Shown here: positions 1 through 64,000 of the stretch, piece after piece
Numbering within the stretch: position 1 is the first letter of the stretch
Layout of the letters: each line of letters begins with the position of its first letter
Assembly (NCBI GenBank): GCA_035478795.1
Contig: DATIJJ010000014.1
Span: 13,930-77,929, forward strand
Length of the DNA stretch: 64,000 bases
Direction of reading: 5' to 3'
DNA from: Gammaproteobacteria bacterium
GTDB taxonomy: Bacteria > Pseudomonadota > Gammaproteobacteria > DSM-16500
Notes under the pieces: model-generated
Told to the model about the DNA's origin: nothing
The model's input: the letters and a program-made list of their open reading frames with translations, nothing else
The model's database searches: none
Translations under genes and position numbers: made by a program

Positions 1-540
1 ACCTTTTTTAACAGGTTTAATGATTCTTCACTCCACTTTAGACCAGCTTCAGAATAAATAATTCCTGCTTGTAATGTCATATATTGATACAGATTATGTC
101 CTGACAATTTACCTTTCATCATTTTTTTTGCTGTTTCTTTATAATAATCTAAATTTTTGTTAATCTGGCGACAAAATTTTTCTATATGTTTAACAGTTAC
201 ATTAGAATTCATATTTGCGCCAAAAAATACTTTCAACATCAATTCATTTCTGTTTTGAAATAATACAGGATCCTCTTCAAGCCATTTATTTAATTCCAGT
301 TTCCCTTTATTTGTGATTGTGTAGATTTTTTTTGGCTTATCACTTTCGGCATTACCCAGCTTACAGGTTACCATTTGTTCTTTTAAAAGCTGCTTTAAAA
401 CAGGATAAATTGAACCATCCCCTTCTCGCCAAAAGTGATCGGTGCATTTTTCCATCGTTTTTTTAATATCATAGCCGCTAGCAGCTTTGATCGAGAGAAT
501 CCCTAATACGGCAAAACGAGTTTTGCTGGATCTTTTCATC
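1..540 (-). pseudogene. PadR-family transcriptional regulator with reading frame broken by a 1-nt insertion; 3' end runs off the window
   Basis: Reverse-strand ATG at 540-538 reads MKRSSKTRFAVLGILSIKAA and then TAG (plus-strand cta at 478-480). Shifting one base restores SGYDIKKTMEKCTDHFWREGDGSIYPVLKQL... to the window edge. This is collinear with the intact PadR at 16565-17107 (RYTVLGMLTIENLSGYEM..HFWSESEGQIYPTL). Confidence 0.6.
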
Positions 541-734
541 AAAAAAGCTTTCCTTTTAAATTATGTATAATTATAATACATCTAATAGATATATTTTGTC
601 AATCCTTATATAATCAGAATAGCTATCTATTTAATATAAATATATGTTTATTAAAACAATTTATTTATAATGCGATTATTTTTATGGGTTATTTTGCTGA
701 TGAAACATAAGATAAATTTTCATTTGAGGTATTT

Positions 735-1433
735 ATGTCCGGGTTAAAATTAGATCATATAGTACTGGCTGTTCCCAATTTAAAAAAAGCCATTGATGAT
801 TTACAGGAAAATTTTGGTATTACAGCTATTATAGGAGGTAAACATGTCGGATTCGGTACGCATAATGCTTTATTAGGAATCGGCCAACCTGCGAAAAAAA
901 TGTATTTAGAAATAATTGCAATTGATCCGGAAGATACTACCCCTCATAAAAATTATTTTTTTGGGTTACAAAAAGAGATGAAAGAATCTTATGTAGCCGC
1001 CTGGTGTCTCCGCTGTGAAATGGGTGACGATATTGAAAAAATAAATCAAAAAATGAGCCAAATGGGCGTTAAATATCAACATGGTTCAGTTCGTCAAATG
1101 CAACGTCAAATGCCAACAAGCGCCATATTATCCTGGCGTATTGCAGCTGCTGAAGAACAGTTAATTGCTTCAGCTGGACAAGTTCCATTTTTGATTTGTT
1201 GGGATGATTTCCATTCACATCCCACCAGCAATTTTACACCGGATAACTATTTAGATTTTTCTATTGAATTTTCTGGTCTTGATAATCAAGTGCTAGAAAA
1301 CAACTTGCATGCTTTAGGTTTCATAAAACCACCAGAAGTGACGTTTAGTTTTAGTGAAAAAACTACTATTAAATTGACCCTTCGTAATGCAAGAAACAGC
1401 ATAAATTATTTTAATAACCAGGGCAGTAACTGA
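735..1433 (+). CDS. VOC/glyoxalase-like domain protein
   Basis: 232-aa ORF. The N-terminus LDHIVLAVPNLKKAIDDL..FG...GG.H.GFGTHNAL is typical of the glyoxalase-like (VOC) fold. Confidence 0.55.
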   Translation: MSGLKLDHIVLAVPNLKKAIDDLQENFGITAIIGGKHVGFGTHNALLGIGQPAKKMYLEIIAIDPEDTTPHKNYFFGLQKEMKESYVAAWCLRCEMGDDIEKINQKMSQMGVKYQHGSVRQMQRQMPTSAILSWRIAAAEEQLIASAGQVPFLICWDDFHSHPTSNFTPDNYLDFSIEFSGLDNQVLENNLHALGFIKPPEVTFSFSEKTTIKLTLRNARNSINYFNNQGSN

Positions 1434-1479
1434 GAATCTCGTCAAGATCAAAACATTAATATAGAGTAGTAAATAAGCA

Positions 1480-1989
1480 ATGATTACGATAAGAAACGCA
1501 CAAATTTCTGATGCCAGGGCTATTGCAAAAGTACACGTTTTATCCTGGCAGGCCATTTATCGAGGTCATATTCCTGATAACGTTCTCGACAATTTATCGA
1601 TAGATGAACGAGAAAAAATGTGGAAAACATTATTAGAAAAAAATATAACTGTTTTAGTGTTAGAAAATGATAATAATCTTGTTGGCTTTGTCAGTTTTTG
1701 TCCTTGCCGAGATCAAGATGTTGATCCTCTTATTGTTGCGGAAATTAGTGCTATTTATATTGTTCCTGATGAATGGCGAAAAGGTTTCGGAAAATTGCTT
1801 TTAAAAGCTGCCATTTCCGAGCTTAAAAAAAATGGATTCAATGTAACCACTTTATGGGTAATTGAGAACAATCAACAAGCAAAAAAATTTTATGAAGCTA
1901 TGGGGTTTAAAAATAGTTTTGAAATTAAAATTTTACAAAGAGACAATTATACATTACACGAAGTTAAATATGTAAAAGATTTATTATGA
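1480..1989 (+). CDS. GNAT family N-acetyltransferase
   Basis: 169-aa ORF with an acetyl-CoA motif region (WRKGFGKLLLKAAISELKKNGF) and a C-terminal FYEAMGF. Confidence 0.8.
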   Translation: MITIRNAQISDARAIAKVHVLSWQAIYRGHIPDNVLDNLSIDEREKMWKTLLEKNITVLVLENDNNLVGFVSFCPCRDQDVDPLIVAEISAIYIVPDEWRKGFGKLLLKAAISELKKNGFNVTTLWVIENNQQAKKFYEAMGFKNSFEIKILQRDNYTLHEVKYVKDLL

Positions 1990-2087
1990 TGTAATCTGAG
2001 TCCGTCTACCTCATCATTTGTCCTTTACAATATATTTAATTTCTTCATATTCATGCTTTTAAAATATATTACTTTGGAAAAAATATA

Positions 2088-2456
2088 ATGAATAACTTTA
2101 TCTTATCTATTGCTGAAGCATATTACGCTACATTGGCAGAAAAAAACGTTTCCGCCATAGAGAAGTATTTACATCCTGATGTTAAGCTTGTTTCACCTCT
2201 TGCTGAAGAATCAGGTAAAATAGCTGTGCTTCAGGCTATTGCTCAAGCTGCTTCTCTTTTCAACACACTTATCATACGAGCAAAATTTTGCTATGATAAC
2301 CAGGCCATGTTAGCTTATGATGTAAATTTCCCGGAACCTGTTGGAAATATAGCATCAGCAGTACTGATGACTTTTCAAGACAATCTGATCTTAAAAATTG
2401 AGCTTTTTTATGATGCACGTAAAATACAAAATGCGTGGAAAAATCCTAATGAATAA
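2088..2456 (+). CDS. SnoaL-like / NTF2-fold small protein
   Basis: 122-aa ORF. The size and the N-terminal pattern (YYATLAEKNVSAIEKYLHPDV) resemble SnoaL-like polyketide-cyclase-fold proteins. Assigned by weak motif only. Confidence 0.45.
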   Translation: MNNFILSIAEAYYATLAEKNVSAIEKYLHPDVKLVSPLAEESGKIAVLQAIAQAASLFNTLIIRAKFCYDNQAMLAYDVNFPEPVGNIASAVLMTFQDNLILKIELFYDARKIQNAWKNPNE

Positions 2457-2850
2457 AAAAATATTATTATTAACCCCAAACAAAATGGTTAGCTGGGGTG
2501 ATCCTCAAGTCCTGGCAAAGGGTGCAAAAGATATTATCTTATATGGAAATCCTGGGAAGGCTGAAAATTATTTGTTTAGATTCAAGCTCCCAAAACATTT
2601 TGAGATTAAGCCCTTTATTCTAAGCTCTATATGCTTCTTAACTGTAATAGAAGGTGACATTTTAATTGGTGAAGGTGATAAATTTGAAAAAAATTTAATG
2701 ACCATTTTGCCGGCCCAGAGTTTTTGCTGTATTCCAGAAAACTATCCCATATATTTTATGAGCAGCGAACAAACTATTCTACAATTCCATGGTATTGGTC
2801 CAGTTGATATGAAATATGTAAATTCAACAGATGATCCTCGAAATATATGA
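2449..2850 (+). CDS. Small cupin-like hypothetical protein
   Basis: Tracked ORF is 2398-2850. The internal ATG at 2449 (MNKKILLL) avoids a long overlap with the upstream gene. Beta-rich sequence; the cupin assignment is tentative. Confidence 0.4.
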   Translation: MNKKILLLTPNKMVSWGDPQVLAKGAKDIILYGNPGKAENYLFRFKLPKHFEIKPFILSSICFLTVIEGDILIGEGDKFEKNLMTILPAQSFCCIPENYPIYFMSSEQTILQFHGIGPVDMKYVNSTDDPRNI

Positions 2851-4211
2851 AACCTGAACTGAAAAACAATTTGATCTCACTCCTCAAACTGGCTATACCT
2901 TTAGTACTGACAGGACTTGTTCAATCAGGCTCCTATTTTTTTGAAACATTGTTTCTTGCGCATTTAAACAAAGACATTCTGGCAGCGGGTGCTCTGGTCA
3001 GTTGGCTTTTTGCAACCATTGCGGTCATTTTTTTTGGAGCGTTAGGTTCAATCAACATAACTATTTCGCATAAGTACGGCGCAGGCAAACATCCGGATAT
3101 TGCTGCAGTTTTACGAGACGGGCTGGCAATGGCGATTTTATTTTCAATTCCTATTTTTATTCTATCTCGCAACATGGCACCTATTTTCATTTTTTTTGGG
3201 CAGACAAAAATAGTAGCCACGCTCGCGCAGTCCTATTTACATGCTTTATCATGGGGGATTATTCCCGGTTTTTGTCTAATCGCTCTTCTTGAAATGCTTG
3301 TTGGTCTGGGCCATGTAAGAACCGTCATGTTATTTTCAATGTATTCTGTCTCGCTAACGATATTTTTTAGCTATGCTCTTATTTTTGGAAAATTTGGCTT
3401 TGCTCCTTTTGGCATAGCGGGAGCAGGATGGGGGATTGCTATTGGTAATATAGCAACTTTTCTTATTGTTCTCATTTACACATTGATCAGCAAAAAATAT
3501 AAGATATACCTTCAACTTATTTTTAAATTCAAATCGCCATTTTATTTTTTTGAATTGCTTCGAATTGGGATACCAATGGGTCTCATGTATTCAGTTGAAG
3601 TTGGATTTTTCTTTACCATGACATTGATCATGGGAACATTGGGAACCGCTGTTCTTGCTGCCAATCAAATTGCAATGCAATATTTGGGGTTACTGATGTC
3701 AATGGTTTTTTCTGTTGCACAGGCCATTACAGTACGAATGGGTCATTTGCTGGGCGCAAAAGATATTCAGTCCGCCAAACAAACTGCAATCATTGGTCCT
3801 GCCGTTTCAGGTGTTTTTATGTTGTTAATCGGGTTGATTTTTTGGTTTTTTCCATCTTGTCTGGTTTCAATTGATTTCAACACCAGGGCAAGCCAAAACC
3901 AGGAACTTCTTTTCTATACGATGCAGTTTCTTTTAATCAGCCCTCTTTTCCAGATTGTAGAAGCAATACGGATTTCACTTTTTGGCGTTTTAAGAGCATT
4001 GAGAGACACGCATTTTACGTTATTGACATCCATTATCAGCTTTTGGTTTTTAGCATTACCCATCGGATATGCACTAACAATCTGGTTTAATATGGGTGGA
4101 TCCGGTTTTTGGTATGGCATGATTTTAGGTGCCAGTGCAAGCATCGTGATGCTGATTTGGCGATATAATATAAAAATCAGACGGCTACACAGTGACGCTA
4201 CGAAATCCTAA
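2847..4211 (+). CDS. MATE family efflux transporter
   Basis: 454-aa ORF with about 12 hydrophobic segments and NorM/MATE-type sequence throughout. The 4-nt start/stop overlap with the upstream ORF suggests an operon. Confidence 0.85.
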   Translation: MKPELKNNLISLLKLAIPLVLTGLVQSGSYFFETLFLAHLNKDILAAGALVSWLFATIAVIFFGALGSINITISHKYGAGKHPDIAAVLRDGLAMAILFSIPIFILSRNMAPIFIFFGQTKIVATLAQSYLHALSWGIIPGFCLIALLEMLVGLGHVRTVMLFSMYSVSLTIFFSYALIFGKFGFAPFGIAGAGWGIAIGNIATFLIVLIYTLISKKYKIYLQLIFKFKSPFYFFELLRIGIPMGLMYSVEVGFFFTMTLIMGTLGTAVLAANQIAMQYLGLLMSMVFSVAQAITVRMGHLLGAKDIQSAKQTAIIGPAVSGVFMLLIGLIFWFFPSCLVSIDFNTRASQNQELLFYTMQFLLISPLFQIVEAIRISLFGVLRALRDTHFTLLTSIISFWFLALPIGYALTIWFNMGGSGFWYGMILGASASIVMLIWRYNIKIRRLHSDATKS

Positions 4212-4233
4212 AAGGACAATAGCGAAATATTGT

Positions 4234-4818
4234 TTAATTCGTAATTAATTTTTCTTTCAATAAATCAGATTTTAATTGATTGTATAAAGCTGAAAATGTT
4301 TTGCTGAATATAAACGATGGATATTTAATTTTTTCCAAATCAGCAATTGTCAGATTAAATGGGATATATGATTGTTTCGACTGAAGACGCTGAAAGATTG
4401 GGCATATTGCATCAGCTGCTTTTGCAATCTTTGCTTCGATGCTTTTTTTATCTTCAAATTCATACCATAGATCGTGCAGTTGCTGAGCCAGCTCAGGGTT
4501 GACCTCCATCAACTTTTTAAGTGCATCAACTTCAATTTTTTCTTTATTTTTTCTTGCTTCTATGTCAAATACACTGACATCACCAGCATAAATTTCAACA
4601 ATATCATGTATCATCGTAAGTTTAATTGTTTTCAATTCATCAATTTCTTCAAATTCATCTTTTAGTCTGTCCATAAGTGTCATGACTATCATGCTTGCTG
4701 ACCATGAGTGCTCTGCTGTACTCTCTTTTCTATTTGGCTCAGTAACATTATTTCTTAAAACAAGCTTGAGCTTGTTAAGTTCTAAAATAAACCGGTACAC
4801 ATGACTGATATCTTCCAT
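4234..4818 (-). CDS. HD-domain phosphohydrolase (YfbR-like 5'-nucleotidase family)
   Basis: 194-aa ORF with AEHSWS...IHDIVEIYAGDV (H..HD..D metal ligands). Confidence 0.7.
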   Translation of the reverse strand: MEDISHVYRFILELNKLKLVLRNNVTEPNRKESTAEHSWSASMIVMTLMDRLKDEFEEIDELKTIKLTMIHDIVEIYAGDVSVFDIEARKNKEKIEVDALKKLMEVNPELAQQLHDLWYEFEDKKSIEAKIAKAADAICPIFQRLQSKQSYIPFNLTIADLEKIKYPSFIFSKTFSALYNQLKSDLLKEKLITN

Positions 4819-4836
4819 ATTATTGCCTCATTATGA

Positions 4837-6171
4837 TTAAAGTTGATCACCGCTCTGATCCGAATGGTTTATAAAATTAGCAGCCCATTTACCTGTATAG
4901 GCAGCGCCATCAGTATAGGGAAATCCCATATAGTCTCCCGAAAGCACGATTGGTGAATGAGAAGACAGCGTTTCTTTATATTTCTTTATGCAGCTACTTT
5001 TACCAATAAAAGATACCGGTTCTGCTTCAGGCCAACGAATACAATGATAAAATCGAATAAAATTGGAAATTCCCGGAAAATATTTTTCAAGCTCCGGAAT
5101 GATTTCTTTTAAAATTGCATCATCTGATTGACCTAATAATCTTTTCGCATGCTTGTCTTCAAGCATTACATCAATCAACTCCCCTTCTCTTGCACTGTTT
5201 CTATTTTTATTGGATTCAATGCCAATAGCTGAAATACATTGTCTCTCCAGTCTCGGAATTAAAAATCCATATACATTTCGCAACTCATTGGGTAATTTCC
5301 AATCTTTATGTGTTGCAATGCCAATATTGATTGTTGAACTGTATTGTGTATTTAATAACATATTCTCAATTTCATTTGGAGAAGAATAAAGCTGTCTACT
5401 CACAGTAGAAGGAGTTGCCAGAACCACTTTATTTGCATGAAATTTATTATCACCAGATATAATGGTAACTGTGCCATTAGATTCCATAATCAGGGATTCA
5501 ACAGGAGTATTAAGTTTGATATTTAATGTAGAAGCTATTTTTTCTGGCAACGTTCCCATGCCATTTTTAAAACAAATCAGATTCCCCTTGCGAAGCGCAA
5601 AATTAAGCAGCATGAGTCCTTGTATTTTAGATGTTTCATCAGGTGTCTGGTAATAAAATCCTTGTAATTGCGGTTCTATCATATATTCAAGAATTGTTTT
5701 TCCAAATTCTCTCGAGATGAAATCAGAACAATTTTCATCATCAAACTCAACCCATTCAGAATAATCACTTAATGAAAGAGGAAGAATCCTGTTTTTCCAT
5801 TTTTGCAGATTTTTCAAAAATAAAAATGCTTCTTTCACGCCAAGATAACCGCTTAAAATAGGAGATAAAATATGATTTACAGAAATTTTACGTATTTTAT
5901 TTTTACGAACAATACCTGTCCATGAGCTCGCATCAAGCAGATCATCCTGAAGCCCTGATTCATTAATTAATGGCATGAGTGTTGAATAATATCTCGATAA
6001 AAATTGCGCGCCTCTATCAATCATAAATCCGTCAATTTTATCTGTGCTCATTCTTCCGCCGACTCTATCGGCAGCTTCATATACGGTAACGTTATACCCA
6101 TATTTTTTTAAATAATAAGCCGCTGTTAATCCTGCAATGCCTGCGCCAATAACAGCAATATTTTTATTCAT
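4837..6171 (-). CDS. FAD-dependent oxidoreductase (amine oxidase / protoporphyrinogen oxidase-like)
   Basis: N-terminal dinucleotide fold IAVIGAGIAGLTAAYYL.....V.VYEA.DRVGGR; 444 aa. Confidence 0.75.
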   Translation of the reverse strand: MNKNIAVIGAGIAGLTAAYYLKKYGYNVTVYEAADRVGGRMSTDKIDGFMIDRGAQFLSRYYSTLMPLINESGLQDDLLDASSWTGIVRKNKIRKISVNHILSPILSGYLGVKEAFLFLKNLQKWKNRILPLSLSDYSEWVEFDDENCSDFISREFGKTILEYMIEPQLQGFYYQTPDETSKIQGLMLLNFALRKGNLICFKNGMGTLPEKIASTLNIKLNTPVESLIMESNGTVTIISGDNKFHANKVVLATPSTVSRQLYSSPNEIENMLLNTQYSSTINIGIATHKDWKLPNELRNVYGFLIPRLERQCISAIGIESNKNRNSAREGELIDVMLEDKHAKRLLGQSDDAILKEIIPELEKYFPGISNFIRFYHCIRWPEAEPVSFIGKSSCIKKYKETLSSHSPIVLSGDYMGFPYTDGAAYTGKWAANFINHSDQSGDQL

Positions 6172-6204
6172 ATTTTAAAACGCCTTTATGCAATTCATCC
6201 TCTA

Positions 6205-7065
6205 TTATTTTCCTATGCAAATCTGATGCATAGAAGATAAAGTAACAAAATAACTTGTATCTTTCTGAATTTTTTCTAAATCACGCATAAATAATTCCCA
6301 TTCAGATGCTGTTAAAATATTTAACGCAATTAATTTATCCTTTATTTCATAAAAAATCAAAGTTAATAATTTTCTATTAACGGGCGTTGTTAATAATGGT
6401 TGAAAAACAGATTCATTTAAAATTTTTAATTTAATTTTTCTCAGGATTTCTGGTAGCGTTAAGGAAAAATTAGGATTAAGGCCATTTTTTATAGAAAATT
6501 GTTCCAATATTTTTCGTCTTTGATCAAAGACAGGGGAGCCAGGGTAACAAAAACTGCATGAGTTGAGCATGTCATTAATGACTAAACGGCCGCCTGTTTT
6601 CAACCGATCTTTAATCTTAATTAATGCATTTAATGGATCATCCAGATGAATTAAAACAAAACGCGAATATACAAGATCAAATTTTTCTTTGAGCTGATCA
6701 AGATCAAATACGGATAATTCATGGCATTCTACTTGTTTTAACCCATTTTTTTTAACAACCTGTTTTGTCGCGCGTATTTGTGCAGAACTATTATCAATGC
6801 AAACAACTCTTCCACGTTTACCAACCTGTTCTGCTAACCATGATGTCATGGTTCCGGAGCCGCAGCCAACTTCTAAAACTGACCAGCCTTTTTTAAGGCC
6901 TTGATCCAGTAAAAATTGTTGTGAGCCTGGATTATACACTTTACCTTGCAAATTTAAACGTTTTCTGCCAACCGAATCTGTTTTTAAATGATATTGACTC
7001 ATTAAATAATCCTCGAAATTAATATTTTCTGACCGTTTTACTTCGTAGCTTATGGATAAAATCAA
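6205..7065 (-). CDS. Class I SAM-dependent methyltransferase
   Basis: Motif I VLEVGCGSGTMT and post-I VVCIDNS; 286 aa. Confidence 0.75.
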   Translation of the reverse strand: MILSISYEVKRSENINFEDYLMSQYHLKTDSVGRKRLNLQGKVYNPGSQQFLLDQGLKKGWSVLEVGCGSGTMTSWLAEQVGKRGRVVCIDNSSAQIRATKQVVKKNGLKQVECHELSVFDLDQLKEKFDLVYSRFVLIHLDDPLNALIKIKDRLKTGGRLVINDMLNSCSFCYPGSPVFDQRRKILEQFSIKNGLNPNFSLTLPEILRKIKLKILNESVFQPLLTTPVNRKLLTLIFYEIKDKLIALNILTASEWELFMRDLEKIQKDTSYFVTLSSMHQICIGK

Positions 7066-7136
7066 TTAGCTATATATTGTAGCATTTTATATTCAAATAG
7101 TTTATTCTTTAATACGCATATTAGATGGAGAAAAGC

Positions 7137-7349
7137 ATGGGCATTGTTAAAATCTCAAATGAATTACATGAAGCAGCCAAATTAATGGCAAAAGCCATGA
7201 ATCGCTCTATCAATGCTCAAGCCGAACATTGGATGCGGATTGGCAAGTTGGTTGAAGAAAATCCCGCTATCACTTATCCAGACGTATTGAAATTATTAGT
7301 CAACCAGGCCTCAATGGGTGAAATCAGCTATGTCACTGAAGACGTCTGA
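7137..7349 (+). CDS. ParD-like antitoxin family protein (no adjacent toxin)
   Basis: MGIVKISNELHEAAKLMAKAMNRSINAQAEHWMRIGKL matches my memory of the ParD_like family. GGAG lies 8 nt upstream of the ATG at 7137. The 3' end overlaps map. Confidence 0.55.
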   Translation: MGIVKISNELHEAAKLMAKAMNRSINAQAEHWMRIGKLVEENPAITYPDVLKLLVNQASMGEISYVTEDV

Positions 7350-8091
7350 TGAAATAAAAAAAATGCGTGTAGCAGGTCGTCTTGCAGCATCCGTTCTTGA
7401 AATGATAGAACCTTATGTGATTGCTGGTGTGAGCACAGGCGAGCTTGACGAGCGCTGTCGCAAATACATTGTCGATGATTTACAAGCGGTTCCATCTACA
7501 TTGAATCATCATGGATTCCCGGCGAGTATTTGCACCTCTCTCAATCATGTAGTGTGTCATGGCATCCCTTCCAACACTCGATTTTTAAAAAATGGAGACA
7601 TACTGAATATTGATGTGACAGTACAGAAAGATGGATTTATCGGTGATACCAGCAAAATGTTTCTTATAGGTGAAGTGAAACCTTATGCTAAAAAATTGGT
7701 AGAAGTCACACAAGAGTGCCTGTATCAAGCGATTAAAATAGTAAAACCTGGTATTCATTTAGGCGACATCGGTCATGTGATACAACAACATGCTGAACTG
7801 CATCGTTATTCCGTTGTGAGAGAATATAGTGGACATGGTATTGGTCGTAACATGTGGGAAGAACCACAAATACTGCATTACGGTAAACCCAATACAGGCC
7901 TGACATTAAAAGCAGGCATGACTTTTACCATTGAACCCATGATTAATCTCGGCAAAAAAGAGGTGAAAATGCTGGGTGATGGCTGGACGGTGGTGACCAA
8001 AGATCATAAATTATCTGCGCAATGGGAACATACTATTTTAGTAACAGAAACAGGACATGAAATCTTAACGTTACGCGTGGATGAAAGATAA
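7330..8091 (+). CDS. map: Type I methionine aminopeptidase
   Basis: Full-length similarity to bacterial Map: KMRVAGRLAA, VCHGIP, DV...DG..GD, GHGIG, EPM, WEHT. Confidence 0.9.
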   Translation: MSLKTSDEIKKMRVAGRLAASVLEMIEPYVIAGVSTGELDERCRKYIVDDLQAVPSTLNHHGFPASICTSLNHVVCHGIPSNTRFLKNGDILNIDVTVQKDGFIGDTSKMFLIGEVKPYAKKLVEVTQECLYQAIKIVKPGIHLGDIGHVIQQHAELHRYSVVREYSGHGIGRNMWEEPQILHYGKPNTGLTLKAGMTFTIEPMINLGKKEVKMLGDGWTVVTKDHKLSAQWEHTILVTETGHEILTLRVDER

Positions 8092-8129
8092 ATTACCTGT
8101 AAAAATAATTTATACCTCATTAATTTTTT

Positions 8130-8762
8130 TCAATAAATCATTTTTCTGCAATAAATTCTAAATGCAGAATGCGTCTGATAGGATGAGTTTTTCTCAACAA
8201 CAGAAAAATCAATAATGTCGAAATTTGACATTGTAAGAAACTGCTTGATCTCATCCTCTTCAAAATAAGACCAAAATTTCTTATGATTTCCATCATAACG
8301 CCTATCCTGTTCCAGAGATTCACCCTGGCCTTTCTTGAGGGCAAGATAAAAATATCCGCCATTTTTTAATAAAGAATAAACTGTATCCATAACATTCTGA
8401 AATTCATTTTTAGCAATATGGCCAAGAGAACAGGTTGACCAGATTCCATCATAATGAGATTCTGGTAAATTCATTTCCTCTATATCCATTATTTCAAATC
8501 TTGCCAACGGTGCATGACGTCTTGCAATGTTGATCATATTGGAACAGAAATCAATCCCGAGTACATTCGCGCCCATTTCAGAAAATATTTTCGCATCGCG
8601 ACCTGATCCACAGCCAAGGTCAAGAATCTCGGGATTAGATGGTAATAAGCTAATAAATTCTTTGATTGATTCCATAGGAGCAAGATGAGAGACATTATGA
8701 GCAAATTCATCTGCTGTTGCTTCATAGCTTTCTTTTGTTATCTGCTTGTTTGATAGCATCAT
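8130..8762 (-). CDS. Class I SAM-dependent methyltransferase
   Basis: Motif I ILDLGCGSGRDA; 210 aa. Confidence 0.75.
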   Translation of the reverse strand: MMLSNKQITKESYEATADEFAHNVSHLAPMESIKEFISLLPSNPEILDLGCGSGRDAKIFSEMGANVLGIDFCSNMINIARRHAPLARFEIMDIEEMNLPESHYDGIWSTCSLGHIAKNEFQNVMDTVYSLLKNGGYFYLALKKGQGESLEQDRRYDGNHKKFWSYFEEDEIKQFLTMSNFDIIDFSVVEKNSSYQTHSAFRIYCRKMIY

Positions 8763-8800
8763 TTAATCCTCACAAAATTTAGTGCATTTTTTAAATAATA

Positions 8801-9490
8801 TCAAGTCGTGACATTATTTAAAAATGAAGATGTTTTTAACCAATTTCTATCCGGATAATAGGCAACAACCAATGTATTATTTTTAATGGTATCAATCAAT
8901 GGCCTTGAAATATTTTTGCTAACTGCCATGCAGCCCCAACTTCTCCCCAATGCTCCGCGTTTTGCAATGTCAGCACTTGCATACCAGGCACCGTGTATCA
9001 AAACACCGCGCTTGTAAGCATTGTCATTAATCCCTCTCTCAAGACCCCTCACACGCAAGGCATATCCAACATGATCGCTAAAATAGGCATTATCTGTCAC
9101 AAAAACACCTAAACTTGATTTCAGACTATTCGTTTTGTTTGAGAAGGAGCTGGAGTTTAATGTACCGCTATTTTGTCCATGTGTGACCCACGTGTTAAAT
9201 AAAATATGTGTATGTTTTAAATCAATCACCCACAATCGTTTTTCAGAAGATGGCTTTGTGTAGTCTATGATCGTCAACAGCTCCTTTCTATCCAATCCTT
9301 CCTGCTCCGCTTTAAGATAGGCTTTCAAGCCAATTTTCAGCACATCGGTATCAAGATTATCTGCGTGCGCCTCAATTAATCGAGTTTCATTATCAATCCA
9401 TGCGTTCGAAGAAATTGAAACGCTTGAAAAAGGACCCCAACCAACAATACATAATAAAAATAGAACAGATAATAAATATTTCATTGACAC
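8801..9490 (-). CDS. Secreted L,D-transpeptidase-fold (YkuD-like, EnhA-like) protein
   Basis: N-terminal signal peptide. C-terminal HG....A......G.S.GC motif (IHGAWYAS...LGRSWGCMAV) is typical of the YkuD catalytic domain. Confidence 0.7.
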   Translation of the reverse strand: MSMKYLLSVLFLLCIVGWGPFSSVSISSNAWIDNETRLIEAHADNLDTDVLKIGLKAYLKAEQEGLDRKELLTIIDYTKPSSEKRLWVIDLKHTHILFNTWVTHGQNSGTLNSSSFSNKTNSLKSSLGVFVTDNAYFSDHVGYALRVRGLERGINDNAYKRGVLIHGAWYASADIAKRGALGRSWGCMAVSKNISRPLIDTIKNNTLVVAYYPDRNWLKTSSFLNNVTT

Positions 9491-9778
9491 CCCACGAACA
9501 TTTTTTATGTTGACTGATCCAATACGGAAATTAGACTGAGAGTTTTGTTTAAATGATATGGAAAATGATTTTCAAAAATTGTGCCGATTATCAGCTAAAC
9601 TGTTCCTTGTGTCAATTATTTAATCTGTTTTGAACTAACGCTTTGAACAATAAACAAAAACTTTTGCTGAGAAGTTTATAACATGCATGATTCACTGTTT
9701 AACCGATGCCAAAGTGCGTTGTGGCTTTTTGATAAGCTGTGCTACAGTTCAGATACCGGGGGTCAACGGGAGAAGTGA

Positions 9779-10540
9779 ATGGCATTATTTGTCGGGCTGG
9801 GATTGGGTATCCTGATATTGGTATTTCTGGGTTTAAGAATTGTCCAGCAATATGAAAAAGGCGTTGTGTTTCGATTTGGAAAAATAATTAGCGTTCGAGA
9901 GCCTGGGTTAAACCTGGTTATTCCATTTATTGACTGGATGCGGAATGTTGACCTGCGGATTGTGACGCTACCGATTCCACCACAAAAAATCATCACCAAA
10001 GATAATGTATCTGTTGATATCTCGGCTGTCGCTTATTTTAAAATTATAGATGCTGTGAAAAGCATCGTTGCTATTCAGGATGTCTATTCGGCAATTGACC
10101 AGATAGCCCAAACGTCCCTTCGCAATATTGTAGGAAAATTTCAGCTGGATGAAATTCTCTCTGAACGAGCCACAATAAATTCGGAAATTACTAAAATTCT
10201 TGATACATATAGTGAAGTATGGGGTGTCGTGGTAAATAGTGTTGAAATCAAAGACATCGAATTACCCGATAATATGCAACGTGCCATTGCCAAACAAGCT
10301 GAAGCAGAACGGGAAAAGCGCGCTAAAATTATTTCTGCTGAGGGCGAGTTTTTGTCTGCACAAAAACTCGCGGATACAGCAGACATTATGATGGCACATC
10401 CGATCGCTTTACAGCTCAGAAATTTACAAACGCTTTCCGAAATTGCGGTAGAAAAAAATTCAACGATCATTTTTCCTGCGCAATTAATGGGAACGGTGTC
10501 CGAGATTCAACGTTTTGTGAGAGAAGAAAAGATCACATAA
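9779..10540 (+). CDS. SPFH/band-7 (stomatin-like) membrane protein
   Basis: N-terminal TM segment followed by [16 protein letters not shown].....PGL..VIPFID...VDLR and the Ala/Glu-rich [17 protein letters not shown] segment. Confidence 0.85.
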
Positions 10541-10546
10541 CAGCTG

Positions 10547-10640
10547 AGTGCCGTTTGAATTTTTTCTTGCCAAACATCTGTGGTGATATCAGCAGAAATA
10601 ATTCTAATTTTATCCGGATTGGATGCTTGAACTCTTTTTT
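10547..10640 (-). pseudogene. About 90-bp fragment of an SDR gene (paralog of 21873-22664)
   Basis: The stretch gtgccgtttgaattttttcttg..gtgatatcagcagaaataatt.taatt..atccggattg aligns with few mismatches to 22455-22545, inside the intact SDR gene. No ORF context is left. Confidence 0.6.
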
Positions 10641-10644
10641 AAAA

Positions 10645-11085
10645 TCAGGATGCTCCAATTATTTCAAATTCAACTTCAACATTATTACGCGTTGCGTGCG
10701 AGTAAGGACACACTTTTTCATGCGCTTCTTTAACAAGCATTGATAAATCTGCTTGTGACAGGTTTTTATCTTCCACGCACATTTTTACTGAGAGCGCAAA
10801 ACCGGTTGGTTCACGTTTTCCAATTGAAACACTGCATTCAATCTTTGCTTTTGATGCATCTTTTTTGTTTTGTTTGGCAACAAAATCAAGCGCACCTCCA
10901 AAACAGGCTGCGTACCCCACTGCAAACAAATGCTCAGGAGTCACTGTGTCCGGCCTCCCGGGTCCGCCCATTTCTTTCGGGACTGACAGGTTAACCTTTA
11001 CTGCTCCATCACTTGTTTCACTGTGCCCGTTTCGTCCACCAAAAGCTGTAGCCGTTATTGTAAAAATCGGGTTTATTTTATCCAT
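10645..11085 (-). CDS. ohr: Organic hydroperoxide resistance protein (Ohr/OsmC family)
   Basis: 146 aa with the Ohr-type pattern GGR.G.....G...V.L..P.E.GG.G...TPE.LFA.GYAACF and the second Cys in VCPYS. Confidence 0.85.
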   Translation of the reverse strand: MDKINPIFTITATAFGGRNGHSETSDGAVKVNLSVPKEMGGPGRPDTVTPEHLFAVGYAACFGGALDFVAKQNKKDASKAKIECSVSIGKREPTGFALSVKMCVEDKNLSQADLSMLVKEAHEKVCPYSHATRNNVEVEFEIIGAS

Positions 11086-11192
11086 ACTAAATTCATCTCC
11101 TTATTGACCGGATTAAAAATTTGCTATATTAGAAATGGAGTATACTATACCATTGATCGCGATATGGTTAAAATAATTAATAAAAGGTTTTT

Positions 11193-11573
11193 ATGACGAC
11201 AAATAATAAAGATATATTTAAAAAAATAACCTCTCTTGAAAATGAAGCCGCAACATTCGGTTTTAAATGGGAGAAAGCATCCCAAATTATGGAACAAATT
11301 CGTAGTGAACTGACCGAAATCGAAGCTCATTTGGAAGATACCGACACAAAAAAATTACAAGAAGAAGTCGGCGATCTATTGCACGCCACTTTTTCTCTAT
11401 GCATTTTTTGTCATCTGGATGCAGAAGAAACCTTATCAAAAAGTATCGTAAAATTTGAATCTCGCTTTAAAACAGTCCAACGATTAGCCGCAATGGAAGG
11501 TCTTGGCGATTTGAATAATCAATCATTCAATAAATTAATGGCGCTTTGGAATAAAGCGAAAGAAATATCCTGA
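11193..11573 (+). CDS. MazG-like nucleotide pyrophosphohydrolase domain protein
   Basis: FGFKWEK......Q...EL.E......D.....EE.GDLL is the MazG EExxE/D helix pattern; 126 aa. Confidence 0.7.
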   Translation: MTTNNKDIFKKITSLENEAATFGFKWEKASQIMEQIRSELTEIEAHLEDTDTKKLQEEVGDLLHATFSLCIFCHLDAEETLSKSIVKFESRFKTVQRLAAMEGLGDLNNQSFNKLMALWNKAKEIS

Positions 11574-11599
11574 TATTACTTTTAAAATAGATTAAAATT

Positions 11600-12400
11600 T
11601 TATCCTTTATAACACACCATAAATATTCTTTTAAATGGCAGTAAAATTTTATTATTCGCTTGCAAAGAATATTCTTTTGAAATTGCTTCAACGTACGCAT
11701 CAGAAAATTGAGTTTGATTTTTAACATCCATTTCGGATAAAACAGGGCGTAATCCGGTTCCTTTTACCCAATTAAAAATGGCATGATAACTATTCATTTC
11801 CTGAAAATATTCAGTTTCCCAAATTTGTAATGAATGAGCACCCGATTGAATAAGCAGATCATAGTACCATGTCAATTTATAAAGAGGCTCTTTTAAAATA
11901 CCATAACGTAAATTCTTCAAATAAGACCGCCATGGATGATAGGTTTGTAAAAGATTTATCGTTACCTGATGCGATGGCGAATGAAAATTATTCGGCATTT
12001 GAATGCCTAATACCCCATTTTTATTCAGATATTTTAAAAGTCTCGGAATCAGAATTTCGTGGTTATCCAGCCATTGCAAGGAAGCATTTGCAAAAAGACA
12101 ATCTGCTTTTTTGGATAATGAGAAATTTGCAATATCATCTTGTATAAATTCCATGTCAGGATAATTTTTTTTTGCCTCATTCAACATATCTGATGAGGAA
12201 TCAAGCCCAATGACATGTGCATGAGGCCAGCGGTTTTTTAACAGAATAGTACTATTACCGGGACCACAACCAAGGTCATACACCCTTTCAGGTTGAAAGG
12301 AATCAGGAATAACAGATAATAAATCCTTCGCAGGACGTGTTCTTAAATCAAGAAACTGGCTGTAGATTTCAGCATTCCATGCGTCTTTACTTTTATTCAT
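11600..12400 (-). CDS. tam: Trans-aconitate 2-methyltransferase
   Basis: Collinear with E. coli Tam as I remember it (DLGCGPGNST.LL..RWP, FANASLQWL..H, G.LG.QMPNN, W.T.Y...M.S..AI..WV..TGLRP). Start taken at the MNKSKDAW ATG. Confidence 0.8.
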   Translation of the reverse strand: MNKSKDAWNAEIYSQFLDLRTRPAKDLLSVIPDSFQPERVYDLGCGPGNSTILLKNRWPHAHVIGLDSSSDMLNEAKKNYPDMEFIQDDIANFSLSKKADCLFANASLQWLDNHEILIPRLLKYLNKNGVLGIQMPNNFHSPSHQVTINLLQTYHPWRSYLKNLRYGILKEPLYKLTWYYDLLIQSGAHSLQIWETEYFQEMNSYHAIFNWVKGTGLRPVLSEMDVKNQTQFSDAYVEAISKEYSLQANNKILLPFKRIFMVCYKG

Positions 12401-12436
12401 ATCGCCCCTTAAAATCCCCAAACCAGGTTTTCAAGA

Positions 12437-12949
12437 TCATATACTGCCCTGTTTTCTATCTTGCGCTGTTTTAGCCAGATGACCCACATCCACTCGAACA
12501 AAAATGGAATCGCCCAGTGCAGTCAAGACATCGCCAGCATATACCTCGCATAATACACGTGTTGCACGTTTGAACGCACCTTCAACACGTGCCTTGAGAG
12601 TCAATGGAACTCCCATTGGCGTTGGCCTGATATACTTCACACCTAAAGAACCCGTTACACAATCAATGCGTGGCTTCGATCCCACTTCACGGTTCTCTGT
12701 ACGATAATGGTTGGCCATTGCAGTCCAATTGGAATGGCAATCGACAAGACAACCAATTAACCCACCATAAACGAGTGATGGCCAACCGACATACTGCGTA
12801 TCTGGCATGTGCGTCATCACCACGTGTATATCGTCCGGATCCCAATAACTTTTAATCCTGAGGCCATTCGCATTTTTTGCGCCACAACCAAAACACACAC
12901 CATCTGCTGCAGCCAGGTCTTGCAATGCAATCATTTTTTTATTCATCAT
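12437..12949 (-). CDS. PaaI/hotdog-fold thioesterase with N-terminal CxxC motif
   Basis: CFGCG..N..GL followed by a hotdog-fold core (GG....L.D). The tracked ORF extends to 13027, but that stretch crosses the upstream terminator. Start taken at MMNKKM. Confidence 0.6.
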   Translation of the reverse strand: MMNKKMIALQDLAAADGVCFGCGAKNANGLRIKSYWDPDDIHVVMTHMPDTQYVGWPSLVYGGLIGCLVDCHSNWTAMANHYRTENREVGSKPRIDCVTGSLGVKYIRPTPMGVPLTLKARVEGAFKRATRVLCEVYAGDVLTALGDSIFVRVDVGHLAKTAQDRKQGSI

Positions 12950-12981
12950 GCACCTTATTCCTATCATTCTTGTCGTGTTCC

Positions 12982-13019
12982 AAAAAATAAAAAAAGCCTC
13001 CTGCCAAATGACAGGAGGC
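12982..13019 (-). terminator. Rho-independent terminator of the 85-aa ORF
   Basis: On the minus strand: GCCTCCTG-tcatttgg-CAGGAGGC followed by TTTTTTTATTTTTT. Confidence 0.7.
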
Positions 13020-13026
13020 ACAACCA

Positions 13027-13284
13027 TTATGGTCTACGCGATGGTTGAGCAGGCTCCTTTTGCCCCGCCTCCCGTTTTGGTCTCAAGGACAGCTTATTGT
13101 AACCGCAAACTCCGCCAAAAGACTTCCACTCGCTCACGATATCGCAATCAGGATTAGCCTCTTGTAACGCATTCCACCTCTTCGTTTCAAGAAACACACT
13201 GGCGCCAGTGGCTGCAGACAGTCCCACGAAATAACCAGTACCTCGCAACGCTCTTCCTACCTTTTGCTCAAAAAATTTAAACAT
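13027..13284 (-). CDS. Hypothetical 85-aa protein (paralog of 27202-27459), one predicted TM segment and a basic Pro-rich tail
   Basis: Tracked ORF with a GAGAGG Shine-Dalgarno ~8 nt upstream and its own terminator. A paralog preserves the frame and length, with conserved MFKFFEQ, ANPDCD(I/V)VSEW and AGQKEP. Confidence 0.6.
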   Translation of the reverse strand: MFKFFEQKVGRALRGTGYFVGLSAATGASVFLETKRWNALQEANPDCDIVSEWKSFGGVCGYNKLSLRPKREAGQKEPAQPSRRP

Positions 13285-13372
13285 AAAAGATTCCTCTCAA
13301 ATCAAAAGATTAAATAATAGTAAGTAGTTTATTATCTGCCGGATGTATCACCCTGAGACGGGCAGATAACGG

Positions 13373-13516
13373 TTACCGGCTCAGAGCTTGAGAGAGGGTG
13401 ATAATGAGCACCACAATTGAAGAGGTCAAAAGGATAAGGACGAGAGAAAACCCAACGGACGATTCGCTGTGTGTTTCAAAATAGCTATTTTGAGGAATAC
13501 TTCGTCTCGGGTTCAT
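13373..13516 (-). CDS. Candidate 47-aa small membrane peptide (not in ORF track)
   Basis: My translation is MNPRRSIPQNSYFETHSESSVGFSLVLILLTSSIVVLIITLSQALSR*. The second copy at 27538-27681 differs at 4 nt: 2 synonymous changes and 2 replacements in the polar N-tail. No obvious Shine-Dalgarno sequence. Confidence 0.4.
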   Translation of the reverse strand: MNPRRSIPQNSYFETHSESSVGFSLVLILLTSSIVVLIITLSQALSR

Positions 13517-13554
13517 TTTTTTAAAATCATCATTAAATTGACGTATAACGATAG

Positions 13555-13583
13555 ACCATAGCCATTCAATAAAGAAAAGTCAA
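13555..13583 (-). promoter_or_regulatory. Sigma70-like promoter for the leader / 47-aa / 85-aa transcript
   Basis: Minus strand reads TTGACT-17 nt-TATGGT. The sequence is identical in the second copy (27720-27748). The -35 element overlaps the stop codon of the AlaX-like reading frame. Confidence 0.4.
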
Positions 13584-13693
13584 CAATCGTTTATCAGTCG
13601 AATTTCAATTCTTTACTTAATTGAACATATTTTGCCATCAGTTAAATTTTTAAGATCACTGGATTGCTGGTTTAAAATTAAAATGGTGTGATA
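13580..13693 (-). pseudogene. Deletion scar: 5' end of a GNAT gene fused to the 3' end of an AlaX-like gene
   Basis: ATG at 13693 reads MSEISHHFNFKPAIQ* (compare MREISHRFNFKPAMEP of 29166-29744). Positions 13580-13650 retain ..RIEIRLINDC* (compare the C-terminus of 27745-28095). Confidence 0.55.
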
Positions 13694-13721
13694 TCTCACT
13701 CATACGAATCCCGCCATGAAA

Positions 13722-14114
13722 TCATACTTCGATCTTATAACCCACTTGAACGTCACAAGCAGCAAAACCGCCCAGTATTCCCCAATTTTCTCGTATAGCT
13801 TCTCTTATAACAATTTTGACATGATCTTTTGGGATACCTGATGCATGCAAGTTTTCAACAATCGTCTGATACAAGTTACGCTTGGTTGCAAGCGAACGTC
13901 CGGAAAAACAATCAATACCAACAATCACATAATGATCCGGATTGTAATTAACCGGAACAGAAAAACGATGAGGCTCATGGGCTAATAATCTTGTATTAAT
14001 AGCCTCCTCTGTCACGTTAAATGATGCAATCAATGCAGAATGCACTGCTTGCATGAGCGCTATTTCCTGCTCTTTCGTGTGTTTATTTACAACTTCGATC
14101 AATATCATCGGCAT
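13722..14114 (-). CDS. Tautomerase-superfamily protein
   Basis: Starts MPMILIEV (Pro right after Met). 130 aa, consistent with a duplicated 4-OT-like fold. Confidence 0.65.
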   Translation of the reverse strand: MPMILIEVVNKHTKEQEIALMQAVHSALIASFNVTEEAINTRLLAHEPHRFSVPVNYNPDHYVIVGIDCFSGRSLATKRNLYQTIVENLHASGIPKDHVKIVIREAIRENWGILGGFAACDVQVGYKIEV

Positions 14115-14150
14115 AATATTCCCTCTCGATCGTCAATTCGATATTTAAAT

Positions 14151-14693
14151 TTAGTCATTCGATTTTTTAGCTACTCTTAATACTTTTTTAATAAATTCAC
14201 TTTTTTCATTCGTATATTTTTCTCGGTCATATATATATTGTTCCGCCAACATTATTTTTAATTTTTGATATTCATATGCCACTTCAGGATGTTGAATCAG
14301 ATAATCTCTGAAAACGATTTTATCAATCCAATGCCTTGATGTCTGCTCAACAATATGGACATGATGAGTACGTTTTTCACCAAAAGGTGGCATGCCTTTT
14401 ACAAAAAACATTCTTTCAGAATCCGGGTTTTCATACCAGTATTCGTAATCCAGTTTTTTCAATTCAAGGATAGCAATTTTTTTTATTTCTTCCAATGACA
14501 AAACTGCAATCTGAATATCAATAATTGGCTTTGCTGCCATCCCGGGAATCGCTGTGCTTCCCACATGCTGAATATCAATAATCATGGATGATGGCAATAC
14601 AGATATCAGCTTTTGAATTTCAGCATCAGCCCTGACTAACCACTCCGGATCAAATGCTACAATCTCAACAAAGTCCTCTTTATGCGTTTTCAT
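14151..14693 (-). CDS. GrpB family protein
   Basis: I..HVGSTAIPGMAAKPIIDI...V.........L...GY and HHVH are typical GrpB/UPF0157 motifs. Confidence 0.8.
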   Translation of the reverse strand: MKTHKEDFVEIVAFDPEWLVRADAEIQKLISVLPSSMIIDIQHVGSTAIPGMAAKPIIDIQIAVLSLEEIKKIAILELKKLDYEYWYENPDSERMFFVKGMPPFGEKRTHHVHIVEQTSRHWIDKIVFRDYLIQHPEVAYEYQKLKIMLAEQYIYDREKYTNEKSEFIKKVLRVAKKSND

Positions 14694-14708
14694 TATGTTC
14701 TTGCCTTT

Positions 14709-15023
14709 TCACATAAATAATTCCAGTTTTACGACATCATAAGCAGGCTCTTCATATGGATGTGCTTTTTTTAAGGCTGCAACAACCGCGCGAATCACGT
14801 CATCTTCGCAGATAACTTGTACACAATATTCAGGAACTTTATTTAGCTGATTTTTTTGTCCTGTAAAAGGATCGGCCTCTTCATTTGGCATAAACTGGCC
14901 TTCGCCCAGCGTTTGCCAGGCGCAATGTTGATAATTGCCTATTTTCCCTGCACCTTCATTAAAAACAGCAAGCTTGACCTGATCAACGTGTGTGACTGGA
15001 ACCAAAAAACTTATTTTATACAT
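14709..15023 (-). CDS. Small YqfO/NIF3-insert-like protein
   Basis: MYKISFLVP..HVD.VK.A.F.AGAG.IGNY..C......G.F.P....PF.G and HPYEEPAYD resemble the stand-alone NIF3 cap-domain family. Start taken at the internal ATG. Confidence 0.45.
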   Translation of the reverse strand: MYKISFLVPVTHVDQVKLAVFNEGAGKIGNYQHCAWQTLGEGQFMPNEEADPFTGQKNQLNKVPEYCVQVICEDDVIRAVVAALKKAHPYEEPAYDVVKLELFM

Positions 15024-15076
15024 ATTGCTCCAATAATCGAAAATATAATTACCCGTTCCTTCTTGAAAATCAGGAA

Positions 15077-16441
15077 TCATTTCTCATCGTGATATTTTTT
15101 ACTTAATTTATGCCATCGATAAATCATGATAAGCATTCCAGCAAACATGCCTGTCATCCCGCCAATTACAAAACCGGGTGCTCCATAGTGTAACGGAAAT
15201 GCCAATAACCAGGAAAGTGGCATGCTGATTCCCCAGATGGTTAAAAGGCTCATAACCATCGGAAATCGGGTATCAAATAACCCACGTAATATTCCGATTA
15301 AAACATTTCTTACAGAATCAAATATCTGGGAAAAAGCGATAATAAGAAATACCAAAACGGTCAAGTGCAACGTTGCAGCATTTCCCGGATCATTCACATT
15401 CATATAAAAAGCTGCCAGGCTTTTTGGAAATGCCAAAAATACAATTGCAACAAGAAGGCTCATCATGAGCGCCATCGCAATACTGGCGTGGCTTATTTTT
15501 TTGACTTCGTGAAATTGCTTTGCACCACAGGCCTGGCCTATCAGAATGCCGCTTGCCTGTGACAATGAAAACACAGGAATAACAATCAGAAAATAATATT
15601 GATTTACAATTTGAAAGGAAGCCAGTGCAACAGTACCTATCCAGCCTATCATGATCCCGCTGACAAAAAATGATAGCATTTCACCGCCCATTTGCACGCT
15701 GATAGGCCAACCCATTTTAAACATTTTTGCAAAATGATCCAGATGTTGATGAACGCGATAGCGAAATAATTCAAATCGGGAAAAACTTTTTTCATAAAAA
15801 AAGAATAGTGTAGTAAAAACAAAGAAAAAACTGTATTGCGCCACTGTTGCATAACCTAATCCTGCAACACCCAATTTCGGAAACCCGAATTTTCCAAAAA
15901 TTAAAACATATGCTGTCACAAGAAGCACAACGACACTCATGATACTGGTTGAAACAATTAACGTCTTTTTATGGATACCATAACCAAATTGCATATTGCA
16001 TGTGGACAAAAATCCGGGAATAACAGCCCATACAAAGGCATGAAAATAGGAATGCACAATACTCGCAATCTCTTTTGATTGGCCGAAAAATAACAAAACA
16101 GTATCAATATTCCAAAAGAGCAACATCACAGGAAGACTGATTAACAGAGCGAGGGTCCATCCTTGCTGAACATAATTTCCAATAGTGAGATAATCTTTCG
16201 CGCCATAAGCATGACCTGTCAGCACACTGATAGAAAATAAAACAGACATGCCACTGACCATAATCGATAATTGGGTCGAAAAAATCAGCGCACTGGCCGC
16301 AAGCACATCATGGCCTAAAGCAGCCAGCATGGCCATGCACAGGAATCCGCTGGTGACATTGATAATTTGACTGCCAGTCATGGGTAATGCCAGTGCAACT
16401 ATTTTTTTTATAGCTTCAAAAAAATCGATGTTTTTATTCAT
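15077..16441 (-). CDS. MATE family efflux transporter (second copy)
   Basis: About 12 TM segments with MATE-type sequence. Start taken at MNKNIDFF. Divergent from the PadR gene at 16565. Confidence 0.85.
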   Translation of the reverse strand: MNKNIDFFEAIKKIVALALPMTGSQIINVTSGFLCMAMLAALGHDVLAASALIFSTQLSIMVSGMSVLFSISVLTGHAYGAKDYLTIGNYVQQGWTLALLISLPVMLLFWNIDTVLLFFGQSKEIASIVHSYFHAFVWAVIPGFLSTCNMQFGYGIHKKTLIVSTSIMSVVVLLVTAYVLIFGKFGFPKLGVAGLGYATVAQYSFFFVFTTLFFFYEKSFSRFELFRYRVHQHLDHFAKMFKMGWPISVQMGGEMLSFFVSGIMIGWIGTVALASFQIVNQYYFLIVIPVFSLSQASGILIGQACGAKQFHEVKKISHASIAMALMMSLLVAIVFLAFPKSLAAFYMNVNDPGNAATLHLTVLVFLIIAFSQIFDSVRNVLIGILRGLFDTRFPMVMSLLTIWGISMPLSWLLAFPLHYGAPGFVIGGMTGMFAGMLIMIYRWHKLSKKYHDEK

Positions 16442-16564
16442 TTTTTCCACTTTTGCCTCGCTCAAAAAACAGAGGATATTGTACATGCAAAACCTGAAAT
16501 GTGCTTGACACATTTTAAATCATCTGTATAATACCTCTAAAAGATATAAACTAAAAGAGGTTTT

Positions 16565-17107
16565 ATGACAACAGAAAGCCGCACACGCTATACCGTATTG
16601 GGAATGCTCACGATCGAAAACCTCTCAGGCTATGAAATGATTAAAATAATCAAATCCAGTACTAATCATTTCTGGTCAGAAAGCGAAGGCCAGATTTACC
16701 CCACTCTTGCAAAATGTGTCAAAGATGGGCTGGCTACCTGCAAAGAATATTCGGCAGAAAAATCTGGCAGACCAAAGAAAATCTATTCAATTACAGAAAA
16801 AGGTAAAAAAGAATTAACTGCATGGCTAAAAAAAGAAGTTAATCCCTGCCTGATTCGAAATGAACTTTTATTAAAACTTTTTTTTGGGAAAAATATCCCA
16901 ATGAATGACAATATCCATCATATCGTACACCACAAAAAACAAATCGAATCAGAATTAATTTTTTATAAAAAAATTCGCACAGAAATCGCAATTGAACATG
17001 AAAAATCACCGCATCTTAAATATTGGCTAATGACCATTGATTATGGGATCGAAATCTCGAAAGCTGAATTAGCATGGTGCAAAAAAACGCTTAAAACGTT
17101 GAGGTAG
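16565..17107 (+). CDS. PadR family transcriptional regulator
   Basis: The winged-helix region YTVLGMLTIENLSGYEMIKIIK.....FWSESEGQIYPTL..L...GL is the PadR signature; 180 aa. Confidence 0.85.
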   Translation: MTTESRTRYTVLGMLTIENLSGYEMIKIIKSSTNHFWSESEGQIYPTLAKCVKDGLATCKEYSAEKSGRPKKIYSITEKGKKELTAWLKKEVNPCLIRNELLLKLFFGKNIPMNDNIHHIVHHKKQIESELIFYKKIRTEIAIEHEKSPHLKYWLMTIDYGIEISKAELAWCKKTLKTLR

Positions 17108-17110
17108 TGT

Positions 17111-19066
17111 ATGTTAAAAGAAATGTTGAAAAATTTTATGCCATGGATATTGTTTTTTATTTTAATGGGCTCCTCAAAGCAACAATTGGAAACAGCCATT
17201 ATTGTAGCAATAATTGCAGCTTTTTTATTTGATTTCAAAAGACTCAAAAATGGATTTGTTCTGAACTGGGGAACCATTTTGTTTTTTGGATTTATTTTTG
17301 TTGCTGTTATTATTTTCAAAAATAAATGGATAGCGACTTATTCCGGATTGCTCTCAAATGGCGCATTGGCTATGATTGCATGGGTTTCCATTCTAATTCG
17401 AAAACCCTTTACCATTCAATATGCAAAAGAAACGGTTCCCTCTGACCAATGGAAACATCCCTTATTTATTAAAATAAACTACTTATTGACAGCTGTCTGG
17501 GCTATTCTTTTTTCAATTGGCACTGCATTACCGTTAATTTTACTTTATCAGCCGTCATTCAGTTCATCCATTTTCCAAATCATCTCATGGTTACCTCCCG
17601 TTTTGGGTATCTGGTTTACGACGTGGTTTCCGGAATGGTATAAGGCAAATTATTTCAAAAAGAAAAGGCAGCCTGACACAGCGTCTAACCCATACCTTCA
17701 GGGAAATTTTGCGCCTGTCTCTGATGAACTTTCCATCCATGATTTAAAAGTCATTGGCGAAATTCCGAATGATCTGACAGGCATTTATATGCGAAATGGC
17801 CCCAATCCGGCATTTCCGCCCGTTTCATACACCTATCCATTCGATGGCGACGGAATGATACATGCTGTTTATATTAAAGATGGCAAGGCGTCTTATTCAA
17901 ACAAATTTGTTGAAACAAGCGGACTTATCAGAGAAAGAAAAGCTGGAAAGGCTTTATATGGTGGTTTATCCAATTTAATGCCGATGGATCCCGAATGGGC
18001 TGAAGAAGGCGACGGCCCTGTCGCCGTCAAAAATGGTGCCTTCATTCATGTTATTCGTTTTGCAAATCAATATCTGGCAATGAGTGAAACAGCGCCTGCC
18101 TATCAGATCACGGCCGAATTAAAAACACTGGGTGAATGGAATCCGTTACATACTGAATCACCTCTCGAGGTGGGGCCGCATACGCGTTATGATCCGTTAA
18201 CAGGTGATTTATGGTTTATTAACTATGCACTCACACCGCCTTTTTTAACCATCTATCAATTTAATAGTGAAGCCTCACTCGTGAAAAAATGGGATATCAC
18301 CAAACCTTATCCAACCATGATTCATGATTTCGTGCTGACTGAAAATTATGTGGTTATTTTTGATTGCCCGACGCTATTTGATCTGGATGAAATCATGCGC
18401 GGTGGATCACTTTTAAAGTGGAGACCTGATCTCGGCACACGTATCGGCATCATGCACAAAAAAACTGGCGAATTAAAATGGTTCGAAACAGAAGCATTTT
18501 TTGTATTTCATTATGCAAATGCTTTTGAAAATAAATCAGAAATAACAGTTGATTTTGTTCGCCACGAAGAAGTATTTATGTCGCGTGATGAAAAAATGGA
18601 AGAAAATAAATCGTCACCCTGTTTATATCGATCCATCATTGATTTGAAATCAGGAAAGATAAAACATATCGCTCTGGATGATCGAATGATTGAATTTCCG
18701 CGAATTCGGGAAGATAAAAATTCGCTACCTTATCAGTATATTTATGCACCCTCACGTACACCTGATATTACAAATAAACGTGCTTTTAACAGTTTGATCA
18801 AATACGATGTAAAAAATCAACAGAATGATGTGTACTCGTTTGGTATCCATGCTGAAATTGGCGAGGCGGTTTTTGTTCCGTCAGCTTTCAGCAAACAGGA
18901 AGATGATGGATATCTCATGTTATTTGCTTTTGACAATACGACGAATCAATCTGAGTTTGTGATTCTGGATGCAACGCACATGGGTGATACACCATTGGCC
19001 CGAATTGTGATGCCAGGACGTGTTCCAGCCGGGTTGCATGGTTCGTGGATGCCGGGGGAATGGTAA
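17111..19066 (+). CDS. Carotenoid/apocarotenoid cleavage oxygenase (RPE65 family) fused to an N-terminal ~190-aa polytopic membrane domain
   Basis: After ~5 hydrophobic segments the sequence reads NPYLQGNFAPV..E. The four His ligand contexts are GDGMIHAV, MIHDF, FHYANAFE and GLHGSW. Confidence 0.8.
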   Translation: MLKEMLKNFMPWILFFILMGSSKQQLETAIIVAIIAAFLFDFKRLKNGFVLNWGTILFFGFIFVAVIIFKNKWIATYSGLLSNGALAMIAWVSILIRKPFTIQYAKETVPSDQWKHPLFIKINYLLTAVWAILFSIGTALPLILLYQPSFSSSIFQIISWLPPVLGIWFTTWFPEWYKANYFKKKRQPDTASNPYLQGNFAPVSDELSIHDLKVIGEIPNDLTGIYMRNGPNPAFPPVSYTYPFDGDGMIHAVYIKDGKASYSNKFVETSGLIRERKAGKALYGGLSNLMPMDPEWAEEGDGPVAVKNGAFIHVIRFANQYLAMSETAPAYQITAELKTLGEWNPLHTESPLEVGPHTRYDPLTGDLWFINYALTPPFLTIYQFNSEASLVKKWDITKPYPTMIHDFVLTENYVVIFDCPTLFDLDEIMRGGSLLKWRPDLGTRIGIMHKKTGELKWFETEAFFVFHYANAFENKSEITVDFVRHEEVFMSRDEKMEENKSSPCLYRSIIDLKSGKIKHIALDDRMIEFPRIREDKNSLPYQYIYAPSRTPDITNKRAFNSLIKYDVKNQQNDVYSFGIHAEIGEAVFVPSAFSKQEDDGYLMLFAFDNTTNQSEFVILDATHMGDTPLARIVMPGRVPAGLHGSWMPGEW

Positions 19067-19132
19067 ATGACATCTTACAATAAATAAATTATAATTCAGC
19101 CTCAATATTTCGCACACAAACAGGAACCCGCA

Positions 19133-19906
19133 ATGAACCTTGATTATGAACTTGTTTTCTTCTATGCCATTGTTTTTTTCGGAATCATCGCATTGGGTGA
19201 CGTGCTTTTCTTCGCCTCAAAACGCAAGAAAGCTGAGAAAAAACAGCCTGTTGTCGTGGAATATGCGCGTTCTTTTCTCCCCGTTCTACTGCTGGTTTTT
19301 TCAGTACGATCCTTTGGCTATGAACCATTCCGTATCCCGTCCGGTTCACTTAAACCCACCTTGCTGGTAGGCGATTTCATCCTGGTCAACAAGTTCTCAT
19401 ACGGGTTTCGTTTACCTGTTGTGCATACCAAAATACTCGCTGTGAATGAACCGCAACGAGGCGATATTGTTGTGTTTCGCGAACCGCCTAAAAAATCACG
19501 CGACCTGATCAAACGCGTTATTGGATTACCAGGCGATCACATTACCTACAAAAACAAATTGCTTTATATTAATGGGCAGGCAATACCACAACAATTTGAA
19601 AAATACGACATTGATCAGGAAGATGACTTCAATCCATGGGAAGTGGAACAAAAACAGGAAAATTTATTCGGTGTCACACATCATATCTACCAAATTCCTG
19701 CAAGAGAAAATGATGATTTTGATGTTACCGTGCCTGCAGGGCATTATTTTATGATGGGCGATAATCGGGATGACAGTGCTGACAGTCGTTCATGGGGATT
19801 TTTACCTGAAAAAAATATTATAGGGAAAGCAACGCGCGTGTTAGTTAGCTTTGACACGCTCACTCACCCTATTCGATGGGAAAGAACGGGTGAAAAAATC
19901 ATTTAG
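19133..19906 (+). CDS. lepB: Signal peptidase I
   Basis: IPSGSLKPTL..GDFILVNK, GD.VVF, IKRVIGLPGD, GDNRDDSADSR.WGF. Confidence 0.9.
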   Translation: MNLDYELVFFYAIVFFGIIALGDVLFFASKRKKAEKKQPVVVEYARSFLPVLLLVFSVRSFGYEPFRIPSGSLKPTLLVGDFILVNKFSYGFRLPVVHTKILAVNEPQRGDIVVFREPPKKSRDLIKRVIGLPGDHITYKNKLLYINGQAIPQQFEKYDIDQEDDFNPWEVEQKQENLFGVTHHIYQIPARENDDFDVTVPAGHYFMMGDNRDDSADSRSWGFLPEKNIIGKATRVLVSFDTLTHPIRWERTGEKII

Positions 19907-19917
19907 TGTTGGTTATA

Positions 19918-20721
19918 TCACAAAATTTTTACAACAGCCTGTTCCCAATTCTGATTAAAGGCAATATACTCTGCCTTCTTCCCACTTTGATGCAAAAATT
20001 CCTGAAAAGCTCTAAACTCATCATTCTCATGGCCTTCATAATTGTAAAATTCATCAAACACAATAATTGTTCCAGAAACAATATTGCCTTCAAGAAAATC
20101 AAAAACATCTTTTGCAGATTCATAAAGATCACAATCTACATGAATAAATGAAATTGGCTTTTCTTTTAAAGTTATGTTTTTAAAAATAGGCAGAGTATCG
20201 CGAAATAATCCTTTCATGAGTCTTACATTATTGACAATCGGCGGATATTCCAGATCCTTGTTAAGCTTAAAAGACCCCTTTGGAATATGAAAATCCTTTC
20301 GAGTATTCCAGTCATCAGGAAGCCCTTCAAATGAGTCAAAACCATAAATTTCTTTTCGTGGATTCAAGTTTGCAATGAAATTGATAGACTTTCCACTTCC
20401 AACGCCCATTTCAATATAAACTCCATCATTCAAATTGATTTGATTTGCAGTGTCTGATGCGAATCGCAGGACTTCAGAATCAATATTCAACGGCTTTGCA
20501 TTACCAAAATATGTTTCAACAAATTTTACGGAGGATGGGTTATTTTTGTAGCATTTATCCATTGGAATAAAATTTAGAACCTGATTCCCCTGCCAGCATT
20601 CTTTCGGCGCCGGAAACCCTTCAACAACCTGACCCCATGCCTGACCCGCGCGTTTATTTGATATGTATGGATCAGATTCTTCCCTGTCTTCATATATAAA
20701 TTCGTTCATTTTGATCTCCAT
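19918..20721 (-). CDS. TylF/MycF-like class I SAM-dependent (O-)methyltransferase
   Basis: GVGSGKS...I........YGFDSFEGLP and IHVDCDLYESAKDVF resemble the macrocin-O-methyltransferase family. Confidence 0.6.
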   Translation of the reverse strand: MEIKMNEFIYEDREESDPYISNKRAGQAWGQVVEGFPAPKECWQGNQVLNFIPMDKCYKNNPSSVKFVETYFGNAKPLNIDSEVLRFASDTANQINLNDGVYIEMGVGSGKSINFIANLNPRKEIYGFDSFEGLPDDWNTRKDFHIPKGSFKLNKDLEYPPIVNNVRLMKGLFRDTLPIFKNITLKEKPISFIHVDCDLYESAKDVFDFLEGNIVSGTIIVFDEFYNYEGHENDEFRAFQEFLHQSGKKAEYIAFNQNWEQAVVKIL

Positions 20722-20751
20722 GGATATTTTTAAATTTTCATCAGGTAAATT

Positions 20752-21273
20752 TCATGGTAAAAAATCACTATCTTTCATCATAAATAAATCATCTTTATAG
20801 AAAAAAGGGAAATTGTCAGGCAGCATCGATTTTTGTATGACACGAAATCCATTTTTTATATAGAATTTTTTTGCTGAAATGGCATCGATTTCTTTCGTAC
20901 TTAAATAAAATGACACTTTGTCAAATTCAATTGAACCAATCATGAGAGAAAATAAATTGTTTAATAACATCTGGGCTATTCCAAGCCTTCGATAATTTTT
21001 ATCAACAAACATTCTCTTCAAAACAAAACTGTGATGTGTCAATCTATTACAGGCAATAGTACCAACAATTTGATTACCAATTATTGAAACCAGAAATATA
21101 CCATCTTCTTTGGAATAATATTTTTCAATTTCGTGAAGATCGGGGAAATGTTCTTTTTTAACATCAAAATGATACTCGTCAACCCATATTTTAAAAATCA
21201 AATCCAGTATATGTGTCGAATCACTATTATTTGCCTCTCTGATAGTGATATCTTTACAAGTTCGATCTTTCAT
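20752..21273 (-). CDS. GNAT family N-acetyltransferase
   Basis: Acetyl-CoA-binding segment RMFVDKNYRRLGIAQMLL and FYIKNGF; 173 aa. Confidence 0.8.
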   Translation of the reverse strand: MKDRTCKDITIREANNSDSTHILDLIFKIWVDEYHFDVKKEHFPDLHEIEKYYSKEDGIFLVSIIGNQIVGTIACNRLTHHSFVLKRMFVDKNYRRLGIAQMLLNNLFSLMIGSIEFDKVSFYLSTKEIDAISAKKFYIKNGFRVIQKSMLPDNFPFFYKDDLFMMKDSDFLP

Positions 21274-21274
21274 T

Positions 21275-21829
21275 TCATGCCTTTAAATTTCGAATAATTG
21301 CGCTTGATAACTCAGGGAAATCAGCTTTGTAATAATCTCCACCAAAATGCCCTTCATTCTTATATTCGTGGTATTCACAGTCAAGTTTTAAATGAATATA
21401 GCGAGGCTGCTCTATTGGAATCCACGGATCATCTTGTGAAGCAAATAATACTATCCATTGCTGATTTTTTTTAATGTTTTTCCAATCCCATTCTTTATCA
21501 AAATAACCTGACAATATCTCTTTTTCCATGCCAAGATCAGTATAATAGGCTCCTACTAATATGGAGCCAAAAACAGGACGCGTTTCAGCTAACCGCATAG
21601 CTGCAATTGCACCTGATGAATGCCCTACCAATATAGTATTTTCATCTACCTTCAAATCGTTGATCAAAAAAGGTAGCCAAAATGATGATCTTGCCAGATC
21701 ATTATCAGGAAATTCTTCTGCAATCACCTCTAAACCTTGATCTTCCAGTTCTTTTTTAACACTTGGGAACCAATTATCATGAGGAGAGCCGCCGCCATTA
21801 CCTGGAATAAAAACTATTTTTTTGTTCAT
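21275..21829 (-). CDS. RBBP9/YdeN-family alpha/beta serine hydrolase
   Basis: IVFIPGNGG......WF.....L and the nucleophile elbow LVGHSSGA; 184 aa. Confidence 0.7.
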   Translation of the reverse strand: MNKKIVFIPGNGGGSPHDNWFPSVKKELEDQGLEVIAEEFPDNDLARSSFWLPFLINDLKVDENTILVGHSSGAIAAMRLAETRPVFGSILVGAYYTDLGMEKEILSGYFDKEWDWKNIKKNQQWIVLFASQDDPWIPIEQPRYIHLKLDCEYHEYKNEGHFGGDYYKADFPELSSAIIRNLKA

Positions 21830-21872
21830 GTGTTGATTTCATCCCTTTCGCAGTATCTTTGAAAAAAATTAC

Positions 21873-22664
21873 TCACGAAGCTTCACTCCCTGATTTTGCC
21901 AATTTCTTTTTATTCAGTGGCTGTGGTATCGGTTTGTCATAATCCCGATAAATATTCCATTTTTTCATAGAAAATTCTTTATAAGTTGTATTGAGCAATA
22001 TATTTGCCAAAAATTCAGCACAAATTGATGCCGGAATTAAGGTTTTTTGTTTTTTCGCTTCCTCAAATTCAATGGCTAATGGAAATTCTTCTTTGGAGGC
22101 ATTTCTCAAATTGCCTTGCATATCCGTGTCAACCTCTCCGGGTATCACATCGGCTGCGGCAATATAGGAAGGAAGTTCTTTTTTCAATGTCGCTGTCCAT
22201 ATATTAAGAGCTGCCTTGGCAGCACAATAAGCGCCAATGCCCGCCACAGCTTCATCACCTGCGACAGAGGTAATATTTAGAATTCGCGCTCCTTCGGTAT
22301 TAAATTGAGATATAAGCGAATTTGTCAAAAATATTGGTGCAAGCAGATCTGTTTCAAATAATTTTCTGATTTCATGTTGAGACGCATGATGGAGCAATCC
22401 TATTGGATGAATAATACCAGCATTATTAATTAAATAATCAATTTTCATATGATGAAGTGCCGTTTGAATTTTTTCTTGTCCATCCTGTGTCGTGATATCA
22501 GCAGAAATAATTTTAATTGCATCCGGATTGAATTTTTGTAAATCCTTCAGTGCATTTTCATTTTGAGATATGGCAAATACAGTCAGGCCACGATTGACTA
22601 ATTCGAGTGTCAAAGCATGACCAATGCCTCGACTTGTTCCTGTAATCACTGCAATTTTATCCAT
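21873..22664 (-). CDS. Short-chain dehydrogenase/reductase (SDR)
   Basis: TGTSRGIG cofactor motif, NNAG, and the catalytic Y...K (GAYCAAKAA). Confidence 0.85.
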   Translation of the reverse strand: MDKIAVITGTSRGIGHALTLELVNRGLTVFAISQNENALKDLQKFNPDAIKIISADITTQDGQEKIQTALHHMKIDYLINNAGIIHPIGLLHHASQHEIRKLFETDLLAPIFLTNSLISQFNTEGARILNITSVAGDEAVAGIGAYCAAKAALNIWTATLKKELPSYIAAADVIPGEVDTDMQGNLRNASKEEFPLAIEFEEAKKQKTLIPASICAEFLANILLNTTYKEFSMKKWNIYRDYDKPIPQPLNKKKLAKSGSEAS

Positions 22665-22761
22665 GCCAAATTCACTTTCTTATTGTGCGAGTTAAAAATT
22701 TACTATTAAAAATGCTGGAGAATCAAGTGATTTTAATAGAGAATAACCCCAATTTGGAATA

Positions 22762-23772
22762 ATGTATATGTCAGAAATATTACTTGCAGACCATTGTATT
22801 ATTGATTGCCTGAAAATAAACTATGGTATTCCGGTTGCCAAACTCATCCTTCTTCCGCTTGGTGCAGATTTGAATGCATCCGTCTATAAAGCTGTGGCGC
22901 ACGACCAGTCTTCTTATTTCGTAAAATTAAGACGTGGGCACCATACTGATCTCAGCGCTGCCATCATTACATTACTCCGGAATGCCGGCATCCAACACGT
23001 GATTCCTCCCATCAAAAACGGTCGTGGACACCCTCTTCAACATATTGATGACTGTACTCTTATTGTGTATCCCTTTGTTGAAGGACAAGATGGATTCAGC
23101 CGTCATTTGACAAATAATCAATGGACCCTGCTTGGCAAGGTAATGAGACAGATTCACGAAATTAATGTACCGTCATCAGTTCAACAAACGATCAGACGTG
23201 AAAGTTATTCATCAAAATGGCGAGAAGCCATACGATCACTCTATGCCCATATGGAATTTGAGCCAGTTATTGATGAAATTGCAGAGAAATTAACATTGTT
23301 TATGAAAAATCATGCAACAATGATTTATCGCCTGGTGGATAGAGCAGAACAGCTGGGCTGCGAAATTCAAAATCAATCACCAAAATTTGTTTTGTGCCAT
23401 TCTGATATTCACGCCGGAAATGTGCTAATGGATAAAAATGATGTTATTTATATGGTGGACTGGGATGATCCTGTGATGGCACCTAAAGAACGTGATCTGA
23501 TGTTTATTGGTGGAGGAATTGCCAATACATGGAATAAGCCCCTTGAAGAAGAATTTTTCTATCAAGGCTACGGCCATACTGAAATAAACAGGACAATACT
23601 CGCATATTACCGACACGAGCGCATTGTCGAAGATATAGCTGTCCTTGGCCAGCAACTTCTTCAAACGTCAGGAAGTATTCAGAGTCGGACTGAGTCATAT
23701 AACCATTTTCTTGCCCAGTTTGATCTTCATGGGGTTATAGAGATTGCATTTAAAACAGATGAACTCTTTTAA
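22762..23772 (+). CDS. Aminoglycoside/choline-kinase-like phosphotransferase (APH family)
   Basis: Brenner motif CHSDIHAGNVL followed by VDWDD; 336 aa. Confidence 0.75.
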   Translation: MYMSEILLADHCIIDCLKINYGIPVAKLILLPLGADLNASVYKAVAHDQSSYFVKLRRGHHTDLSAAIITLLRNAGIQHVIPPIKNGRGHPLQHIDDCTLIVYPFVEGQDGFSRHLTNNQWTLLGKVMRQIHEINVPSSVQQTIRRESYSSKWREAIRSLYAHMEFEPVIDEIAEKLTLFMKNHATMIYRLVDRAEQLGCEIQNQSPKFVLCHSDIHAGNVLMDKNDVIYMVDWDDPVMAPKERDLMFIGGGIANTWNKPLEEEFFYQGYGHTEINRTILAYYRHERIVEDIAVLGQQLLQTSGSIQSRTESYNHFLAQFDLHGVIEIAFKTDELF

Positions 23773-23776
23773 CATT

Positions 23777-25084
23777 TTATTTCATAGGCTGATCTTTCGG
23801 ATCTGCTTTTAATGTCATACCTTCCAAGGCAGATTTCAATAAAGATTGATCATTTTCAGCAGCTACGTCATCACCTATATTCCATGTCATCATGCCAGCA
23901 AGATGATTTTTTATAACATATGCCGCTTTTTCTTTAATAAGAGATGAATTGTCATATGTTAACAACTGTTTTGTCTCTGAATTATATGCCCACACACCGT
24001 TCATGTGATTCTTTATAAAAGAAGCATGCTCTATAAATCCTGATTTTAATAGCCGTAAGACAGTGCGATATTGAACTCTCCCTTGTGATTTAATGCCAAA
24101 ATCAAACACCGGCGTTTCATTCTGATTAAATGGCTGAAACAATCCATAATTCACATTTTTAACACCACCATAAGCTAGCGCATAGGATGGATAGCCTAAA
24201 ACAATTTTATCAGGCGGAACACCTGAAAATGTTAATGATTTAATCGACTGATCACAGCTAATATGATAATAACGACTGATTAATGGTTCATGAAAATCAG
24301 CGTACAAATTACTGTTATAACCTGTAATAGCTGGCTGATTAAACGGAGAATGAAACTCATAACACATGTCTGACACATAATTTACTTGCTCTGAAATTTT
24401 TTTCCAGCTTTTAGCATTGATGTTTTGATCAGCCGAAACAGTTACAATAATAATTTTATCAGAACCTAATTTTTTTCTTAATGCAAAAAGAAGATTAGCG
24501 TATCCATTCATTCTTTCCAGAGTGAAATTATCCGGTTCGAAATCCAGATCTACACCGTTCAAATGATAATGGGCTACTATTTTTTCAATAGAATTGACAA
24601 AATTATCTACGTTTAATATTGCATGATCAAATGATTGGGCACTGTTAGCACCACCAACAGAAATAATTTTTTTCAAAGAATGCGTATTGTTTTGTAATAA
24701 TGAAAATGCTGAAAAATTGCCAGCGCCTGGAGAATACAGATTATGCCGATCAAGACATATGTTTTTATTCAAAACACAAAAAGCATTGTCTAAATAGGAT
24801 AAATCGACCTTGCTATCAGTGAAACGGGCGAAACCCGATGGGTCTACCCATAAAAATGCGTAGGCAATCATGTTCAGGTAATTTAATTTATCCAGCATAT
24901 CTTTATTAGTTATCCGGAAACCCATAGTATTAAAACTGCCAGCGACAGGATAAAGCGAATAGCTTTTATCATGATAAGACCAATAACTCATAAGAAGTTT
25001 TGGTTCATTTGCAAATGCTGCACAGGAAAATAACCAGCAAATGAATTGGACAATGTATTTTAGATAATGTTGTTTATTTCTCAT
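23777..25084 (-). CDS. Secreted glycoside hydrolase family 18 (chitinase-like) protein
   Basis: Signal peptide present. The catalytic strand is LNGVDLDFE (DxDxE retained, first Asp of DxxDxDxE is Asn). Also MTWNIGDD near the C-terminus. Confidence 0.7.
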   Translation of the reverse strand: MRNKQHYLKYIVQFICWLFSCAAFANEPKLLMSYWSYHDKSYSLYPVAGSFNTMGFRITNKDMLDKLNYLNMIAYAFLWVDPSGFARFTDSKVDLSYLDNAFCVLNKNICLDRHNLYSPGAGNFSAFSLLQNNTHSLKKIISVGGANSAQSFDHAILNVDNFVNSIEKIVAHYHLNGVDLDFEPDNFTLERMNGYANLLFALRKKLGSDKIIIVTVSADQNINAKSWKKISEQVNYVSDMCYEFHSPFNQPAITGYNSNLYADFHEPLISRYYHISCDQSIKSLTFSGVPPDKIVLGYPSYALAYGGVKNVNYGLFQPFNQNETPVFDFGIKSQGRVQYRTVLRLLKSGFIEHASFIKNHMNGVWAYNSETKQLLTYDNSSLIKEKAAYVIKNHLAGMMTWNIGDDVAAENDQSLLKSALEGMTLKADPKDQPMK

Positions 25085-25941
25085 ATACCCAGATTTCTTA
25101 AAATATCATCCATGTGATTTTTTAAAATCGAAATATGCCCCTCATTATCCAATACATTTAATTGCGCATTCGGAATTAATTTCGCATACAATTCCGCACA
25201 TGATTTGGGAGCCTGTTTATCCAACGCACCATACCAGATAAAAAAAGGAACCCTGATATCTTCCGGACGAAATCCCCATGGCCTTAATAACAACTTCATT
25301 TCATAGGCAGGACCTTTGGATCCATTTTTAAATGCTTCTCGCGCGCCCGAGATAAGTGCTGCTTTTTCAGACGGATCACTAAAAATAATCTGATCCGGTT
25401 TCGGTAGCTGCTTCACCATGTGCTGAAACAATTTGTCCGGATTTTCCAGCATTTTATTTGTTAACCACATCATCAGATCAGCAGATGGAGGAATAAAGCG
25501 AATCAATTGATTAACAATTTTTTGACTCCTGGCCAATCCAATCTGTGCTTCTGGCCTCTCAAATGGGCCCATACCAGAAACGATGGCCACAGAATTTAAT
25601 CGTTCAGGTATGGCATAAGCACAAGCTGCCACATAAGGTGCGCCACCAGAATGCCCAATTAAGGAAAATTTTTTAATCGATAAATAATCAGCGACATGGC
25701 TTACATCTTTTGGCCATGAGAGAAGCGTTCTTTCAGGATCAAACGTTGAATTTCCCATGCCCGGACGATCAATCCCAATCAAGCGACAATGCTGTGCGGT
25801 TGCTATTTCATGAAATCGCCCTGCTTCCAGTCTGCTGCCGGGTGTCCCATGAAAATAAAAAACCGGTGTTCCTTGCGGATCACCATATTCGGTAAACCCC
25901 ATTTTTCTTCCGTCAGGTAAATCAATTGAATACTCTGTCAT
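25081..25941 (-). CDS. Alpha/beta hydrolase
   Basis: HGTPGSR oxyanion region and the nucleophile elbow GHSGGA. There is a 4-nt overlap with the GH18 gene start. Start taken at MTEYSIDL. Confidence 0.8.
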   Translation of the reverse strand: MTEYSIDLPDGRKMGFTEYGDPQGTPVFYFHGTPGSRLEAGRFHEIATAQHCRLIGIDRPGMGNSTFDPERTLLSWPKDVSHVADYLSIKKFSLIGHSGGAPYVAACAYAIPERLNSVAIVSGMGPFERPEAQIGLARSQKIVNQLIRFIPPSADLMMWLTNKMLENPDKLFQHMVKQLPKPDQIIFSDPSEKAALISGAREAFKNGSKGPAYEMKLLLRPWGFRPEDIRVPFFIWYGALDKQAPKSCAELYAKLIPNAQLNVLDNEGHISILKNHMDDILRNLGI

Positions 25942-26211
25942 AGAGGTATGCGCTCCTGCTTTTTTTCGAAAAATAAAATGCAGTGTAGCCATAACCTGTT
26001 GAATGTCAATTTATGATAATAAAAATGCACTCATGGACTCATCAATACCCTCAAAATCGCACGGATACAAAAAATAAAAATGTTATATTAATCAACAAGT
26101 TATAAAAATAAAATGCCGACTGAGAAGTTGAAGAATTTTCCTTATTAATCAAGATGTTATAACTTTTGCCAAGCATTGTATAGCTGTTCAGGGTCATTAA
26201 TTAATTAAAAA

Positions 26212-26451
26212 GTATCATTCGTTAGAAGCGTCATCAACCATGTTGATTTTGGTTATTTCAGGCCTCTATCCGCGGGTCATCCTGAGCGCGTTTTTTAGCG
26301 AAGGATCATCTGCTATTTTAAAGACTTTTTTGCGTGAGTTTTGTGAATAGCAGTGGATCCTTCGGCGAGAAGATGCCTCAGGATGACCCGCGGATAGAGG
26401 CCTGAAATAACCAAAATCAACATGGTTGATGACGCTTCTAACGAATGATAC
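26212..26451. repeat. 240-bp palindromic element: 75-bp perfect inverted arms (26212-26286 / 26377-26451) around a 90-nt spacer that itself holds a 19-bp imperfect inverted repeat
   Basis: I reverse-complemented the left arm and it is identical to the right arm over all 75 nt. The inner pair is cgaaggatcatctgctatt / aatagcagtggatccttcg. Confidence 0.95.
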
Positions 26452-26524
26452 GTTTCAAAAATACTGAATAGTTACAGCATTTTTGCATAAATCAGATCGT
26501 TATCCGCCCTTTTGCCATAAATCA

Positions 26525-27055
26525 TTACATCTTGATAAACTTTATAACCTTATCGACATCCTGCTCAACCGTTTTACTGATTTCTGAAAGTTCATCTGAA
26601 CAATCAACCGATTCAACAATCAACGTAGAAACTTCTTCATAAAATGCATCGCGTTCCTGATGTTGCTTTTCAAGAAACGCTTTCATATCATCCACGGGAA
26701 GCGCTGGAACTCGCCCATTTTTCATGCGAGCCAGTTGAGTTGGAATAGATACTTTCAGATAGACAACAAATTCGGAAGATAACAATTTTCGGCATTGTTC
26801 ACTTGATACAACACATTCTTCCAATAAAACAACAATATTTTCTTTTCCGAGGCAATGCGTCATGATATCAAGCTGACATTGATTAAATGCTGCTTCACCT
26901 TGTTCGCCAAGAATATCCCGTGTTTGTCTGCCAATGTAACGTTCAATACTCGGGTTTGCATCAACGATTTGCCATCCCAGTCTTTTTGCCAATGCTTCAG
27001 TAAATATAAATTTGCCTGCGCCCATATGGCCGACGATAAAGATTCGTTTTGTCAT
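26525..27055 (-). CDS. Shikimate-kinase-like P-loop protein with atypical active-site motifs
   Basis: The overall AroK-like layout is IFIVGHMGAGKF......LA..LG......(D)....I... Walker A ends in Phe instead of Ser/Thr. The DSD and GGG shikimate-site motifs are not recognisable. Confidence 0.55.
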   Translation of the reverse strand: MTKRIFIVGHMGAGKFIFTEALAKRLGWQIVDANPSIERYIGRQTRDILGEQGEAAFNQCQLDIMTHCLGKENIVVLLEECVVSSEQCRKLLSSEFVVYLKVSIPTQLARMKNGRVPALPVDDMKAFLEKQHQERDAFYEEVSTLIVESVDCSDELSEISKTVEQDVDKVIKFIKM

Positions 27056-27156
27056 TTTTAATATCCTCTATCCAGTTGTTGCCTGTTCCCGGGTAATTTA
27101 TACTTTTTAAATTTTATCGGCAATAATCAACATTCCAATCATTCATTTTTGGCTCC

Positions 27157-27194
27157 AAAAAAATAAAAAAGCCCCCTGCCAAACGACAGGAGGC
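27157..27194 (-). terminator. Rho-independent terminator of the 85-aa paralog
   Basis: Minus strand reads GCCTCCTG-tcgtttgg-CAGGGGGC (one mismatch) followed by TTTTTTATTTTTTT. Confidence 0.6.
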
Positions 27195-27201
27195 ATAACC
27201 A

Positions 27202-27459
27202 TCATGGTCTACGCAATGTTTGAGAAGGTTCTTTTTGCCCTGCTGCCTGTTTTGGTTTCAACGACAGATGATCATAGCCGCTAGTCAGCCCGAAAGGCCT
27301 CCACTCACTCACAACATCACAATCAGGATTAGCATCTTGCAATGCTTTCCGTCTCCTTGCTTCGAGTAAAACATCGACATATACGAGCGCAGAGAGCCCT
27401 GCGAAATAACCGGCACCAGAAAGCACTCTTTTTGCATTTTGCTCAAAAAATTTAAACAT
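27202..27459 (-). CDS. Hypothetical 85-aa protein (paralog of 13027-13284)
   Basis: Same length, same N-terminal MFKFFEQ, ANPDCDVVSEW and AGQKEPSQ..RRP tail. Flanking elements are conserved. Confidence 0.6.
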   Translation of the reverse strand: MFKFFEQNAKRVLSGAGYFAGLSALVYVDVLLEARRRKALQDANPDCDVVSEWRPFGLTSGYDHLSLKPKQAAGQKEPSQTLRRP

Positions 27460-27537
27460 AAAATGATCCTCTCAAAAGATTAATAATGATAAGTTGCTAT
27501 CTGCCGGATGTATCGCCCTGAGACGGGCAGATAACGA

Positions 27538-27681
27538 TTACCGGCTCAGAGCTTGAGAGAGGGTGATAATGAGCACCACAATTGAAGAGGTCAAAAGGAT
27601 AAGAACGAGAGAAAACCCAACGGACGATTCGCTGTATGTTTCAAAATAGCTATTGTGAGGTATACTTCGTCTCGGGTTCAT
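27538..27681 (-). CDS. Candidate 47-aa small membrane peptide, copy 2
   Basis: MNPRRSIPHNSYFETYSESSVGFSLVLILLTSSIVVLIITLSQALSR*. The TM segment is identical to copy 1. Confidence 0.4.
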   Translation of the reverse strand: MNPRRSIPHNSYFETYSESSVGFSLVLILLTSSIVVLIITLSQALSR

Positions 27682-27719
27682 TTTTTTAAAATCATCATTA
27701 AATTGATATATAACGATAG

Positions 27720-27748
27720 ACCATAGCCATTCAATAAAGAAAAGTCAA
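27720..27748 (-). promoter_or_regulatory. Sigma70-like promoter, copy 2
   Basis: TTGACT-17-TATGGT on the minus strand. The -35 element overlaps the AlaX-like stop codon (27745-27747). Confidence 0.4.
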
Positions 27749-28095
27749 CAATCATTTATCAACCGAATTTCAATTCTTTCCTTTCCTCTGCCAACATTAA
27801 CTCTTTTCAAATTAATCGCCCCAACTTCACCGGTAGATTTTACGTGCGTCCCGCCGCATGGCACTTGTGAAAATCCATCAATTTCCCAATAGCGTCTTTG
27901 ATTTTCAATATCAGAAAATCCTGTTTTAATTGGCATATTCTGAGCGATAATTTTATCATACTCACTATCACTTTCCTGACCGACAAAAAAAGAAAAAGCA
28001 ATCGTTTCATCAAATAAAATACAATTTCCATTGACCGACGATACATGAGTGATTAAATGAGTTTGATATGGGTTATCCCAAAACACTTTTTGCAT
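27745..28095 (-). CDS. AlaX-like (Ala/Thr-tRNA editing, tRNA_SAD) protein, internally shortened to 116 aa
   Basis: The N-terminus resembles the AlaX N-domain (DNPYQT....V.SV.G..ILFDETI). The C-terminus carries the CGGTHV zinc motif. The central part that normally carries the HxxxH motif appears to be missing. Confidence 0.5.
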   Translation of the reverse strand: MQKVFWDNPYQTHLITHVSSVNGNCILFDETIAFSFFVGQESDSEYDKIIAQNMPIKTGFSDIENQRRYWEIDGFSQVPCGGTHVKSTGEVGAINLKRVNVGRGKERIEIRLINDC

Positions 28096-28096
28096 A

Positions 28097-28519
28097 TTAT
28101 CGCCACAAAGAGAATTTTTTCGTTAATTCTGTTACCTTATCCCATTCACCAAATAGTACAATACCGTAATAAATCAAATTTTCATCTTTAACATTCGCTG
28201 TTCGTTCAATCTGCTCTTTATATGTTCCGACTGTCATAGTATCAGCGAAATCATTAAAAATAATGTTATTTGCAATCGCTTCATTACGTAGTTTTCGTAT
28301 TTTGTTTGAATTTTCTGACAGGATGATGAAAGGGATTTCCGAAATAAAAGGATGGGAACCGCCATCCGCGTCACGATAATCCGTTAAACGTAATTCCTCC
28401 TTGCCAATAGCCGACCCCAACCCGATGCACATGTGCGCGAGTGCATTCATTATTTTTCCTGTTTCTATACTTTTATTTAATACAGCAACCAGCTTGTTTT
28501 TAAACTTCTCATCTGTCAT
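28097..28519 (-). CDS. DUF2000-family protein
   Basis: 140 aa. KLVAVLNK....G...NALAHM..GLG and the C-terminal FSLW(R) pattern match my memory of DUF2000. Confidence 0.6.
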   Translation of the reverse strand: MTDEKFKNKLVAVLNKSIETGKIMNALAHMCIGLGSAIGKEELRLTDYRDADGGSHPFISEIPFIILSENSNKIRKLRNEAIANNIIFNDFADTMTVGTYKEQIERTANVKDENLIYYGIVLFGEWDKVTELTKKFSLWR

Positions 28520-28624
28520 AGGGCACCTGATTTAAGTAAATAAAGATCGTGCGTTATAACGCATATTGAGATATAATAGCATTGTGCGTTATGGCGCACA
28601 ACATTTTTCTACACAGGATAGCGC

Positions 28625-29191
28625 ATGAAAAATATTAATAAACGCATCTCTTTGATTTTAAAAAAATTACGCCATGACAAAGGATGGAGTCTCGATAAAG
28701 CAGCTGAAAAAACGGGCGTAAGCAAGGCGATGTTAGGTCAAATTGAACGGGAAGAATCAAGCCCGACGATTGCCACTTTATGGAAAATCGCCAGCGGGTT
28801 TGACACCTCATTTTCTTCTTTCATTGAAGATACGCATTCCAGATCAGATCATTCTGTTCATAGAGTCGGTAAAACCCGGCAACTGCACCCATCCGATAAA
28901 AAAATTCGCGTTATGCCGTTATTTCCTTATGATGATGAATTAAAGTGTGAAATATTTGTCATTGAATTATTGCCAACATGTGAACATTTATCTCCACCTC
29001 ACCAGGCAGGCGTCATAGAACATGTCATTGTAGCGTCAGGAACAATAGAAGTTTTAGTCAATAAAAAATGGAAGTTACTTAAAAAGGGCGACGGGCTTCG
29101 TTTCAATGCAAGTCAACCACATGGTTATAGAAATCTTTCGAAAAAGACTGCTCTATTTCATGATATTATCCACTATCCTGTTGGCTCATGA
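28625..29191 (+). CDS. XRE-family HTH regulator with C-terminal cupin domain
   Basis: The HTH is GWSLDKAAEKTGVSKAMLGQIEREESSPTIATLWKIA. The C-terminal cupin carries H..G..E......G. Divergent from the DUF2000/AlaX-like genes. Confidence 0.8.
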   Translation: MKNINKRISLILKKLRHDKGWSLDKAAEKTGVSKAMLGQIEREESSPTIATLWKIASGFDTSFSSFIEDTHSRSDHSVHRVGKTRQLHPSDKKIRVMPLFPYDDELKCEIFVIELLPTCEHLSPPHQAGVIEHVIVASGTIEVLVNKKWKLLKKGDGLRFNASQPHGYRNLSKKTALFHDIIHYPVGS

Positions 29192-29744
29192 TCTCATTCA
29201 TGTCAAGCTTCATAATATGATGCGGAACAGGATGCCATGATGCAATAAATTCCCCTACAATACGAAATCCTGCCTTTTGATAGACATGAGTCGCCCTGAC
29301 ATTTGATTTTTCCGGATCTATAAAAACTTCCGAGATATCTGAAAAATGACTTGTCAGAAATTCTTTAATAACCCTGCTTGCAAGTCCTTTTCCAAGATAA
29401 TTTTTATCGCAAATAAAAATATCCAGTGTGATGGCCAATCCATCTGATTCACTGTATTTCGCATATACGTTGGATGAATTTTTAAAAATATTTGATGTTA
29501 ATAAATAAACAAAAGGTGTTTCATTATCATAACCGATCCAATGTTGTGTCATTTCTGATTGTCGATCTATTTTTTTATTTTTTGTATAAAATTGGAAAAA
29601 TTTTTCAAGTCCTGACAATGTATTTTGTAATCCCTGCCCATGAATCCATTCTCGAATATAGTCTTGCTGAAGCCACCGATGAATGAGCTCCCGCTGTGGC
29701 TCCATTGCGGGTTTAAAATTAAAACGGTGTGATATTTCACGCAT
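29166..29744 (-). CDS. GNAT acetyltransferase (Acetyltransf_8 / AAC(6')-like subgroup)
   Basis: 192 aa with W.....I..W and YLGKGLASRVIKEF, ATHVYQKAGF. The 3' end overlaps the XRE-cupin gene by 26 nt (convergent). Confidence 0.7.
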   Translation of the reverse strand: MREISHRFNFKPAMEPQRELIHRWLQQDYIREWIHGQGLQNTLSGLEKFFQFYTKNKKIDRQSEMTQHWIGYDNETPFVYLLTSNIFKNSSNVYAKYSESDGLAITLDIFICDKNYLGKGLASRVIKEFLTSHFSDISEVFIDPEKSNVRATHVYQKAGFRIVGEFIASWHPVPHHIMKLDMNEIMSQQDSG

Positions 29745-29818
29745 ACGAACCCTGTCATTCTGATTTTTGTCTATCAGGGGTATTTAACCACGGGTATAAA
29801 ACAAGCTTGACCTATAGC

Positions 29819-29992
29819 TTAATAATGGCCCGAGCAGCATCCATTATTACACCCGGAATAGCCGGTATATTGGGTACAGCTACAATAAGTTGTTCTTTGG
29901 CAGCAACCGCCACAACTCATTTTTTCAACACAAGCTGTTAATCCTAAACATCCTATTGCTATCAATGTACTTACCCATATTTTCACTTTCAT
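29819..29992 (-). CDS. Candidate 57-aa cysteine-rich lipoprotein (not in ORF track)
   Basis: GAGGAGGG lies 8 nt upstream of the ATG at 29992. My translation is MKVKIWVSTLIAIGCLGLTACVEKMSCGGCCQRTTYCSCTQYTGYSGCNNGCCSGHY*. The lipobox is L-T-A-C. Confidence 0.55.
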   Translation of the reverse strand: MKVKIWVSTLIAIGCLGLTACVEKMSCGGCCQRTTYCSCTQYTGYSGCNNGCCSGHY

Positions 29993-30013
29993 TTTCAGAC
30001 CCTCCTCATTAAC

Positions 30014-30127
30014 CAGGTCGTGTCCTCACACACTGTAACTTATTGTTTTTACAATGACTTCTCAGGCGCCGGGTTCCCTTGATCTACTTTAAAAACAATA
30101 AGTTACAGTGTGTGAGGACACGACCTG
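30014..30127. repeat. 114-bp palindromic element: 38-bp perfect inverted arms (30014-30051 / 30090-30127) with a 38-nt spacer
   Basis: The left arm caggtcgtgtcctcacacactgtaacttattgttttta is the exact reverse complement of the right arm. Confidence 0.95.
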
Positions 30128-30194
30128 ACTTGTCTCGTTTATATTATTTTAACATAACCAAACAGGAGTGATTTTATCGACCTGGTCCGACAAA

Positions 30195-30227
30195 GCAGCT
30201 GTGCGATATATCGCACAACTGCTTTTT
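30195..30227. terminator. Hairpin between the palindromic element and the OMP gene (possible terminator)
   Basis: GCAGCTGTGCGAT-at-ATCGCACAACTGC (one mismatch) followed by TTTTT on the plus strand. It lies 15 nt beyond the stop of the minus-strand OMP gene. Confidence 0.4.
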
Positions 30228-30241
30228 GGACTTTCAACAGA

Positions 30242-31003
30242 TTAAAAGTGGTAGCTCAAACCAAGCGAGCCGCGGTTATCAGCGGGTGAATTTTTAGAAC
30301 CGGTGGGTCCATTATTATTAAAAGAATTATAGTTAATGTAATCGTATTCCAGTCTTCCCGTCACTTTTCCAAAAAGAGGAACTTCAACACCCAACCCCAG
30401 ATTGTACCCGCCTGACCAATGCGTAAAATTGGAACCCGAACTGCCTGACCAGTCCTGTACCTTAAATTGCGTATCAACATATCCAAGGCGTCCATAGACT
30501 AAAGGTCCCGCGCCATTCGCGAGTTTAATACCGGGTAAAATCGAGGCACCGATACTGGTTCCGGCAGAGAATTTGCCATCATACATAAAACCGGACGTCT
30601 GCAGCGAATCCTTGCCACTGGCGCCACTTGTTCCTAAAAAGAGTTCGCCGCCCAGATAAAAATTGTTTCTGAAGGATTGACCATACCCGCCAAACAACCT
30701 GCCGTTCCAGCCATTGGCATGGGTATTTAAGGAACCAATGGGATCATCCAGCACCCACGGATTACGTTTTATCTGAAACCCTTCATAACCGAGACTCACC
30801 CCGGTATAAAAACCGCCGAACAAGGAATGAAATGGCGGGCAGGGGCAATCATCCATGGCATCATCATAACCATCGTCATAGCCATCATCATAGCCTCTGT
30901 TATAGGTATGATGCGCTGATTGCGCAAACGAAGCGGTTCCGCATGTCAAAAGCGGAATGGTCATTAACAAACAAAGTGTTGAGAGACGAAACATCCTTTT
31001 CAT
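30242..31003 (-). CDS. Outer-membrane beta-barrel protein with acidic GYDD repeat and CPCPP motif at the mature N-terminus
   Basis: Signal peptide (..TASFA-QS), alternating aromatic/Gly beta-strand pattern, and a C-terminal ...LGLSYHF ending in Phe. Confidence 0.75.
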   Translation of the reverse strand: MKRMFRLSTLCLLMTIPLLTCGTASFAQSAHHTYNRGYDDGYDDGYDDAMDDCPCPPFHSLFGGFYTGVSLGYEGFQIKRNPWVLDDPIGSLNTHANGWNGRLFGGYGQSFRNNFYLGGELFLGTSGASGKDSLQTSGFMYDGKFSAGTSIGASILPGIKLANGAGPLVYGRLGYVDTQFKVQDWSGSSGSNFTHWSGGYNLGLGVEVPLFGKVTGRLEYDYINYNSFNNNGPTGSKNSPADNRGSLGLSYHF

Positions 31004-31176
31004 ATCAAAATCCTTTTAAGTGAGGTCGACACCATACTAGATAATTTTCTTTTGAAAAACAATTGAGAACTTCCTTAAAGCACACAAATCCATGGCAGAT
31101 TATTGGCGAATGTACGATAATACAGTCCTTGAAAACTTCATTTCTGTTGCATCAAACCCGTTTTCTCAGGAAATTT

Positions 31177-31551
31177 ATGATGGATAGCCTGCATACAACA
31201 CTGCTTCTTATAAGCCACCTTTTAATTGGATTTTATTTCACTTTTTTTGGACTGTGGAATATCTATCACTGGAAGCCCATGATAGAGGTCATGTTACAAA
31301 AAAAGATACCGTCCCCCTTGTTTCTTTTATCAATTGCCATAGGCTGGCAAATGATATGCGGGATCATGATTATGTTCGGGATTCTGACCAAACTTGCCGC
31401 ACTTCTACTTATTCCATTCACTGTGCTGATCGTATTGATGTTACATTCCTACTGGGATTTTAAAGGTGAGTTACGCAAACAACATATGGCGTTATTTATT
31501 ACAAATTTCACCATTTCCCTGGGAGCATTGATTTTATTATTGTCAAATTAA
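31177..31551 (+). CDS. DoxX family membrane protein
   Basis: About 125 aa with four hydrophobic helices and a G.......G pattern. Start taken at the MMDSLH ATG. Confidence 0.7.
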   Translation: MMDSLHTTLLLISHLLIGFYFTFFGLWNIYHWKPMIEVMLQKKIPSPLFLLSIAIGWQMICGIMIMFGILTKLAALLLIPFTVLIVLMLHSYWDFKGELRKQHMALFITNFTISLGALILLLSN

Positions 31552-31620
31552 CCGATTGTTATATTCATTATAAGGCTATTTGCTATACCATAAGCGGTTT
31601 TAATCGCCATAAAGAATGTT

Positions 31621-32604
31621 ATGTTGAATACTAATCCGAATACGCCGTATGCAAACCTGAAGCCTGATAGCATTCTTGATGCCGTAGAAAGTGTTGGTTT
31701 TCGTTGTAACGGCAGCCTGTTTCCCCTGAATAGTTATGAAAATCGTGTTTATCAGATTGGAATAGAGGAAGCCGATCCTGTTATCGCGAAATTTTACCGC
31801 CCCCTGCGCTGGAGTAATGAGGCGATTCTGGAAGAACATCAATTTGCGGCGGAATTATCCGCGCACGAAATTCCTGTGGTTGCTCCACTGGTGATGAAAA
31901 ATAAAACGCTACACGATTACAAGGGTTTTCGTTTTGCCCTGTTCGTGCGCCGGGGTGGACGAGCGCTTGAGCTGGATAGCCTGGAGCAACTGGAGTGGAT
32001 GGGTCGATTTATTGGTCGTCTTCATGCAACAGGCGCCTGTCGATCCTTTCATCACCGACACACACTCACTGTGGATTACTTTGGATTCGCTCCCTGTCAT
32101 TTTTTGCTTGAAAACAATTTTATTCCTGACTATTTGAAACAGCCATTTGGCGAAGCCATTGAGACCGCTTTAAACCGGATTAAAATTATTTTTCAACAAA
32201 CCGGTGAAATAAAGCAAATCCGCCTGCATGGTGACTGTCATGCAGGTAATGTTTTATGGCGCGACAGCGGCCCACACATTGTAGATCTCGATGATTGCAT
32301 GATGGGTCCGGCTATTCAGGATCTCTGGATGTTGCTGTCAGGAAATGAAATGCAAATGCAAGCGCAACTGGAACGGATCTTGTGGGGTTATTGTGAATTT
32401 CATGATTTTAATTATCGTGAGCTTCACCTGATTGAAGCCTTGCGTACCTTGCGCATGTTGCATTATTCAGCCTGGCTTGCCAAACGCTGGGAAGATCCCG
32501 CATTTCCCTTAAATTTTCCCTGGTTTAATACAGCGCATTACTGGCAAGAACAACTGAACAATTTAAATGAACAAATTCAAAAGCTGCCATTAGCTCTCAG
32601 CTAA
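31621..32604 (+). CDS. srkA: Stress response Ser/Thr kinase SrkA (YihE/RdoA)
   Basis: Collinear with E. coli YihE as I remember it: PLNSYENRVYQ, KFYRP.RW, ILEEHQFA, RLHGDCHAGN.LWRD, VDLDD...GPA.QDLWML, DPAFP.NFPW. Confidence 0.9.
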   Translation: MLNTNPNTPYANLKPDSILDAVESVGFRCNGSLFPLNSYENRVYQIGIEEADPVIAKFYRPLRWSNEAILEEHQFAAELSAHEIPVVAPLVMKNKTLHDYKGFRFALFVRRGGRALELDSLEQLEWMGRFIGRLHATGACRSFHHRHTLTVDYFGFAPCHFLLENNFIPDYLKQPFGEAIETALNRIKIIFQQTGEIKQIRLHGDCHAGNVLWRDSGPHIVDLDDCMMGPAIQDLWMLLSGNEMQMQAQLERILWGYCEFHDFNYRELHLIEALRTLRMLHYSAWLAKRWEDPAFPLNFPWFNTAHYWQEQLNNLNEQIQKLPLALS

Positions 32605-33054
32605 TAATGAAAGCCGCTGGTAATGTTCCAGTGCCTGCTCGAGTGCCCGTTTGTCATGGGTCAGAGCCATTTTTTCCTGCTGCCATTGATTAAACAGCTG
32701 TTGCCAACGCCGGTTATTTTGACGGTATTTTTCCAACTCTGTTTTTAATTCGGCTATTTCCTGCTGATAGTTCAATTCAATTGGTACAAACTGTTCTGTT
32801 GATTGACTCAGTACGTTTTCCCAGAGTCCTTTAATCATTTCAATCAAAAATTCCGGCATCGGCCCCCTCAAAACGATTTTGGAAGTTTTGTTTTGTGCCT
32901 GTCTAAAACGACGCAAGTGCTGATTGATGGTGCCGGCGCTTCCTGTGCCGAGAAAATGGCGCACATTCTCAATAGTAATATTTTTATCCTGGCCTTTTAA
33001 TGCGCTGATTGCCGAGATAACATCTTCGTACGTAATTCCATGACGAGCCATCAT
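32590..33054 (-). CDS. KfrA_N-like DNA-binding protein with coiled-coil tail
   Basis: The N-terminus ITYEDVISAISALKGQDKNITIENVRHFLGTGSAGTINQHLRRFR resembles the KfrA N-terminal domain. The remainder is heptad-rich. It overlaps the srkA 3' end by 15 nt (convergent). Confidence 0.5.
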   Translation of the reverse strand: MMARHGITYEDVISAISALKGQDKNITIENVRHFLGTGSAGTINQHLRRFRQAQNKTSKIVLRGPMPEFLIEMIKGLWENVLSQSTEQFVPIELNYQQEIAELKTELEKYRQNNRRWQQLFNQWQQEKMALTHDKRALEQALEHYQRLSLLAES

Positions 33055-33116
33055 TCATTCCTTTTTTGTATTACGTTTTATGAATTATACCGGTTTTCGC
33101 AATAAAATAAACGACG

Positions 33117-33488
33117 TTAACTGTGTATATATTTATCAATTATATCGGGCAATGTTTTTATATCGACAGGCTTGGCAATGTAACCATTACATCCTGCCGC
33201 CAATGCCTTTTCTTTATCTGTTTTCATGGCATAAGCGGTTATTGCAATAACAGGAATGTGTTTATACCGGGGATCAGCTTTTAGTTTGCGCGTCAATTCA
33301 AGACCATCCATTCCGGGTAATTGTATATCAACCAGAATAAGCGCCGGTTTAACTGTTTCCAGCAGAGATAACGCTTCTCTCGCATCCATTGCCCGATAAA
33401 CGTCATACTTTTTCGCAGTCAATAAATAATCCATCATTTTCAGATTAAGCAGATTATCTTCTATGATCAAGATGGCTTCGCCTGACAT
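33117..33488 (-). CDS. Single-domain CheY-like response regulator
   Basis: IIEDN, LILVDIQLPGMDG, IAITAYA, KP: all canonical receiver residues are present; 123 aa. Confidence 0.9.
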   Translation of the reverse strand: MSGEAILIIEDNLLNLKMMDYLLTAKKYDVYRAMDAREALSLLETVKPALILVDIQLPGMDGLELTRKLKADPRYKHIPVIAITAYAMKTDKEKALAAGCNGYIAKPVDIKTLPDIIDKYIHS

Positions 33489-33512
33489 GTAAAAAATTTA
33501 CCTCATTCTCTC

Positions 33513-35174
33513 TTATAGCTCAGATTGTGGAAGATATTTTTCAACCCCAATAAATTTGCTTATGTTCAGGTCTTCGCCTTGTATCATCACTCGCTGGATT
33601 GAAGCATTAAAATGTAGCTGCTCTTCATCACTTAACTGTCTTGTCGACCAAATAATGACGGGCGTAAACAACCCTCTTTCAGTTTGCCGATAATAACGCA
33701 GAAATTCCGATCCATCCATTCCCGACGCGTAGGGATCCAATAAGACAACATCAGGACATTCCTGCTCCAATGCAAGCAATGCACCCACTTTATCTTTTCG
33801 AGAAATGACACGAAAACCAGCCTTGCTTAATACAGTATGAGCAAATAATAATGCTTCCTGATCGCTATCAATAATAAGAATCATTTTATTTTGACCGGCC
33901 AGTATTTCAATCCGCGAAAGAGCAGAAAGCAATTCTTTTTGCGTGGATGGCTTCACTAAAAAATCCCGAATTTTACAGCCTGTTTGTATCGGCGGCTCCA
34001 ATATGGCTTTAATCACCGTCGGATAAATATCATGCGCAGCAATTTTGGAACGCAGCGTACGAATCAGTTCAAAGCTGCCAGAATCTGGTTGAAATAAATC
34101 AAGAATGATCGCATTAAATGGATGCTGCATATTTTTTTTAATTGCTTCTTCCGTACTATTTGAGATGACAACATGATAACCCGCTTGAATCAAAGCATTG
34201 ACCATGAACTCTCTTGCTTGTGATGCTTGTTCAATAACAAGAATAGCAGGGACCTGTTCATTATTTTCGGGCGAACCTTTTCCTTTTGTTTTGTCATTTT
34301 CCCAGGTTTTATAGTAAGGAAAGCACGGCAACACAGCAAAAAAGGTGCTTCCTTTACCGATAAGACTCTCCACACCCACCTGCCCTCCCTGAGCTTCGAC
34401 AATTTTTTTGGTAAGAGCAAGCCCAAGACCTGTGCCTTGATAGGATTTTTTTGAACCGATATCCAGTTGTTGAAATTTAACAAACAGTTTTTTTAAATCT
34501 TCCTCGCGAATACCAATACCGGAATCCTGCACTTCCAAACGAAAATTCTTTTTTCCGAACCGGGCAATATTGACAGTAACACGCCCATCAGGTGGAGTGA
34601 ATTTAAGCGCATTGGATATATAATTATAAAATACCTGTTTAAGTTTTTTAGGATCAATGATGATCTCATTCAAAGCAGGGTCCATTTTAATTTCAAACTG
34701 AATATTTTTATCAGCGATAATTTTATAAAAAATTTTTCGAATGTTTTTGATTAATTTATACAAGTCTGTTTTTTCAGGATGAAATTCCATTTTATTCGAT
34801 TCAATTTTTGCAAGATCAAGCACATCGTTTATAAACACCAGCAGATGATTTGCGCTATCAACAATGTCATTCAAAAATTCATGATACCTGGGTGACCTGG
34901 TATCTAACAGACCATCTTTTAATATTTCTGAAAACCCAATAATGGCATTTAATGGAGTGCGCATTTCATGTGATATATTGGCAATAAACTCGTTTTTTAA
35001 TCGATCAGATTCTTTTGCTGAATAGATGATTTTTTCAAATGCCTGGTTTTTTGCCTGAAGATTTTTTACAGAAATTTCCAGTTGTTCTGCATAATGTAAT
35101 GCCGCCTGCCATTCCTTGTAGTAATTGGTCGCATTACTTTTGTTGCTTCCCATAAACACATCCCTGTCAGCCAT
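33513..35174 (-). CDS. Soluble hybrid histidine kinase (short coiled-coil N-terminus, HisKA, HATPase_c, two receiver-like domains)
   Basis: H-box ISHEMRTPLNAIIGFSE, N-box NYISNALKFT, G-boxes DSGIGI and GTGLGLALTK. Two REC-like segments follow (AIILDLFQPD.., VVLLDPYASGMDG). There is no hydrophobic segment and no recognisable sensor domain ahead of the H-box. Confidence 0.85.
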   Translation of the reverse strand: MADRDVFMGSNKSNATNYYKEWQAALHYAEQLEISVKNLQAKNQAFEKIIYSAKESDRLKNEFIANISHEMRTPLNAIIGFSEILKDGLLDTRSPRYHEFLNDIVDSANHLLVFINDVLDLAKIESNKMEFHPEKTDLYKLIKNIRKIFYKIIADKNIQFEIKMDPALNEIIIDPKKLKQVFYNYISNALKFTPPDGRVTVNIARFGKKNFRLEVQDSGIGIREEDLKKLFVKFQQLDIGSKKSYQGTGLGLALTKKIVEAQGGQVGVESLIGKGSTFFAVLPCFPYYKTWENDKTKGKGSPENNEQVPAILVIEQASQAREFMVNALIQAGYHVVISNSTEEAIKKNMQHPFNAIILDLFQPDSGSFELIRTLRSKIAAHDIYPTVIKAILEPPIQTGCKIRDFLVKPSTQKELLSALSRIEILAGQNKMILIIDSDQEALLFAHTVLSKAGFRVISRKDKVGALLALEQECPDVVLLDPYASGMDGSEFLRYYRQTERGLFTPVIIWSTRQLSDEEQLHFNASIQRVMIQGEDLNISKFIGVEKYLPQSEL

Positions 35175-35331
35175 TCTTCTGATTATATTATCAAAAAAAA
35201 GACATCAATGATGTATTTTATTGATTAAATTAACAAAATATCTGGCACTTTTTCTCTATAAAACCCCATTTTTTTAAAATATGAACCATACTTAAAACGT
35301 AGACATGTGATTTATCAGGGGTTAATAACTC

Positions 35332-38300
35332 ATGCAGAAGACCGGAAGGTTTCTTTTGGGTGTGCGTAGGAGCGTGACTCATTTCGCTCTGTCTTTTCTG
35401 TTGAGTTTGTTTTTATTTTTGGATGCCGCAGCCAATCCGGCAGGCGGTGTGGTCGCAGCCGGTGATGCGACGATTTACCATGGGCTTACTACGACCGTCA
35501 TTCATCAAACTACAAACAAGGCGATTATCAATTGGCAAAGTTTTAATATTGCCGCTCACGAAACAACGAATTTCAGACAGCCCTCATCCAGCGCTGTGAT
35601 GTTAAATCGCATTAATCCGGCGCAAGGCGTTTCGCAAATTTATGGGCATCTGAATGCAAATGGGAGAATCATCCTGGTCAATCAGGCTGGAATCTATTTT
35701 GGCCCGGGGTCCTTTGTGAATGTCGGTGGAATTATTGCATCGACTTCCAATATTTCAAATGAAAATTTTCTTGCCGGAAAATATATTTTTGATGAAGCCT
35801 CGCCTTATGCCGGCTCAATCATTAATGAAGGATCCATTATTGCAAAAGATAATGGTCTTGTTGCATTAATTGGAACGGGCGTCAGTAATAGTGGCTTGAT
35901 TCAGGCAAAACTGGGAAATGTTGTGCTTGCATCAGGAAATAAATTTACGATGGATTTTAATGGCGATCAACTGATTAATTTCACTGTTGATGAGGCGACA
36001 GGTGTTGCAGGTAAGGATAGAAATGGCAATCTTTTAAAAAATGGCATCAAAAATACAGGAAAAATTATTGCGAATGGCGGCACTATTCTTGTAACAGCAC
36101 GCGTCGCAAAAAATGTATTGGATAATGTCATCAACATGAAAGGTATTGCCATGGCCCGCTCGGTTGGAAAACATAATGGCGTTATTATTTTATCGGCGGG
36201 TGATGGAACGCTGAAAGTGTCGGGTCGTTTAGACGTTTCTTCGCGTAAAGATCAGGGCGGCACGATTAAAGTGTTGGGCGATCGCGTTCAAATTGAATCA
36301 CACGCCGTATTAAATGCCAGCGGTAAAACAGGTGGCGGTGAAATTTTAATCGGCGGTAATGCACACGGTGCAGGGCCAGAACAGAATGCGAGTTACACTT
36401 ATATTGGTCCAAACGTTACTATTTTTGCCGATGCGCTTGATAAGGGGAATGGTGGGAAAGTCGTCGTCTGGTCTGATCAGGGAACCGGATTTTATGGAAC
36501 TATTTTTGCTCGCGGCGGCGCTTCAGGCGGCAATGGCGGTTTTGTTGAAACGTCAGGCAAAGCGTATCTGGATGCCATGGGTATGGTTGACGCCAGTGCA
36601 AAGGCAGGGTTGCCCGGACAATGGCTGTTGGATCCGTTTAATGTCACCATCACAACGACCACAACAAATGGTGCATTTGACTCAGGTAATCCCAACACCT
36701 ACACACCCACCGCGAATAATGGCACTGCAAACGCAGCGACAATTAATGCCTCATTAAACGGTGGAACCAGTGTCACCATTACAACAGGATCAACAGGTGC
36801 CCAGGCAGGCAATATCACAGTCAGTTCTGCCATTCTGAAAAATGCGGGCCTAACCACACCAACGCTGACATTAAATGCAGCAGGAACCATTACGATTAAT
36901 AACACCCTTTCCGCAACCAGCGGCGGTCTCAATGTGACATTAACAGGCGATGCATTAACCCTGAACTCAGCCGTCACAACCAATGGCGGAAACTTTTTAA
37001 GTACCACACAAAATGCAACGACGCTCGCGAGTGCCATTTCGACGGGAGCCGGAACCGTTAGTATTAATGTCAATCAGGATGGTTTAGGCGCAAATGCATT
37101 TGCAATGAACGCAGGCAGTTCTATTACCACAACCAATGCAAGTGCCTCTGCTGTCTCAATTGCTGTGAATACAGCATCAGGCGGCACGGGCACGGCAGCT
37201 TTACGAAGCATTACAACAGGGAGTGGCGGGACAATTTCTGTTTCAACCAATTCAGCAAATGGTAATGACATTACAATGCCTGCAGGCCTGTTGGATGTCG
37301 GTACTGGAACTGTAACGCTATCTACATCACAACTGGCTGGACGAACAATTGGCACATCTGCTTTAAATATACAGATCAAAGCGGGAAATTTTAATGCCAC
37401 AACAGGAAATAGCGGGATCTTCGTCACCAATACAGGAACAACAGGACTCAATCTGGGAACAGTCAATTCAACAGCCGGATTAACACTGACATCCACAGGA
37501 AGCACAGGTATTACGGATAGCGGAACGCTGACCCTGCCAGGAACACTCACCGTTGCTGCGGGCGCGACGCAAGATATCACTCTGAATTCCGCTACCAATA
37601 ATTTTGGTACTGCTGCGATAACCAGTGGACGCAATGTCACGCTGGTTGATACAGATGGAATTATATTGGGCGCTTCAACTATTTCCGGCACATTGAATAT
37701 TTCAGCAGGTGGCACGGTTTCACAAAGCGCTGCATTAACGGTTTCCGGAACACCGACTTTTACCGTCACAACACCCTTATCTGATATTTTATTATCTACC
37801 CAGGCAAATGCGTTCAGCACAACACCGGTCTTTACGAATAACGGAAATATACGTGATTTGGGCTTAAGAAACACACTGGCGAGCGCTGCTGTTCCTGTGA
37901 TACCAACAGGCATGAGAAATTTAACGTTGACATTTGATAATGCAGGCATGACGCTGCCCGCCATGACGTTAACCGGTACATTAACGGCAACAGCAAATGG
38001 AGTTATCGCGCAGAGTGGTGCAGAAAACATTACAGGGGTTACGACACTTTCAGCAGGTAGTGGAAATGATATTACTTTAAATAATGCAGGCAACAACTTC
38101 AGTACAGCAACGATTACATCGGGTAATAATGTCTTGCTGCGTGATCTCAATGCATTGATATTAGGTGCATCAACGATCAGCGGTACATTAGGTGTCACGA
38201 CTAATGGTGCCATTACACAAAGTGGTGCTGGCGGATTATCTGTAACAGGTGCAACTACCCTCGATGCCGGATCAGCAAATAACATCACACTGAATACAGC

Positions 38301-41103
38301 AACCAATAATTTCAGTTCTGTCGGTATTACAAGTGGAAATAATGTGTCATTACGAGACGCCAATTCACTTGTTTTAAATACATCAACAGTCAGTGGAACG
38401 TTAGGCGTTACAACAGCAGGATTACTTTCCCAGTCAGGGGCTTTAACAGTCACAGGCGTAACTACTCTGGCAGCAGGTGCCACAAACGACATTACACTGA
38501 ATAATACCAATAATGATTTTAGTCGTGTGAATGTCACAACAGGCAATAACGTTACGTTAGTGGATACCAATGCGTTGATTCTGGGTACCTCGACTGTCTC
38601 AGGTACATACAATGTAACAGCAGGCGGCACGCTCTCTCAAAATGGTGTGTTAACCATTACGGGAACACCCACTTTCACCCTGACGACACCACTGACCGAT
38701 ATTTTATTATCAACATCGGCGAATGTATTTACGACAACGCCGGTTATTACCAATAATGGGAACGTACGCGATTTGTCACTACGCAATACAGCAGCCACTG
38801 CTGCCGTGCCAACTCTTCCATCCGGTCTTCGCAATTTGACACTGACTTTTAATAATAATGCAATGACATTGCCTGCAGTCACCCTGACAGGCGCATTTAC
38901 AGGACAGGCATTGGGGAATCTGGCCATCGGCGGCAATCTGACGACAGGTGCCAATTCAACTGTCACGGTGACAGCCGGTTCGTTTTCCGTATCAGATGGT
39001 GCAACGTTTAATACAAATAATACGAATCTTTCTGTCACCGCGACAGATCTCAATTTAAATACCACCGGTGCATTAAATGTGGGAAGTGGTACGTTAAATG
39101 TCACACAGAATACAGCCAGCGGAAGTATTGGTTTGGGAAATACCGCGGGCACGATGAGTATTAGCGGTTCAGAACTGCAACGCATGATAGCGGCTATTTT
39201 TAATCTCAATGCCCCTTCCGATGGACAAATTATTGTAGATGGCATCACGGCAGCTAACAGCGCAAACATTGCATCAATGCGTTTCTTTGGAAACAGTGGA
39301 CAAGTCAGCAGCATGATTTTCGAGAATAATCCTTCAAGCTTCAAATCACTGACTGCCAGCATCGATGATGGTATCACAATCGGTAGCGGAGCCGCTTTAA
39401 CAACGACTGCCGGGAGTATGACACTGAATGGTGATTCCGGTGGTATCGGTGGCGTAAATAATGCCGTTATTTTATTTGATAATGTCACTTCAGCAGGAAC
39501 GCTAACCTTAACTGCACCGACCAACGGTGTTATTTTAAATGCGCCTGTCACTCTGACTGCAAATGGTATAACAATCAATCCTGTCGTGAATGGGGCACAA
39601 AATCTCATCATTAACGCCGGCACAGGAACAATCAACTTTAATTCTGCAGTGGGTGCAACAACTCCCTTATCCAGCTTGAGCATCACAACAACGACAAATC
39701 CTGCGATTAATGTCAATGTTAATACGACCGGCAATATCAGCGTGATTTCCGCTGGAAATCTGACGTTAGCTGCCGGTGGCAATCTGACAAGCAGTGCAGG
39801 GAGCATTTTTCTGATGAGCGGTAGCGCTATGACACTGAATTCAACGATCACAGCCAATGCAGCAGGTGACTCGATTGTAGTGGTTGGACAAACGTTTAGA
39901 AATAACAAGGGAACCAGTGTTTTTAATCCGGGTATCGGCAATTATCTTGTCTGGTCAGGTGATCCGGCCAATGACAATCGTGGCGGTCTGACCTATAACT
40001 TTAAACAATATAACGCAACCTATGGATCAACACCGGTTGCAGGAACAGGGAATGGATTCCTCTATACAACAGCGCCTGTCATTACAGCTTCTCTGACCGG
40101 TTCGACCACAAAAGTATATGACGGTAATACGAATGCAACGCTGACAAACAGTAACTATATTTTTTCCGGCGAAATAGATGGTGATACAGTCACGCTTAAC
40201 GAACCGTTGAATGGAAATTACAGTTCACCGAATGTGGGTACAAACATTCCGGTAACCGTTTCAGGAATAACTATTCTGAGTGCAACGAATGGAAGTGCAA
40301 CCGTGTATGGCTATCAGGTTACGCCAACAGCAAGTGGAAATATCGGCATCATTACCCCGGCTATCATTCCACCGGTTCCGCCAGTTCCACCTGTGAATGA
40401 ATCGTCGATAGTCAATGCGATTACGCCATTCCAGAATGGAAATCAGCTTCAGAAAAATAACACAGAAAATACAAATATCAGTATCGTTAACAATAGCCTG
40501 ACAGGAAGTGGTATTCAAAATATCGCTATCGCAGAAAAAACATCCAGCGTTTTACAGCATGCATCTTCTGACACGCAAAGTGAATTCATGCAGTCGCTTT
40601 TTGCGGGTTATCCGAATCTCGAGGTCTCATCAAATAATAATTTAATATTGCTGCTCACCTTGTTAGTTCTGTCTTCTTTCCTGTTCACACAGACATTCAG
40701 AAAATACAGAGTTAATTTTATAAGTCATTTTCCATTAAATGAAAACATGTCAGCCATATCATTTAAGTTGCGTAGTTCGCTTGACAGTATTAATGGTTTT
40801 GCCGGATTACTGTATTTCAATGAAGCAGGAACATTCTCTCAAAAACAAATGGAATTTTTGAGTGATATTTTAACTGAGTCAAATATTATTTTATCCAATC
40901 TTTCAAAAATGGAATCCGGTTCAACTTCCATCGACGAGGCGTTATCCACCTTTCAATTTAATCTTCGTACATCCCTTAACAGCATCATTGGCTTTGCAAA
41001 TTTAATTGATCAGGGAACGGCTGGCGAAATATCCCCATTACAAAAAGAATTTATTCAAAATATTATTTCAGGATCCAATGAAGCATTAAAAACTGTACAA
41101 TAA
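35332..41103 (+). CDS. FHA-like two-partner-secretion exoprotein (TpsA), 1923 aa, with atypical C-terminal TM helix and two His-less HisKA-like modules
   Basis: Signal peptide (..LDAAA-NPAGG) and TPS domain (IINWQSFNI, FRQP, LNRI, GHLNANGRIILVNQAGIYFG). Then a long T/N/G/A-rich repeat region, an MBG-like segment (YDGNTNATL..), a PPVPPVPPV linker, the TM LILLLTLLVLSSFLFTQTF-RKYR, and finally SFKLRSSL..GF and QFNLRTSL..GF. Confidence 0.85.
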   Translation: MQKTGRFLLGVRRSVTHFALSFLLSLFLFLDAAANPAGGVVAAGDATIYHGLTTTVIHQTTNKAIINWQSFNIAAHETTNFRQPSSSAVMLNRINPAQGVSQIYGHLNANGRIILVNQAGIYFGPGSFVNVGGIIASTSNISNENFLAGKYIFDEASPYAGSIINEGSIIAKDNGLVALIGTGVSNSGLIQAKLGNVVLASGNKFTMDFNGDQLINFTVDEATGVAGKDRNGNLLKNGIKNTGKIIANGGTILVTARVAKNVLDNVINMKGIAMARSVGKHNGVIILSAGDGTLKVSGRLDVSSRKDQGGTIKVLGDRVQIESHAVLNASGKTGGGEILIGGNAHGAGPEQNASYTYIGPNVTIFADALDKGNGGKVVVWSDQGTGFYGTIFARGGASGGNGGFVETSGKAYLDAMGMVDASAKAGLPGQWLLDPFNVTITTTTTNGAFDSGNPNTYTPTANNGTANAATINASLNGGTSVTITTGSTGAQAGNITVSSAILKNAGLTTPTLTLNAAGTITINNTLSATSGGLNVTLTGDALTLNSAVTTNGGNFLSTTQNATTLASAISTGAGTVSINVNQDGLGANAFAMNAGSSITTTNASASAVSIAVNTASGGTGTAALRSITTGSGGTISVSTNSANGNDITMPAGLLDVGTGTVTLSTSQLAGRTIGTSALNIQIKAGNFNATTGNSGIFVTNTGTTGLNLGTVNSTAGLTLTSTGSTGITDSGTLTLPGTLTVAAGATQDITLNSATNNFGTAAITSGRNVTLVDTDGIILGASTISGTLNISAGGTVSQSAALTVSGTPTFTVTTPLSDILLSTQANAFSTTPVFTNNGNIRDLGLRNTLASAAVPVIPTGMRNLTLTFDNAGMTLPAMTLTGTLTATANGVIAQSGAENITGVTTLSAGSGNDITLNNAGNNFSTATITSGNNVLLRDLNALILGASTISGTLGVTTNGAITQSGAGGLSVTGATTLDAGSANNITLNTATNNFSSVGITSGNNVSLRDANSLVLNTSTVSGTLGVTTAGLLSQSGALTVTGVTTLAAGATNDITLNNTNNDFSRVNVTTGNNVTLVDTNALILGTSTVSGTYNVTAGGTLSQNGVLTITGTPTFTLTTPLTDILLSTSANVFTTTPVITNNGNVRDLSLRNTAATAAVPTLPSGLRNLTLTFNNNAMTLPAVTLTGAFTGQALGNLAIGGNLTTGANSTVTVTAGSFSVSDGATFNTNNTNLSVTATDLNLNTTGALNVGSGTLNVTQNTASGSIGLGNTAGTMSISGSELQRMIAAIFNLNAPSDGQIIVDGITAANSANIASMRFFGNSGQVSSMIFENNPSSFKSLTASIDDGITIGSGAALTTTAGSMTLNGDSGGIGGVNNAVILFDNVTSAGTLTLTAPTNGVILNAPVTLTANGITINPVVNGAQNLIINAGTGTINFNSAVGATTPLSSLSITTTTNPAINVNVNTTGNISVISAGNLTLAAGGNLTSSAGSIFLMSGSAMTLNSTITANAAGDSIVVVGQTFRNNKGTSVFNPGIGNYLVWSGDPANDNRGGLTYNFKQYNATYGSTPVAGTGNGFLYTTAPVITASLTGSTTKVYDGNTNATLTNSNYIFSGEIDGDTVTLNEPLNGNYSSPNVGTNIPVTVSGITILSATNGSATVYGYQVTPTASGNIGIITPAIIPPVPPVPPVNESSIVNAITPFQNGNQLQKNNTENTNISIVNNSLTGSGIQNIAIAEKTSSVLQHASSDTQSEFMQSLFAGYPNLEVSSNNNLILLLTLLVLSSFLFTQTFRKYRVNFISHFPLNENMSAISFKLRSSLDSINGFAGLLYFNEAGTFSQKQMEFLSDILTESNIILSNLSKMESGSTSIDEALSTFQFNLRTSLNSIIGFANLIDQGTAGEISPLQKEFIQNIISGSNEALKTVQ
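37549..38892 (+). repeat. Nested intragenic repeats inside the TpsA gene
   Basis: A ~143-aa segment (37549-37977, TVAAGATQDITLNS...PAMTLTG) recurs at 38464-38892 (TLAAGATNDITLNN...PAVTLTG). About 58-aa units (..AG..NDITLN.A.NNFS...ITSGNNV.LRD.N.L.LG.STISGTLGVTT.G...QSG) lie in between. Confidence 0.8.
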
Positions 41104-41188
41104 AGCAAGCCAATATCCATTCCAGGGTATTGAATCTGCAACCCAATGGCTATATGATTTTGACACTCGATCAACCGCAGGTCTCCTG

Positions 41189-42082
41189 ATGAATAATTTT
41201 ATGTTGGTAACAGGTGGTGCCGGATTCATCGGCAGCCATCTGGCAGAAGCTTTATTAAAGCGGGGATATCGCGTCAGAATACTGGACAATCTCATTTATG
41301 GTCGACGAGAATGGATACCCGATCAGGCGGAATTTATCGAGGGAGACATCACTGACCTTGCCACCTGCCATCATGCCATGCGTGATGTCACCGGTGTTTT
41401 TCATTGTGCAGCCATGTCGCGCTCGGCGCCATCCCTTGATATCATCGATACGTGCACGCGCGTCAATATTGTGGGGACGCAAAATATATTAATCGCTGCC
41501 CGGGACGCTCACGTCAAAAAAATCGTTTACAGTGGATCATCTACCTTTTATGGCAACCAGCCTCCACCTCATCATGAATACAAAACACCGGCCGATCCCT
41601 TTAATTTTTATGCCTTGTCAAAGCTGACCGGTGAAAAATATTGTCTGATGTTTGATGAATTATTTAATTTGCCGTGCGTCATTCTACGTTACTTTAATGT
41701 CTATGGGCCAAGACAACCGGACACGGGAGAGTACGCACTTGTGCTCGGGATTTTTTTACAACGAAGGTCACAAGGTGACGTGCTGCATATTCACGGAGAG
41801 GGTCATCAACGCCGCGATTTTATTCATGTGAATGATGTCGTGGCTGCAAATATTCGAGCCTTTGAAAGTGACATACGTCATGAAATATTTAATATTGGCA
41901 GTGGAACCAATATTTCCATTAAAGAGTTGGCGGATATCATTTCACCCCATCAGATTCATCAACCTCGACGAAAAGCCGATGCAGATATCACACTGGCGGA
42001 TATTGGACGCGCAAGGGAATTGCTTCATTGGCAACCCACGCTGTCTATTGAAGAAGGGATTCGTGATCTCATGGAGACATAA
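41189..42082 (+). CDS. NAD-dependent epimerase/dehydratase (UDP-sugar 4-epimerase-like)
   Basis: VTGGAGFIGSHL Rossmann motif and the catalytic Y...K (FYALSKLTGE); 297 aa. Confidence 0.85.
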   Translation: MNNFMLVTGGAGFIGSHLAEALLKRGYRVRILDNLIYGRREWIPDQAEFIEGDITDLATCHHAMRDVTGVFHCAAMSRSAPSLDIIDTCTRVNIVGTQNILIAARDAHVKKIVYSGSSTFYGNQPPPHHEYKTPADPFNFYALSKLTGEKYCLMFDELFNLPCVILRYFNVYGPRQPDTGEYALVLGIFLQRRSQGDVLHIHGEGHQRRDFIHVNDVVAANIRAFESDIRHEIFNIGSGTNISIKELADIISPHQIHQPRRKADADITLADIGRARELLHWQPTLSIEEGIRDLMET

Positions 42083-42104
42083 AACGACATAAACAGAGGG
42101 CAGG

Positions 42105-42240
42105 AATGATCGAAGAGCCTGATATGCCAGGTGGACGTCCAGGTGACGCTTCAGGCTTCCTGATCCAGTCAGGCTTGCACACCACGTCTACCGCCGACTT
42201 CCTGAAGTTAAAACGTTGGGCTTCGATTTATTTCCTGCCC
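42105..42240. other. GC-rich, multi-helix structured intergenic element of unknown nature
   Basis: Nested complementary pairs are GGGCAGGAA/TTCCTGCCC, ATCGAAG/CTTCGAT, GGTGGACGT/ACGTCTACC, CTTCAGG/CCTGAAG and CCTGA/TCAGG. AT-rich DNA flanks the element. Confidence 0.4.
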
Positions 42241-42357
42241 ATCTTCATTATAATAAAAGTCTGACCCTTTACAAATAAAAAACAAAAAAAATAGTCGTTG
42301 ACTTTTTGTATCACGCCGAAAATGATTACCCGTTAAATAAAATCAAAGGAGTTGAAA

Positions 42358-44388
42358 ATGTCATCGATTACGCCCAAACAACTTCTGCCATTTTATCCCG
42401 TTGAAAAGACAGAAAAGCTGGCGTACGACATCAATCACATTTTGTTGACCTGCTCTCCCGATAAGGCATGGAACACATTGTCCAAAGAAATTCTGTCGCG
42501 AGACATTGCTTTCGAATGCCATCTGCTTTTATTTTCCATCTGTTACCCGAACTGGCGTGACCTGCCCGATACTGCACCGGCATGGTTACCGGATGCCGAT
42601 ACACTGTCTTCATCCAACCTTGCTCTCTGTCTGCAGGAAACCCGGCATCCATCGATCAAGGCATTTCACGAATGGAGCACGAAACATCCGGGTGATTTCT
42701 GGCAATACATGATTGCCCGGCTGGATGTGCTGTTTTATACAAAACCGTCTGTGATTTATGATGCAACATCCGGTGCAGAAAACCCGGTGTGGCTGTCAGG
42801 CGCTACCTTTAACATCGCAGACAGTTGCCTCACAGCCGATCCTGAAAAAATTGCGATTATACAACAAAAAAAATCCGGGCCGCTTGAATACTACCGCTAT
42901 GATGATCTAAACAAACTTTCCAATCGTATCGCAAACAGTCTGGTCAAATGTGGATTTTCACAAGGTGATGCGCTGGCCATCCTGATGCCCATGAATTTTT
43001 ACGCCGTCGCCATTTACCTTGGTATACTCAAAATGGGCGGCGTCGTCGTTTCCATTGCAGACAGTTTTTCACCGGATGAAATTGAATTGCGTCTGAAAAT
43101 TGCATCCGCCAAAGGCATTTTTACACAGGATTTTATTTCTCGTGAAGACAAAATCATTTCGCTCTATGAAAAAGTGATTAAAACATCCGTACCCATGGCT
43201 ATTGTACTTTCTCTCAATGAAACACCGAATGACACGCTTCGAAAAAACGATATCTCCTGGGAAAATTTTTTGATAGGAGATGATCATTTTAATGCATGCG
43301 CATGCGAGGCAAATACATTTTGTAATATTTTATTTTCTTCCGGCACCACCGGAAATCCCAAAGCCATTCCATGGACGCATCTGACCGCCATCAAGGCAGC
43401 AAGCGATGCGCATTTGCACCAGGACATCCACGAAAATGACATTCTGGCCTGGCCCACCAGTTTGGGCTGGATGATGGGACCGTGGCTGATTTTTGCAGGA
43501 CTCATGAACCATGCAACGCTCGCTCTTTATGAAGATTCACCACGCGATCGATTCTTCGGTGAATTTGTTCAGGATGCAAAAGTGACGCTGCTCGGTGTCG
43601 TTCCAACGCTTGTTGCAACATGGCGCCAATCTGCTTCAATGCAAGGACTGGATTGGCATCACATCAGGCGTTTCAGTTCAACCGGTGAATGTTCAAATGC
43701 GGAAGACATGTTGTATCTTATGATGCTCGCAGACTACAAACCGGTCATTGAATATTGTGGCGGCACAGAAATCGGTGGCGCGTATGTCTCGGGCACATTG
43801 CTTGAAAATAATTACCCCTCCCTTTTTACCACACCGGCATTTGGCATCGATTTTGTGTTGCTCGATGAAAAAGGAAGCCTGACAGATCACGGTGAGGTTG
43901 CATTGATTCCACCTTCCATCGGTCTGTCACAGACCCTCCTGAATGCAGATCATCATAAAACGTACTATGCCGGTATGCCGACACTTCCCGATGGAAGAAT
44001 CACGCGTCGGCACGGGGATCAGTTACAACGGCTTCCCTCCGGCTATTACCGCGTTACGGGTCGAACAGATGACACGATGAATCTCTCCGGCATCAAAACA
44101 AGCTCTCAGGAAATTGAACGGGTATTGGCCGGTATGGAAAACATAACTGAAATTGCTGCCATTGCAATTACACCGCTTGCAAGGGGACCGGGTCGTCTCG
44201 TCATCATTGCTGCAACCGATAAAAACGTCGATCGGGAACTCATCAAAAAAAACATGCAAAAGAGACTCAATGAGCATTTGAATCCCCTTTTTAAAATACA
44301 CGAAGTGATTCTGGTACGAGAGTTGCCAAAAACCGCGTCCAATAAAATGATGCGGCGCCTGCTGCGAGAACAGTATCAGTCAACCTGA
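42358..44388 (+). CDS. AMP-forming acyl-CoA synthetase / AMP-binding enzyme
   Basis: AMP-binding core FSSGTTGNPKAIPWTH, GYY...GR.DD..N.SG.K. AAGGAG lies 7 nt before the ATG at 42358. Confidence 0.8.
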   Translation: MSSITPKQLLPFYPVEKTEKLAYDINHILLTCSPDKAWNTLSKEILSRDIAFECHLLLFSICYPNWRDLPDTAPAWLPDADTLSSSNLALCLQETRHPSIKAFHEWSTKHPGDFWQYMIARLDVLFYTKPSVIYDATSGAENPVWLSGATFNIADSCLTADPEKIAIIQQKKSGPLEYYRYDDLNKLSNRIANSLVKCGFSQGDALAILMPMNFYAVAIYLGILKMGGVVVSIADSFSPDEIELRLKIASAKGIFTQDFISREDKIISLYEKVIKTSVPMAIVLSLNETPNDTLRKNDISWENFLIGDDHFNACACEANTFCNILFSSGTTGNPKAIPWTHLTAIKAASDAHLHQDIHENDILAWPTSLGWMMGPWLIFAGLMNHATLALYEDSPRDRFFGEFVQDAKVTLLGVVPTLVATWRQSASMQGLDWHHIRRFSSTGECSNAEDMLYLMMLADYKPVIEYCGGTEIGGAYVSGTLLENNYPSLFTTPAFGIDFVLLDEKGSLTDHGEVALIPPSIGLSQTLLNADHHKTYYAGMPTLPDGRITRRHGDQLQRLPSGYYRVTGRTDDTMNLSGIKTSSQEIERVLAGMENITEIAAIAITPLARGPGRLVIIAATDKNVDRELIKKNMQKRLNEHLNPLFKIHEVILVRELPKTASNKMMRRLLREQYQST

Positions 44389-46950
44389 TTGCACAACAGG
44401 ATTTTTCAAAAATTTGAAAATCGTCTCAGCATCGGCGGGTGGACTGATGTAATACCCCTGAATTTCAGTGCATTTTTCCTGTGTTAAAAATTCATATTGC
44501 ACTTTTGTCTCAACGCCTTCTGCGACAGTTTTGATGCCAAGCTTGTTCGACATGGCAATAATGGCACTGACAACCGATGTACTTGCCGGATCTATTGTTA
44601 ATTTCTGGATGAATTTTCTGTCGATCTTGATTTTATCAATTGAAAAACGTCTGAGATAATCCAGTGAGGAATATCCTGTGCCAAAATCATCAATGGCGAC
44701 ACTAATGCCTTTTTCTTTCAGGGATAACAGAACAGGCAAAATATATTCCGGATCTTCCATGATGAGGCCTTCTGTAATATCCAGCTCAAGGTATTGCGAG
44801 GGAAATTCCAGTGTATCCAGCATGGTCAGCAGATTTTCTACAAAATTGGCCTGCTTGAATTGCTTGCCAGACAGATTGACCGATACACTCAACGGCATCA
44901 TGCCCGCCTGATGCCATGCCTTCACTTGCAGACAGGCTGACTGAAAAACCCACTCGTTTAGCGGAATAATCAATCCGGTTTCCTCGGCAAGATGAATGAT
45001 CTCGGAAGCATTGACATTGCTGTATTCGGGATTATGCCAGCGCAAGAGTGCTTCCACACCGGAAACAGCCTGCGTCGCGAGATTCAGTTTCGGCTGGAAA
45101 TAAAGGACAAACTCATCTCTCGCCATCGCTTGCACCAGCGCATTCTGACGTGCCATTTTTTGCTGGGCTTTGGTTGTCATTTCCAATGTACAAAACTGAA
45201 AATTATTTCGCCCCAGTTCCTTTGAACGATACAGGGCAAGATCCGCATTTTTCATCAAGGTCTGAACGTCAATACCATCGTAGGGGTAGACGCTGATCCC
45301 GATACTGGTTGTCACATAAATTTCGTGGCCCTTAATGGAAATCGGCTGCAAAAGATGCGCCAGAATATTACGGATGACGTTACTGATTTTATCGACCTGA
45401 TTCAATTCACTGAGAATGAGAACAAATTCATCGCCACCGACACGTGCGATAATATCTGTCGTCCGGATTTTATTTTTAAGACGCTGTGCCACAATCTGCA
45501 ACAGAGAATCACCTGCATCATGACCCATCGTGTCATTGATATTCTTGAAGCGATCAAGATCCAGAAAAATCAGTGCAAAACCATGCTCATGACGTGAGGC
45601 ATTTGTCAGGATTTCCTGCGCTTTTCTCTCAAGGGAATTTCGATTGTAAAGCCCCGTCAGTGCATCGTGATAGGCCAGATGCCGAAGCTGTTCCTCCGCT
45701 TTTTTTTCTGTCGTGATATTCTGTAATTGCATGATGAAATAAAGTGGAAGATCCTGACTGTCACACACCAGAGACATGCTGGCAGAAACCCAGACTATCT
45801 CCCCTTCCCTGTGCATATAGCGTTGAATTTTTTCATACATCTTATTTTTTCGATCCAGCATTTCACCGATGCGAATTCTGTTTTCCTGTAAATCCTCAAG
45901 ATGCATAAGTTTATAAATATCCATTGCCAGCAAACTGGCTTCGGGATATCCCAGAATATGGCAGAGTGCTCTGTTTACCTTAAAAAAACTGCCATTCGGC
46001 AATACGAGTGCCATACCGACCGCCGCATCGTCAAACGCAGAACGAAATCTGTTTTCGCTTTCTTTCAACAATAAATTGGTTCTCACCAGTTTTTTTTCCG
46101 AATTGATCATTCTTCCGATGATGGGCACCAGCTGCCATAAAAGTATTCCCATCCCGGTGATAACAGCCACTGACAGGATGGATTTCATTTGAGGCAACAT
46201 TTCATTGAAAGGAATACCCGAAGGCGAGAGTTTCAGGATGGCAAACACACTCATCAGCAGCGTGCAGAAAAGAATGGTCAACCCTAATGAGACAGCCTGC
46301 TTTCCTTCATCGTCCGGCGACATAAGCGACCATGCAGCCTTTTCTTTTTGATGCCATAAAGACCAAAGCCCCAATCCCAAAAAAGAATTACCAATTGCGC
46401 TCAGCAGTGACATTTTGGCATGCAGGTTCCAGCTATACAAAACTTCTGCTCCAAAGAGATACCCTGCCAATGCAGAAAATCCCAAAATCAGTGCCCCAAA
46501 AATACAAATCTGAACGAGCAAGGCAATCCTTTTTTTAGCAATCCAGGGAAAAAGAGCAAGCGCTCCTCCCGATAAAAAAAACACCCAGGCACTGCTGTCA
46601 GCCATTCGTCCGGGATGGGGATTTTGATCAATGAGCCAGGGATCCATCAACAGTTGATCGATCCCGAGAGAAAAATGAAAAATATTTTCACTGAGCGTCA
46701 TCAATGCAAACAACGCGACAAATACACCTGTCACTGAACGCATTTTTTCCTGGGATATTTTTTTCGAGCCGGGGAATAAAAGCGCCACGCCCATGAGGAG
46801 AAATCCGACAGCGGAATTAAAAACAATGTTTACCTCACCAGGGTAAAGTGAAATAAACATGCGAATATGCGCATACCAGCCCAGCATGGCAAGAAAACCG
46901 ATGGCAACGAGAATCAACCCTGTTACACGTGTGAGTGCTGTTTCTTTCAT
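44380..46950 (-). CDS. Membrane-bound PAS-GGDEF-EAL c-di-GMP signalling protein
   Basis: About 8 N-terminal TM segments and a PAS-like region. Also GGDEF (RVGGDEFVLIL), EAL (VEALLRW), and DDFGTGYSSL, KIDR.F. Confidence 0.9.
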   Translation of the reverse strand: MKETALTRVTGLILVAIGFLAMLGWYAHIRMFISLYPGEVNIVFNSAVGFLLMGVALLFPGSKKISQEKMRSVTGVFVALFALMTLSENIFHFSLGIDQLLMDPWLIDQNPHPGRMADSSAWVFFLSGGALALFPWIAKKRIALLVQICIFGALILGFSALAGYLFGAEVLYSWNLHAKMSLLSAIGNSFLGLGLWSLWHQKEKAAWSLMSPDDEGKQAVSLGLTILFCTLLMSVFAILKLSPSGIPFNEMLPQMKSILSVAVITGMGILLWQLVPIIGRMINSEKKLVRTNLLLKESENRFRSAFDDAAVGMALVLPNGSFFKVNRALCHILGYPEASLLAMDIYKLMHLEDLQENRIRIGEMLDRKNKMYEKIQRYMHREGEIVWVSASMSLVCDSQDLPLYFIMQLQNITTEKKAEEQLRHLAYHDALTGLYNRNSLERKAQEILTNASRHEHGFALIFLDLDRFKNINDTMGHDAGDSLLQIVAQRLKNKIRTTDIIARVGGDEFVLILSELNQVDKISNVIRNILAHLLQPISIKGHEIYVTTSIGISVYPYDGIDVQTLMKNADLALYRSKELGRNNFQFCTLEMTTKAQQKMARQNALVQAMARDEFVLYFQPKLNLATQAVSGVEALLRWHNPEYSNVNASEIIHLAEETGLIIPLNEWVFQSACLQVKAWHQAGMMPLSVSVNLSGKQFKQANFVENLLTMLDTLEFPSQYLELDITEGLIMEDPEYILPVLLSLKEKGISVAIDDFGTGYSSLDYLRRFSIDKIKIDRKFIQKLTIDPASTSVVSAIIAMSNKLGIKTVAEGVETKVQYEFLTQEKCTEIQGYYISPPADAETIFKFLKNPVVQSG

Positions 46951-46958
46951 ATGAGCCC

Positions 46959-47753
46959 CTAATATCCTTTTGCATTTTCATCAAATTCACCCACATACCC
47001 GGGCGCACGACGAATACCCGTTTCAAGGCGACCATCGGAATAAAGATCTATCCACCGATATCCGGGAGGCAATTTTTCCAGTGCGAACACATCACTCCCT
47101 CTCTTGAACTGAATGCAAGTCGACGGTGCGGAAAAATACCGGATCCCATTTTTTTCGCCTGCATGTTCCTGATGAACGTGCCCAAACAGAATGGTATGCA
47201 TTTTAGGAAAATGAGCCAACACGGACCATAATGCATCCGCATTCGTCAACCCGATGTTATCAAGCCATGCCGAACCCACCGGAACAGGCTGATGATGAAA
47301 AACAACAATCGCGTGATGCTCGGGAAACATTTCAAGGCAATGTTGCAGAAACTGCAATTGCGCATCATCCAGAAAACCTTCAACAGCATTTACTTTTTGT
47401 GAATTCAACAAAATGAGGTGCCAGTTTTTCAAAACAATGTGTCGATGATGCGTGATCGTTTCACGCGGATAAATACTGGCGAGTGTTTCAGGATCATCGT
47501 GATTTCCCGGGACATAGTATGTTGGAATCGCGAATCCTTTCAGCTTGTCCGCCACCTTGATATAAGACATGTCAGATCCATCCTGGGAAAGATCTCCACT
47601 GAGAAGAATCAGATCAGGTGTGGAATCCGTTTTGAGCAACTGGATGGCCGCATTAAAACTGTCATGGGTCTTGACCCCCAACAGGACTTTTTCCTGTTCT
47701 GCAAACAGGTGAATATCACTGATTTGCACTATCCTGAATGGATCATTCTCCAT
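46959..47753 (-). CDS. cpdA: 3',5'-cyclic-nucleotide phosphodiesterase (metallophosphoesterase)
   Basis: Collinear with E. coli CpdA as I remember it: QISDIHL, SGDLSQDG, PGNHD, HH.P.P.G..WLD, GHVHQE, STC.QFK. Confidence 0.85.
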   Translation of the reverse strand: MENDPFRIVQISDIHLFAEQEKVLLGVKTHDSFNAAIQLLKTDSTPDLILLSGDLSQDGSDMSYIKVADKLKGFAIPTYYVPGNHDDPETLASIYPRETITHHRHIVLKNWHLILLNSQKVNAVEGFLDDAQLQFLQHCLEMFPEHHAIVVFHHQPVPVGSAWLDNIGLTNADALWSVLAHFPKMHTILFGHVHQEHAGEKNGIRYFSAPSTCIQFKRGSDVFALEKLPPGYRWIDLYSDGRLETGIRRAPGYVGEFDENAKGY

Positions 47754-47946
47754 GCCGTCACTCCTTTTGCCATTCCCGCTTTCTCCACTCTTCCATCGTA
47801 CCATAGAGCAAATGGAGTCAAAAATTTTTCTGTTTCCCCCCCTGAAAGATATGATAAATTATGAGGACATGTATGCTTTATTTTTGAACACAAATCAATG
47901 CATACAGCCTGAATAATTTTAAGATTGGATTGATGAGGAGTTTTCC

Positions 47947-49527
47947 GTGAAAACAGAACCCGCCGATAGAAAGGTCATGATCGAGCAACATAAGCGATTC
48001 TCCCGGTCTGCATTATGGCGTTTACAGCGTGAATATTTTGATAAGGAAGGGATCAATGCCTGGGTCAATCAGGTCCCTTTCTACATTACCAGTAATCCTT
48101 TCATTGCAACGAGTTATGCCAAACTGGTCCTGGCTTTTATCCGTGACTGGCTCCGAAAAAATCCTGACTCAAAAAATCATCCGTTCTATATTATGGAACT
48201 TGGCACAGGCTCCGGGCGCTTCAGTTATTACTTTGTAAAATCGTTAAAGAAACTGCTGCACGATTCCGGCATGGCTGACATCCGGTTTTGTTACATCATG
48301 AGTGATTTTACAAAACACAACATGCAATACTGGGAAGAACATACCGCGCTGAAACCCTTTGTTCAGGAAGGTCTGATTGATTTTGCGATGTATGACATGG
48401 AAGCCGAACGTCCGATTACACTCGTCAAACAAAATACTCGTTTAAGTCCCGAGGTGCTCGTCAATCCATTGACCGTTTTTGCCAATTACATTTTCGACAC
48501 GATTTCGCATGATTCCTTTGCCGTTCATGAAGGAAAACTGTATGAACTGCTGTTAAGTCTTTCCACCGATGAAAAAAACATGGAAAACAACTGTCCGATT
48601 GACATGGAAAAAATTTCAGTCGACTACAGTGTCAATGAAATTAAAAATGCCTATTACGACGATCCCCATTTAGACAGCATTCTGGACATTTATAAAAAAT
48701 CCTTGACGGAATCCAGTTTTCTTTTCCCGATCGGTTCTTTTCATGCCATCCGGTTTTTGAAAAAATTGTCTGACAATAAATTATTTATTGTCTCGACCGA
48801 TAAAGGTTACAGCACAGTTGAATCGCTGGATCATCTGGGTCACCCCTCGATTTCCTTTCATGGCAGTTTTTCCATGATGGTCAATTTCCATGCCATTGCG
48901 GAATATTTTAAAAACAGTGGCGGGGATGCTTTTTTGCAGACTTCACGCAAGGGAATCAAAACTTCCGTTTTCGCCAGTGGCTTCCGGTTTTCTGAAATGC
49001 CGGAAACTTCCATGGCCATTGCAGATTGGGTAGAAGGATTCAGCCCGAGCGATTATTTTACCCTTCATCGCCGCATGAGCGATTCTTTCCAGGAGTGCGC
49101 GCTCGAAACGATCGCCTCGCACATGCAGCTCGCCGGTTGGGATCCACACATCTATCTGAAATTGACTGGCCGCGTGACATCACTCATTGAAAAATCAGAT
49201 AGCGATACCATCCAGTTCATGGCAGCCAACATGCCGAAAATGGCTGAAAATTACTATCACATGCCGAAAACAGAATGTATCCTGTTTGAAATCGGCGTAT
49301 TTTTTCATGCTATCAAACACTACAAGGAAGCTGAAAAATATTACCAGCTTGCGCATCCTTATGTTGGCGATCAGTTTGGTCTGTTTTTCAATCTGGCGCT
49401 TTGTCAGCATCATATCGGTGACAATGCATCGGCGCTGGCCAACTTCAGACACGCCCTGTCTCTGGACGAAACATCAAAAGAAACAGAAGAATGGATTGCC
49501 TATCTTGAAAAGCCGGAAAATAAATAA
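47947..49527 (+). CDS. Hypothetical protein: SAM-methyltransferase-like N-domain plus C-terminal TPR-like repeats
   Basis: GTG start. IMELGTGSGRFS looks like methyltransferase motif I. The C-terminus (HYKEAEKYYQLA...NLALCQHHIGDNASALANFRHAL) is TPR-like. I did not recognise a family. Confidence 0.45.
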   Translation: MKTEPADRKVMIEQHKRFSRSALWRLQREYFDKEGINAWVNQVPFYITSNPFIATSYAKLVLAFIRDWLRKNPDSKNHPFYIMELGTGSGRFSYYFVKSLKKLLHDSGMADIRFCYIMSDFTKHNMQYWEEHTALKPFVQEGLIDFAMYDMEAERPITLVKQNTRLSPEVLVNPLTVFANYIFDTISHDSFAVHEGKLYELLLSLSTDEKNMENNCPIDMEKISVDYSVNEIKNAYYDDPHLDSILDIYKKSLTESSFLFPIGSFHAIRFLKKLSDNKLFIVSTDKGYSTVESLDHLGHPSISFHGSFSMMVNFHAIAEYFKNSGGDAFLQTSRKGIKTSVFASGFRFSEMPETSMAIADWVEGFSPSDYFTLHRRMSDSFQECALETIASHMQLAGWDPHIYLKLTGRVTSLIEKSDSDTIQFMAANMPKMAENYYHMPKTECILFEIGVFFHAIKHYKEAEKYYQLAHPYVGDQFGLFFNLALCQHHIGDNASALANFRHALSLDETSKETEEWIAYLEKPENK

Positions 49528-49562
49528 GGGAAGGAACTTGCTAACCCATTCAGGATGATCAT

Positions 49563-50675
49563 GTGGAAAAAGCAGCGAACATTTATTTAAAAGACAGAGA
49601 GCTCCTTTGCGAAGGCACATGGACTGTTTCAAACATTCCGATTTTAAAAAAGGCATTTTTGAAAATCGCCCTGCCGAAGGGGGGCGATATTACCTTTGAC
49701 GGCGGAAAAATTACCGCGATGGATACAGCCGGTGCATGGTTATTAAACCAGTGGTCACACCAACTGTCCGCCAAAAAAATCACTGCCCAATGGGTCCATT
49801 TTCCTGAACACACGGAAGAATTGTTTCGTCTCATCCAAAAAAACCCGTTCAAATCGGAAGAGTTGCCAAGGCCCGAACGACTTGACTGGCTGGCGGCACT
49901 CGGCAAAATTACCATTGAACAGGCGCGGGAACTGTATCTTTACCTGAACTTCATTGGAAAACTGTCTATCGAATTACTGCGCATCATCCAGCGTCCGGGT
50001 CATATCCGCTGGAAGGCCATTTGCAGCAGCATTTACCGAACCGGTTATCAGGCCCTCCCCATCATCGGATTATTGTCATTTATGATTGGCGTTGTGCTGA
50101 CCTATCAAATGGGCGTGCAATTACGCAATTATGGCGCCAATATTTTTATTGTCGATTTGCTGGGTCTGGCCGTACTGCGTGAGTTTGGGCCACTGCTCAC
50201 GGCCATCATGGTGGCGGGTCGCACCGGCTCGTCTTTTACTGCTGAACTTGGATTGATGAAAGCCAACCAGGAAATTGATGCCCTTGACACACTCGGCGTC
50301 ACGCCGGGTGAATTACTTCTGATACCTAAAATCATCGGGCTTTTTATTGCATTGCCACTCCTCACCATCTGGGCAGACATATTTGGCATCCTGGGTGGCA
50401 TGGTCATGTCCAATAACATGTTGCATATCAGCTGGTATGACTTTTTGAACCGTTTTCAGCATCAAATACCGGTCAAGGCCCTTTTGCTGGGACTTTTCAA
50501 AGCCCCGGTTTTCGCTCTGCTCATTTCAAGCATCGGCTGTTTTCAGGGCATGTCGGTCAAGGATACTGCGGACAGTATTGGCAAGAACACCACCAAAAGT
50601 GTCGTATACGCCATCTTTTTTATCATGATGGCCGATGCCCTCTTCTCCATTATTTTCAGTAAACTAAAATTATGA
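49563..50675 (+). CDS. MlaE-family ABC transporter permease with N-terminal STAS-like extension
   Basis: GTG start. The C-terminal 260 aa are MlaE-like (REFGPLLTAIMVAGRTGSSFTAELG.MK...EIDAL). The N-terminal ~110 aa extension is common in this paralog class. Confidence 0.85.
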   Translation: MEKAANIYLKDRELLCEGTWTVSNIPILKKAFLKIALPKGGDITFDGGKITAMDTAGAWLLNQWSHQLSAKKITAQWVHFPEHTEELFRLIQKNPFKSEELPRPERLDWLAALGKITIEQARELYLYLNFIGKLSIELLRIIQRPGHIRWKAICSSIYRTGYQALPIIGLLSFMIGVVLTYQMGVQLRNYGANIFIVDLLGLAVLREFGPLLTAIMVAGRTGSSFTAELGLMKANQEIDALDTLGVTPGELLLIPKIIGLFIALPLLTIWADIFGILGGMVMSNNMLHISWYDFLNRFQHQIPVKALLLGLFKAPVFALLISSIGCFQGMSVKDTADSIGKNTTKSVVYAIFFIMMADALFSIIFSKLKL

Positions 50676-51439
50676 CAGCCGAACAACCCGTCATCGACAT
50701 CAGGCATTTAAAAACAGTGATCGGCGATACGCGCGTGCATCAGGATGTGAATCTCGAGGTAAAGACCGGTGAAATTCTCGTGCTCGTTGGCGGTAGCGGC
50801 TCGGGAAAGACAGTCCTCTTGCGCGAAATGCTTGCGCTTCGCACACCCACTGCCGGATCCATTCGCATATTTAACCATGAATTGACCAAAGCCAACGCTG
50901 AAACATTGCTGGCAATCCAGCGTCGATGGGGGGTTCTGTTTCAACAAAATGCCCTGTTCAGTTCCTTAACCGTCCTCGAAAATGTGTCATTCCCCTTCAT
51001 CGAGCACACCGAACTTGACGAAAAAACCATTCGGGAACTGGCCTTGTTAAAAATTGTTCTGGCGGGCCTGCCCATGGAAGCCGCCATCAAATACCCGGCC
51101 GAATTGAGCGGCGGCATGCAAAAACGCGCAGCACTGGCACGGGCCATCGCCCTCGATCCCGAATTGCTTTTTCTGGACGAACCGACTGCGGGCCTTGATC
51201 CTGGCAAGGTCATTGCATTTGATGAATTGATCCTGGACTTGCAGAGCACCATGGGTTTAACTATTGTAATGGTGACACATGATGTCGATAGCTTAAAACG
51301 CGTCGCCAATCGTGTTGCCTTTTTGGGTGAAGGAAAAGTATTGGCCGTGGAACCACCCGGGCAATTGTTACAAAACAGGCATCCTTTGATCCAGGCGTTT
51401 TTTGATAGCCAGAAAAACGGTAAACGACAGGGACAATAA
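50672..51439 (+). CDS. ABC transporter ATP-binding protein (MlaF-like)
   Basis: Walker A GGSGSGKT, signature LSGGMQKRAALARA, Walker B LLFLDEPTAGLDP. There is a 4-nt overlap with the permease gene. Confidence 0.9.
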   Translation: MTAEQPVIDIRHLKTVIGDTRVHQDVNLEVKTGEILVLVGGSGSGKTVLLREMLALRTPTAGSIRIFNHELTKANAETLLAIQRRWGVLFQQNALFSSLTVLENVSFPFIEHTELDEKTIRELALLKIVLAGLPMEAAIKYPAELSGGMQKRAALARAIALDPELLFLDEPTAGLDPGKVIAFDELILDLQSTMGLTIVMVTHDVDSLKRVANRVAFLGEGKVLAVEPPGQLLQNRHPLIQAFFDSQKNGKRQGQ

Positions 51440-51441
51440 CA

Positions 51442-52263
51442 ATGGATACAAAAGTGAACTACGCACTGGTTGGCACATTTGTTATTTTTCTGCTTTCAGC
51501 GATTATTTTAAGTATCCTGTGGCTTTCATCCGGCTTGAACGTACAAAATTATGATATCTATCAGGTCAACATGGATGAAGCCGTCACGGGATTAAGCATT
51601 GATGCCATCGTCGAATACAACGGTGTGAACGTGGGTGCCGTCAAAAAAATTGCGCTGCGTAAGGATGATCCGCAGTCCGTTGAATTGCTGCTCAAAATCC
51701 GCCGTGACACACCCGTCACATATGGCACCGTTGCAACACTCGCTACCCGGGGTCTGACGGGTATCACCTACATTGCATTGAAAGACAAGGGCACTGATTT
51801 AAGGCCCCTCAAAAAAGGGCCGGGGCAGGATTATCCCGTCATTAAAACAACACCCTCTCTGCTCCTGCAATTAAACGTCGGTTTGCAAAAATTAACAGAA
51901 AGCCTGGGCCAGGTCAGCACCACCTTTAAAAATCTTTTTGACCAGGAGAACCTGCAGGCCATCAAGGAAATCGTGATCAATATGCGAGAAGTGACATCGA
52001 ACCTTGCCGCAAACAATGCAAAACTCAACACCATTTTGACAAACACCAGTCTTGCGAGCCAACGTCTTCCCGCACTCATCCAGTCCAGCCAACAAACGCT
52101 TCAGGCATTTGAAAGCCAGACGTTGCCGGAGACTAACCATATTGTTGCCAATCTGAATACAATTACCGATAATCTGACTGGACTGTCCGTCGAATTACGC
52201 GACAATCCATCCCTGTTAATTCGCGGGAAACAGCCGCGTGTTCCTGGCCCTGGTGAAAAATAA
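51442..52263 (+). CDS. MlaD/MCE-domain protein
   Basis: N-terminal TM anchor and an MCE domain (GL.....V.YNGV.VG.V..I). Confidence 0.85.
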   Translation: MDTKVNYALVGTFVIFLLSAIILSILWLSSGLNVQNYDIYQVNMDEAVTGLSIDAIVEYNGVNVGAVKKIALRKDDPQSVELLLKIRRDTPVTYGTVATLATRGLTGITYIALKDKGTDLRPLKKGPGQDYPVIKTTPSLLLQLNVGLQKLTESLGQVSTTFKNLFDQENLQAIKEIVINMREVTSNLAANNAKLNTILTNTSLASQRLPALIQSSQQTLQAFESQTLPETNHIVANLNTITDNLTGLSVELRDNPSLLIRGKQPRVPGPGEK

Positions 52264-52865
52264 TGAAACTATTTTATTGGTTATCTATCACATGCATTGT
52301 CTGTTTTATGTCAGGCTGCAGCCTGTTATCTCCCGTACCGACACAAACCCAAAACACCTATATCATCAAAACACTGCCACCCGTTCAAACAAAAAAAACA
52401 CGCCGGCCAATCACCCTGCTGGTCAGAATGCCAAATACCCGGGCATTCTATGACACGAATCTCATGGCCTATAGCACGAAACCTTATCAAATCGATTATT
52501 ATGCGAAAAGCACCTGGCTTGATCGGCCAGGCAGTATGTTACAACCGCTCATCATCCAGTCGCTGCAAAACACGCATTATTTTCATGCAGTGACTTCGCC
52601 GTCCGCTGGCGGAGATTATCAATACAGTCTCACTCTGCAGATCGAAACCTTTTTACAGGATTACACACACGGTCACGCCGTTTTTCGTCTGGTTGCCCAC
52701 GCAAACGTGATCCGCTCATCCAGTAACCGGATCATGGCGACAAAAGAATTTGTCATCAATCAACCCATGTTGCAGGCATCGCCCTATGGTGGTGTGGTAG
52801 CCGCCAATCAGGCGACAGCAAATATGCTTCGACAGTTAACCCGATTCTGTTTAAAGACTCTTTAA
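52263..52865 (+). CDS. ABC-type transport auxiliary lipoprotein (PqiC/DUF330-like)
   Basis: Lipobox FMSGC. Its size and its position after the MCE gene are typical of this family. Confidence 0.7.
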   Translation: MKLFYWLSITCIVCFMSGCSLLSPVPTQTQNTYIIKTLPPVQTKKTRRPITLLVRMPNTRAFYDTNLMAYSTKPYQIDYYAKSTWLDRPGSMLQPLIIQSLQNTHYFHAVTSPSAGGDYQYSLTLQIETFLQDYTHGHAVFRLVAHANVIRSSSNRIMATKEFVINQPMLQASPYGGVVAANQATANMLRQLTRFCLKTL

Positions 52866-52875
52866 GGAAAATACG

Positions 52876-53487
52876 ATGAAACTCTATTTTTCAAAAGGTG
52901 CGTGCTCGCTCGCCACACGCATTACGTTAAACGAGCTTGGAATTGGCGCGGAATACGAATCTGTGGATTTAAAAACAAAAAAAACAGCAACGGGCGAAGA
53001 TTTCTTAAAAATAAATCCGAAAGGCGCGGTTCCAGCGATCCTGCTCGATGATAAAACCGTTTTGACGGAAAATGCAGCCATTTTACAGTACCTGGCCGAT
53101 TTGAAAAAAGCCGATCATCTGCTCCCGCCTGTTTTCGACCGGCAGCGTTATTCTATCATTGAGTGGCTAAACTTTATTGCAACCGATTTACACAAGGGTT
53201 GCGGCGTTTTTTTCAATCCATTAATCCCTGACACACTCAAAAATACTCTTTTTCGCCCGCTTCTCGTTAGCAAGTTAAAACGGGTGGAAGATCAACTGGC
53301 AAAAACAGCCTGGATCGGCGGCAGTCATTTTACGCTGCCTGATGCTTATCTCTTTGTCATTTTAAGATGGTTGCCTTACATTCAAATAGACATGGTTAAG
53401 GATTTTCCGCAGTCAGCACGTTATTTTGAAACGCTGAAAAACCGTGATTCCGTGATGAAATCATTAAAAGAAGAAGATCTGGCATGA
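52876..53487 (+). CDS. Glutathione S-transferase (GstA/beta-class-like)
   Basis: MKLYFSKGACSLA..I.L.E.G........D.........F..INPKG.VP.L: beta-class GST N-domain with Cys10. Confidence 0.85.
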   Translation: MKLYFSKGACSLATRITLNELGIGAEYESVDLKTKKTATGEDFLKINPKGAVPAILLDDKTVLTENAAILQYLADLKKADHLLPPVFDRQRYSIIEWLNFIATDLHKGCGVFFNPLIPDTLKNTLFRPLLVSKLKRVEDQLAKTAWIGGSHFTLPDAYLFVILRWLPYIQIDMVKDFPQSARYFETLKNRDSVMKSLKEEDLA

Positions 53488-54185
53488 ATGTTTGGCCGCC
53501 GGATTATACAGTGATACGGCATCCTCGCAGCAAGCGTGTCAAAATAAAAGCCTCGGCTAAAAAAGGTCTTGAATTAATCGTACCGCCGCGATTCAGCTTA
53601 AAACATATCCCGATTATTTTAGTGGAAAACAGGCCATGGATTGAAAAACAATTGTTGAAACTGGCGAACCCTGAACGTGCGACATTACCCGAAAAAATTG
53701 TGTTGCGCGCCATTGATGAGACATGGTCTATCGAATACATAGAAAGTGATTTTTCAGCGCGAATCATTGCTCGCCCGCACCAGGCTTTGGCAGTGGTTGG
53801 CGCCATCCGGAATCAATCCATCTGCAAAAATTTATTGATCAACTGGTTAAAACAATTGGCCAGGCATCATTTAAAAAATCAGTTGGATACCGTCAGTCGC
53901 GAAATCGATTTAACCTACCGGAAAATGACAATCCGGGATCAGGAAACCCGCTGGGGAAGTTGTACGAAAGACAAAAACATCAGCCTGAATTACCGATTAC
54001 TCTTTTTACCCGCACCCTTGATGAAACATATTTTAATCCACGAATTATGCCACACCGTCCATCTCAACCATTCCAGCCGGTTCTGGAAACTGGTTGAGAA
54101 ACATGATCCCAACTGGGAAACACACAGGCGTGACACAAAAAAAGTGCGTGAATTTGTGCCCGCCTGGACAGATCATTTTTTTTAA
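53484..54185 (+). CDS. M48-family metallopeptidase (YgjP/DUF45-like)
   Basis: RWGSC......I.LN..L......... and the zinc motif HELCH. Confidence 0.8.
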   Translation: MNVWPPDYTVIRHPRSKRVKIKASAKKGLELIVPPRFSLKHIPIILVENRPWIEKQLLKLANPERATLPEKIVLRAIDETWSIEYIESDFSARIIARPHQALAVVGAIRNQSICKNLLINWLKQLARHHLKNQLDTVSREIDLTYRKMTIRDQETRWGSCTKDKNISLNYRLLFLPAPLMKHILIHELCHTVHLNHSSRFWKLVEKHDPNWETHRRDTKKVREFVPAWTDHFF

Positions 54186-55111
54186 CGGTTAATCGTCGTT
54201 TCCAACTGCTTCTCAATCAATGCAGCAAAAATCTGATGCGTTGCAGCGGATGGATGGACGGCATCCCAGAACACATGGCGATTCGGATCCTCACACAATT
54301 TCAGATCACCGGCCTGATAGGCCTTGCCTGACATCACCTGATCAATGTGTACGGCGCGATGGCTGCCCAATAATAAACAATCATCCGTCACATTATTAAT
54401 GGATTGACCATATTCCTTGTTGAATTTATCAGGATCTTGCAACAAATCTTCCAGAATGGCGTACGTATCAACCAACTGAACCATCGGATACTGCCTTTGC
54501 AAACGACCCATCGCCTGGGCCAATTGTTCATTGTGCATGAGGGTCAGTGCATGCAATCTTTCTGCAAATTGACTTCTTTTTCCATAAGGTGTTCTCGAAA
54601 GATCCGGCAGATTCATGACCATCACCCTTGTCGCACCGTGTTCCATGAGTGATACGACACCGGCCTCAATTTTATCCACGACGGCTTTCGTCAATACTTT
54701 TTCTTTCGTTGTATTATCATGCAAATAATCATTTGCCCCGATCCAGATAAATTGAATCGCCTTGCCCCGATCATCCGCTGTGGTTTCGTTATAATAGGCC
54801 GTCTGCTCCTCTTCGAGCGTCCTGGTCGATGAATCATTCAGGGTCGCTGTTGCACCGCCAAACGCATAATTGGTTTCATCCGTGTAATATTTATCGTAAA
54901 AATAGTGACCGACCTGATCTGCCCACGTGTAACCATTTGAAAAACGACCATAAAAATACGGAGAGGGCGGCACTATTTTCGCCGTGTTTCGATAGAGATT
55001 GCCATCATCGGTCAAACTGTCTCCAAAAAAAACGAGCTGGCTGACGGGTAACGCAAAAACGGTTGAAGAACACACGAATAACAACATCAAAAAAAGCATT
55101 TTTTTCATCAT
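54182..55111 (-). CDS. Secreted SGNH/GDSL lipase-acylhydrolase
   Basis: Signal peptide, block I FFGDSLTDDGN, block III GANDY, block V WDAVHPS. Confidence 0.8.
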   Translation of the reverse strand: MMKKMLFLMLLFVCSSTVFALPVSQLVFFGDSLTDDGNLYRNTAKIVPPSPYFYGRFSNGYTWADQVGHYFYDKYYTDETNYAFGGATATLNDSSTRTLEEEQTAYYNETTADDRGKAIQFIWIGANDYLHDNTTKEKVLTKAVVDKIEAGVVSLMEHGATRVMVMNLPDLSRTPYGKRSQFAERLHALTLMHNEQLAQAMGRLQRQYPMVQLVDTYAILEDLLQDPDKFNKEYGQSINNVTDDCLLLGSHRAVHIDQVMSGKAYQAGDLKLCEDPNRHVFWDAVHPSAATHQIFAALIEKQLETTINR

Positions 55112-55244
55112 GCAGACACTCCTTGTAAGTTGACGGTATTCAAACCCCGGCCAGTATAAATGAAATTATTATGTCGCGAAAGGTGACAGGCCGTTCATTA
55201 TTACCTAGAATGCAGGGCCAAACAGTGAGTTGATTAAAAAAAGT

Positions 55245-58200
55245 ATGATCACGTTACGCAATGTGACCCTCAATCGGGGCACCACGGTTTTATTAAAAAA
55301 TGTCAACTGGACGATTTATCCCGGGCAACGTATTGGTTTGATCGGTGCGAATGGCTCCGGAAAATCCAGTTTGTTTGCCCTGTTATTGAATAATCTGCAT
55401 GCTGATCAGGGCGATGTCGATATTTCCTGTCAACGGGTACTGGCACATGTTGCGCAGGAAACGCCGGCGTATGCAAGATCGGCGCTTGATTTTGTGCTGG
55501 ATGGTGATCGGATTCTCCGTCATCTGGAAGCAGAATTGCTGAAAGCGGAAGAGGCGAATGACGGTCATCGCATCGGTGATCTCCATGAAGAATTCGGTAA
55601 AATTGATGCATACACCGCACCTGCCCGGGCAGCGCAATTGCTTTCCGGTCTTGGCTTCACGCAGGAAGAACAACAAAAACCGGTCAGTGATTTTTCAGGC
55701 GGCTGGCGCGTTCGTTTAAATCTGGCAAAGGCACTCATGTGCCCATCCGATATTTTATTGCTGGATGAACCGACCAACCATCTGGATCTTGATGCTGTCA
55801 TCTGGCTGGAACAATGGTTGATAAAATATCCTGGTACATTGCTGCTGATTTCACACGATCGCGATTTTCTCGATCAGACAGTTGATCACATTGCCTATAT
55901 TGTCCACCAGCAGCTTGAAATTTACGCGGGTAACTATTCGACATTTGAAAAAACACGCGCCGCGCACATTCTCTTGCAACAGGCTGCCTATGAAAAACAG
56001 CAAAAACAGATTGCGCACATGCAAGGTTTTGTGAATCGTTTTCGTGCGAAAGCCAGCAAGGCGCGTCAGGCACAAAGCCGGATGAAAGCGATTGAACGCC
56101 TTGAACTCGTGAATGCCGTGCAAATCGAATCGCCTTTTCATTTTCATTTCAGGCCTCCTTTAAAATGTCCGAATCCCTTGCTGACACTCGATGAGGCGAG
56201 CATTGCCTACGGCGAAAAAAAAGTGCTGGATCATTTGAGTTTCAGCATCGGGCCGGATGACCGGATTGGCATCCTCGGGCCAAATGGTGCGGGCAAATCC
56301 AGTCTCATCAAATTACTTGCGGGCGAAATCGATCCTGCAACCGGGATACGCGAAACGAGTTCCGGTTTAAAAATCGGTTATTTTGCGCAACATCAGGTGG
56401 ATCATCTGAATTTGCAGGAAACACCGATGACGCATTTGCGTGAACTCGCACCCAATGTGCATGATCAGGAATTAAGAACATATCTTGGCACATTTGGTTT
56501 TGTCGGGACGGATGTGTTTGATCCGATTAAACAGTTTTCCGGCGGTGAAAAATCACGTCTTGCGCTGGCTCTTCTCATCTGGCAACGTCCGAATTTATTA
56601 TTGCTGGATGAACCGACCAACCACCTCGATCTTGAAATGCGAAATGCCCTGAGCATTGCCCTGCAGGAATATGAAGGTGCGATGTTACTTGTCTCGCACG
56701 ATCGATTTTTGCTGCGCGCCACAGTCGACCGGTTGGTGCTCGTGGCCAATCATCGGGTAGAACCTTTTACAGGCGATATGCCTGACTATGAAAAATGGTT
56801 GCTGGATTATCGCCGACAGACAAACAATTCTCGAAAAAAGGGATCCACTGAACCCATGACAAATTTAATTACGCTGGATAATGTTTCACTCGCTTTTGGT
56901 CTCGATGTGTTGCTCGATCGTGTCAAATTGCAAATTGAAAAAGGGGAACGCGTTTGTCTGATTGGACGCAATGGTGCCGGAAAATCATCGCTCATGAAAA
57001 TCATTGAAGGTACACAATCGCCGGATAGCGGCACCCTTTGGCGAAAACCTGCACTGCGCATGGCGCGTCTCACGCAGGAATTACCGCAAAATTTGACTGA
57101 AACCGTTTATGAATTTGTGGCGGGAGGACTGGCTGAAACCGGTGAATTACTCGCGCAGTTTAATGCACTGACTCATCGCGTTGCAGACAATTATACGGAA
57201 CAGGATTTAAAAGAACTGGAACGTTTACAACACGCCATCGATAGCAAAAATGGCTGGCATTTTGAGCAGGAAATCAAACGCATCCTGGAACGTCTGCAGT
57301 TGCCAAACGATCAACGCATGGCGGATCTTTCCGGTGGCTGGCAACGACGTGCAGCGCTCGCCAGAGCGCTTGTGACAGATCCGGAATTATTATTGCTCGA
57401 TGAGCCGACCAACCATCTGGACATTGAAGCGATTCAATGGCTGGAAGAAGATTTGTTGCGATCCGGTGTCGCATTGATTTTTATTACACATGATCGCGCC
57501 TTGTTGAAGCGTCTTGCGACCCGCATTATTGAACTGGATCGCGGGCAATTAACGTCATGGCCCGGTGATTATGAAAATTTTCTGAGGCGTAAGGAAGAAA
57601 TGCTGCATGCGGAAGAAAAACAGAATGCGGAATTTGATAAGAAACTGGCGGAGGAAGAACGCTGGATTCGTCAGGGCATCAAGGCACGTCGTACGCGTAA
57701 CGAAGGACGTGTGCGTGCATTGAAAGCGTTACGTGAAACACGGGCAAAACGTCGTGAAGTTCAGGGCAAGGCCAGTTTTGATTTGCACGCGGCTGAAAAA
57801 TCCGGACAACTGGTTGTGGAAGTAAATCACATTTCGCAAACATATCATCACAAAAAAATCATCGGGGATTTTTCACTTCGCATCATGCGGGGAGATAAAA
57901 TTGGTTTAATCGGCCCAAACGGAATTGGAAAAAGTACGCTGTTGAATATATTACTCGGCAATCTAACGCCACAACAGGGCACGGTACGCATGGGCACGCA
58001 ATTGCATATTGCTTATTTCGATCAGTTACGCAAAGCGCTCGATCCTGAAAAATCCGTCATGGAAAATGTGTCACCTGGCAGTGATACGATTGAAATTAAC
58101 GGTAAAAAACGTCACATCATCAGTTACCTCGGTGATTTTTTATTTACGCCAGCACGCGCCATGACACCGGTCAAGGCACTCTCGGGTGGTGAATGCAATC

Positions 58201-58745
58201 GTTTGCTGCTCGCGCGTCTTTTCAGTCAACCGTCCAATTTGCTGGTGCTGGATGAACCGACGAATGATCTTGACATTGAAACACTCGAATTACTGGAAGA
58301 ATTGTTAGGAGATTATCCGGGAACCTTATTGGTAGTCAGTCACGATCGGGCTTTTCTGGATAATGTGGTCACAAGTACGCTGGTTTTTGAAGGCAATGGC
58401 GTGATTCAGGATTATGTCGGTGGTTATGAGGATGGGTTAGCGCAAAAAAAATCGAACACCGACATCAAAAATACGATTGAAAAAAAACCCGCCGCTGAAA
58501 AATCAGGGCAAAAATTAAGTTATAAAGAACAAAAGGAACTGGAAGAATTACCCAAACGCATTGACACACTTGAAGCCGAACAGGCAGCCTTGCAAGCTAA
58601 AACCGCACAGCCGGATTTTTATCAACAGGATGAAGCGACCGTGTCCGAGGCCATGCAGCGCCTGAAGACGCTCGCCGAGATGCTTGAAAAGGCTTATGAG
58701 CGATGGGCGGTGCTGGATCAGAAGGCGGCGTTGCAGAAGAAATAA
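55245..58745 (+). CDS. Four-NBD ABC-F protein: in-frame fusion of a YheS-like module (lacking its C-terminal extension) and a full Uup module
   Basis: A single frame with no stop. It has four Walker A motifs (GANGSGKS, GPNGAGKS, GRNGAGKS, GPNGIGKS), four signatures and four DEPTN.LD motifs. The junction reads ...DYEKWLLDYRRQTNNSRKKGSTEP-MTNLITLDNVSL (internal ATG at 56856). Confidence 0.8.
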   Translation: MITLRNVTLNRGTTVLLKNVNWTIYPGQRIGLIGANGSGKSSLFALLLNNLHADQGDVDISCQRVLAHVAQETPAYARSALDFVLDGDRILRHLEAELLKAEEANDGHRIGDLHEEFGKIDAYTAPARAAQLLSGLGFTQEEQQKPVSDFSGGWRVRLNLAKALMCPSDILLLDEPTNHLDLDAVIWLEQWLIKYPGTLLLISHDRDFLDQTVDHIAYIVHQQLEIYAGNYSTFEKTRAAHILLQQAAYEKQQKQIAHMQGFVNRFRAKASKARQAQSRMKAIERLELVNAVQIESPFHFHFRPPLKCPNPLLTLDEASIAYGEKKVLDHLSFSIGPDDRIGILGPNGAGKSSLIKLLAGEIDPATGIRETSSGLKIGYFAQHQVDHLNLQETPMTHLRELAPNVHDQELRTYLGTFGFVGTDVFDPIKQFSGGEKSRLALALLIWQRPNLLLLDEPTNHLDLEMRNALSIALQEYEGAMLLVSHDRFLLRATVDRLVLVANHRVEPFTGDMPDYEKWLLDYRRQTNNSRKKGSTEPMTNLITLDNVSLAFGLDVLLDRVKLQIEKGERVCLIGRNGAGKSSLMKIIEGTQSPDSGTLWRKPALRMARLTQELPQNLTETVYEFVAGGLAETGELLAQFNALTHRVADNYTEQDLKELERLQHAIDSKNGWHFEQEIKRILERLQLPNDQRMADLSGGWQRRAALARALVTDPELLLLDEPTNHLDIEAIQWLEEDLLRSGVALIFITHDRALLKRLATRIIELDRGQLTSWPGDYENFLRRKEEMLHAEEKQNAEFDKKLAEEERWIRQGIKARRTRNEGRVRALKALRETRAKRREVQGKASFDLHAAEKSGQLVVEVNHISQTYHHKKIIGDFSLRIMRGDKIGLIGPNGIGKSTLLNILLGNLTPQQGTVRMGTQLHIAYFDQLRKALDPEKSVMENVSPGSDTIEINGKKRHIISYLGDFLFTPARAMTPVKALSGGECNRLLLARLFSQPSNLLVLDEPTNDLDIETLELLEELLGDYPGTLLVVSHDRAFLDNVVTSTLVFEGNGVIQDYVGGYEDGLAQKKSNTDIKNTIEKKPAAEKSGQKLSYKEQKELEELPKRIDTLEAEQAALQAKTAQPDFYQQDEATVSEAMQRLKTLAEMLEKAYERWAVLDQKAALQKK

Positions 58746-58803
58746 CGACAGAAGAAATAACGACAGAAAAAACAACGTCAAAAAAAATGTCAGTATTCGA
58801 TGA

Positions 58804-58836
58804 TGTCATGCCAGCATGTTTTTAGCTGGCATGACA
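58804..58836. other. 12-bp-stem hairpin downstream of the ABC-F gene
   Basis: TGTCATGCCAGC-atgttttta-GCTGGCATGACA. No U-run follows on the plus strand. Confidence 0.5.
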
Positions 58837-59021
58837 GCGAAGAGCTTCTACTGAATATGGAGGAAACTTCGCTATTTCGACTGAGGATTTGCATTTAACT
58901 TGTTGAATATACAGGGAAATTTTGACTTCGTGGCTTGCGTTTTCGGGGCTGAAATCTGTAACTTATTGAATATACTAATATTTTTAATTTTTGGTCATTT
59001 GGCCAATTTGAGGGTTTTATC

Positions 59022-59047
59022 GAAAAAACCCGGCTTTCGCCGGGTTT
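59022..59047. terminator. Bidirectional Rho-independent terminator
   Basis: AAAAAACCCGGC-tttc-GCCGGGTTTTTTA: an A-run and a T-run flank an 8-bp GC-rich stem. It abuts the stop of the minus-strand 687-aa gene. Confidence 0.75.
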
Positions 59048-61111
59048 TTATCGGACACTTATCGCCGGAACTGTATTGATGCTGGGAGCACGGCTACGTA
59101 ATGGTTGTGTTGGATCATTTGAAGGCGCGCCTCCTCCAAACGACCATCGCAGTGACGACGTTTTGAGCGGCTTAAGACTGCTCAGTAGAGAAGGTCTTCT
59201 GGCAGACTCATCCTCCTGAACAAAACTGGATCTGTTGTGCCTCACCTCCGCATCCCGCCGTTTCTGAAACACTCTCAACGCCAGATTCGCCAGCTGAACC
59301 TGCTGCGTCAAATGTTTTGTCTTCTCGACCGATTCTTTCAAGGCTTCTTCTGCCTTGGCCTGCTTGCGGTTGATGTTGTATTCATACACCTTGAGCGCAC
59401 CGTACAAAATGCCGACACCAAATATGAGCGCAATTGTCACCGGATTACTAAAAGCCGCCGCCGCAAATGGCAAATAAATCGCAGCGCCCTTGATTAAAAG
59501 ACACCGCATCACAAAGGCAGCCGTCGTAATACTGTTGATAAAGGTTAACGAACGGATACCCGCCTTCTTGACCTGCGACCACCACTTGATGGAGGTACGC
59601 GATCTGGCACCACCAAATTGCGGATTATCGAGCTCCGGCAATGTCATCGGCAATACCCTGTCTTCAGGCGACAAGCCGGCTTTTATTTGATTAATCTCTT
59701 TAAGCGTATTCCGGTACTGTGCTTCGAGACTCAACACACCTGTCTCTGCCTGCTTCGCCAACTCGACTTTCGCATCCACCGCTACATTTTGGCGAGCGTA
59801 ATGACCGATTCCCGCTTTATAAATACCGTACAATACACTGCCCGCAATAATCGCAGAGCCCATGATGGTATTGATCACCGGGATACTCTCAAGACCGGCA
59901 CCTACCAGGAGCAGAAAATCGGATGTAATCCAGGAAACGTATTGGAGATTGACATACATTGATACCATGTTCGTAAACCAGGACAATGTATTTTTCTTCG
60001 ATACGATGTCCCCGTTATTTTGGGCCAGCAATTGTATCTGGGCATGCAATTTTTCAGACTGTCCCGTGACCTTCAGCAAATCCGGATTTTTGCTCGCTTC
60101 TTTCAACTCTTTCTGCAATGTCTCTGTTGCCGCATCAAATCGCTGACGCAACACGACTTGCCGCATGATAGCGATCTTGTCGGCCTCAACCATCGCCTGT
60201 TCATCATCGGTTGCAACATCGGGAGCCGGTGTTGCAGCCCGTTTGTAATGACGCACAAAATTAATCGTCTTGACCAGGGGATACAAGAGTCCAATCGCCG
60301 CTGGAATACCAAATGCAACCGGCGTCGACAAGCCCACAATGCCATTTGAAAAACGACCGACATAACTGCCTACAGAAATCCACATTAACCAGTACATGCA
60401 AGCGCTGATAAATGTTCCGGTATACACAGGATTCAAAATTCTCCTGTTAAACCAGTGATTCTTGTAAGCCAGGTACAGGTTTTGTCGCCTCAACTTTTTG
60501 TGCAGATCATAATTCTCTTCGCGAAGCTTGAAAACCCACTCGTTCTTATCAATCGTGACAGACTCATATTTTTTGCCAAGCTCCGGATTATCTTTCAAAA
60601 TAGCTGGCAAATGGCGTTCAATTGCCTTTTTGACAGTTTCCTCGGCCGCTGCTGCATCTGTTGCCTGCTTTTTCTTTTTAGACACGCCGTCTTTTTCTTC
60701 ATCCAAAAGCGCCTGACGGATATGTTCGTAACTGCTGTGTTCCTTTATTTTTTGTTGTTTGTAATATTCGCGTGCAGCATTACCTGTCACAAGCAGTACT
60801 GCAAGACACAGCAGAAAAAAAGTGTGCGTCGGATCATGCGCTGTAAAACCAATACCAGGACCTGTTGCATCGCTATTGCCCGAAAAAATCTGGTCGCATA
60901 ATTGAGGATAACGGCCTTCGTACGTCATATACAAATCAACAGGTGTGACGATAGTATCCAGCATCAGGTTTTCATACTGGGCTGATGAAGGCCACCGTTT
61001 TTGAAAGAAAGATTTTTTGGGCGTCGACAATGGCACCCGGACGGATTTTTTGTTTACTGTCTGGAGCTCCACTCCTTCGTTTAGAATAATTGTTTTTCGC
61101 ACGCCCACCAT
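59048..61111 (-). CDS. Hypothetical 687-aa membrane protein with three or four bilobed hydrophobic hairpins, coiled-coil linkers and a Ser/Pro-rich tail
   Basis: A long ORF with its own terminator. I recognised no catalytic motif. Hydrophobic hairpins include TGTFISACMYWLMWISVG...GLSTPVAFGIPAAIGLLYPLV. Confidence 0.7.
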   Translation of the reverse strand: MVGVRKTIILNEGVELQTVNKKSVRVPLSTPKKSFFQKRWPSSAQYENLMLDTIVTPVDLYMTYEGRYPQLCDQIFSGNSDATGPGIGFTAHDPTHTFFLLCLAVLLVTGNAAREYYKQQKIKEHSSYEHIRQALLDEEKDGVSKKKKQATDAAAAEETVKKAIERHLPAILKDNPELGKKYESVTIDKNEWVFKLREENYDLHKKLRRQNLYLAYKNHWFNRRILNPVYTGTFISACMYWLMWISVGSYVGRFSNGIVGLSTPVAFGIPAAIGLLYPLVKTINFVRHYKRAATPAPDVATDDEQAMVEADKIAIMRQVVLRQRFDAATETLQKELKEASKNPDLLKVTGQSEKLHAQIQLLAQNNGDIVSKKNTLSWFTNMVSMYVNLQYVSWITSDFLLLVGAGLESIPVINTIMGSAIIAGSVLYGIYKAGIGHYARQNVAVDAKVELAKQAETGVLSLEAQYRNTLKEINQIKAGLSPEDRVLPMTLPELDNPQFGGARSRTSIKWWSQVKKAGIRSLTFINSITTAAFVMRCLLIKGAAIYLPFAAAAFSNPVTIALIFGVGILYGALKVYEYNINRKQAKAEEALKESVEKTKHLTQQVQLANLALRVFQKRRDAEVRHNRSSFVQEDESARRPSLLSSLKPLKTSSLRWSFGGGAPSNDPTQPLRSRAPSINTVPAISVR

Positions 61112-61249
61112 AACACCCTGCTCCCGAACACCTTAAATTTATAGTATTCCCAACACTTTACCGGGCAATCATTAAGGTTTTCTTAAAAAATAAAGAAAAT
61201 AGTGATGATTTTTCAGAAAATTTTTCGCTTATTTAAGAATACGTTAAGG

Positions 61250-61669
61250 TTAGCCGGTATAGCCATGAAGGAGCCCCTCGCCGGAGGGAATCCAGGTCAG
61301 TTCATCATTCACTATTTTAGGGGTCAGGACGTAAGTATCTGTTTCAAGGACGCCTTTTCGGGGAACAGGTGTTGCAATAATAATGCCATTGGTGACAGTC
61401 ATGCTGGCCAGCGCACCGTGTGATTTCGTGATGGCTGCAGGAATCGCATAACGACCTGCGTTGCAACCCGTGAATGTTTTCAATTTTTTGAAGCACTTGT
61501 CGACTGCTATTTTAAACGGTTCTGTCGCATCAACGATTTCCTTGTAATAATCCCGACGCATGTAATCACGATAAGCCGGAAAAGCCATCGCAAACAATCC
61601 CAGAATGACAAGGAGCGTAATGAATAATTCTTTTAAAACAAAACCTTTCAGTCGTATTTTAACCATCAT
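61250..61669 (-). CDS. Type IV pilin-like protein (prepilin-type N-terminal domain)
   Basis: KG-FVLKELFITLLVILGLFAMAFPAY: Gly-Phe cleavage context with Glu at +5 and a hydrophobic alpha1 helix. Start taken at the ATG at 61669 behind AGGAAAAA. Confidence 0.6.
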   Translation of the reverse strand: MMVKIRLKGFVLKELFITLLVILGLFAMAFPAYRDYMRRDYYKEIVDATEPFKIAVDKCFKKLKTFTGCNAGRYAIPAAITKSHGALASMTVTNGIIIATPVPRKGVLETDTYVLTPKIVNDELTWIPSGEGLLHGYTG

Positions 61670-61682
61670 GGATTTTTCCTGA

Positions 61683-62702
61683 CTAAAAACAGTCACTTGT
61701 CATTGTCGCATCAATTATTTGTTTTGTAACCAGATTTTGCAGGTATTGCGAGAGCGTACACATGCCATGCGCCCCGCCGGTTTGCATGGCGCTCACCATC
61801 TGCGCCGCCTTGTCTTCACGAATGAGATGGCGCACAGCCGGTGTTCCCAACAAAATTTCAAATGCAGGCACACGGCCACCCTGTTTTGCTTTCACGAGCG
61901 TCTGACAAATAACAGCCTGCAATGACTCCGCCAGTAAATGACGAATCATCTCTTTTTCATTCGCCGGAAAAACATCCACGATACGACTGATCGCAGACGA
62001 TGCCCCGCGGGTATGTAAGGTGGCCATGACAAGATGGCCCGTTTCCGCTGCCGTGAGGGCGAGGCGAATGGTTTCAGGATCCCGCATTTCGCCCAACAAA
62101 ATAATATCAGGATCCTGGCGCATGGCAGAACGCAAGGCCTTATCAAAACTCCGTGTATCACGATGCACCTCGCGTTGCGTCATCACACTTTTTTGACTGA
62201 CATGAATAAACTCGATGGGATCTTCCAGCGTAATCACATGCAAACTGGCATGCCGGTTTATCTCATCCAGCATGGCAGCCAACGTCGTACTTTTTCCGGA
62301 ACCACTCGCCCCTGTCACGAGAATCAATCCACTTTGCAACGTTAATAATTTTTTGAATGTTTCAGGTAACCCCAATTGTTCCCATGTCGGCACGCGAGTT
62401 GGGATCATTCGAAAAACAGCACCTGTGCCTGTTTGATGATGACAGGCATTCACTCTGAATCGGGATCCGTCACGCAATTGCATGGCATAATCCAGCTCCC
62501 ATTCTGTTTCGAATTGATGGAATTCAGCCTCTGACATGCTTTGTCGAACCAGTTGTTTTGTGGTGTCAGCATCCAGCGAACCCCATGCCTCCATGGCCTC
62601 AAGATCGCCATCAATACGCAGAACAGGCGGTTTTAAAGGTGCAATATGTAAGTCAGATGCATTTTTTTGAATGCAATGGCGAAGCAATTGTGTAAGGTGC
62701 AT
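61683..62702 (-). CDS. pilT: Type IV pilus retraction ATPase PilT
   Basis: ASDLHI, Walker A GASGSGKSTT, Asp box, Walker B ILLGEMRD, His box ATLHT, and AVRHLIREDK (the PilT AIRNLIRE motif). Confidence 0.85.
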   Translation of the reverse strand: MHLTQLLRHCIQKNASDLHIAPLKPPVLRIDGDLEAMEAWGSLDADTTKQLVRQSMSEAEFHQFETEWELDYAMQLRDGSRFRVNACHHQTGTGAVFRMIPTRVPTWEQLGLPETFKKLLTLQSGLILVTGASGSGKSTTLAAMLDEINRHASLHVITLEDPIEFIHVSQKSVMTQREVHRDTRSFDKALRSAMRQDPDIILLGEMRDPETIRLALTAAETGHLVMATLHTRGASSAISRIVDVFPANEKEMIRHLLAESLQAVICQTLVKAKQGGRVPAFEILLGTPAVRHLIREDKAAQMVSAMQTGGAHGMCTLSQYLQNLVTKQIIDATMTSDCF

Positions 62703-62766
62703 AAAACACTCGATGATCAATTCAGGAGAGGGTTACGATTGAGGCAGAACGGAAGGATCGAAAGCA

Positions 62767-62799
62767 ACACGCCCCGGAACATCCTGTTCCAGGGCGTGT
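62767..62799 (-). terminator. Hairpin terminator after the H1-like gene
   Basis: Minus strand reads ACACGCCCTGGAACA-gga-TGTTCCGGGGCGTGT, then TGCTTTCG. Confidence 0.5.
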
Positions 62800-62820
62800 C
62801 TCCAGCAAAGAAAGGCCAAT

Positions 62821-63045
62821 TTATTTTTTAGCTTTTGCTTTTGCCTTACGTCGTTTTTTAGCCGGTTTTTTGGCTGTCTTCTTCTTTCCATCGGCCATGC
62901 CTTCTTTATAGGCTTTGGCGATTGCTTTTTTCAATGCAGACTTGTGTTCTTTCTTCATTGCCATCACTCTGGCTCTTAACGCTTTCATTGCTGCACCTGC
63001 TTTTCTTGCACCGGCTTTCTTTGCTACTTTCTTGCGAACGACCAT
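62821..63045 (-). CDS. Lysine/alanine-rich histone H1-like basic protein
   Basis: MVVRKKVAKKAGARKAGAAMKALRARV...KKTAKKPAKKRRKAKAKAKK. The composition is typical of bacterial H1-like proteins (for example Coxiella Hq1, Chlamydia Hc1). Confidence 0.7.
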   Translation of the reverse strand: MVVRKKVAKKAGARKAGAAMKALRARVMAMKKEHKSALKKAIAKAYKEGMADGKKKTAKKPAKKRRKAKAKAKK

Positions 63046-63133
63046 AATTAATTTCCCTTTTAAGTTAGTAACCGAAATATAATACAACATAATAATTTAT
63101 TTTTACACATCAATTTATTTTGACAGATTATTT

Positions 63134-63841
63134 TTACAGAAACCCATTCAACGTCCATTGCCATGAAACAATTTGACTGACAGGTTGGCATGTCGCAAAA
63201 GCTGACTGATAATCCGGATCAACAGAAAAATAATGCAAATAACAGGAATGGATTTTATTCGGATAGTGCCATGAAACCGTTTGCATATCCTGAAACAAAT
63301 CGAGAGAAAAATCAGGAAGCGTTGAATAAAGTCCGAGACCCGACATCTTGATGATGGCCTCACGCCCCACCCACAAACGGTAAAACGTGCGGTTTTTTTC
63401 AGATACCGGCAAGGATGCCAATGCAGCATATTCTGTTTCACTCAAAAACCGTTTCGCGACATCCTCATTAAAATGCGGCTCGATTTTTTCAATATCGACA
63501 CCCACCTCCGTGTGATTCGTGAGGACATACACGGCCCAATCATGTGAATGCGAAACATTAAACTGAAGCACATCCTGTTTCAGCCGCGGTTTGCCGTGAG
63601 GGCCCCGTTCAAACAGAATATTTTTCGGGGAAAGCTCACAATAAAGACCCAGAATTTGCCGCAGGATCGCGCGTGACAGAATAAAACGCTCGCGATGCAA
63701 GTCAAAACGAAATCGCTTCGCCCGCTCCATTTCGGTTGAATCAAGGAGCAGGGAATAATCGTGCAGTTTTGGAAGTAAATCTGGCAAAAAGGCTTGCCAA
63801 CGATGTACGCTATCTTTCTCAATTTTAAAAATAGGCTTCAT
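63134..63841 (-). CDS. Sfp/EntD-type 4'-phosphopantetheinyl transferase
   Basis: GKP......FN.SHS, GVDIE, and W..(R/K)EA..K motifs. Start taken at MKPIFKIEK (cat at 63839-63841). Confidence 0.8.
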   Translation of the reverse strand: MKPIFKIEKDSVHRWQAFLPDLLPKLHDYSLLLDSTEMERAKRFRFDLHRERFILSRAILRQILGLYCELSPKNILFERGPHGKPRLKQDVLQFNVSHSHDWAVYVLTNHTEVGVDIEKIEPHFNEDVAKRFLSETEYAALASLPVSEKNRTFYRLWVGREAIIKMSGLGLYSTLPDFSLDLFQDMQTVSWHYPNKIHSCYLHYFSVDPDYQSAFATCQPVSQIVSWQWTLNGFL

Positions 63842-63850
63842 GGAGACATT

Positions 63851-64000
63851 ATGGCCGGAACAAACAGCAATGATCAACATGACTTTCTCCACATGGAAGC
63901 TGTCAATCTTCTGGAGGTGGCGAGAGAATATGGCACGCCGTGCTATGTCTACTCTAAAAAAGCCCTGATTGATAACTGGCAGCGATTTCATGAAGCGTTC
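63851..64000 (+). CDS. lysA: Diaminopimelate decarboxylase, 5' partial (runs off window)
   Basis: My translation is MAGTNSNDQHDFLHMEAVNLLEVAREYGTPCYVYSKKALIDNWQRFHEAF. The ...L.A....L...A..YGTP.YVYS...I......F..AF pattern is the LysA N-terminus. Confidence 0.7.
   Translation, partial: MAGTNSNDQHDFLHMEAVNLLEVAREYGTPCYVYSKKALIDNWQRFHEAF

Follow-up and report, generated by a model that had tools for sequence, protein, structure and literature searches.

Long-range occlusion of a downstream ribosome-binding site is known from rpmI–rplT in the E. coli IF3 operon and from the MS2 coat–replicase pair. The type V toxin–antitoxin system ghoST joins a membrane peptide toxin, GhoT, to a small protein, GhoS, that cleaves the GhoT mRNA. 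Coupling mediated by upstream ORFs (uORFs) has been described in bacteria (PMC13285730). In SecM, the 3′ end of the upstream ORF overlaps a structure that shields the downstream ribosome-binding site, according to PMC10502375. Type I toxin–antitoxin loci, treated in PMC8309996, PMC5066626, PMC6733600 and PMC11264685, include hok/sok, dinQ/agrB and aapA1/isoA1.

The locus described here is a previously undescribed two-gene operon for small proteins. It occurs twice in the 64,000-nt stretch of DNA that was analysed (the window), both times on the minus strand (copy A, 13583–12996; copy B, 27748–27171). Each copy opens, at the 5′ end, with a promoter-like site and a 47-codon small ORF (sORF); after a structured spacer come an 85-codon gene and, last, a terminator (Table 1). 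As in coupled operons, one promoter and one terminator are shared, a sequence within the upstream ORF is predicted to pair with the Shine–Dalgarno (SD) region of the next cistron, and downstream initiation would depend on ribosomes crossing the upstream ORF. Unlike in those operons, the stop and start codons lie 78–88 nt apart instead of overlapping or adjoining, a near-invariant structured element of ~55 nt, possibly a pseudoknot, sits between the two pairing arms, the upstream ORF lacks an SD, and both products are orphan small proteins. On sequence evidence, we give roughly an even chance to the reading that the module is a bicistronic small-protein operon translationally coupled through SD occlusion.

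Table 1. Positions of the module's features in the window, by copy
Feature	Position	Strand	Remark
Copy A promoter-like site, TTGACT-17-TATGGT	13555..13583	-	same site in copy B
Copy A sORF, 47 aa, ATG start	13373..13516	-	frame open in all homologues
Copy A ultraconserved RNA core (last 11 sORF codons, stop and next 41 nt)	13332..13408	-	
Copy A anti-SD, ACCCUCU (codons Thr-Leu-Ser)	13393..13399	-	pairing with SD of 85-aa gene
Copy A helix S1, 5′ arm GCUCUGAG (codons Ala-Leu-Ser)	13380..13387	-	100% of cells paired
Copy A helix S1, 3′ arm CUCAGGGU	13350..13357	-	alignment pairing
Copy A hairpin S2, 5′ arm UUAUCUGCC, beginning 4 nt past the stop codon	13361..13369	-	86% of cells paired
Copy A hairpin S2, 3′ arm GGCAGAUAA	13332..13340	-	partner of UUAUCUGCC
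Copy A Shine–Dalgarno region of the 85-aa gene, UUGAGAGGAA	13291..13300	-	P(paired with anti-SD) = 0.70
Copy A 85-aa gene (85 codons)	13027..13284	-	ORF; basic protein, pI 9.8
Copy A intrinsic terminator	12996..13019	-	equivalents 3′ of all homologues
Copy B promoter-like site, TTGACT-17-TATGGT	27720..27748	-	identical to copy A
Copy B sORF, 47 aa	27538..27681	-	Q9H and H16Y relative to copy A
Copy B ultraconserved RNA core with anti-SD, S1 and S2	27497..27573	-	
Copy B Shine–Dalgarno, GAGAGG	27468..27473	-	complementarity to anti-SD
Copy B 85-aa gene	27202..27459	-	62% aa identity to copy A
Copy B intrinsic terminator	27171..27194	-	

An earlier note on this DNA had drawn attention to the promoter upstream of the 85-aa ORF and to the two 47-codon ORFs, and both are present as it described them, with the peptide that it had read. 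Its count of four nucleotide differences between the sORF copies also holds: two are synonymous (ATT/ATA, GTC/GTT) and two are the replacements listed for copy B. Promoter variants are TTGACT-17-TATTGT in homologous locus L003 and, read from the sequence, TTGACA-17-TAACTT in L008, and a strong terminator lies 3′ of the second gene in every homologue. Comparison of neighbouring genes across loci found none conserved. The modules stand alone, are duplicated in one genome and have unrelated genes on their flanks; in close relatives the module is missing beside the SKI-like gene.

Seven further distinct modules were recovered from metagenome and MAG contigs. Their ~85-aa proteins are 29–35% identical to the window's, with one at 67%. 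The upstream core is present at every recovered genomic place, and the sORF end and SD region are kept in all seven modules. An exhaustive profile search combined with a profile word search found 9 proteins among 5.8 billion, six of them only 29–35% identical to the window protein, so sparse a family that the module proteins rank as orphans. Searches for the module in plasmids, phages, E. coli genomes and viral contigs returned no match. Scans of genome and metagenome collections gave no match with patterns specific to the window's own subgroup and are uninformative on the wider family; patterns common to all cores include TCTGCCCGNNTCAGGG and GGTAANNGTTNTCTGCC. Within the window, a 34-nt core pattern occurs exactly twice, against zero occurrences expected.

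The earlier note had left the coding status of the sORF in doubt and allowed that the ORF was incidental. Comparative data speak against that doubt and identify the sORF as a real gene under purifying selection, because its frame is open in all lineages, its one length change is in frame, its dN/dS is that of a protein and its transmembrane helix is constant. No homologue carries a frameshift, the check that the note had proposed. The stop is shared by all lineages and moved by one codon in L012, and L003 has an in-frame +3 nt indel. Over sORF codons 2–36, dN/dS is 0.33–0.45, against 0.31–0.46 for the 85-aa coding sequence (CDS). The aligned peptides, ~45 residues long (44–48 aa in the family), have a polar, basic N-terminus followed by a transmembrane helix of the tail-anchored type; the helix is C-terminal in all of them, with a KD19 hydropathy of 2.3–3.1 (2.79 in copy A), and the N-terminal MN(P/L)(R/K)RS.P is maintained through synonymous changes. 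The probability of an open frame under dinucleotide shuffling was 0.19, 0.076, 0.091, 0.26 and 0.29 in five lineages. The sORF is preceded by an A-rich region without a Shine–Dalgarno sequence, and we infer that it is translated in the cell. None of the existing gene calls examined records it, and the peptide matched nothing in Pfam, NCBIfam, PADLOC or PHROGs.

Two further readings of the frames were rejected. A long second open frame in the leaders is an artefact, the +2 frame of NUN-rich hydrophobic codons being stop-free by composition. Readthrough or frameshifting that joined the sORF to the 85-aa gene would call for a constant frame relation, and stop-to-ATG distances of 88, 78, 82, 84, 87 and 86 nt show none.

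The product of the second gene is basic in all homologues (pI 9.1–9.9) and 81–92 aa long. No transmembrane segment is predicted in the 85-aa protein, which appears to be a non-membrane protein. It belongs to no family in Pfam, NCBIfam, the defence-system (PADLOC) or the phage families, and a PDB sequence search returned no relative. Its AlphaFold model, at pLDDT 59, is too poor for fold comparison.

Over the end of the sORF and the nucleotides after it runs a ~75-nt core that hardly changed while both proteins diverged to ~30% identity. It is kept in 9/9 leaders, and 74–76 of 76 positions are identical among copy A, copy B and L003. The near-invariance covers the last 11 sORF codons and about 41–45 nt past the stop. 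Across codons 37–47 dS is 0, against 0.4–0.6 in the flanks, and under window codon usage the codons ACC CUC..GCU CUG AGC CGG would be chosen with a probability of 2e-5 in each lineage. Since the last codons and the post-stop nucleotides are near-invariant and dS is 0, the comparison indicates that the core is constrained beyond coding, at the level of RNA or DNA sequence.

Changes within the core follow pairing, not residue. AGC>GGC, a Ser>Gly replacement, converts an A-U pair to G-U, and AGC>AGU converts C-G to U-G. In the consensus, the last ~9 sORF codons and the ~45 nt that follow are predicted to fold into helix S1 (GCUCUGAG:CUCAGGGY) and helix S2 (UURUYUCUGCC:GGCAGAUAA), which are conserved and together span the stop codon. 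S2 is the 9-bp hairpin UUAUCUGCC/GGCAGAUAA that had been noticed just after the peptide stop, and homologues keep it. All three variable pairs of S1 still pair, via G-U, and the arms of S2 are nearly invariant. Folds containing S1 and folds containing S2 are near-isoenergetic, and the topology of the two helices is compatible with an H-type pseudoknot; in these models S1 and S2 may form a pseudoknot or alternative conformers. The folding energy of the whole leader is ordinary (z = -1.4, -1.2). A further helix that had been proposed, AACCC..GACGA/UCGUC..GGGUU around CAAAAUAGCUAUUUUG, does appear in the minimum-free-energy fold of copy A and is not conserved. The 5′ hairpin CAAAAUAGCUAUUUUG was itself rejected as a structural element, with one uncompensated mismatch in copy B, two in L003 and no counterpart in distant homologues.

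The near-identity of the two leaders, the observation from which the earlier note set out, is real and has two separate causes: the ~75-nt core is near-invariant in all homologues, and the promoter and sORF have in addition been homogenised between the paralogues. Copies A and B agree fully in the promoter (100%), at 95% in the 5′ UTR and at 97% in both the sORF and the core; identity falls to 44% in the spacer 3′ of the core and 72% in the 85-aa CDS. Between the copies, dS is 0.03–0.06 in the sORF and 0.71–0.76 in the CDS, and by CDS copy A is nearer to L003 than to copy B. Because of these three observations, we attribute the likeness outside the core to probable gene conversion between paralogues. 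The near-identity of paralogous leaders thus mixes gene conversion with real constraint, and only cross-species comparison separates them.

Folding models and alignment suggest what part of the core does. The complementarity that the earlier note had seen between the peptide's last codons and the SD region (CCUCUCUCAA/UUGAGAGG) is present. The SD masking, or coupling, by a CCUCUC stretch that it had put forward gains from the homologues: the stretch is kept in 8/8 leaders that span it. The RNAalifold consensus includes the anti-SD:SD helix with two compensatory pairs, among them CUC>CUU in the anti-SD of L012, matched by G>A in its SD; the covariation analysis comprised ~8 distinct leader sequences, and the two pairs possibly represent two evolutionary events. 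Some covariation, a check that had also been suggested, is seen in the anti-SD:SD helix, thin as it is, and double compensatory changes are lacking from both S1 and S2. In the anti-SD:SD alignment 83% of cells are paired, against 41–47% once the two strands are shifted along each other. In 7/8 leaders no upstream sequence pairs better with the SD window than the ACCCUCU region, and the probability that the SD is paired with the anti-SD is 0.65–0.90 in 6/8, falling to 0.19–0.25 in L008 and L009. A permutation test of duplex energies between cognate and non-cognate anti-SD/SD partners was not significant (92/720), and any SD complements a CCUC-containing string, which limits this evidence. With that limit, the models make it likely that the SD of the second gene is sequestered by ACCCUCU inside the sORF.

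On the coupled-operon reading, each copy would be a self-contained bicistronic transcription unit for two small proteins. The long-range ACCCUCU:SD helix would enclose S1 and S2 and mask the second gene's ribosome-binding site on free mRNA; ribosomes translating the end of the sORF would melt the mask, and the 85-aa protein would be made only from mRNAs whose sORF is under translation. When a ribosome was modelled at the stop codon, the anti-SD already lay outside its footprint and the predicted SD pairing was unchanged, so any opening of the mask would be transient. The arrangement suggests that coupling occurs and that the two products work as a pair. Masking of the SD does not by itself call for ~55 near-invariant nucleotides, which include the unpaired CCGGUAA and CCCG, and a sequence-specific need beyond masking remains.

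The alternative that keeps most weight, though we hold it unlikely, is a toxin–antitoxin-like module in which the sORF peptide is a membrane toxin, checked by an RNA or by the 85-aa protein, and the core is the recognition site of the antidote. In an RNA version of type I, an antisense or trans-acting sRNA would bind the core; in a protein version resembling type V, the 85-aa protein would act on the core of the toxin mRNA or serve as a direct protein antidote. The module resembles type I loci in being small, stand-alone, duplicated and patchily distributed, its absence beside the SKI-like gene included, and the ~55-nt sequence invariance calls for a sequence-specific partner; the 85-aa protein is basic throughout. 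A peptide of <60 aa with a strong transmembrane helix is of the size and kind of type I toxins, as PMC8309996 and PMC11264685 present them, and the structured mRNA, with a masked SD and metastable alternative folds that are here predicted, is like the type I toxin mRNAs in PMC6733600 and PMC5066626. Against this, the SD predicted to be sequestered is that of the second gene, which lies downstream of the peptide, and is not the putative toxin's own. Screening turned up no antisense RNA gene: groups 1 and 2 have no antisense promoter at a homologous position, and there is no antisense terminator; a trans-encoded sRNA might still act. The candidate TTGAGA-18-CACAAT, confined to group 1, is merely the reverse complement of the anti-SD, and a weak site in L008 lies elsewhere. 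The peptide matches no toxin family in Pfam, NCBIfam or PADLOC (Hok/Gef, Ldr, TisB, Fst, Ibs and others), so that the type-I-like peptide with antisense RNA which the earlier note had entertained loses ground. Its topology is also reversed, as most described type I toxins are unlike a polar N-terminus with a C-terminal transmembrane helix. With ghoST the module shares a small membrane peptide and a <100-aa protein in one operon, and its conserved RNA site could be the protein's target; it differs in its reversed gene order, and there is no sequence similarity by Pfam or NCBIfam and no PDB sequence relative.

Next, and again improbable, comes the possibility of a new structured RNA: the core would bind a ligand or host factor and control the second gene, its overlap with the sORF being secondary. 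It might act as a pseudoknot of riboswitch type, as a site for RNase processing, or as a place for Hfq/sRNA docking beside the AU-rich spacer. Conservation is of riboswitch grade, with ~55 near-invariant nucleotides, unpaired positions included, upstream of proteins only ~30% identical; S1 and S2 fit an H-type pseudoknot, and it is always the same gene that follows the core. Yet the lack of double compensatory changes in S1 and S2 counts against it, the SD lies 35–45 nt beyond the putative pseudoknot, and nothing recognisable about the downstream protein, in metabolism or in transport, hints at a ligand. Nor did Rfam supply a match: the sole hit over the window was 6S RNA, elsewhere, and the covariance-model check that had been proposed for the leader matched no family even at E<=10, where only terminator-driven noise appeared. 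A resemblance to a Fur box in the AU-rich spacer failed too, the best sites scoring 11–15/19 at differing positions, mostly not above shuffles.

Less probable again is a regulatory leader peptide, on which a ribosome pausing at ..TL..ALSR-stop in response to some signal would hold the core open and so set expression of the 85-aa protein. Its architecture is that of SecM–secA, where the 3′ end of the upstream ORF overlaps the structure shielding the downstream ribosome-binding site (PMC10502375); as there and in MifM–yidC2 and VemP–secDF2, the product of the upstream ORF is a membrane or exported peptide, here with the anti-SD in codons 40–42. Residues I38, T40, L41, A44, L45 and R47 never vary, nor does the CGG-UAA ending, even though just 12% of Arg codons are CGG, and the near-isoenergetic S1 and S2 folds are consistent with a switch. 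The invariant residues, however, coincide exactly with RNA helix arms, so the RNA constraint suffices to account for conservation at the C-terminus; the pair of codons separating the arms is free to vary (SQ/FS/YS/SF), and Ser>Gly occurs where pairing is kept. A uORF serving as a sensor would have no use for a transmembrane helix and an N-terminus that are conserved and share the dN/dS of the main gene, and this peptide evolves like a functional protein. Its helix, at the extreme C-terminus, would still be in the exit tunnel at termination, which makes a pulling-force sensor of the MifM/SecM type implausible, and there is no recognisable arrest motif. The position of the anti-SD outside the footprint of a ribosome at the stop codon weighs in the same direction. 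The downstream gene, moreover, encodes an orphan basic protein in place of a translocon or insertase component (SecA, YidC, SecDF).

A more specific proposal, which we regard as a long shot, would make the ~75-nt core a new class of RNA, an H-type pseudoknot across the stop codon that the basic ~85-aa protein binds sequence-specifically. With the sORF peptide as a membrane toxin, the protein would bind or cleave the bicistronic mRNA that encodes both, at the stop codon of the toxin, forming a self-regulating toxin–antidote circuit. Such an arrangement, if true, would fall outside the known toxin–antitoxin types.

That the leaders have no special function, being alike only through recent duplication or gene conversion with an incidental ORF and helices, is scarcely credible: the sORF and CDS dS values do show that recent exchange contributes, but seven other modules, taken from unrelated samples and encoding proteins only ~30% identical, repeat the core, the sORF end and the SD context, which already contradicts it, and the sORF is under purifying selection.

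The comparison brings to light a gene that annotation had left invisible. The constraint on its last codons acts at the coding level and at the RNA level together, in a single stretch well suited to tests of dual constraint. Should the peptide turn out to be toxic or regulatory, the module would bring a new architecture into the repertoire of small membrane proteins and toxin–antitoxin systems. On the coupled-operon reading, it offers a natural system for asking how the expression of two small proteins is set jointly by masking of the SD, the context of the stop codon and a possible pseudoknot.

Two paralogous minus-strand modules, copy A and copy B, were the only ones returned by a search of the window, and their anatomy is directly established. 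Each comprises a promoter, a 47-codon membrane-peptide open reading frame (sORF), a spacer, an 85-codon gene and a terminator, matching the description and coordinates of the earlier note, which also correctly counted four nucleotide differences between the sORFs (two synonymous, two replacement). Over its whole length, the leader has unexceptional folding energy (z = -1.4 and -1.2 for the two copies) and matches no Rfam family.

Positions of module parts and accompanying features (window positions unless a contig is named)
Feature	Position	Strand	Basis
Copy A promoter-like TTGACT-17-TATGGT	13583-13555	minus	sequence
Copy A sORF, 47 codons, ATG start	13516-13373	minus	ORF
Copy A 85-codon ORF	13284-13027	minus	ORF
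Copy A intrinsic terminator	13019-12996	minus	
Copy B, same promoter/sORF/85-codon gene/terminator unit	27748-27171	minus	
Copy B sORF	27681-27538	minus	
Copy B 85-codon CDS	27459-27202	minus	
GrpB gene	14151-14693		
SKI-like gene	26525-27055		
1923-aa protein	35332-41103	plus	
6S/SsrS RNA	42086-42256	minus	RF00013
1171-codon ORF	55230-58745	plus	ORF
L003, direct repeats	640-775		
L008, AAA_21 ATPase and RloB genes	4531-6279		
L010, adapter remnant	1-27		
L011, P0004 gene call	119-469		
L014, adjacent GrpB and SKI-like genes	487-1614		

When the 85-aa protein was the query of a word-based search, the only matches were the protein itself and one protein at 67% identity, P0002, which is preceded by the entire leader on a Logan contig (L003). 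Searching 1.84 billion representatives exhaustively with an HMMER profile yielded four true remote homologues (81-116 aa), and a profile word search brought the family to nine proteins. Genome and metagenome collections scanned with patterns of the window's own subgroup gave no match, a negative that bears on this subgroup alone. The homologues' contigs were fetched; their sources are NCBI assembly GCA_014132595.1, Logan runs and metagenomes from JGI and ENA. Despite only 29-35% identity between the remote homologues and the window protein, every homologue contig carries the same three upstream features: an ORF end of the form ..I(I/L)TL(F/S/Y)(S/Q/F)AL(S/G)R(K)-stop, the core sequence GCUCUGAGCCGGUAAUUGUUUUCUGCCCGYCUCAGGGC...GCAGAUAACAA, and a Shine-Dalgarno sequence (SD) of the form AAGAGGAUAUUAUUAUG. 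The 116-aa gene call of the homologue P0004 begins within this core; the gene itself almost certainly starts with the ATG at 206, behind the conserved SD, giving 87 aa.

A strong terminator lies directly 3' of the second gene in each module. The flanking genes differ at each locus, and on two JGI contigs encoding an SKI-like protein that clusters with the window's at 90% identity, the module is not beside that gene, which argues that the module is an autonomous, patchily distributed two-gene unit. On L003, a GTGAC(N3-4)TACAGGA-type unit occurs five times as tandem-like direct repeats some 70-200 nt before the module promoter, in an arrangement resembling iterons or an operator array. On a 54.6-kb Logan contig (L008), a defence-system-like pair of genes, for an AAA_21 ATPase and RloB, is found 1.2 kb downstream.

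The earlier note had doubted that the sORF is coding, a doubt overturned by its open frames, an in-frame indel and its substitution pattern. The frame ending at the conserved stop is open at every locus with DNA, complete lengths are 47, 47, 48, 44 and 44 codons, and the 3-nt insertion in L003 is in-frame. Under dinucleotide shuffles, the open-frame probabilities for five lineages are 0.19, 0.076, 0.091, 0.26 and 0.29, jointly ~1e-4 on the assumption of independent lineages. Against L003, dN/dS over sORF codons 2-36 (0.33-0.45) is indistinguishable from that of the 85-aa gene (0.31-0.46). Peptides of the divergent group-2 leaders share 28-45% identity with the window peptide, a range near that for the larger protein (29-35%). 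The N-terminus MN(P/L)(R/K)RS.P is kept through synonymous changes (CGA/AGA, AGU/AGC, CCU/CCG), and in every peptide a C-terminal segment is strongly hydrophobic (KD19 2.3-3.1); the 85-aa proteins lack such a segment (KD19 0.5-1.45). An A-rich run stands upstream in place of an SD, and the sORF appears in none of the gene callers' records. On these sequence patterns, we regard the sORF as a true, unannotated membrane-peptide gene. In the ENA metagenome contig k119_221869 (L010) its frame is falsely lengthened because GGGCTCGGAGATGTGTATAAGAGACAG, a Nextera/Tn5 mosaic-end adapter, was left at the contig start.

The end of the sORF is also constrained as nucleic acid. Between copy A and L003, dS is 0 in codons 37-47 and 0.4-0.6 in the flanks. 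The codons ACC CUC .. GCU CUG AGC CGG are essentially fixed across all leaders, a choice with a probability of ~2e-5 per lineage under window codon usage, and the two codons between the fixed blocks vary freely (SQ, FS, YS, SF). The rare core changes follow base pairing, not amino-acid identity: AGC>GGC (Ser>Gly) in L011 converts A-U to G-U, AGC>AGU in L008 converts C-G to U-G, and the SD of L012 carries G>A opposite that leader's CUC>CUU. The near-invariance of ~55 nt, unpaired positions included, suggests that the core has a further sequence-specific partner; candidates are an RNA, a ligand, the ribosome or a protein, possibly the 85-aa product, which is basic (pI 9.1-9.9).

Across nine leaders, about eight of them distinct, RNAalifold predicts a long-range helix that joins alignment columns 61-66 (CCUCUC) to the SD at columns 169-174; two of its pairs show compensatory changes. 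This upholds the complementarity proposed in the earlier note between the anti-SD, ACCCUCU in sORF codons 40-42, and the SD; the region is also the best upstream partner of the SD window in 7/8 leaders. An explicit model lengthens the helix to columns 59-66 with 169-176, where 83% of cells are paired. Nested inside is S1 (GCUCUGAG:CUCAGGGY), 100% paired, whose three changes are one-sided and keep pairing, so that covariation is seen for the anti-SD:SD helix and not for S1. The hairpin noted after the peptide stop is conserved in extended form as S2 (86% paired, arms nearly invariant), and a small inner hairpin, GCCC/GGGY, is likewise compatible; the hairpin noted nearer the 5' end is not conserved among homologous leaders. 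The whole model is 89% paired, falling to 41-47% when partners are slid. Because their arms interleave, S1 and S2 would form either an H-type pseudoknot or alternative conformers; S1-forced and S2-forced folds lie 0.7-3 kcal/mol apart in 7/8 leaders. Partition-function probabilities of SD pairing with the anti-SD are 0.65-0.90 in six leaders and only 0.19-0.25 in L008 and L009, and a permutation test of cognate against non-cognate duplex energies was not significant (92/720). The covariation evidence for this helix is suggestive, not conclusive.

Most likely, the core masks the downstream SD, and SD occlusion with translational coupling is the best-supported model. The SD of the second gene would be masked by sORF codons 40-42, a compact S1/S2 element would draw the two arms together, and ribosomes translating the sORF end would open the mask. 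When a ribosome is placed on the stop codon in the model, its footprint has moved past the anti-SD and the SD is still paired, so opening would be transient. The two proteins may act together.

Similarity between the two window modules varies by segment: copies A and B are identical at 100% of promoter positions, 95% of the 5' UTR, 97% of the sORF, 97% of the core around its stop, 44% of the spacer after the core, 72% of the 85-aa CDS and 92% of the terminator. In the CDS, copy A is nearer L003 (78% nt) than copy B (72%), whereas promoter and 5' sORF are 95-100% identical between copies and 69-86% identical to L003. Between copies, the sORF has dS 0.03-0.06 and the CDS next to it 0.71-0.76. 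This more than ten-fold discordance is a textbook short-tract signature, most simply explained by gene conversion between the paralogues over ~270 nt, on top of the universal core constraint.

The DNA between the window's GrpB and SKI-like genes contains or borders both copies. Because these genes are 12 kb apart here and adjacent in a close relative (JGI 3300020794), an insertion or rearrangement may have carried the modules between them. Elsewhere, the sole Rfam match in the window is 6S/SsrS RNA (56.3 bits, exceeding the gathering score). The 1171-codon ORF matches ABC-F (Uup/EttA-type) profiles twice (residues 6-537 and 545-1164) and would be either a pair of ABC-F genes taken as a single frame or a genuine tandem fusion. 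The 1923-aa protein carries DUF5649 repeats together with TPS secretion and YDG domains, and resembles a two-partner-secretion exoprotein.

The 85-aa protein has no relatives in Pfam, NCBIfam, PADLOC, PHROGs or PDB, and its poor AlphaFold model (pLDDT 59) shows a long helix, then a beta-hairpin. Coupling by ribosome-binding-site occlusion is exemplified by rpmI-rplT and MS2. It is a well-known mechanistic class, and coupling by uORFs has been described (PMC13285730). SecM-secA has a similar architecture (PMC10502375), but in that class the downstream gene is the monitored machinery, which it is not here, and no arrest motif can be separated from the RNA constraint. Type I toxins resemble the module in peptide size, hydrophobicity and structured mRNA (PMC8309996, PMC11264685, PMC6733600, PMC5066626), but a promoter and terminator inspection detected no antisense RNA gene at the module, and Pfam, NCBIfam, PADLOC and PHROGs gave no toxin-family match to it. 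The module is a real, previously undescribed small-protein operon, whose regulation would be a variation on an already known mechanism.

Follow-up and report, generated by a model that had tools for sequence, protein, structure and literature searches.

A TpsA-type exoprotein with a predicted cytoplasmic pseudo-DHp tail, encoded divergently from a histidine kinase and a CheY-like regulator

In the 64-kb stretch of DNA analysed here, referred to as the window, a soluble histidine kinase and a CheY-like response regulator are encoded divergently from a TpsA-type exoprotein. This exoprotein ends in a conserved module, a transmembrane (TM) helix followed by two HisKA-like hairpins, which structural modelling predicts to be in effect a DHp dimer in one chain. 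By analogy with DivL we suggest, tentatively and with a little less than an even chance of being right, that TpsA, kinase and regulator form one module in which the tail would act as a non-catalytic docking site for the regulator or the kinase encoded next door.

Layout and conservation of the locus

The three open reading frames picked out by an earlier reading of the DNA letters alone (the sequence-only reading) are present in the window (Table 1). The AT-rich divergent spacer that it described between the kinase and TpsA starts has the expected length, while the gap between the kinase and regulator genes measures 24 nt rather than 25 nt. We regard the genes as real because the kinase is identical to a protein in NCBI, from MAG GCA_964427775.1, for which the reading frame is started at Met8 to give 546 instead of 553 aa. 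The spacer has short stretches that are also present in three orthologous loci (AAGTATGG/AAGTATAG and ATCAATAA), and a scan of the locus for promoters and terminators returned candidates at chance level (26 found, 23.5 expected). The gene directly downstream of TpsA encodes an NAD-dependent epimerase (Pfam).

Table 1. Features of the locus in window coordinates.
Feature	Position	Strand	Basis or detail
CheY-like single-domain response regulator, 123 aa	33117..33488	-	Pfam Response_reg and CheY alignment
Soluble histidine kinase, 553 aa: N-terminal helix, DHp (His69), CA, two degenerate receivers	33513..35174	-	
REC2, aa ~430-545, D-S / D480 / S / Q	33540..33887	-	Pfam Response_reg 432-515, E 1e-16
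REC1 pseudo-receiver, aa ~309-421, E-Q / D359 / K / K	33912..34250	-	Residue alignment, AF2 fold
HATPase_c catalytic domain, aa 174-283	34326..34655	-	Pfam, E 6e-26
HisKA/DHp, aa 60-126	34797..34997	-	Pfam HisKA, E 1e-20
Phospho-acceptor His69 codon	34968-34970	-	
N-terminal signalling helix, aa 12-59, continuous with DHp helix 1	34998..35141	-	AF2
Divergent intergenic region, 157 bp	35175..35331	.	75% A+T
TpsA-type exoprotein, 1923 aa	35332..41103	+	Pfam TPS, DUF5649, YDG; NCBIfam adhes_NPXG
Sec signal peptide, aa 1-34, and TPS secretion domain, aa 36-300	35332..36231	+	PF05860; hydrophobic segment 14-36
Pro-rich segment IIPPVPPVPPV, aa 1678-1688	40363..40395	+	~80 residues ahead of TM helix
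Predicted inner-membrane TM helix, aa 1771-1789, then RKYR	40642..40698	+	KD19 2.12
Pseudo-DHp hairpin 1, aa 1805-1862	40744..40917	+	Phe1811 at phospho-His position; box S-F-K-L-R-S-S-L
Pseudo-DHp hairpin 2, aa 1869-1923	40936..41100	+	Phe1876 at phospho-His position; box Q-F-N-L-R-T-S-L

Association of the genes was scored from the kinase side, using the neighbourhoods of orthologous kinases. This placed a TpsA gene upstream of the orthologous kinase at six separate loci (the window, L004, L005/6, L007/8, L009 and L104), with kinase identities of 51-67%. The two genes are directly divergent in four of the six, with intervening genes in L007 and L104, and the outer flanking genes differ in every locus while the TpsA-kinase block persists. 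The sequence-only reading, which suggested that the TpsA tail supplies input to the kinase in trans, had proposed co-conservation as a check, and on this point the outcome is positive. It had also held that the idea would fail if kinase and regulator were usually found without TpsA, and the pair does occur without TpsA in L010/11, L105 and probably L106. In L009 the TpsA and kinase genes are kept, with no regulator on the contig. The regulator is the best conserved of the three module proteins, being 61-77% identical to its counterpart downstream of the orthologous kinase in seven other loci. The small OmpA-like barrel genes that occur near the module in the window and in L005 are not orthologous. 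GGDEF/EAL genes occur near the kinase in the window (44380-46950), L010, L012 and L105.

All of these loci belong to a single group of related, uncultured Gammaproteobacteria/Coxiellaceae. Given this narrow origin, the comparison of six loci only and the genes inserted between TpsA and kinase in L007 and L104, the adjacency could have been inherited without functional coupling, the tail being what remains of an old fusion to the gene of a membrane kinase. We consider such neutral synteny very unlikely, as the block outlasts changes in its outer flanks in every locus, and the tail bears a signature that appears selected in ~40 clusters (Phe or Tyr and never His, loss of the Pro, retention of Arg/Thr, even repeat numbers) and does not resemble random decay.

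The TpsA protein and its C-terminal tail

TpsA consists, in order, of a signal peptide, a TPS domain, a beta-helical shaft, a YDG domain, a Pro-rich linker, a TM helix and two pseudo-DHp hairpins. The TPS domain is matched by Pfam PF05860 (E 6e-27) and by NCBIfam adhes_NPXG (67 bits, cut-off 29), and shares 51-77% identity with its counterparts in the TpsA proteins of L004, L005, L007, L009 and L104; the shaft contains six copies of DUF5649 (E 3e-60), the YDG domain spans residues 1584-1653 (Pfam), and the IIPPVPPVPPV segment is shared with L004 and L005. The N-terminal part of the protein thus has what is expected of a T5bSS substrate, namely a Sec signal peptide, a TPS (NPxG) domain and a long beta-helical shaft. 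TpsA departs from the soluble, unanchored passenger of such systems through its C-terminal TM helix and its positively charged, predicted-cytoplasmic tail. A gene for TpsB, the transporter composed of POTRA and ShlB-type Omp85 parts, is usually adjacent to the TpsA gene. A search of the large ORFs of the window and of the annotated genes around L001-L009 and L104 found no cognate TpsB, and export by the TPS pathway is therefore assumed.

The tail is predicted from its sequence context to be located in the cytoplasm, and TpsA would then be anchored in the inner membrane in vivo. Across the tail family 112 Lys and Arg follow the TM helix, as against 33 ahead of it, and 29 of 31 proteins conform to the positive-inside rule; the TM helix is separated from the first Phe-containing box by only 10-33 residues. 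An AF2 model of the 153-aa tail, built on an alignment of three sequences, gives a single-chain four-helix bundle (pLDDT mostly >80, pTM 0.70) in which hairpin 1 comprises helices 29-58 and 67-91 and hairpin 2 helices 97-123 and 132-152. The TpsA tail itself has a weak, below-cut-off match to Pfam HisKA (E 0.0018, residues 1878-1921), and a profile of four orthologous tails matches the DHp domains of GacS and HK853 in the PDB, with the GacS DHp as the top match. Relative to such domains, the tail has lost the features required for autophosphorylation, namely the His, which is replaced by Phe, the acidic +1 residue and the hinge Pro, which is replaced by Ala or Ser, as well as the ATPase domain, and it has kept the helix-packing residues and an Arg(+3)/Thr(+4) surface. 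DHp domains dock receiver domains through this Arg/Thr surface; as it is also plain HisKA consensus, its conservation is no proof of receiver docking.

An exhaustive search placed the tail in a family of ~40 clusters at 50% identity. The phospho-His position is occupied by Phe in 86 repeats and by Tyr in 5, and never by His; position +3 is Arg in 85 of 91 repeats, position +4 is Thr or Ser in 82 of 91, and position +5 is never Pro. Each tail has two, four or six repeats and always sits at the extreme C-terminus, with a TM helix ahead of it in most of the proteins, and a CA motif is absent from every tail protein of the family. Short stand-alone proteins made of a TM helix and a tail also occur. 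Between loci the tail is conserved at 37-57% identity, and all four TpsA proteins whose C-terminus is visible end in a TM helix and a tail with two Phe-containing boxes. Tail proteins are currently annotated as 'filamentous hemagglutinin N-terminal domain-containing' or 'hypothetical'. Other searches recovered less: Foldseek with the tail model gave no significant match, returning generic single-chain four-helix bundles only, a single-sequence, word-indexed search with the tail gave no match, and a profile search returned mostly ordinary kinases together with two true tails. Scans of genome and metagenome contigs with tail patterns, which were too narrow for divergent tails, recovered the known Coxiellaceae contig and generic HisKA kinases only.

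The sequence-only reading had proposed that the tail mimics the DHp domain of the adjacent kinase. A recent copy or specific mimic of this kind was rejected, as the tail profile gives the window kinase 38 bits and the best unrelated kinases 61-88 bits.

CdiA and FhaB retain their C-terminal part in the periplasm (PMC9086364, PMC7644211, PMC13232309). TpsA here resembles these proteins in its TPS domain and long beta-helical shaft, and also, as predicted, in a C-terminal region that stays behind when the rest is exported, which makes the protein span the outer membrane. CdiA and FhaB are not known to have a TM helix or cytoplasmic domain. The precedent that TpsA/CdiA proteins deliver C-terminal domains (PMC9086364), together with a hydrophobic segment that could aid membrane passage and the possibility, in principle, that a decoy DHp would disrupt two-component signalling, would allow for a CDI-like effector, whose cleaved C-terminal module would enter a neighbouring cell and act on its kinases through the His-less DHp. 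This is scarcely probable for the present protein. Unlike those of CdiA and FhaB, its locus has no VENN-type pretoxin motif (and no PT-VENN Pfam match), toxin, adjacent TpsB or immunity gene, with the epimerase rather than a small immunity-like gene following directly; the tail is conserved instead of polymorphic, and the positive-inside rule and the stand-alone TM and tail proteins point to a resident inner-membrane protein.

The kinase, its receivers and the regulator

The kinase is of the HisKA type (class I), with the H-box His69 in a HisKA DHp domain and a HATPase_c domain in which a motif check found the N, G1, F and G2 boxes, and in a structure comparison it resembles HK853 (37% identity, TM-score 0.87). 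Its description in the sequence-only reading as free of TM segments and of PAS or GAF input domains agrees with all three lines of analysis applied here: there is no Pfam match to PAS, GAF or HAMP, no hydrophobic 19-mer exceeds KD 1.18, and the AF2 model has no globular N-terminal domain but a single unbroken helix running from about residue 12 into DHp helix 1 (helix 11-85 in a numbering that omits Met1). Residues 302-363 give a sub-threshold, PDE8A_N-like Pfam match.

Most close relatives of the kinase have an N-terminal PAS domain, including P0003, which adjoins a tailed TpsA, and an alignment of these relatives places PAS deletions in the window kinase, P0002, P0004 and P0011. The 'sensor-less' kinase is thus, as judged from this alignment, a derived state that arose through lineage-specific PAS loss. 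The suggestion that the tail supplies input, which had been drawn from the lack of a sensor, is weakened, since the presence of PAS in most close relatives, even in P0003, indicates that the kinase family does not depend on the tail for input.

Alignment with CheY confirmed that the first kinase receiver is degenerate at its acidic positions, as had been noted, and revealed that REC1 has lost the Thr as well as the second acidic residue. AF2 gives REC1 a receiver fold at lower confidence, and among the relatives just P0018 and P0020, which are more distant, have the canonical E-D/D/T/K set at this position. Residue alignment further uncovered a degeneracy in REC2 that had escaped the sequence-only reading, the second acidic residue and the Lys being missing. 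By the definition in PMC12632262 both kinase receivers are, on their aligned residues, pseudo-receivers, and the kinase carries no fused receiver with the complete DD-D-T-K active site of a hybrid phosphorelay kinase. The sole receiver of the locus with the full catalytic quintet (E-D / D / T / K) is the stand-alone regulator (Pfam Response_reg 6-117, E 4e-28), which is canonical, as had been read from the sequence, and has no output domain. A profile of three Hpt proteins from related loci, compared with the six-frame translation of the window, found no Hpt (best E 1.8); Hpt genes are present near the kinase-regulator pair in L101, L103 and L007.

The suggestion of input in trans is further weakened by a known architecture. 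ShkA of Caulobacter crescentus (PDB 6QRJ) has the order DHp-CA-Rec1(pseudo)-Rec2 and lacks an input domain at its N-terminus, its activity being controlled by c-di-GMP bound to Rec1, so that a pseudo-receiver provides the input (PMC6969517); the site consists of R324, Y338, R344, S347 and Q351, with which a DDR motif in the linker competes. The kinase here is also cytosolic and has the same four domains in the same order, likewise beginning without an input domain. Among PDB entries 6QRJ alone could be aligned to all four of its domains (506 columns); at the sequence level, just the kinase core shows significant similarity to ShkA. Together with the GGDEF/EAL genes near the kinase in several loci and the kinase-regulator pairs that occur without TpsA, this is consistent with an autonomous kinase that takes its input through REC1, from a ligand such as c-di-GMP, or through PAS in relatives, with TpsA being co-regulated or a target and its tail unrelated. 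We regard this as quite unlikely. ShkA Rec2 is canonical and feeds the Hpt protein ShpA, whereas REC2 here lacks the second acidic residue and the Lys and the kinase gene is followed by a canonical stand-alone regulator, with no Hpt found in the window; the DDR motif of ShkA is absent from the REC1-REC2 linker LSRIEILAGQNK; and the regulator lacks a DNA-binding domain through which it could control tpsA. An autonomous kinase would also leave unexplained a kinase-derived cytoplasmic TpsA domain that stays beside the kinase across rearranged contexts.

A candidate link between filament and cytoplasm

The docking model that we favour draws on DivL, which has Tyr in place of the phospho-His and docks the phosphorylated single-domain regulator DivK via the normal DHp surface (PDB 4Q20; PMC4211667); R553, at His+3, is needed for docking, and the Y550F variant still binds (PMC4211667). 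The tail shares with DivL a HisKA-type DHp, an aromatic residue at the phospho-His position (Phe here, Tyr in some family members) and the Arg at +3, and its putative partner is likewise a single-domain receiver, from which information would pass 'backwards' to the DHp. DivL is a homodimer that keeps its CA and PAS domains. The tail has neither; its tandem hairpins are predicted to form one single-chain bundle, the hinge Pro is missing too, and a TM helix joins the tail to a secreted adhesin.

In the mechanism that we propose, Sec and a TpsB transporter would export TpsA, a stop-transfer helix towards its C-terminus would tether it in the inner membrane, and the ~130-residue tail would stay in the cytoplasm of the producing cell, where its hairpins would fold together into a single-chain four-helix bundle. 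The soluble kinase would phosphorylate the CheY-like regulator, and the phosphorylated, output-less regulator would be the most likely partner to make physical contact with the tail, coupling its phosphorylation state to the envelope-spanning adhesin. Signals could run inside-out, from kinase to phosphorylated regulator, tail, TM helix and finally the display, release or conformation of the filament, or in the reverse order, with the state of the filament sequestering or releasing the regulator or the kinase. Inside-out control is slightly favoured, because the ancestral kinase probably sensed through a PAS domain of its own and the regulator lacks an output domain.

The outside-in account given by the sequence-only reading is a split sensor kinase, in which contact or tension would pass through the TM helix to the tail, and the tail would bind the kinase DHp or CA and switch autophosphorylation. 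Several of its elements stand: the linkage is conserved, as is the predicted-cytoplasmic tail, and the architectures are complementary, TpsA having a signal peptide, an exported part, a TM helix and a DHp-like tail with no ATPase, and the kinase a DHp-CA core with no TM segment or sensor. The short TM-to-DHp linker of 10-33 aa is as in membrane kinases, and the PAS loss in TpsA-linked or close relatives (the window kinase, P0002, P0004 and P0011) would be tolerable given external input. A precedent is provided by RetS-GacS, in which the DHp of another protein can take over the homodimer interface and prevent autophosphorylation (PDB 7N0E; PMC8498467). The role proposed for the tail is similar in that the DHp of one protein would control another kinase by contact alone, and GacS is also the source of the best PDB match of the tail profile. 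RetS and GacS are, however, complete kinases that exchange half-bundles. To judge by the AF2 model and the even numbers of repeats, the tail forms a four-helix bundle closed on itself and would offer no free half-bundle, which argues against simple heterodimerization with the kinase DHp. The tail is also no closer to the DHp of its neighbour than to unrelated DHps, a PAS-bearing kinase (P0003) adjoins a tailed TpsA, and kinase-regulator pairs free of TpsA exist. The sequence-only account is thus partly supported, and as a full explanation we judge the outside-in split kinase unlikely.

A broader version, which we hold to be somewhat unlikely, has TpsA span the whole envelope as the sensor half of a split two-component system, integrin-like and possibly bidirectional. 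The filament would lie outside, the shaft would pass through TpsB, and a Pro-rich periplasmic spacer would lead to the inner-membrane TM helix and the cytoplasmic pseudo-DHp bundle. Load or ligand at the tip would be read by the partner kinase or regulator, or phosphorylation of the regulator would control the adhesin.

A literature search for TpsA proteins that carry HisKA, a TM helix or a cytoplasmic domain gave no relevant match, which suggests that a putative adhesin-signalling link between a secreted TpsA and a kinase and regulator would be undescribed. To our knowledge, the C-termini of known TpsA proteins (FHA, CdiA) reach the periplasm at most, and how Gram-negative bacteria report the engagement of surface adhesins to the cytoplasm is largely unsolved. 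If the docking model is correct, direct coupling from adhesin to cytoplasm, or the reverse, would become testable, a single-chain Phe-DHp bundle would join the DivL/RetS repertoire as a new pseudo-kinase module, and the tail would define an unannotated domain family of ~40 clusters.

Organisation and conservation of the locus

The ORF list, Pfam, a hydropathy scan and an AlphaFold2 model agree with the three-gene description of the sequence-only reading, in which a TpsA gene stands divergent from genes for a kinase and a CheY-like regulator. The spacer between the kinase and TpsA start codons is indeed 157 bp long and AT-rich (75% A+T), and the regulator does lie downstream of the kinase on the minus strand, at a gap of 24 nt rather than 25 nt. 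An identical kinase protein has been deposited from MAG GCA_964427775.1, labelled 'Gammaproteobacteria bacterium'.

Features of the window and of related loci (L numbers, contig loci encoding relatives of the kinase)
Feature	Position	Strand	Source or remark
Regulator ORF, 123 aa	33117-33488	(-)	ORF list; full-length receiver (Pfam)
Kinase ORF, 553 aa	33513-35174	(-)	ORF list
Kinase HisKA	aa 60-126		Pfam
Kinase HATPase_c	aa 174-283		Pfam
Kinase receiver-like match	aa 302-363		Pfam, sub-threshold
Kinase Response_reg	aa 432-515		Pfam
TpsA ORF, 1923 aa	35332-41103	(+)	ORF list
TpsA TPS domain	aa 36-300		Pfam
TpsA DUF5649 repeats (six) and YDG domain			Pfam
TpsA HisKA match	aa 1878-1921		Pfam, sub-threshold
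Divergent spacer, window	35175-35331
Divergent spacer, L004	7607-7736
Divergent spacer, L005	9822-10000
Divergent spacer, L009	6782-6953
APH-family gene	31621-32604		convergent to KfrA_N gene
KfrA_N protein gene	32590-33054	(-)	directly downstream of regulator
Antisense ORF in TpsA, 518 aa	37074-38630	(-)
Antisense ORF in TpsA, 434 aa	38637-39941	(-)
PAS-GGDEF-EAL protein gene	44380-46950	(-)	three genes from TpsA
687-aa ORF	59048-61111	(-)
TpsA, L007	1-8399	(-)	called as two genes
Hpt gene, L101	2446-2787
Hpt gene, L103	2858-3199
Hpt gene, L007	20957-21304
Region with inverted repeat, L009	8610-8877		expected regulator site

Contigs encoding relatives of the kinase were inspected, with linkage scored from the kinase side. 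A divergent TpsA lies directly upstream of the kinase in L004 (kinase P0002, 67% identical to the window kinase, no PAS domain), L005/L006 (P0003, 62%, with PAS) and L009 (P0011, 53%, no PAS), and upstream with one or two genes between in L007/L008 (P0005, 55%) and L104 (P0012, 51%; TPS N-terminus confirmed), the inserted genes including an AAA_14 ATPase in both. As their TPS domains are 51-77% identical to that of the window, these TpsAs are orthologues. Genes outside the block are unlike in every locus, the flanks being epimerase and KfrA_N in the window, Vut_1 and DUF2845 in L004, BclA_C-like and OMP barrel in L005, and alanine dehydrogenase and a 1333-aa protein in L009. The three genes are thus co-conserved, and close orthologues of the kinase-regulator pair do not usually lack the TpsA; we consider neutral synteny improbable. 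The pair does occur without TpsA in L010/11 (P0013, 50%; EAL gene upstream), L105 (P0020, 45%) and probably L106 (P0010, 53%), where just 1.6 kb upstream is visible; in L101, L103 and L012 the contig stops at the kinase. The regulator follows the kinase in all loci but L009 and is 61-77% identical to that of the window (55% in the more distant L105). The kinase-regulator pair is an older and wider unit than the TpsA-containing block, and all the organisms concerned are uncultured.

Comparison of the four divergent spacers revealed two short common stretches, AAGTATGG/AAGTATAG and ATCAATAA/ATCAGTAA, within AT-rich DNA that cannot otherwise be aligned; these stretches might be a promoter or operator that the module shares. 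In L007/L008 the TpsA genes (1005 aa with TPS and PATR, and 4885 aa) are 20 nt apart and represent a single giant TpsA that is interrupted or else two genes; the DNA covered ends before the C-terminus of the 4885-aa protein. KfrA_N is a DNA-binding domain of plasmid replication regions, the contig looks chromosomal, and this gene, which overlaps the APH-family gene by 15 bp, is kept beside the regulator only in the near-identical contigs L002 and L003. The antisense ORFs, rich in Val, Pro and Ala, mirror the Thr/Gly/Asn-rich TpsA repeats and are almost certainly non-genes. G+C content is ~0.32-0.41 in window positions 1-30000 versus ~0.41-0.48 in 30001-64000, dipping to 0.38 at 34001-36000, with some of the highest values (0.45-0.47) in the TpsA shaft. 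The 687-aa ORF has zero Pfam or NCBIfam matches, and its many hydrophobic stretches and charged, coiled-coil-like segments recall effectors or membrane proteins from intracellular bacteria.

Kinase input and phosphate flow

The hydropathy scan found no hydrophobic segment in the kinase, its N, G1, F and G2 boxes are all present, and its AlphaFold2 model begins with one helix that runs from about residue 12 on into DHp helix 1; no globular domain precedes it. Together with Pfam, this upholds the earlier description of a kinase without a TM segment or recognisable input domain. Among its closest homologues, a PAS domain of ~115 residues precedes the same helix at the N-terminus of P0003, P0005-P0010 and P0012-P0016, while alignment places the window kinase, P0002, P0004 and P0011 among those from which it is absent. 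As the spacer is only 157 bp, there is no room upstream for a decayed PAS domain, and the 'sensor-less' condition is a derived state. The kinase shares with ShkA of Caulobacter the order DHp-CA-pseudoreceiver-receiver and the absence of N-terminal input, and the ShkA structure 6QRJ is the sole PDB entry aligning across all four domains of the kinase model. Because ShkA has the same input-less architecture, a missing N-terminal sensor does not on its own require an external one. The kinase might be autonomous in the manner of ShkA, its linkage to TpsA being regulatory only, which we rate as rather improbable. Nearby c-di-GMP enzymes bear on this alternative: besides the PAS-GGDEF-EAL protein of the window, such enzymes have genes close to the orthologous kinase in L012, L105 and L010, the last with an EAL gene immediately upstream.

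Receiver active sites in the kinase, the regulator and their orthologues were read from an alignment with CheY. The stand-alone regulator is complete (E-D / D / T / K), matching its earlier assignment as a canonical single-domain receiver, and the first receiver-like domain of the kinase (REC1; E-Q / D / K / K) lacks the usual acidic pair, as had been noted. The second (REC2) reads D-S / D / S / Q, and both are pseudo-receivers by the definition of PMC12632262. Since REC1 is canonical in the more distant P0018 and P0020, its degeneration is specific to the clade of the window kinase. REC2 varies among relatives and is fully canonical in P0011 only, also the sole kinase whose contig (L009) is without a stand-alone regulator, a single case in which the regulator may sit elsewhere in the genome. 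Three Hpt proteins from related loci were made into a profile, which matched nothing in the window translated in all six frames. Given this and the degenerate REC1 and REC2, the simplest flow would be from His69 of the kinase to the stand-alone regulator; 'hybrid kinase' fits the architecture, and a phosphorelay in the window locus is doubtful.

At loci of several PAS-bearing relatives (L101, L103 and L007), small Hpt genes (113-115 aa) are convergent to the regulator, those in L103 and L007 adjoining genes for a 173-aa receiver protein and a DsbD/thioredoxin fusion. At the expected regulator site in L009 there is a perfect inverted repeat of ~30 bp, GTTGCGAGCCTG…CAGGCTCGCAAC, and after it comes the 1333-aa gene, which has no Pfam matches.

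The TpsA tail

The TpsA C-terminus is visible in four loci (window, L004, L005 and L009), and in each the last ~150 residues comprise a hydrophobic helix and, after it, two HisKA-like hairpins. Phe occupies the phospho-His position of both hairpins in four of four TpsAs, the window F-boxes (H-box equivalents) being S-F-K-L-R-S-S-L and Q-F-N-L-R-T-S-L. When 1.84 billion representative proteins were searched exhaustively with a tail profile and a motif census was then taken, ~40 clusters of tail-bearing proteins emerged, with 91 repeats. The His position holds F in 86 and Y in 5, and never H; +1 is mainly K or N in place of the canonical E, +3 is R in 85, +4 is T or S in 82, and +5 is A or S, with the canonical Pro absent throughout. 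The census found an ATPase motif in no protein of these clusters. The module, with 2, 4 or 6 repeats and mostly a TM helix ahead, is at the extreme C-terminus in every family protein; long members bear a TPS N-terminus, and short ones (143-230 aa) are hardly more than TM helix and tail. Members that have names come from uncultured Gammaproteobacteria and are called 'filamentous hemagglutinin N-terminal domain-containing protein' or 'hypothetical', and the sole species-representative genome with a tail belongs to an uncultured member of the Coxiellaceae. The tail is thus a conserved, specific module, for which neither Pfam nor NCBIfam has a curated model.

Three further short tail-bearing proteins (P0159, P0162 and P0164; 317-375 aa) have a signal peptide and no shaft, keep a fragment like the end of the TPS domain (…VINMNGVAQAKSV… / …NAVNLSGVNVAKSVGVKNGVIILGG…), and look like TpsAs with the filament deleted.

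Lys and Arg total 112 in the 15 residues after the TM helix versus 33 in the 15 before (28 members with sufficient flanks), with an excess after the helix in 29 of 31 proteins, and the positive-inside rule predicts a cytoplasmic tail. The first F-box comes just 10-33 residues after the TM helix, recalling membrane kinases in which the TM segment runs into the DHp. About 80 residues ahead of the TM helix, a Pro-rich stretch (IIPPVPPVPPV, aa 1678-1688) that recurs in L004 and L005 resembles the periplasm-spanning spacers of TonB-type proteins. Delivery of the C-terminus as a CDI-like effector is very improbable, as the predicted topology is that of a resident membrane protein, the C-terminus is conserved rather than polymorphic, and neither a pretoxin motif nor an immunity gene was found. 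The AlphaFold2 model of the tail has four helices (29-58, 67-91, 97-123 and 132-152; mean pLDDT 78, pTM 0.70), for which Foldseek returned generic single-chain four-helix bundles only, none significant. The modelled bundle and the even repeat numbers fit a DHp 'dimer' formed from one chain.

The tail had been proposed to mimic the dimerisation domain of the neighbouring kinase. Scored against the tail profile of the library search, the window kinase reaches 38 bits, its close orthologues (≥50% identical) 37-49, the more distant P0018 and P0020 56-57, and 120 kinase relatives a median of 53, whereas the top-scoring unrelated kinases of the entire library reach 61-88. The resemblance is therefore unspecific, and the tail as a copy of the neighbouring DHp was rejected. 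By its motif (…G-x-x-G-x-[IL]-S-x-x-Q-x-E-[FY]-L…), the tail belongs to the same broad HisKA subfamily.

A candidate docking site

A DHp domain has three established roles: it forms dimers, receives phosphate from the CA domain and docks receivers. Of these, the tail has lost the residues for accepting phosphate, tandem duplication apparently satisfies its dimerisation within a single chain, and the Arg(+3)/Thr(+4) face is kept. DivL offers a precedent for a His-less DHp that docks a receiver: Tyr replaces its His, and it is without kinase and phosphatase activity (PMC4211667). It docks the single-domain regulator DivK~P via the normal docking surface; R553 (His+3) is needed for this docking, the Y550F variant still binds, and information flows backward, from receiver to sensor (PMC4211667). 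By analogy, the reading that we rank first, at a little under even confidence, is that the tail may dock the regulator or the receivers of the kinase, since the only canonical receiver of the locus is an output-less regulator that must work through binding to a protein. Inside-out control is slightly preferred, given that a PAS sensor was part of the ancestral kinase. The sequence-only reading had instead suggested an outside-in split sensor kinase, with TpsA supplying the input; the complementary architectures of TpsA and kinase and the RetS-GacS precedent (PMC8498467) speak for it, but the predicted tail bundle is self-closed, a PAS-bearing orthologue adjoins a tailed TpsA, and specific DHp similarity is absent, leaving it unlikely.

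Neither the window nor any of the related loci examined yielded a TpsB gene, and the TpsA export route is therefore assumed. The parts of the module are all of known kinds (TPS exoprotein, HisKA kinase, CheY-like regulator and pseudo-kinase DHp). Full-text literature searches returned nothing relevant on a TpsA with a HisKA, TM helix or cytoplasmic domain. Both the fusion of TpsA to a TM-anchored, predicted cytoplasmic Phe-DHp bundle and the conserved pairing of the tailed TpsA with a ShkA-like kinase and regulator appear undescribed in the literature searched. Whether this amounts to a genuinely new envelope-spanning adhesin-signalling device is doubtful, though we would tentatively entertain it.

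Follow-up and report, generated by a model that had tools for sequence, protein, structure and literature searches.

What does a module related to the DHp domain of a histidine kinase do at the C-terminal end of a giant secreted protein? The question is raised by a TpsA-type exoprotein gene in the 64-kb stretch of DNA analysed here (the window). The first-pass annotation had described the encoded protein as ending in a membrane anchor followed by two tandem HisKA-like units that lack the phospho-accepting His, and had proposed that it links surface and cytoplasm or acts as a decoy for a neighbouring kinase or regulator. The observation is confirmed and the interpretation is supported. Of the checks it suggested, all that were feasible bore it out, and none of the checkable findings that would contradict it, such as an interruption of the reading frame or a tail with no resemblance to HisKA hairpins, was encountered. 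The analysis also extends that proposal by identifying the tail as an autonomous module, probably a single four-helix bundle, with a DivK-like receiver as its candidate partner. Coordinates are collected in Table 1.

Table 1. Features of the exoprotein gene and its neighbours (window coordinates)
Feature	Position (nt)	Strand	Basis
Whole gene, TpsA-type exoprotein with C-terminal anchor and pseudo-DHp tail	35332..41103	+	Single ORF
Signal peptide, ~aa 1-34, ending ...LDAAA before NPAGG	35332..35433	+	Hydrophobic peak aa 15-33; cleavage site inferred
TPS (two-partner secretion) domain, aa 36-300	35437..36231	+	Pfam PF05860 and NCBIfam TIGR01901
Thr/Asn/Gly-rich beta-helix repeat region (DUF5649)	36232..40080 (approximate bounds)	+	Pfam PF18886
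YDG domain, aa 1584-1653	40081..40290	+	Pfam PF18657, E 4e-11
91-aa linker, aa 1680-1770: PPVPPVPPV, then Asn/Ser-rich low-complexity sequence	40369..40641	+	Sequence and composition
TM helix LILLLTLLVLSSFLFTQTF and RKYR, proposed stop-transfer anchor, N-out/C-in	40642..40710	+	Hydropathy, charge, AF2
Pseudo-DHp hairpin 1, aa 1802-1861, H-box SFKLRSSLDSINGF, F1811 for His	40735..40914	+	AF2, BLASTP
Pseudo-DHp hairpin 2, aa 1867-1922, H-box QFNLRTSLNSIIGF, F1876 for His	40930..41097	+	AF2, HisKA, BLASTP
Divergent intergenic region between kinase and TpsA genes, 157 bp, AT-rich	35175..35331	.	Sequence
Soluble hybrid histidine kinase, proposed conserved partner	33513..35174	-	Pfam; no hydrophobic segment
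DivK-like single-domain response regulator, 123 aa, proposed conserved partner	33117..33488	-	Pfam Response_reg, E 4e-28

Architecture of the exoprotein

The gene is one continuous open reading frame of 1923 codons, uninterrupted by any stop or frameshift ahead of the tail, and the gene call is identical on the NCBI MAG contig CAYRVD010000003.1. Its product consists, in order, of a signal peptide, a TPS domain, DUF5649 repeats, a YDG domain, a linker, a TM helix and two hairpins. The TPS domain was recognized by both Pfam PF05860 (E 6e-27, 95.5 bits; cut-off 33.5) and NCBIfam TIGR01901 (E 1e-18, 67 bits; cut-off 29.1), and together with the signal peptide it places the protein among TpsA exoproteins. 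The body is matched by PF18886 in six stretches (E 3e-60) and can be aligned with other TpsA proteins, consistent with a long beta-helical repeat. Pfam and the sequence bear out the succession of TPS domain, Thr/Asn/Gly-rich repeats and linker that had been described before, and the segment then called MBG-like proved to be the YDG domain. The PPVPPVPPV motif (aa 1680-1688; nt 40369-40395) opens a 91-residue linker composed largely of Pro, Asn and Ser. A TpsA gene usually has the gene for its cognate TpsB transporter (POTRA plus ShlB barrel) beside it. No TpsB gene was present among the neighbouring and larger ORFs of the window scanned with Pfam, or beside most related loci; the cluster at locus L091 holds one. 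On the strength of the TPS domain and of L091, we therefore assume that the protein is exported across the outer membrane.

The proposed anchor, LILLLTLLVLSSFLFTQTF (aa 1771-1789; nt 40642-40698) followed by RKYR, has a Kyte-Doolittle value of 2.12 and is the sole segment above 1.6 in the protein besides the signal peptide. Lys and Arg are absent from the preceding 15 residues and number three in the next 15, and AlphaFold2 (AF2) models the segment as a helix. In the family alignment described below a hydrophobic stretch occupies the same position, with basic residues visibly following it in most rows, and a single TM segment with a basic C-terminal flank is common to the window protein and its relatives. 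On the basis of hydropathy and the positive-inside rule, we propose that the tail beyond this segment is cytoplasmic.

Two His-less HisKA hairpins predicted to fold as one bundle

Both hairpins align with the DHp domain of the kinase encoded divergently upstream, as had been reported. In BLASTP comparisons, hairpin 1 matched at E 8e-7 (35% identity) and hairpin 2 at E 1e-7 (33%), and tail and kinase share the core SxxLRTxLNxIIGF. The isolated tail scored 27.5 bits against Pfam HisKA (PF00512; cut-off 26.9, E 3e-6), with the match covering hairpin 2 only; the whole protein scored only 18.7 bits. The phospho-accepting His is absent from both H-boxes, its place being taken by F1811 (nt 40762) and F1876 (nt 40957), and the acidic residue at +1 is replaced by Lys and Asn. 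The one His in the tail, H1799, is juxtamembrane and not conserved. Pfam found no HATPase_c, PAS or CA domain in the protein and no Hpt match in the tail, and the C-terminus lies 47 residues past F1876.

AF2, supplied with a 28-sequence family alignment, returned a confident model of the tail (pLDDT 90.2, pTM 0.72) comprising the TM helix and four further helices. These are predicted to form two helix-loop-helix hairpins of the HisKA type (helices at aa 1802-1828 and 1837-1861, and at 1867-1893 and 1902-1922), which probably pack into one intramolecular four-helix bundle. A Foldseek search with the model returned compact single-chain four-helix bundles only, although all E-values were 0.086 or higher; PA2107 is one example (TM score 0.71-0.73, rmsd 3.0-3.1 Å, ~115 columns). 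The resemblance of the four modelled helices to single-chain bundles suggests that one chain here imitates a dimeric DHp.

A family of tails that keeps Phe in place of His

A phmmer search of 1.84 billion representative proteins with the tail gave 378 matches at E<=1e-3, of which 28 reached E<=1e-10. The top matches cover the entire tail, which forms the very C-terminal end of proteins 1300-3300 aa long. We recovered 40 further His-less proteins with the same tail, all from uncultured Gammaproteobacteria MAGs or metagenomes, so that with the window protein the family numbers 41 members and 87 repeats. Complete TpsA proteins make up at least 12 of the 40, with the same in-frame fusion in independent clusters (assemblies from NCBI MAGs, JGI, ENA and Logan); in twelve of the top matches the TPS domain was identified by phmmer with the TPS region of the window protein (E 1e-82 to 1e-143). 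Others are small TM-plus-tail proteins, and such stand-alone homologues open directly with TM-RRR followed by two hairpins (for example P0030, 151 aa). The tail thus appears from these sequences to be an autonomous module, which occurs in small membrane proteins too. Where proteins have more than two repeats, these are paired and lie ~65 aa apart. All 28 aligned family tails match Pfam HisKA (best E 6e-16), and a family profile searched against the PDB found kinase DHp domains only, those of DivL and RetS included.

The replacement of His holds throughout the family. Position 0 is Phe in 82 of the 87 repeats, Tyr in 5 and His in none; +1 is acidic in only ~12, +3 is Arg in 85, +4 is Thr in 61 and Ser in 17, and +5 is never Pro. 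The 124 true-kinase repeats in the same match list have His at position 0 and Arg at +3 without exception, Glu or Asp at +1 in 121, Thr at +4 in 120 and Pro at +5 in all 124. Conservation of this motif over 87 repeats indicates purifying selection on the tail. In HisKA domains, kinase activity alone depends on the acidic residue at H+1, and phosphatase activity alone on Thr or Asn at H+4 (PMC3510030).

A DivK-like receiver and a soluble kinase are encoded nearby

The start codons of the kinase and TpsA genes of the window are 157 bp apart. The kinase has HisKA (SHEMRTP), HATPase_c and receiver domains and no TM segment. The small response regulator keeps E10/D11, D54, T84 and K106, and its best PDB match is DivK (1m5t, E 5e-28). 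A tie between the tail and these two neighbours had been suspected, and it is borne out by gene neighbourhood. We compared nine tail-gene loci (the window, L082-L086 and L089-L091), which vary in gene order and orientation. An orthologous receiver of 123-134 aa lies within a few genes of the tail gene in all nine; these receivers are 44-77% identical to one another and 21-37% identical to other receivers of the same loci. A kinase orthologous to that of the window is present in seven (44-67% identity in the six besides the window). An eighth locus, L082, has a soluble, non-orthologous kinase of the HisKA_2 type, and L085 has the receiver and no adjacent kinase. The kinases that were checked, those of the window, L082, L083, L084 and L086, are without TM segments. 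Another TpsA gene adjoining the same cluster came to light in a search that started only from a receiver homologue. The DivK-like receiver group as a whole (1717 matches at E<=1e-25) far exceeds the tail family, so the receiver is not exclusive to the tail module.

A proposed link between filament and phosphorelay

We lean towards a reading in which an inner-membrane-anchored, cytoplasmic pseudo-DHp docks the regulator or the kinase and links it with the TpsA filament. The C-terminus of the filament would be held in the inner membrane by a single stop-transfer helix while its body passes through a TpsB, and the Pro/Asn/Ser linker may span the periplasm. In the cytoplasm, the tandem hairpins would fold together into a single-chain bundle that mimics a dimeric DHp. 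Such a bundle could not be phosphorylated, because the acceptor is Phe and both the acidic +1 residue and an ATPase domain are missing; it keeps the +3 Arg and +4 Thr/Ser of the regulator-docking face. The candidate ligands are the DivK-like receiver, the soluble kinase or both, which would be docked without phosphotransfer as DivL docks DivK~P. The state of the envelope-spanning filament and that of the phosphorelay might in this way be coupled, either outside-in (contact or tension sensing) or inside-out (adhesin control). The same arrangement is met again in many uncultured bacteria, next to genes for this kinase and regulator, and so the giant adhesin-type protein may physically wire the cell surface to an intracellular phosphorelay. 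In the literature searched, we found no description of a TpsA with an anchor and a pseudo-DHp tail.

Alternative explanations

The tail could instead be a decoy or scaffold directed at the kinase, in the style of RetS on GacS: the bundle would bind the DHp of the soluble kinase rather than the receiver, and would serve either to inhibit the kinase or to bring it to the membrane at the filament base, providing the sensor and anchor that the kinase is missing. The lack of TM segments in the five kinases checked fits this idea, as do the orthology of the kinase in seven loci, the core motif common to tail and kinase DHp, and the matches of the tail profile to RetS and GacS-type DHp structures (6dk7, 7n0e/7z8n). 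A closed intramolecular bundle, if formed, would leave no hairpin free for heterodimerisation, however, and the kinase is of another type at L082 and not adjacent at L085, whereas the receiver is the more constant neighbour. We consider this explanation unlikely.

A dedicated membrane-bound phosphatase, in which the His-less bundle dephosphorylates the DivK-like regulator through the +4 Thr/Ser, seems to us distinctly unlikely. A parallel would be the phosphatase activity that HisKA DHp domains show independently of kinase activity, and the effect of a missing His or a missing CA domain on that activity differs among kinases, which counts against it. In its favour, Thr/Ser is retained at +4 (78 of 87 repeats) and the kinase-specific acidic +1 residue is lost, and Thr/Asn at H+4 was needed for phosphatase but not kinase activity in four HisKA kinases (PMC3510030). 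The +4 Thr could, however, be kept for docking alone, and DivL, which keeps the same motif, is without phosphatase activity (PMC4211667).

Polymorphic C-terminal toxins are typical of TpsA/CdiA proteins, and the TM helix and four helices might on that ground be a membrane-inserting toxin (for example an ionophore) or another effector of the CDI type for delivery into neighbouring cells. Ionophore toxins are predicted membrane-spanning five-helix bundles, and the tail model likewise has five helices; a small hydrophobic ORF lies downstream of every ionophoric cdiA (PMC11630599). In the window, only 85 nt separate the TpsA stop codon (41101-41103) from the next gene, for an NAD-dependent epimerase (start 41189), which leaves no immunity ORF, and the TpsA sequence has no VENN, ELYN, NEALV or similar pretoxin motif. 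No Kyte-Doolittle peak occurs in the four C-terminal helices, which are polar and homologous to HisKA; the tail is conserved rather than polymorphic, occurs also in stand-alone small membrane proteins with no secretion domain, and is linked to cytoplasmic signalling genes. We judge a CDI-type cargo very improbable.

Finally, a mis-assembly, or a decaying gene in which a deletion fused the TpsA gene to a kinase-gene remnant, might be suspected from the short-read MAG contig, the tail's GC content (32% vs 44% for the whole gene) and a word-indexed protein search with the tail that gave no match, but it is refuted for practical purposes by the recurrence of the fusion in at least 12 representative TpsA clusters, by the closest relative, P0002 (58% identical over the tail), and by the selection on the 87-repeat motif, and the low GC accords with the Lys/Asn/Ile/Phe-rich composition of the helices.

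Comparison with known systems

The tail recalls several systems in part. With Hpt and Spo0B/ChpT it would share a four-helix bundle that docks receivers, in a single chain in Hpt as is predicted for the tail; those proteins have a phosphorylatable His, which the tail does not, and its homology is to HisKA. RetS-GacS offers an example of DHp as a protein-interaction module, through DHp-DHp contacts rather than phosphotransfer, although RetS is a full hybrid kinase with His and CA domain and the tail is a His-less tandem DHp only.

In the LapD-LapG-LapA system, which comprises a c-di-GMP receptor, a protease and a type I secretion substrate, a degenerate inner-membrane signalling domain decides what becomes of a giant surface adhesin. 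Such inside-out control would be a parallel by analogy only. The protein families are unrelated to the tail, and sensor and adhesin are separate proteins there. CdiA and FhaB share the N-terminal TPS domain and long beta-helical filament, and they show by precedent that a TpsA chain can cross the outer membrane and keep its C-terminal part inside the envelope (secretion arrest, prodomain). Their C-terminal regions are periplasmic toxins or prodomains, in contrast to the window locus with neither pretoxin motif nor immunity gene; we know of no CdiA or FhaB that is anchored in the inner membrane, has a cytoplasmic domain or is homologous to HisKA, and found none in the literature searched.

The likeness to DivL-DivK of Caulobacter and other Alphaproteobacteria extends to individual residues. 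DivL, in which Tyr replaces the His, uses its DHp docking face to bind DivK~P; binding needs R553 (Y+3), and a Y550F variant still binds (PMC4211667). Both proteins thus have an aromatic residue for the phospho-acceptor (Tyr550 in DivL, Phe in the tail) and keep the +3 Arg (R553; 85 of 87 repeats), and the partner is a DivK-type single-domain receiver, for the tail a candidate suggested by gene linkage and the DivK PDB match. DivL, however, is an alphaproteobacterial homodimer that keeps its PAS and CA domains. The tail is gammaproteobacterial, has neither of these domains and no +5 Pro, and places two hairpins in tandem within a single chain; it is attached to a TM helix and in many cases also to a secreted TpsA filament.

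A TpsA reading frame that continues into a predicted membrane helix and two predicted hairpins

The first-pass annotation had described a single ORF running from a TPS domain into an unusual C-terminus, and this was borne out. The TpsA gene is uninterrupted, and the proline-rich linker motif, the hydrophobic stretch with its RKYR sequence and the two phenylalanines at the His positions are all present where they had been placed (see the table of features). The protein also matches the filamentous-hemagglutinin N-terminal domain of NCBIfam. Besides the signal peptide, the hydrophobic stretch is the sole hydrophobic segment (Kyte-Doolittle 2.12), with no K/R in the 15 residues before it and 3 in the 15 after. 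GC content is 32% in the tail, versus 44% in the whole TpsA gene and 41% in the window; the low value fits the Lys/Asn/Ile-rich helical composition of the tail, and an origin separate from that of the TpsA body is possible.

The repeat body contains a large internal duplication, and the truncation of related TpsA genes by contig ends (L002, L092 and L093) may be due to such repeats. Two antisense ORFs inside the repeat region are most likely non-genes, a by-product of biased repeat composition.

Coordinates of features in the window and in related loci (L-numbers)
Feature	Coordinates	Strand	Basis or remark
TpsA ORF	nt 35332-41103	+	1923 aa
TPS secretion domain	aa 36-300	+	Pfam, E 6e-27
DUF5649 repeats, six stretches	window TpsA	+	Pfam, E 3e-60
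YDG domain	aa 1584-1653	+	Pfam, E 4e-11
PPVPPVPPV	aa 1680-1688	+	sequence
Hydrophobic stretch LILLLTLLVLSSFLFTQTF, then RKYR	aa 1771-1789, nt 40642-40698	+	sequence
Phe at His position, hairpins 1 and 2	aa 1811, aa 1876	+	sequence
Four tail helices after TM	aa 1802-1828, 1837-1861, 1867-1893, 1902-1922	+	AlphaFold2
Tail, for GC content	nt 40630-41103	+
Internal duplication, TPLSDILLSTQANAFSTTPVFTNNGNIRDLGLRNT cf. TPLTDILLSTSANVFTTTPVITNNGNVRDLSLRNT	nt ~37700-39000, aa ~800-1200
Antisense ORF	nt 37074-38630	-	518 aa
Antisense ORF	nt 38637-39941	-	434 aa
KfrA_N protein	nt 32590-33054	-	E 2e-21
PAS-GGDEF-EAL protein	nt 44380-46950	-	856 aa
ABC_tran ORF, TTG start	nt 55230-58745	+	1171 aa
AAA_14 gene	L083 8590-9888; L085 8414-9739; L089 8429-9817; L092 5816-7153		432-462 aa
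182-184-aa receiver + Hpt pair	L083 4146-5058; L085 6904-7810
Three successive receiver genes after two kinase genes	L089 4950-6224; L092 8909-10172
TpsB (POTRA_2 + ShlB)	L091 12086-13822		578 aa

The tail is a diverged relative of HisKA

As the annotation had claimed, both helix-loop-helix units of the tail align with the DHp domain of the divergently encoded kinase at nt 33513-35174 (BLASTP E 1e-7 and 8e-7, 33-35% identity); they are 41% identical to each other. The tail alone scored 27.5 bits against a cut-off of 26.9 with Pfam HisKA and the whole protein fell under threshold, indicating a similarity that is real but weak for this sequence by itself. Pfam HisKA was matched by all 28 of the aligned family tails (best E 6e-16), and the PDB matches of the family profile were kinase DHp domains only, including HK853, DivL (4q20) and RetS. 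By these sequence comparisons, the tail is a genuine, diverged HisKA relative. No NCBIfam model covers it.

The H-box itself was compared using a repeat search pattern in which positions +3, +6, +9, +11 and +12 were fixed and positions 0, +1, +4 and +5 were free. Among the best 150 HMMER matches, 40 proteins besides the window TpsA have His-less H-boxes only; from rank 34 downward, the remaining matches are mostly ordinary kinases with SHELRTPLN. Replacement of His by Phe, whose conservation in orthologues had been raised as a question, proved to be the rule. Judged from the aligned residues, the tail is devoid of all features specific to kinase chemistry and keeps the putative docking residues of helix 1. 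For annotation, a useful signature would be paired copies of SFxLR[TS]xLNxIxGF that lack Pro at +5, are spaced ~65 aa and lie C-terminal to a TM helix; it could relabel proteins now called 'histidine kinase' or 'filamentous hemagglutinin'.

Residues of the H-box in His-less and true-kinase repeats
Position	87 His-less repeats	124 true-kinase repeats
0 (acceptor)	F 82, Y 5, H 0	H 124
+1	mostly K/N, acidic ~12	E/D 121
+3 (fixed by search pattern)	R 85	R 124
+4	T 61, S 17	T 120
+5	Pro 0	P 124

The fusion recurs in a protein family

When 1.84 billion representative proteins were scanned exhaustively with HMMER using the tail as query, 378 matches were obtained at E<=1e-3, 28 of them at E<=1e-10. 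The best matches cover the entire tail and lie at the extreme C-terminus of proteins of 1300-3300 aa. At least 12 family proteins have a signal peptide and a TPS domain (search with the window TPS region, E 1e-82 to 1e-143), supplying the orthologues that had been sought; they come from NCBI MAGs and JGI, ENA and Logan assemblies, and from uncultured Gammaproteobacteria where named. Two further forms were found, one consisting of barely more than the TM helix, basic patch and two hairpins (P0030, 151 aa; P0052, P0117 and P0006), the other carrying several hairpin pairs per protein (P0001, P0004 and P0005).

Other searches were less productive. A word-indexed protein search with aa 1700-1923 gave no matches, and with the family alignment only 4 small proteins; this index evidently misses the family, and the exhaustive scan is required. 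A genome-collection scan with aa 1401-1923 gave 80 loci, all matching the YDG/beta-helix part only (query residues to ~347) and none the tail. Two TpsA homologues were read to their ends: L007, where masking hides the terminus, and L009, which finishes in low-complexity sequence. No TM segment or HisKA-like hairpin was seen in either. Exact record look-ups for the window kinase and for family protein P0011 found no match.

Three other readings of the C-terminus were rejected. The first is a CDI-type toxin. Ionophoric CdiA toxins are predicted five-helix bundles, each accompanied by a small hydrophobic immunity ORF (PMC11630599). In contrast, the four C-terminal helices of the tail are polar and HisKA homologues, only 85 nt separate the stop codon from an epimerase gene, and the tail is conserved rather than polymorphic; a VENN-type motif is absent from the window TpsA. 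A separate small gene starting at the internal M1806 (NENM) is contradicted by the lack of an upstream stop or a preceding Shine-Dalgarno-like sequence, and by conservation of the fusion. The window derives from a short-read MAG, NCBI GCA_964427775.1, which made an artefact of assembly or a frameshift conceivable; this explanation, like a decaying fusion, is ruled out by the absence of any stop or frameshift before the tail, recurrence of the fusion in independent assemblies and the conservation pattern.

Predicted structure and topology

An AlphaFold2 model of aa 1763-1923, built with the 28-sequence alignment, covers the TM stretch with a single long helix and contains four further helices (pLDDT 90.2, pTM 0.72), in keeping with the helical hairpins that had been expected. 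Foldseek searches against the PDB returned compact single-chain four-helix bundles only (talin R4, pectin-methylesterase inhibitor and PA2107), none significant (E>=0.086); for PA2107 the non-significant match had a TM score of 0.71-0.73 and an rmsd of ~3 A over ~115 columns. These bundles inform the fold class of the tail, not its function. In an ordinary kinase the DHp four-helix bundle is built from two subunits. The two hairpins of the tail probably pack together, so that one chain would reproduce the kinase-type bundle, and this fits the multi-repeat proteins, where hairpins occur in pairs ~65 aa apart with wider gaps between pairs. A TpsA filament is a monomer, and we reason that a single-chain bundle would spare it the need for dimerisation.

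In the window TpsA and its relatives a single TM helix is flanked C-terminally by basic residues, from which an N-out, C-in orientation is predicted. Some stand-alone homologues start directly at the TM helix, which argues that the module works membrane-anchored without any secretion domain. The conserved neighbours of tail genes, receiver and kinase, are cytoplasmic proteins, and the tail is probably cytoplasmic as well. The Pro/Asn/Ser linker before the TM helix has 91 residues; fully extended it would measure ~30 nm, which from generic dimensions should be enough for the periplasm plus a TpsB pore. For CdiA and FhaB, chains are known that stay in the outer-membrane pore while their C-terminal region is retained within the envelope.

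A DivK-like receiver near the tail gene at all nine loci retrieved

A tie between the tail and the neighbouring kinase or regulator had been suggested, and gene neighbourhood supports it. All nine tail-bearing loci retrieved (the window, with its 1923-aa TpsA; L082, P0029; L083, P0152; L084, P0002; L085, P0021; L086-88, the stand-alone 212-aa P0153; L089, P0026; L090, the stand-alone P0117; L091, P0031) encode a single-domain receiver of the same type, 123-134 aa long and no more than a few genes away from the tail gene. Among themselves these receivers show 44-77% identity, against only 21-37% to other receivers of the same loci, whereas family tails share only 24-56% identity with the window tail (alignment A3). 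A kinase orthologous to that of the window was found at 7 of the 9 loci (44-67% identity over the DHp-CA core); L082 has one of a different type, HisKA_2. No TM segment is present in the kinases of the window, L082, L083, L084 and L086. Gene order and orientation vary (divergent upstream, downstream on the same strand, convergent), which favours selected linkage over inherited synteny as the explanation.

The window receiver retains E10/D11, D54, T84 and K106. Among PDB entries, Caulobacter DivK matched it best (E 5e-28) and the first PleD receiver next best; many orthologues carry the JGI label 'cell cycle response regulator DivK'. In a reverse test, a receiver homologue chosen for its long contig alone led to an AAA_14-HK-HK-REC-REC-REC cluster with a divergently oriented TpsA gene beside it; this TpsA, cut by the contig end, is 50% identical to that of the window over the first 519 aa. 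L091 encodes a TpsB in a cluster with TpsA, receiver and kinase, supporting real two-partner secretion for the family. No TpsB was found among the neighbouring and larger ORFs scanned in the 64-kb window, or adjoining most related TpsA-tail genes.

Further genes were observed around these loci. An AAA_14 ATPase gene, absent from the window, lies between TpsA and the kinase/receiver genes at four related loci and may be a further component of the module. L083 and L085 share a second conserved pair a few kb away from their TpsA-tail genes: a receiver (59% identical between the two) and, after it, an Hpt protein. The pair may point to a phosphorelay of several steps associated with the module. 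Three single-domain receivers are encoded in succession in L089 and L092, and the third of them is the DivK-like one. Directly downstream of the window receiver gene, on the same strand, is a protein with a plasmid-type DNA-binding N-terminal domain (KfrA_N), where L084, the closest relative, has a DUF2845 protein. The PAS-GGDEF-EAL gene lies ~3 kb downstream of TpsA, and L086 has a GGDEF gene near its stand-alone tail gene. The window ORF with four ABC_tran stretches, two ABC_tran_Xtn and a C-terminal ABC_tran_CTD resembles two ABC-F proteins fused in tandem, and could be a real fusion or reflect a lost stop codon; L083 has two separate ABC-F genes (632 and 557 aa).

Proposed function and relation to known systems

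Among HisKA kinases, kinase activity alone depends on the acidic residue at H+1, and phosphatase activity alone on Thr/Asn at H+4 (PMC3510030). The tail family has lost the acidic +1 and kept Arg +3 and Thr/Ser +4. On balance we favour, with some reserve, a tail that acts as a cytoplasmic, membrane-anchored docking bundle for the receiver, the soluble kinase or both, linking their phosphorelay to an envelope-spanning filament; in this proposal we infer the cytoplasmic location, TpsB-mediated export, which partner is bound and which way the signal runs. As variants of it, the tail may act on the kinase in a RetS-like way or be a dedicated phosphatase, or the phosphorylated regulator may exert inside-out control over the adhesin.

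More tentatively, the docking bundle could belong to one polypeptide spanning the Gram-negative envelope: a TpsB-exported filament, a ~90-residue periplasmic linker, one inner-membrane helix and a cytoplasmic pseudo-DHp bundle tied to a DivK-like phosphorelay. Pulling on the filament, surface contact or filament loss would then be relayed directly to the phosphorelay, or the phosphorelay might govern the filament from inside. If the predicted topology holds, the protein would be a physical wire from cell surface to phosphorelay, a candidate contact or tension sensor and a new kind of surface-to-cytoplasm signalling device. If true, a type V-secreted adhesin would itself be the receptor of a two-component pathway, and the family would found a new group of His-less tandem-DHp pseudo-kinases. 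It offers a concrete, testable system for bacterial sensing of surface attachment and illustrates how pseudo-enzymes rewire two-component signalling.

To our knowledge, two-partner secretion proteins have been viewed as exported adhesins or toxin carriers without a cytoplasmic link. Histidine-kinase DHp domains are regarded as obligate dimers. The literature searched contained no tandem single-chain Phe-box DHp, no membrane-anchored stand-alone Phe-box form, no Phe-box DHp fused to a TpsA filament C-terminus and, in Gammaproteobacteria, no such module in fixed association with a single kinase plus a DivK-like receiver; the annotation's statement that no TpsA with an anchor and pseudo-DHp had been described thus held there.

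The nearest precedent is DivL, a HisKA pseudo-kinase with an aromatic Tyr for His and Arg at +3, which has neither kinase nor phosphatase activity towards DivK. DivL engages DivK~P through the usual docking face for regulators; R553 (Tyr+3) is needed for this binding, and Y550F still binds (PMC4211667). The tail family likewise keeps Arg +3, and its constant neighbour is a DivK-like receiver. Known kinds already include TpsA exoproteins, as well as pseudo-kinases of HisKA descent that bind regulators of the DivK type; our comparison suggests that the family adds a single-chain, His-less DHp mimic that, outside Alphaproteobacteria, recurs with one particular kinase and a DivK-like regulator and, as a second new feature, the fusion of a Phe-box DHp module to a surface filament.
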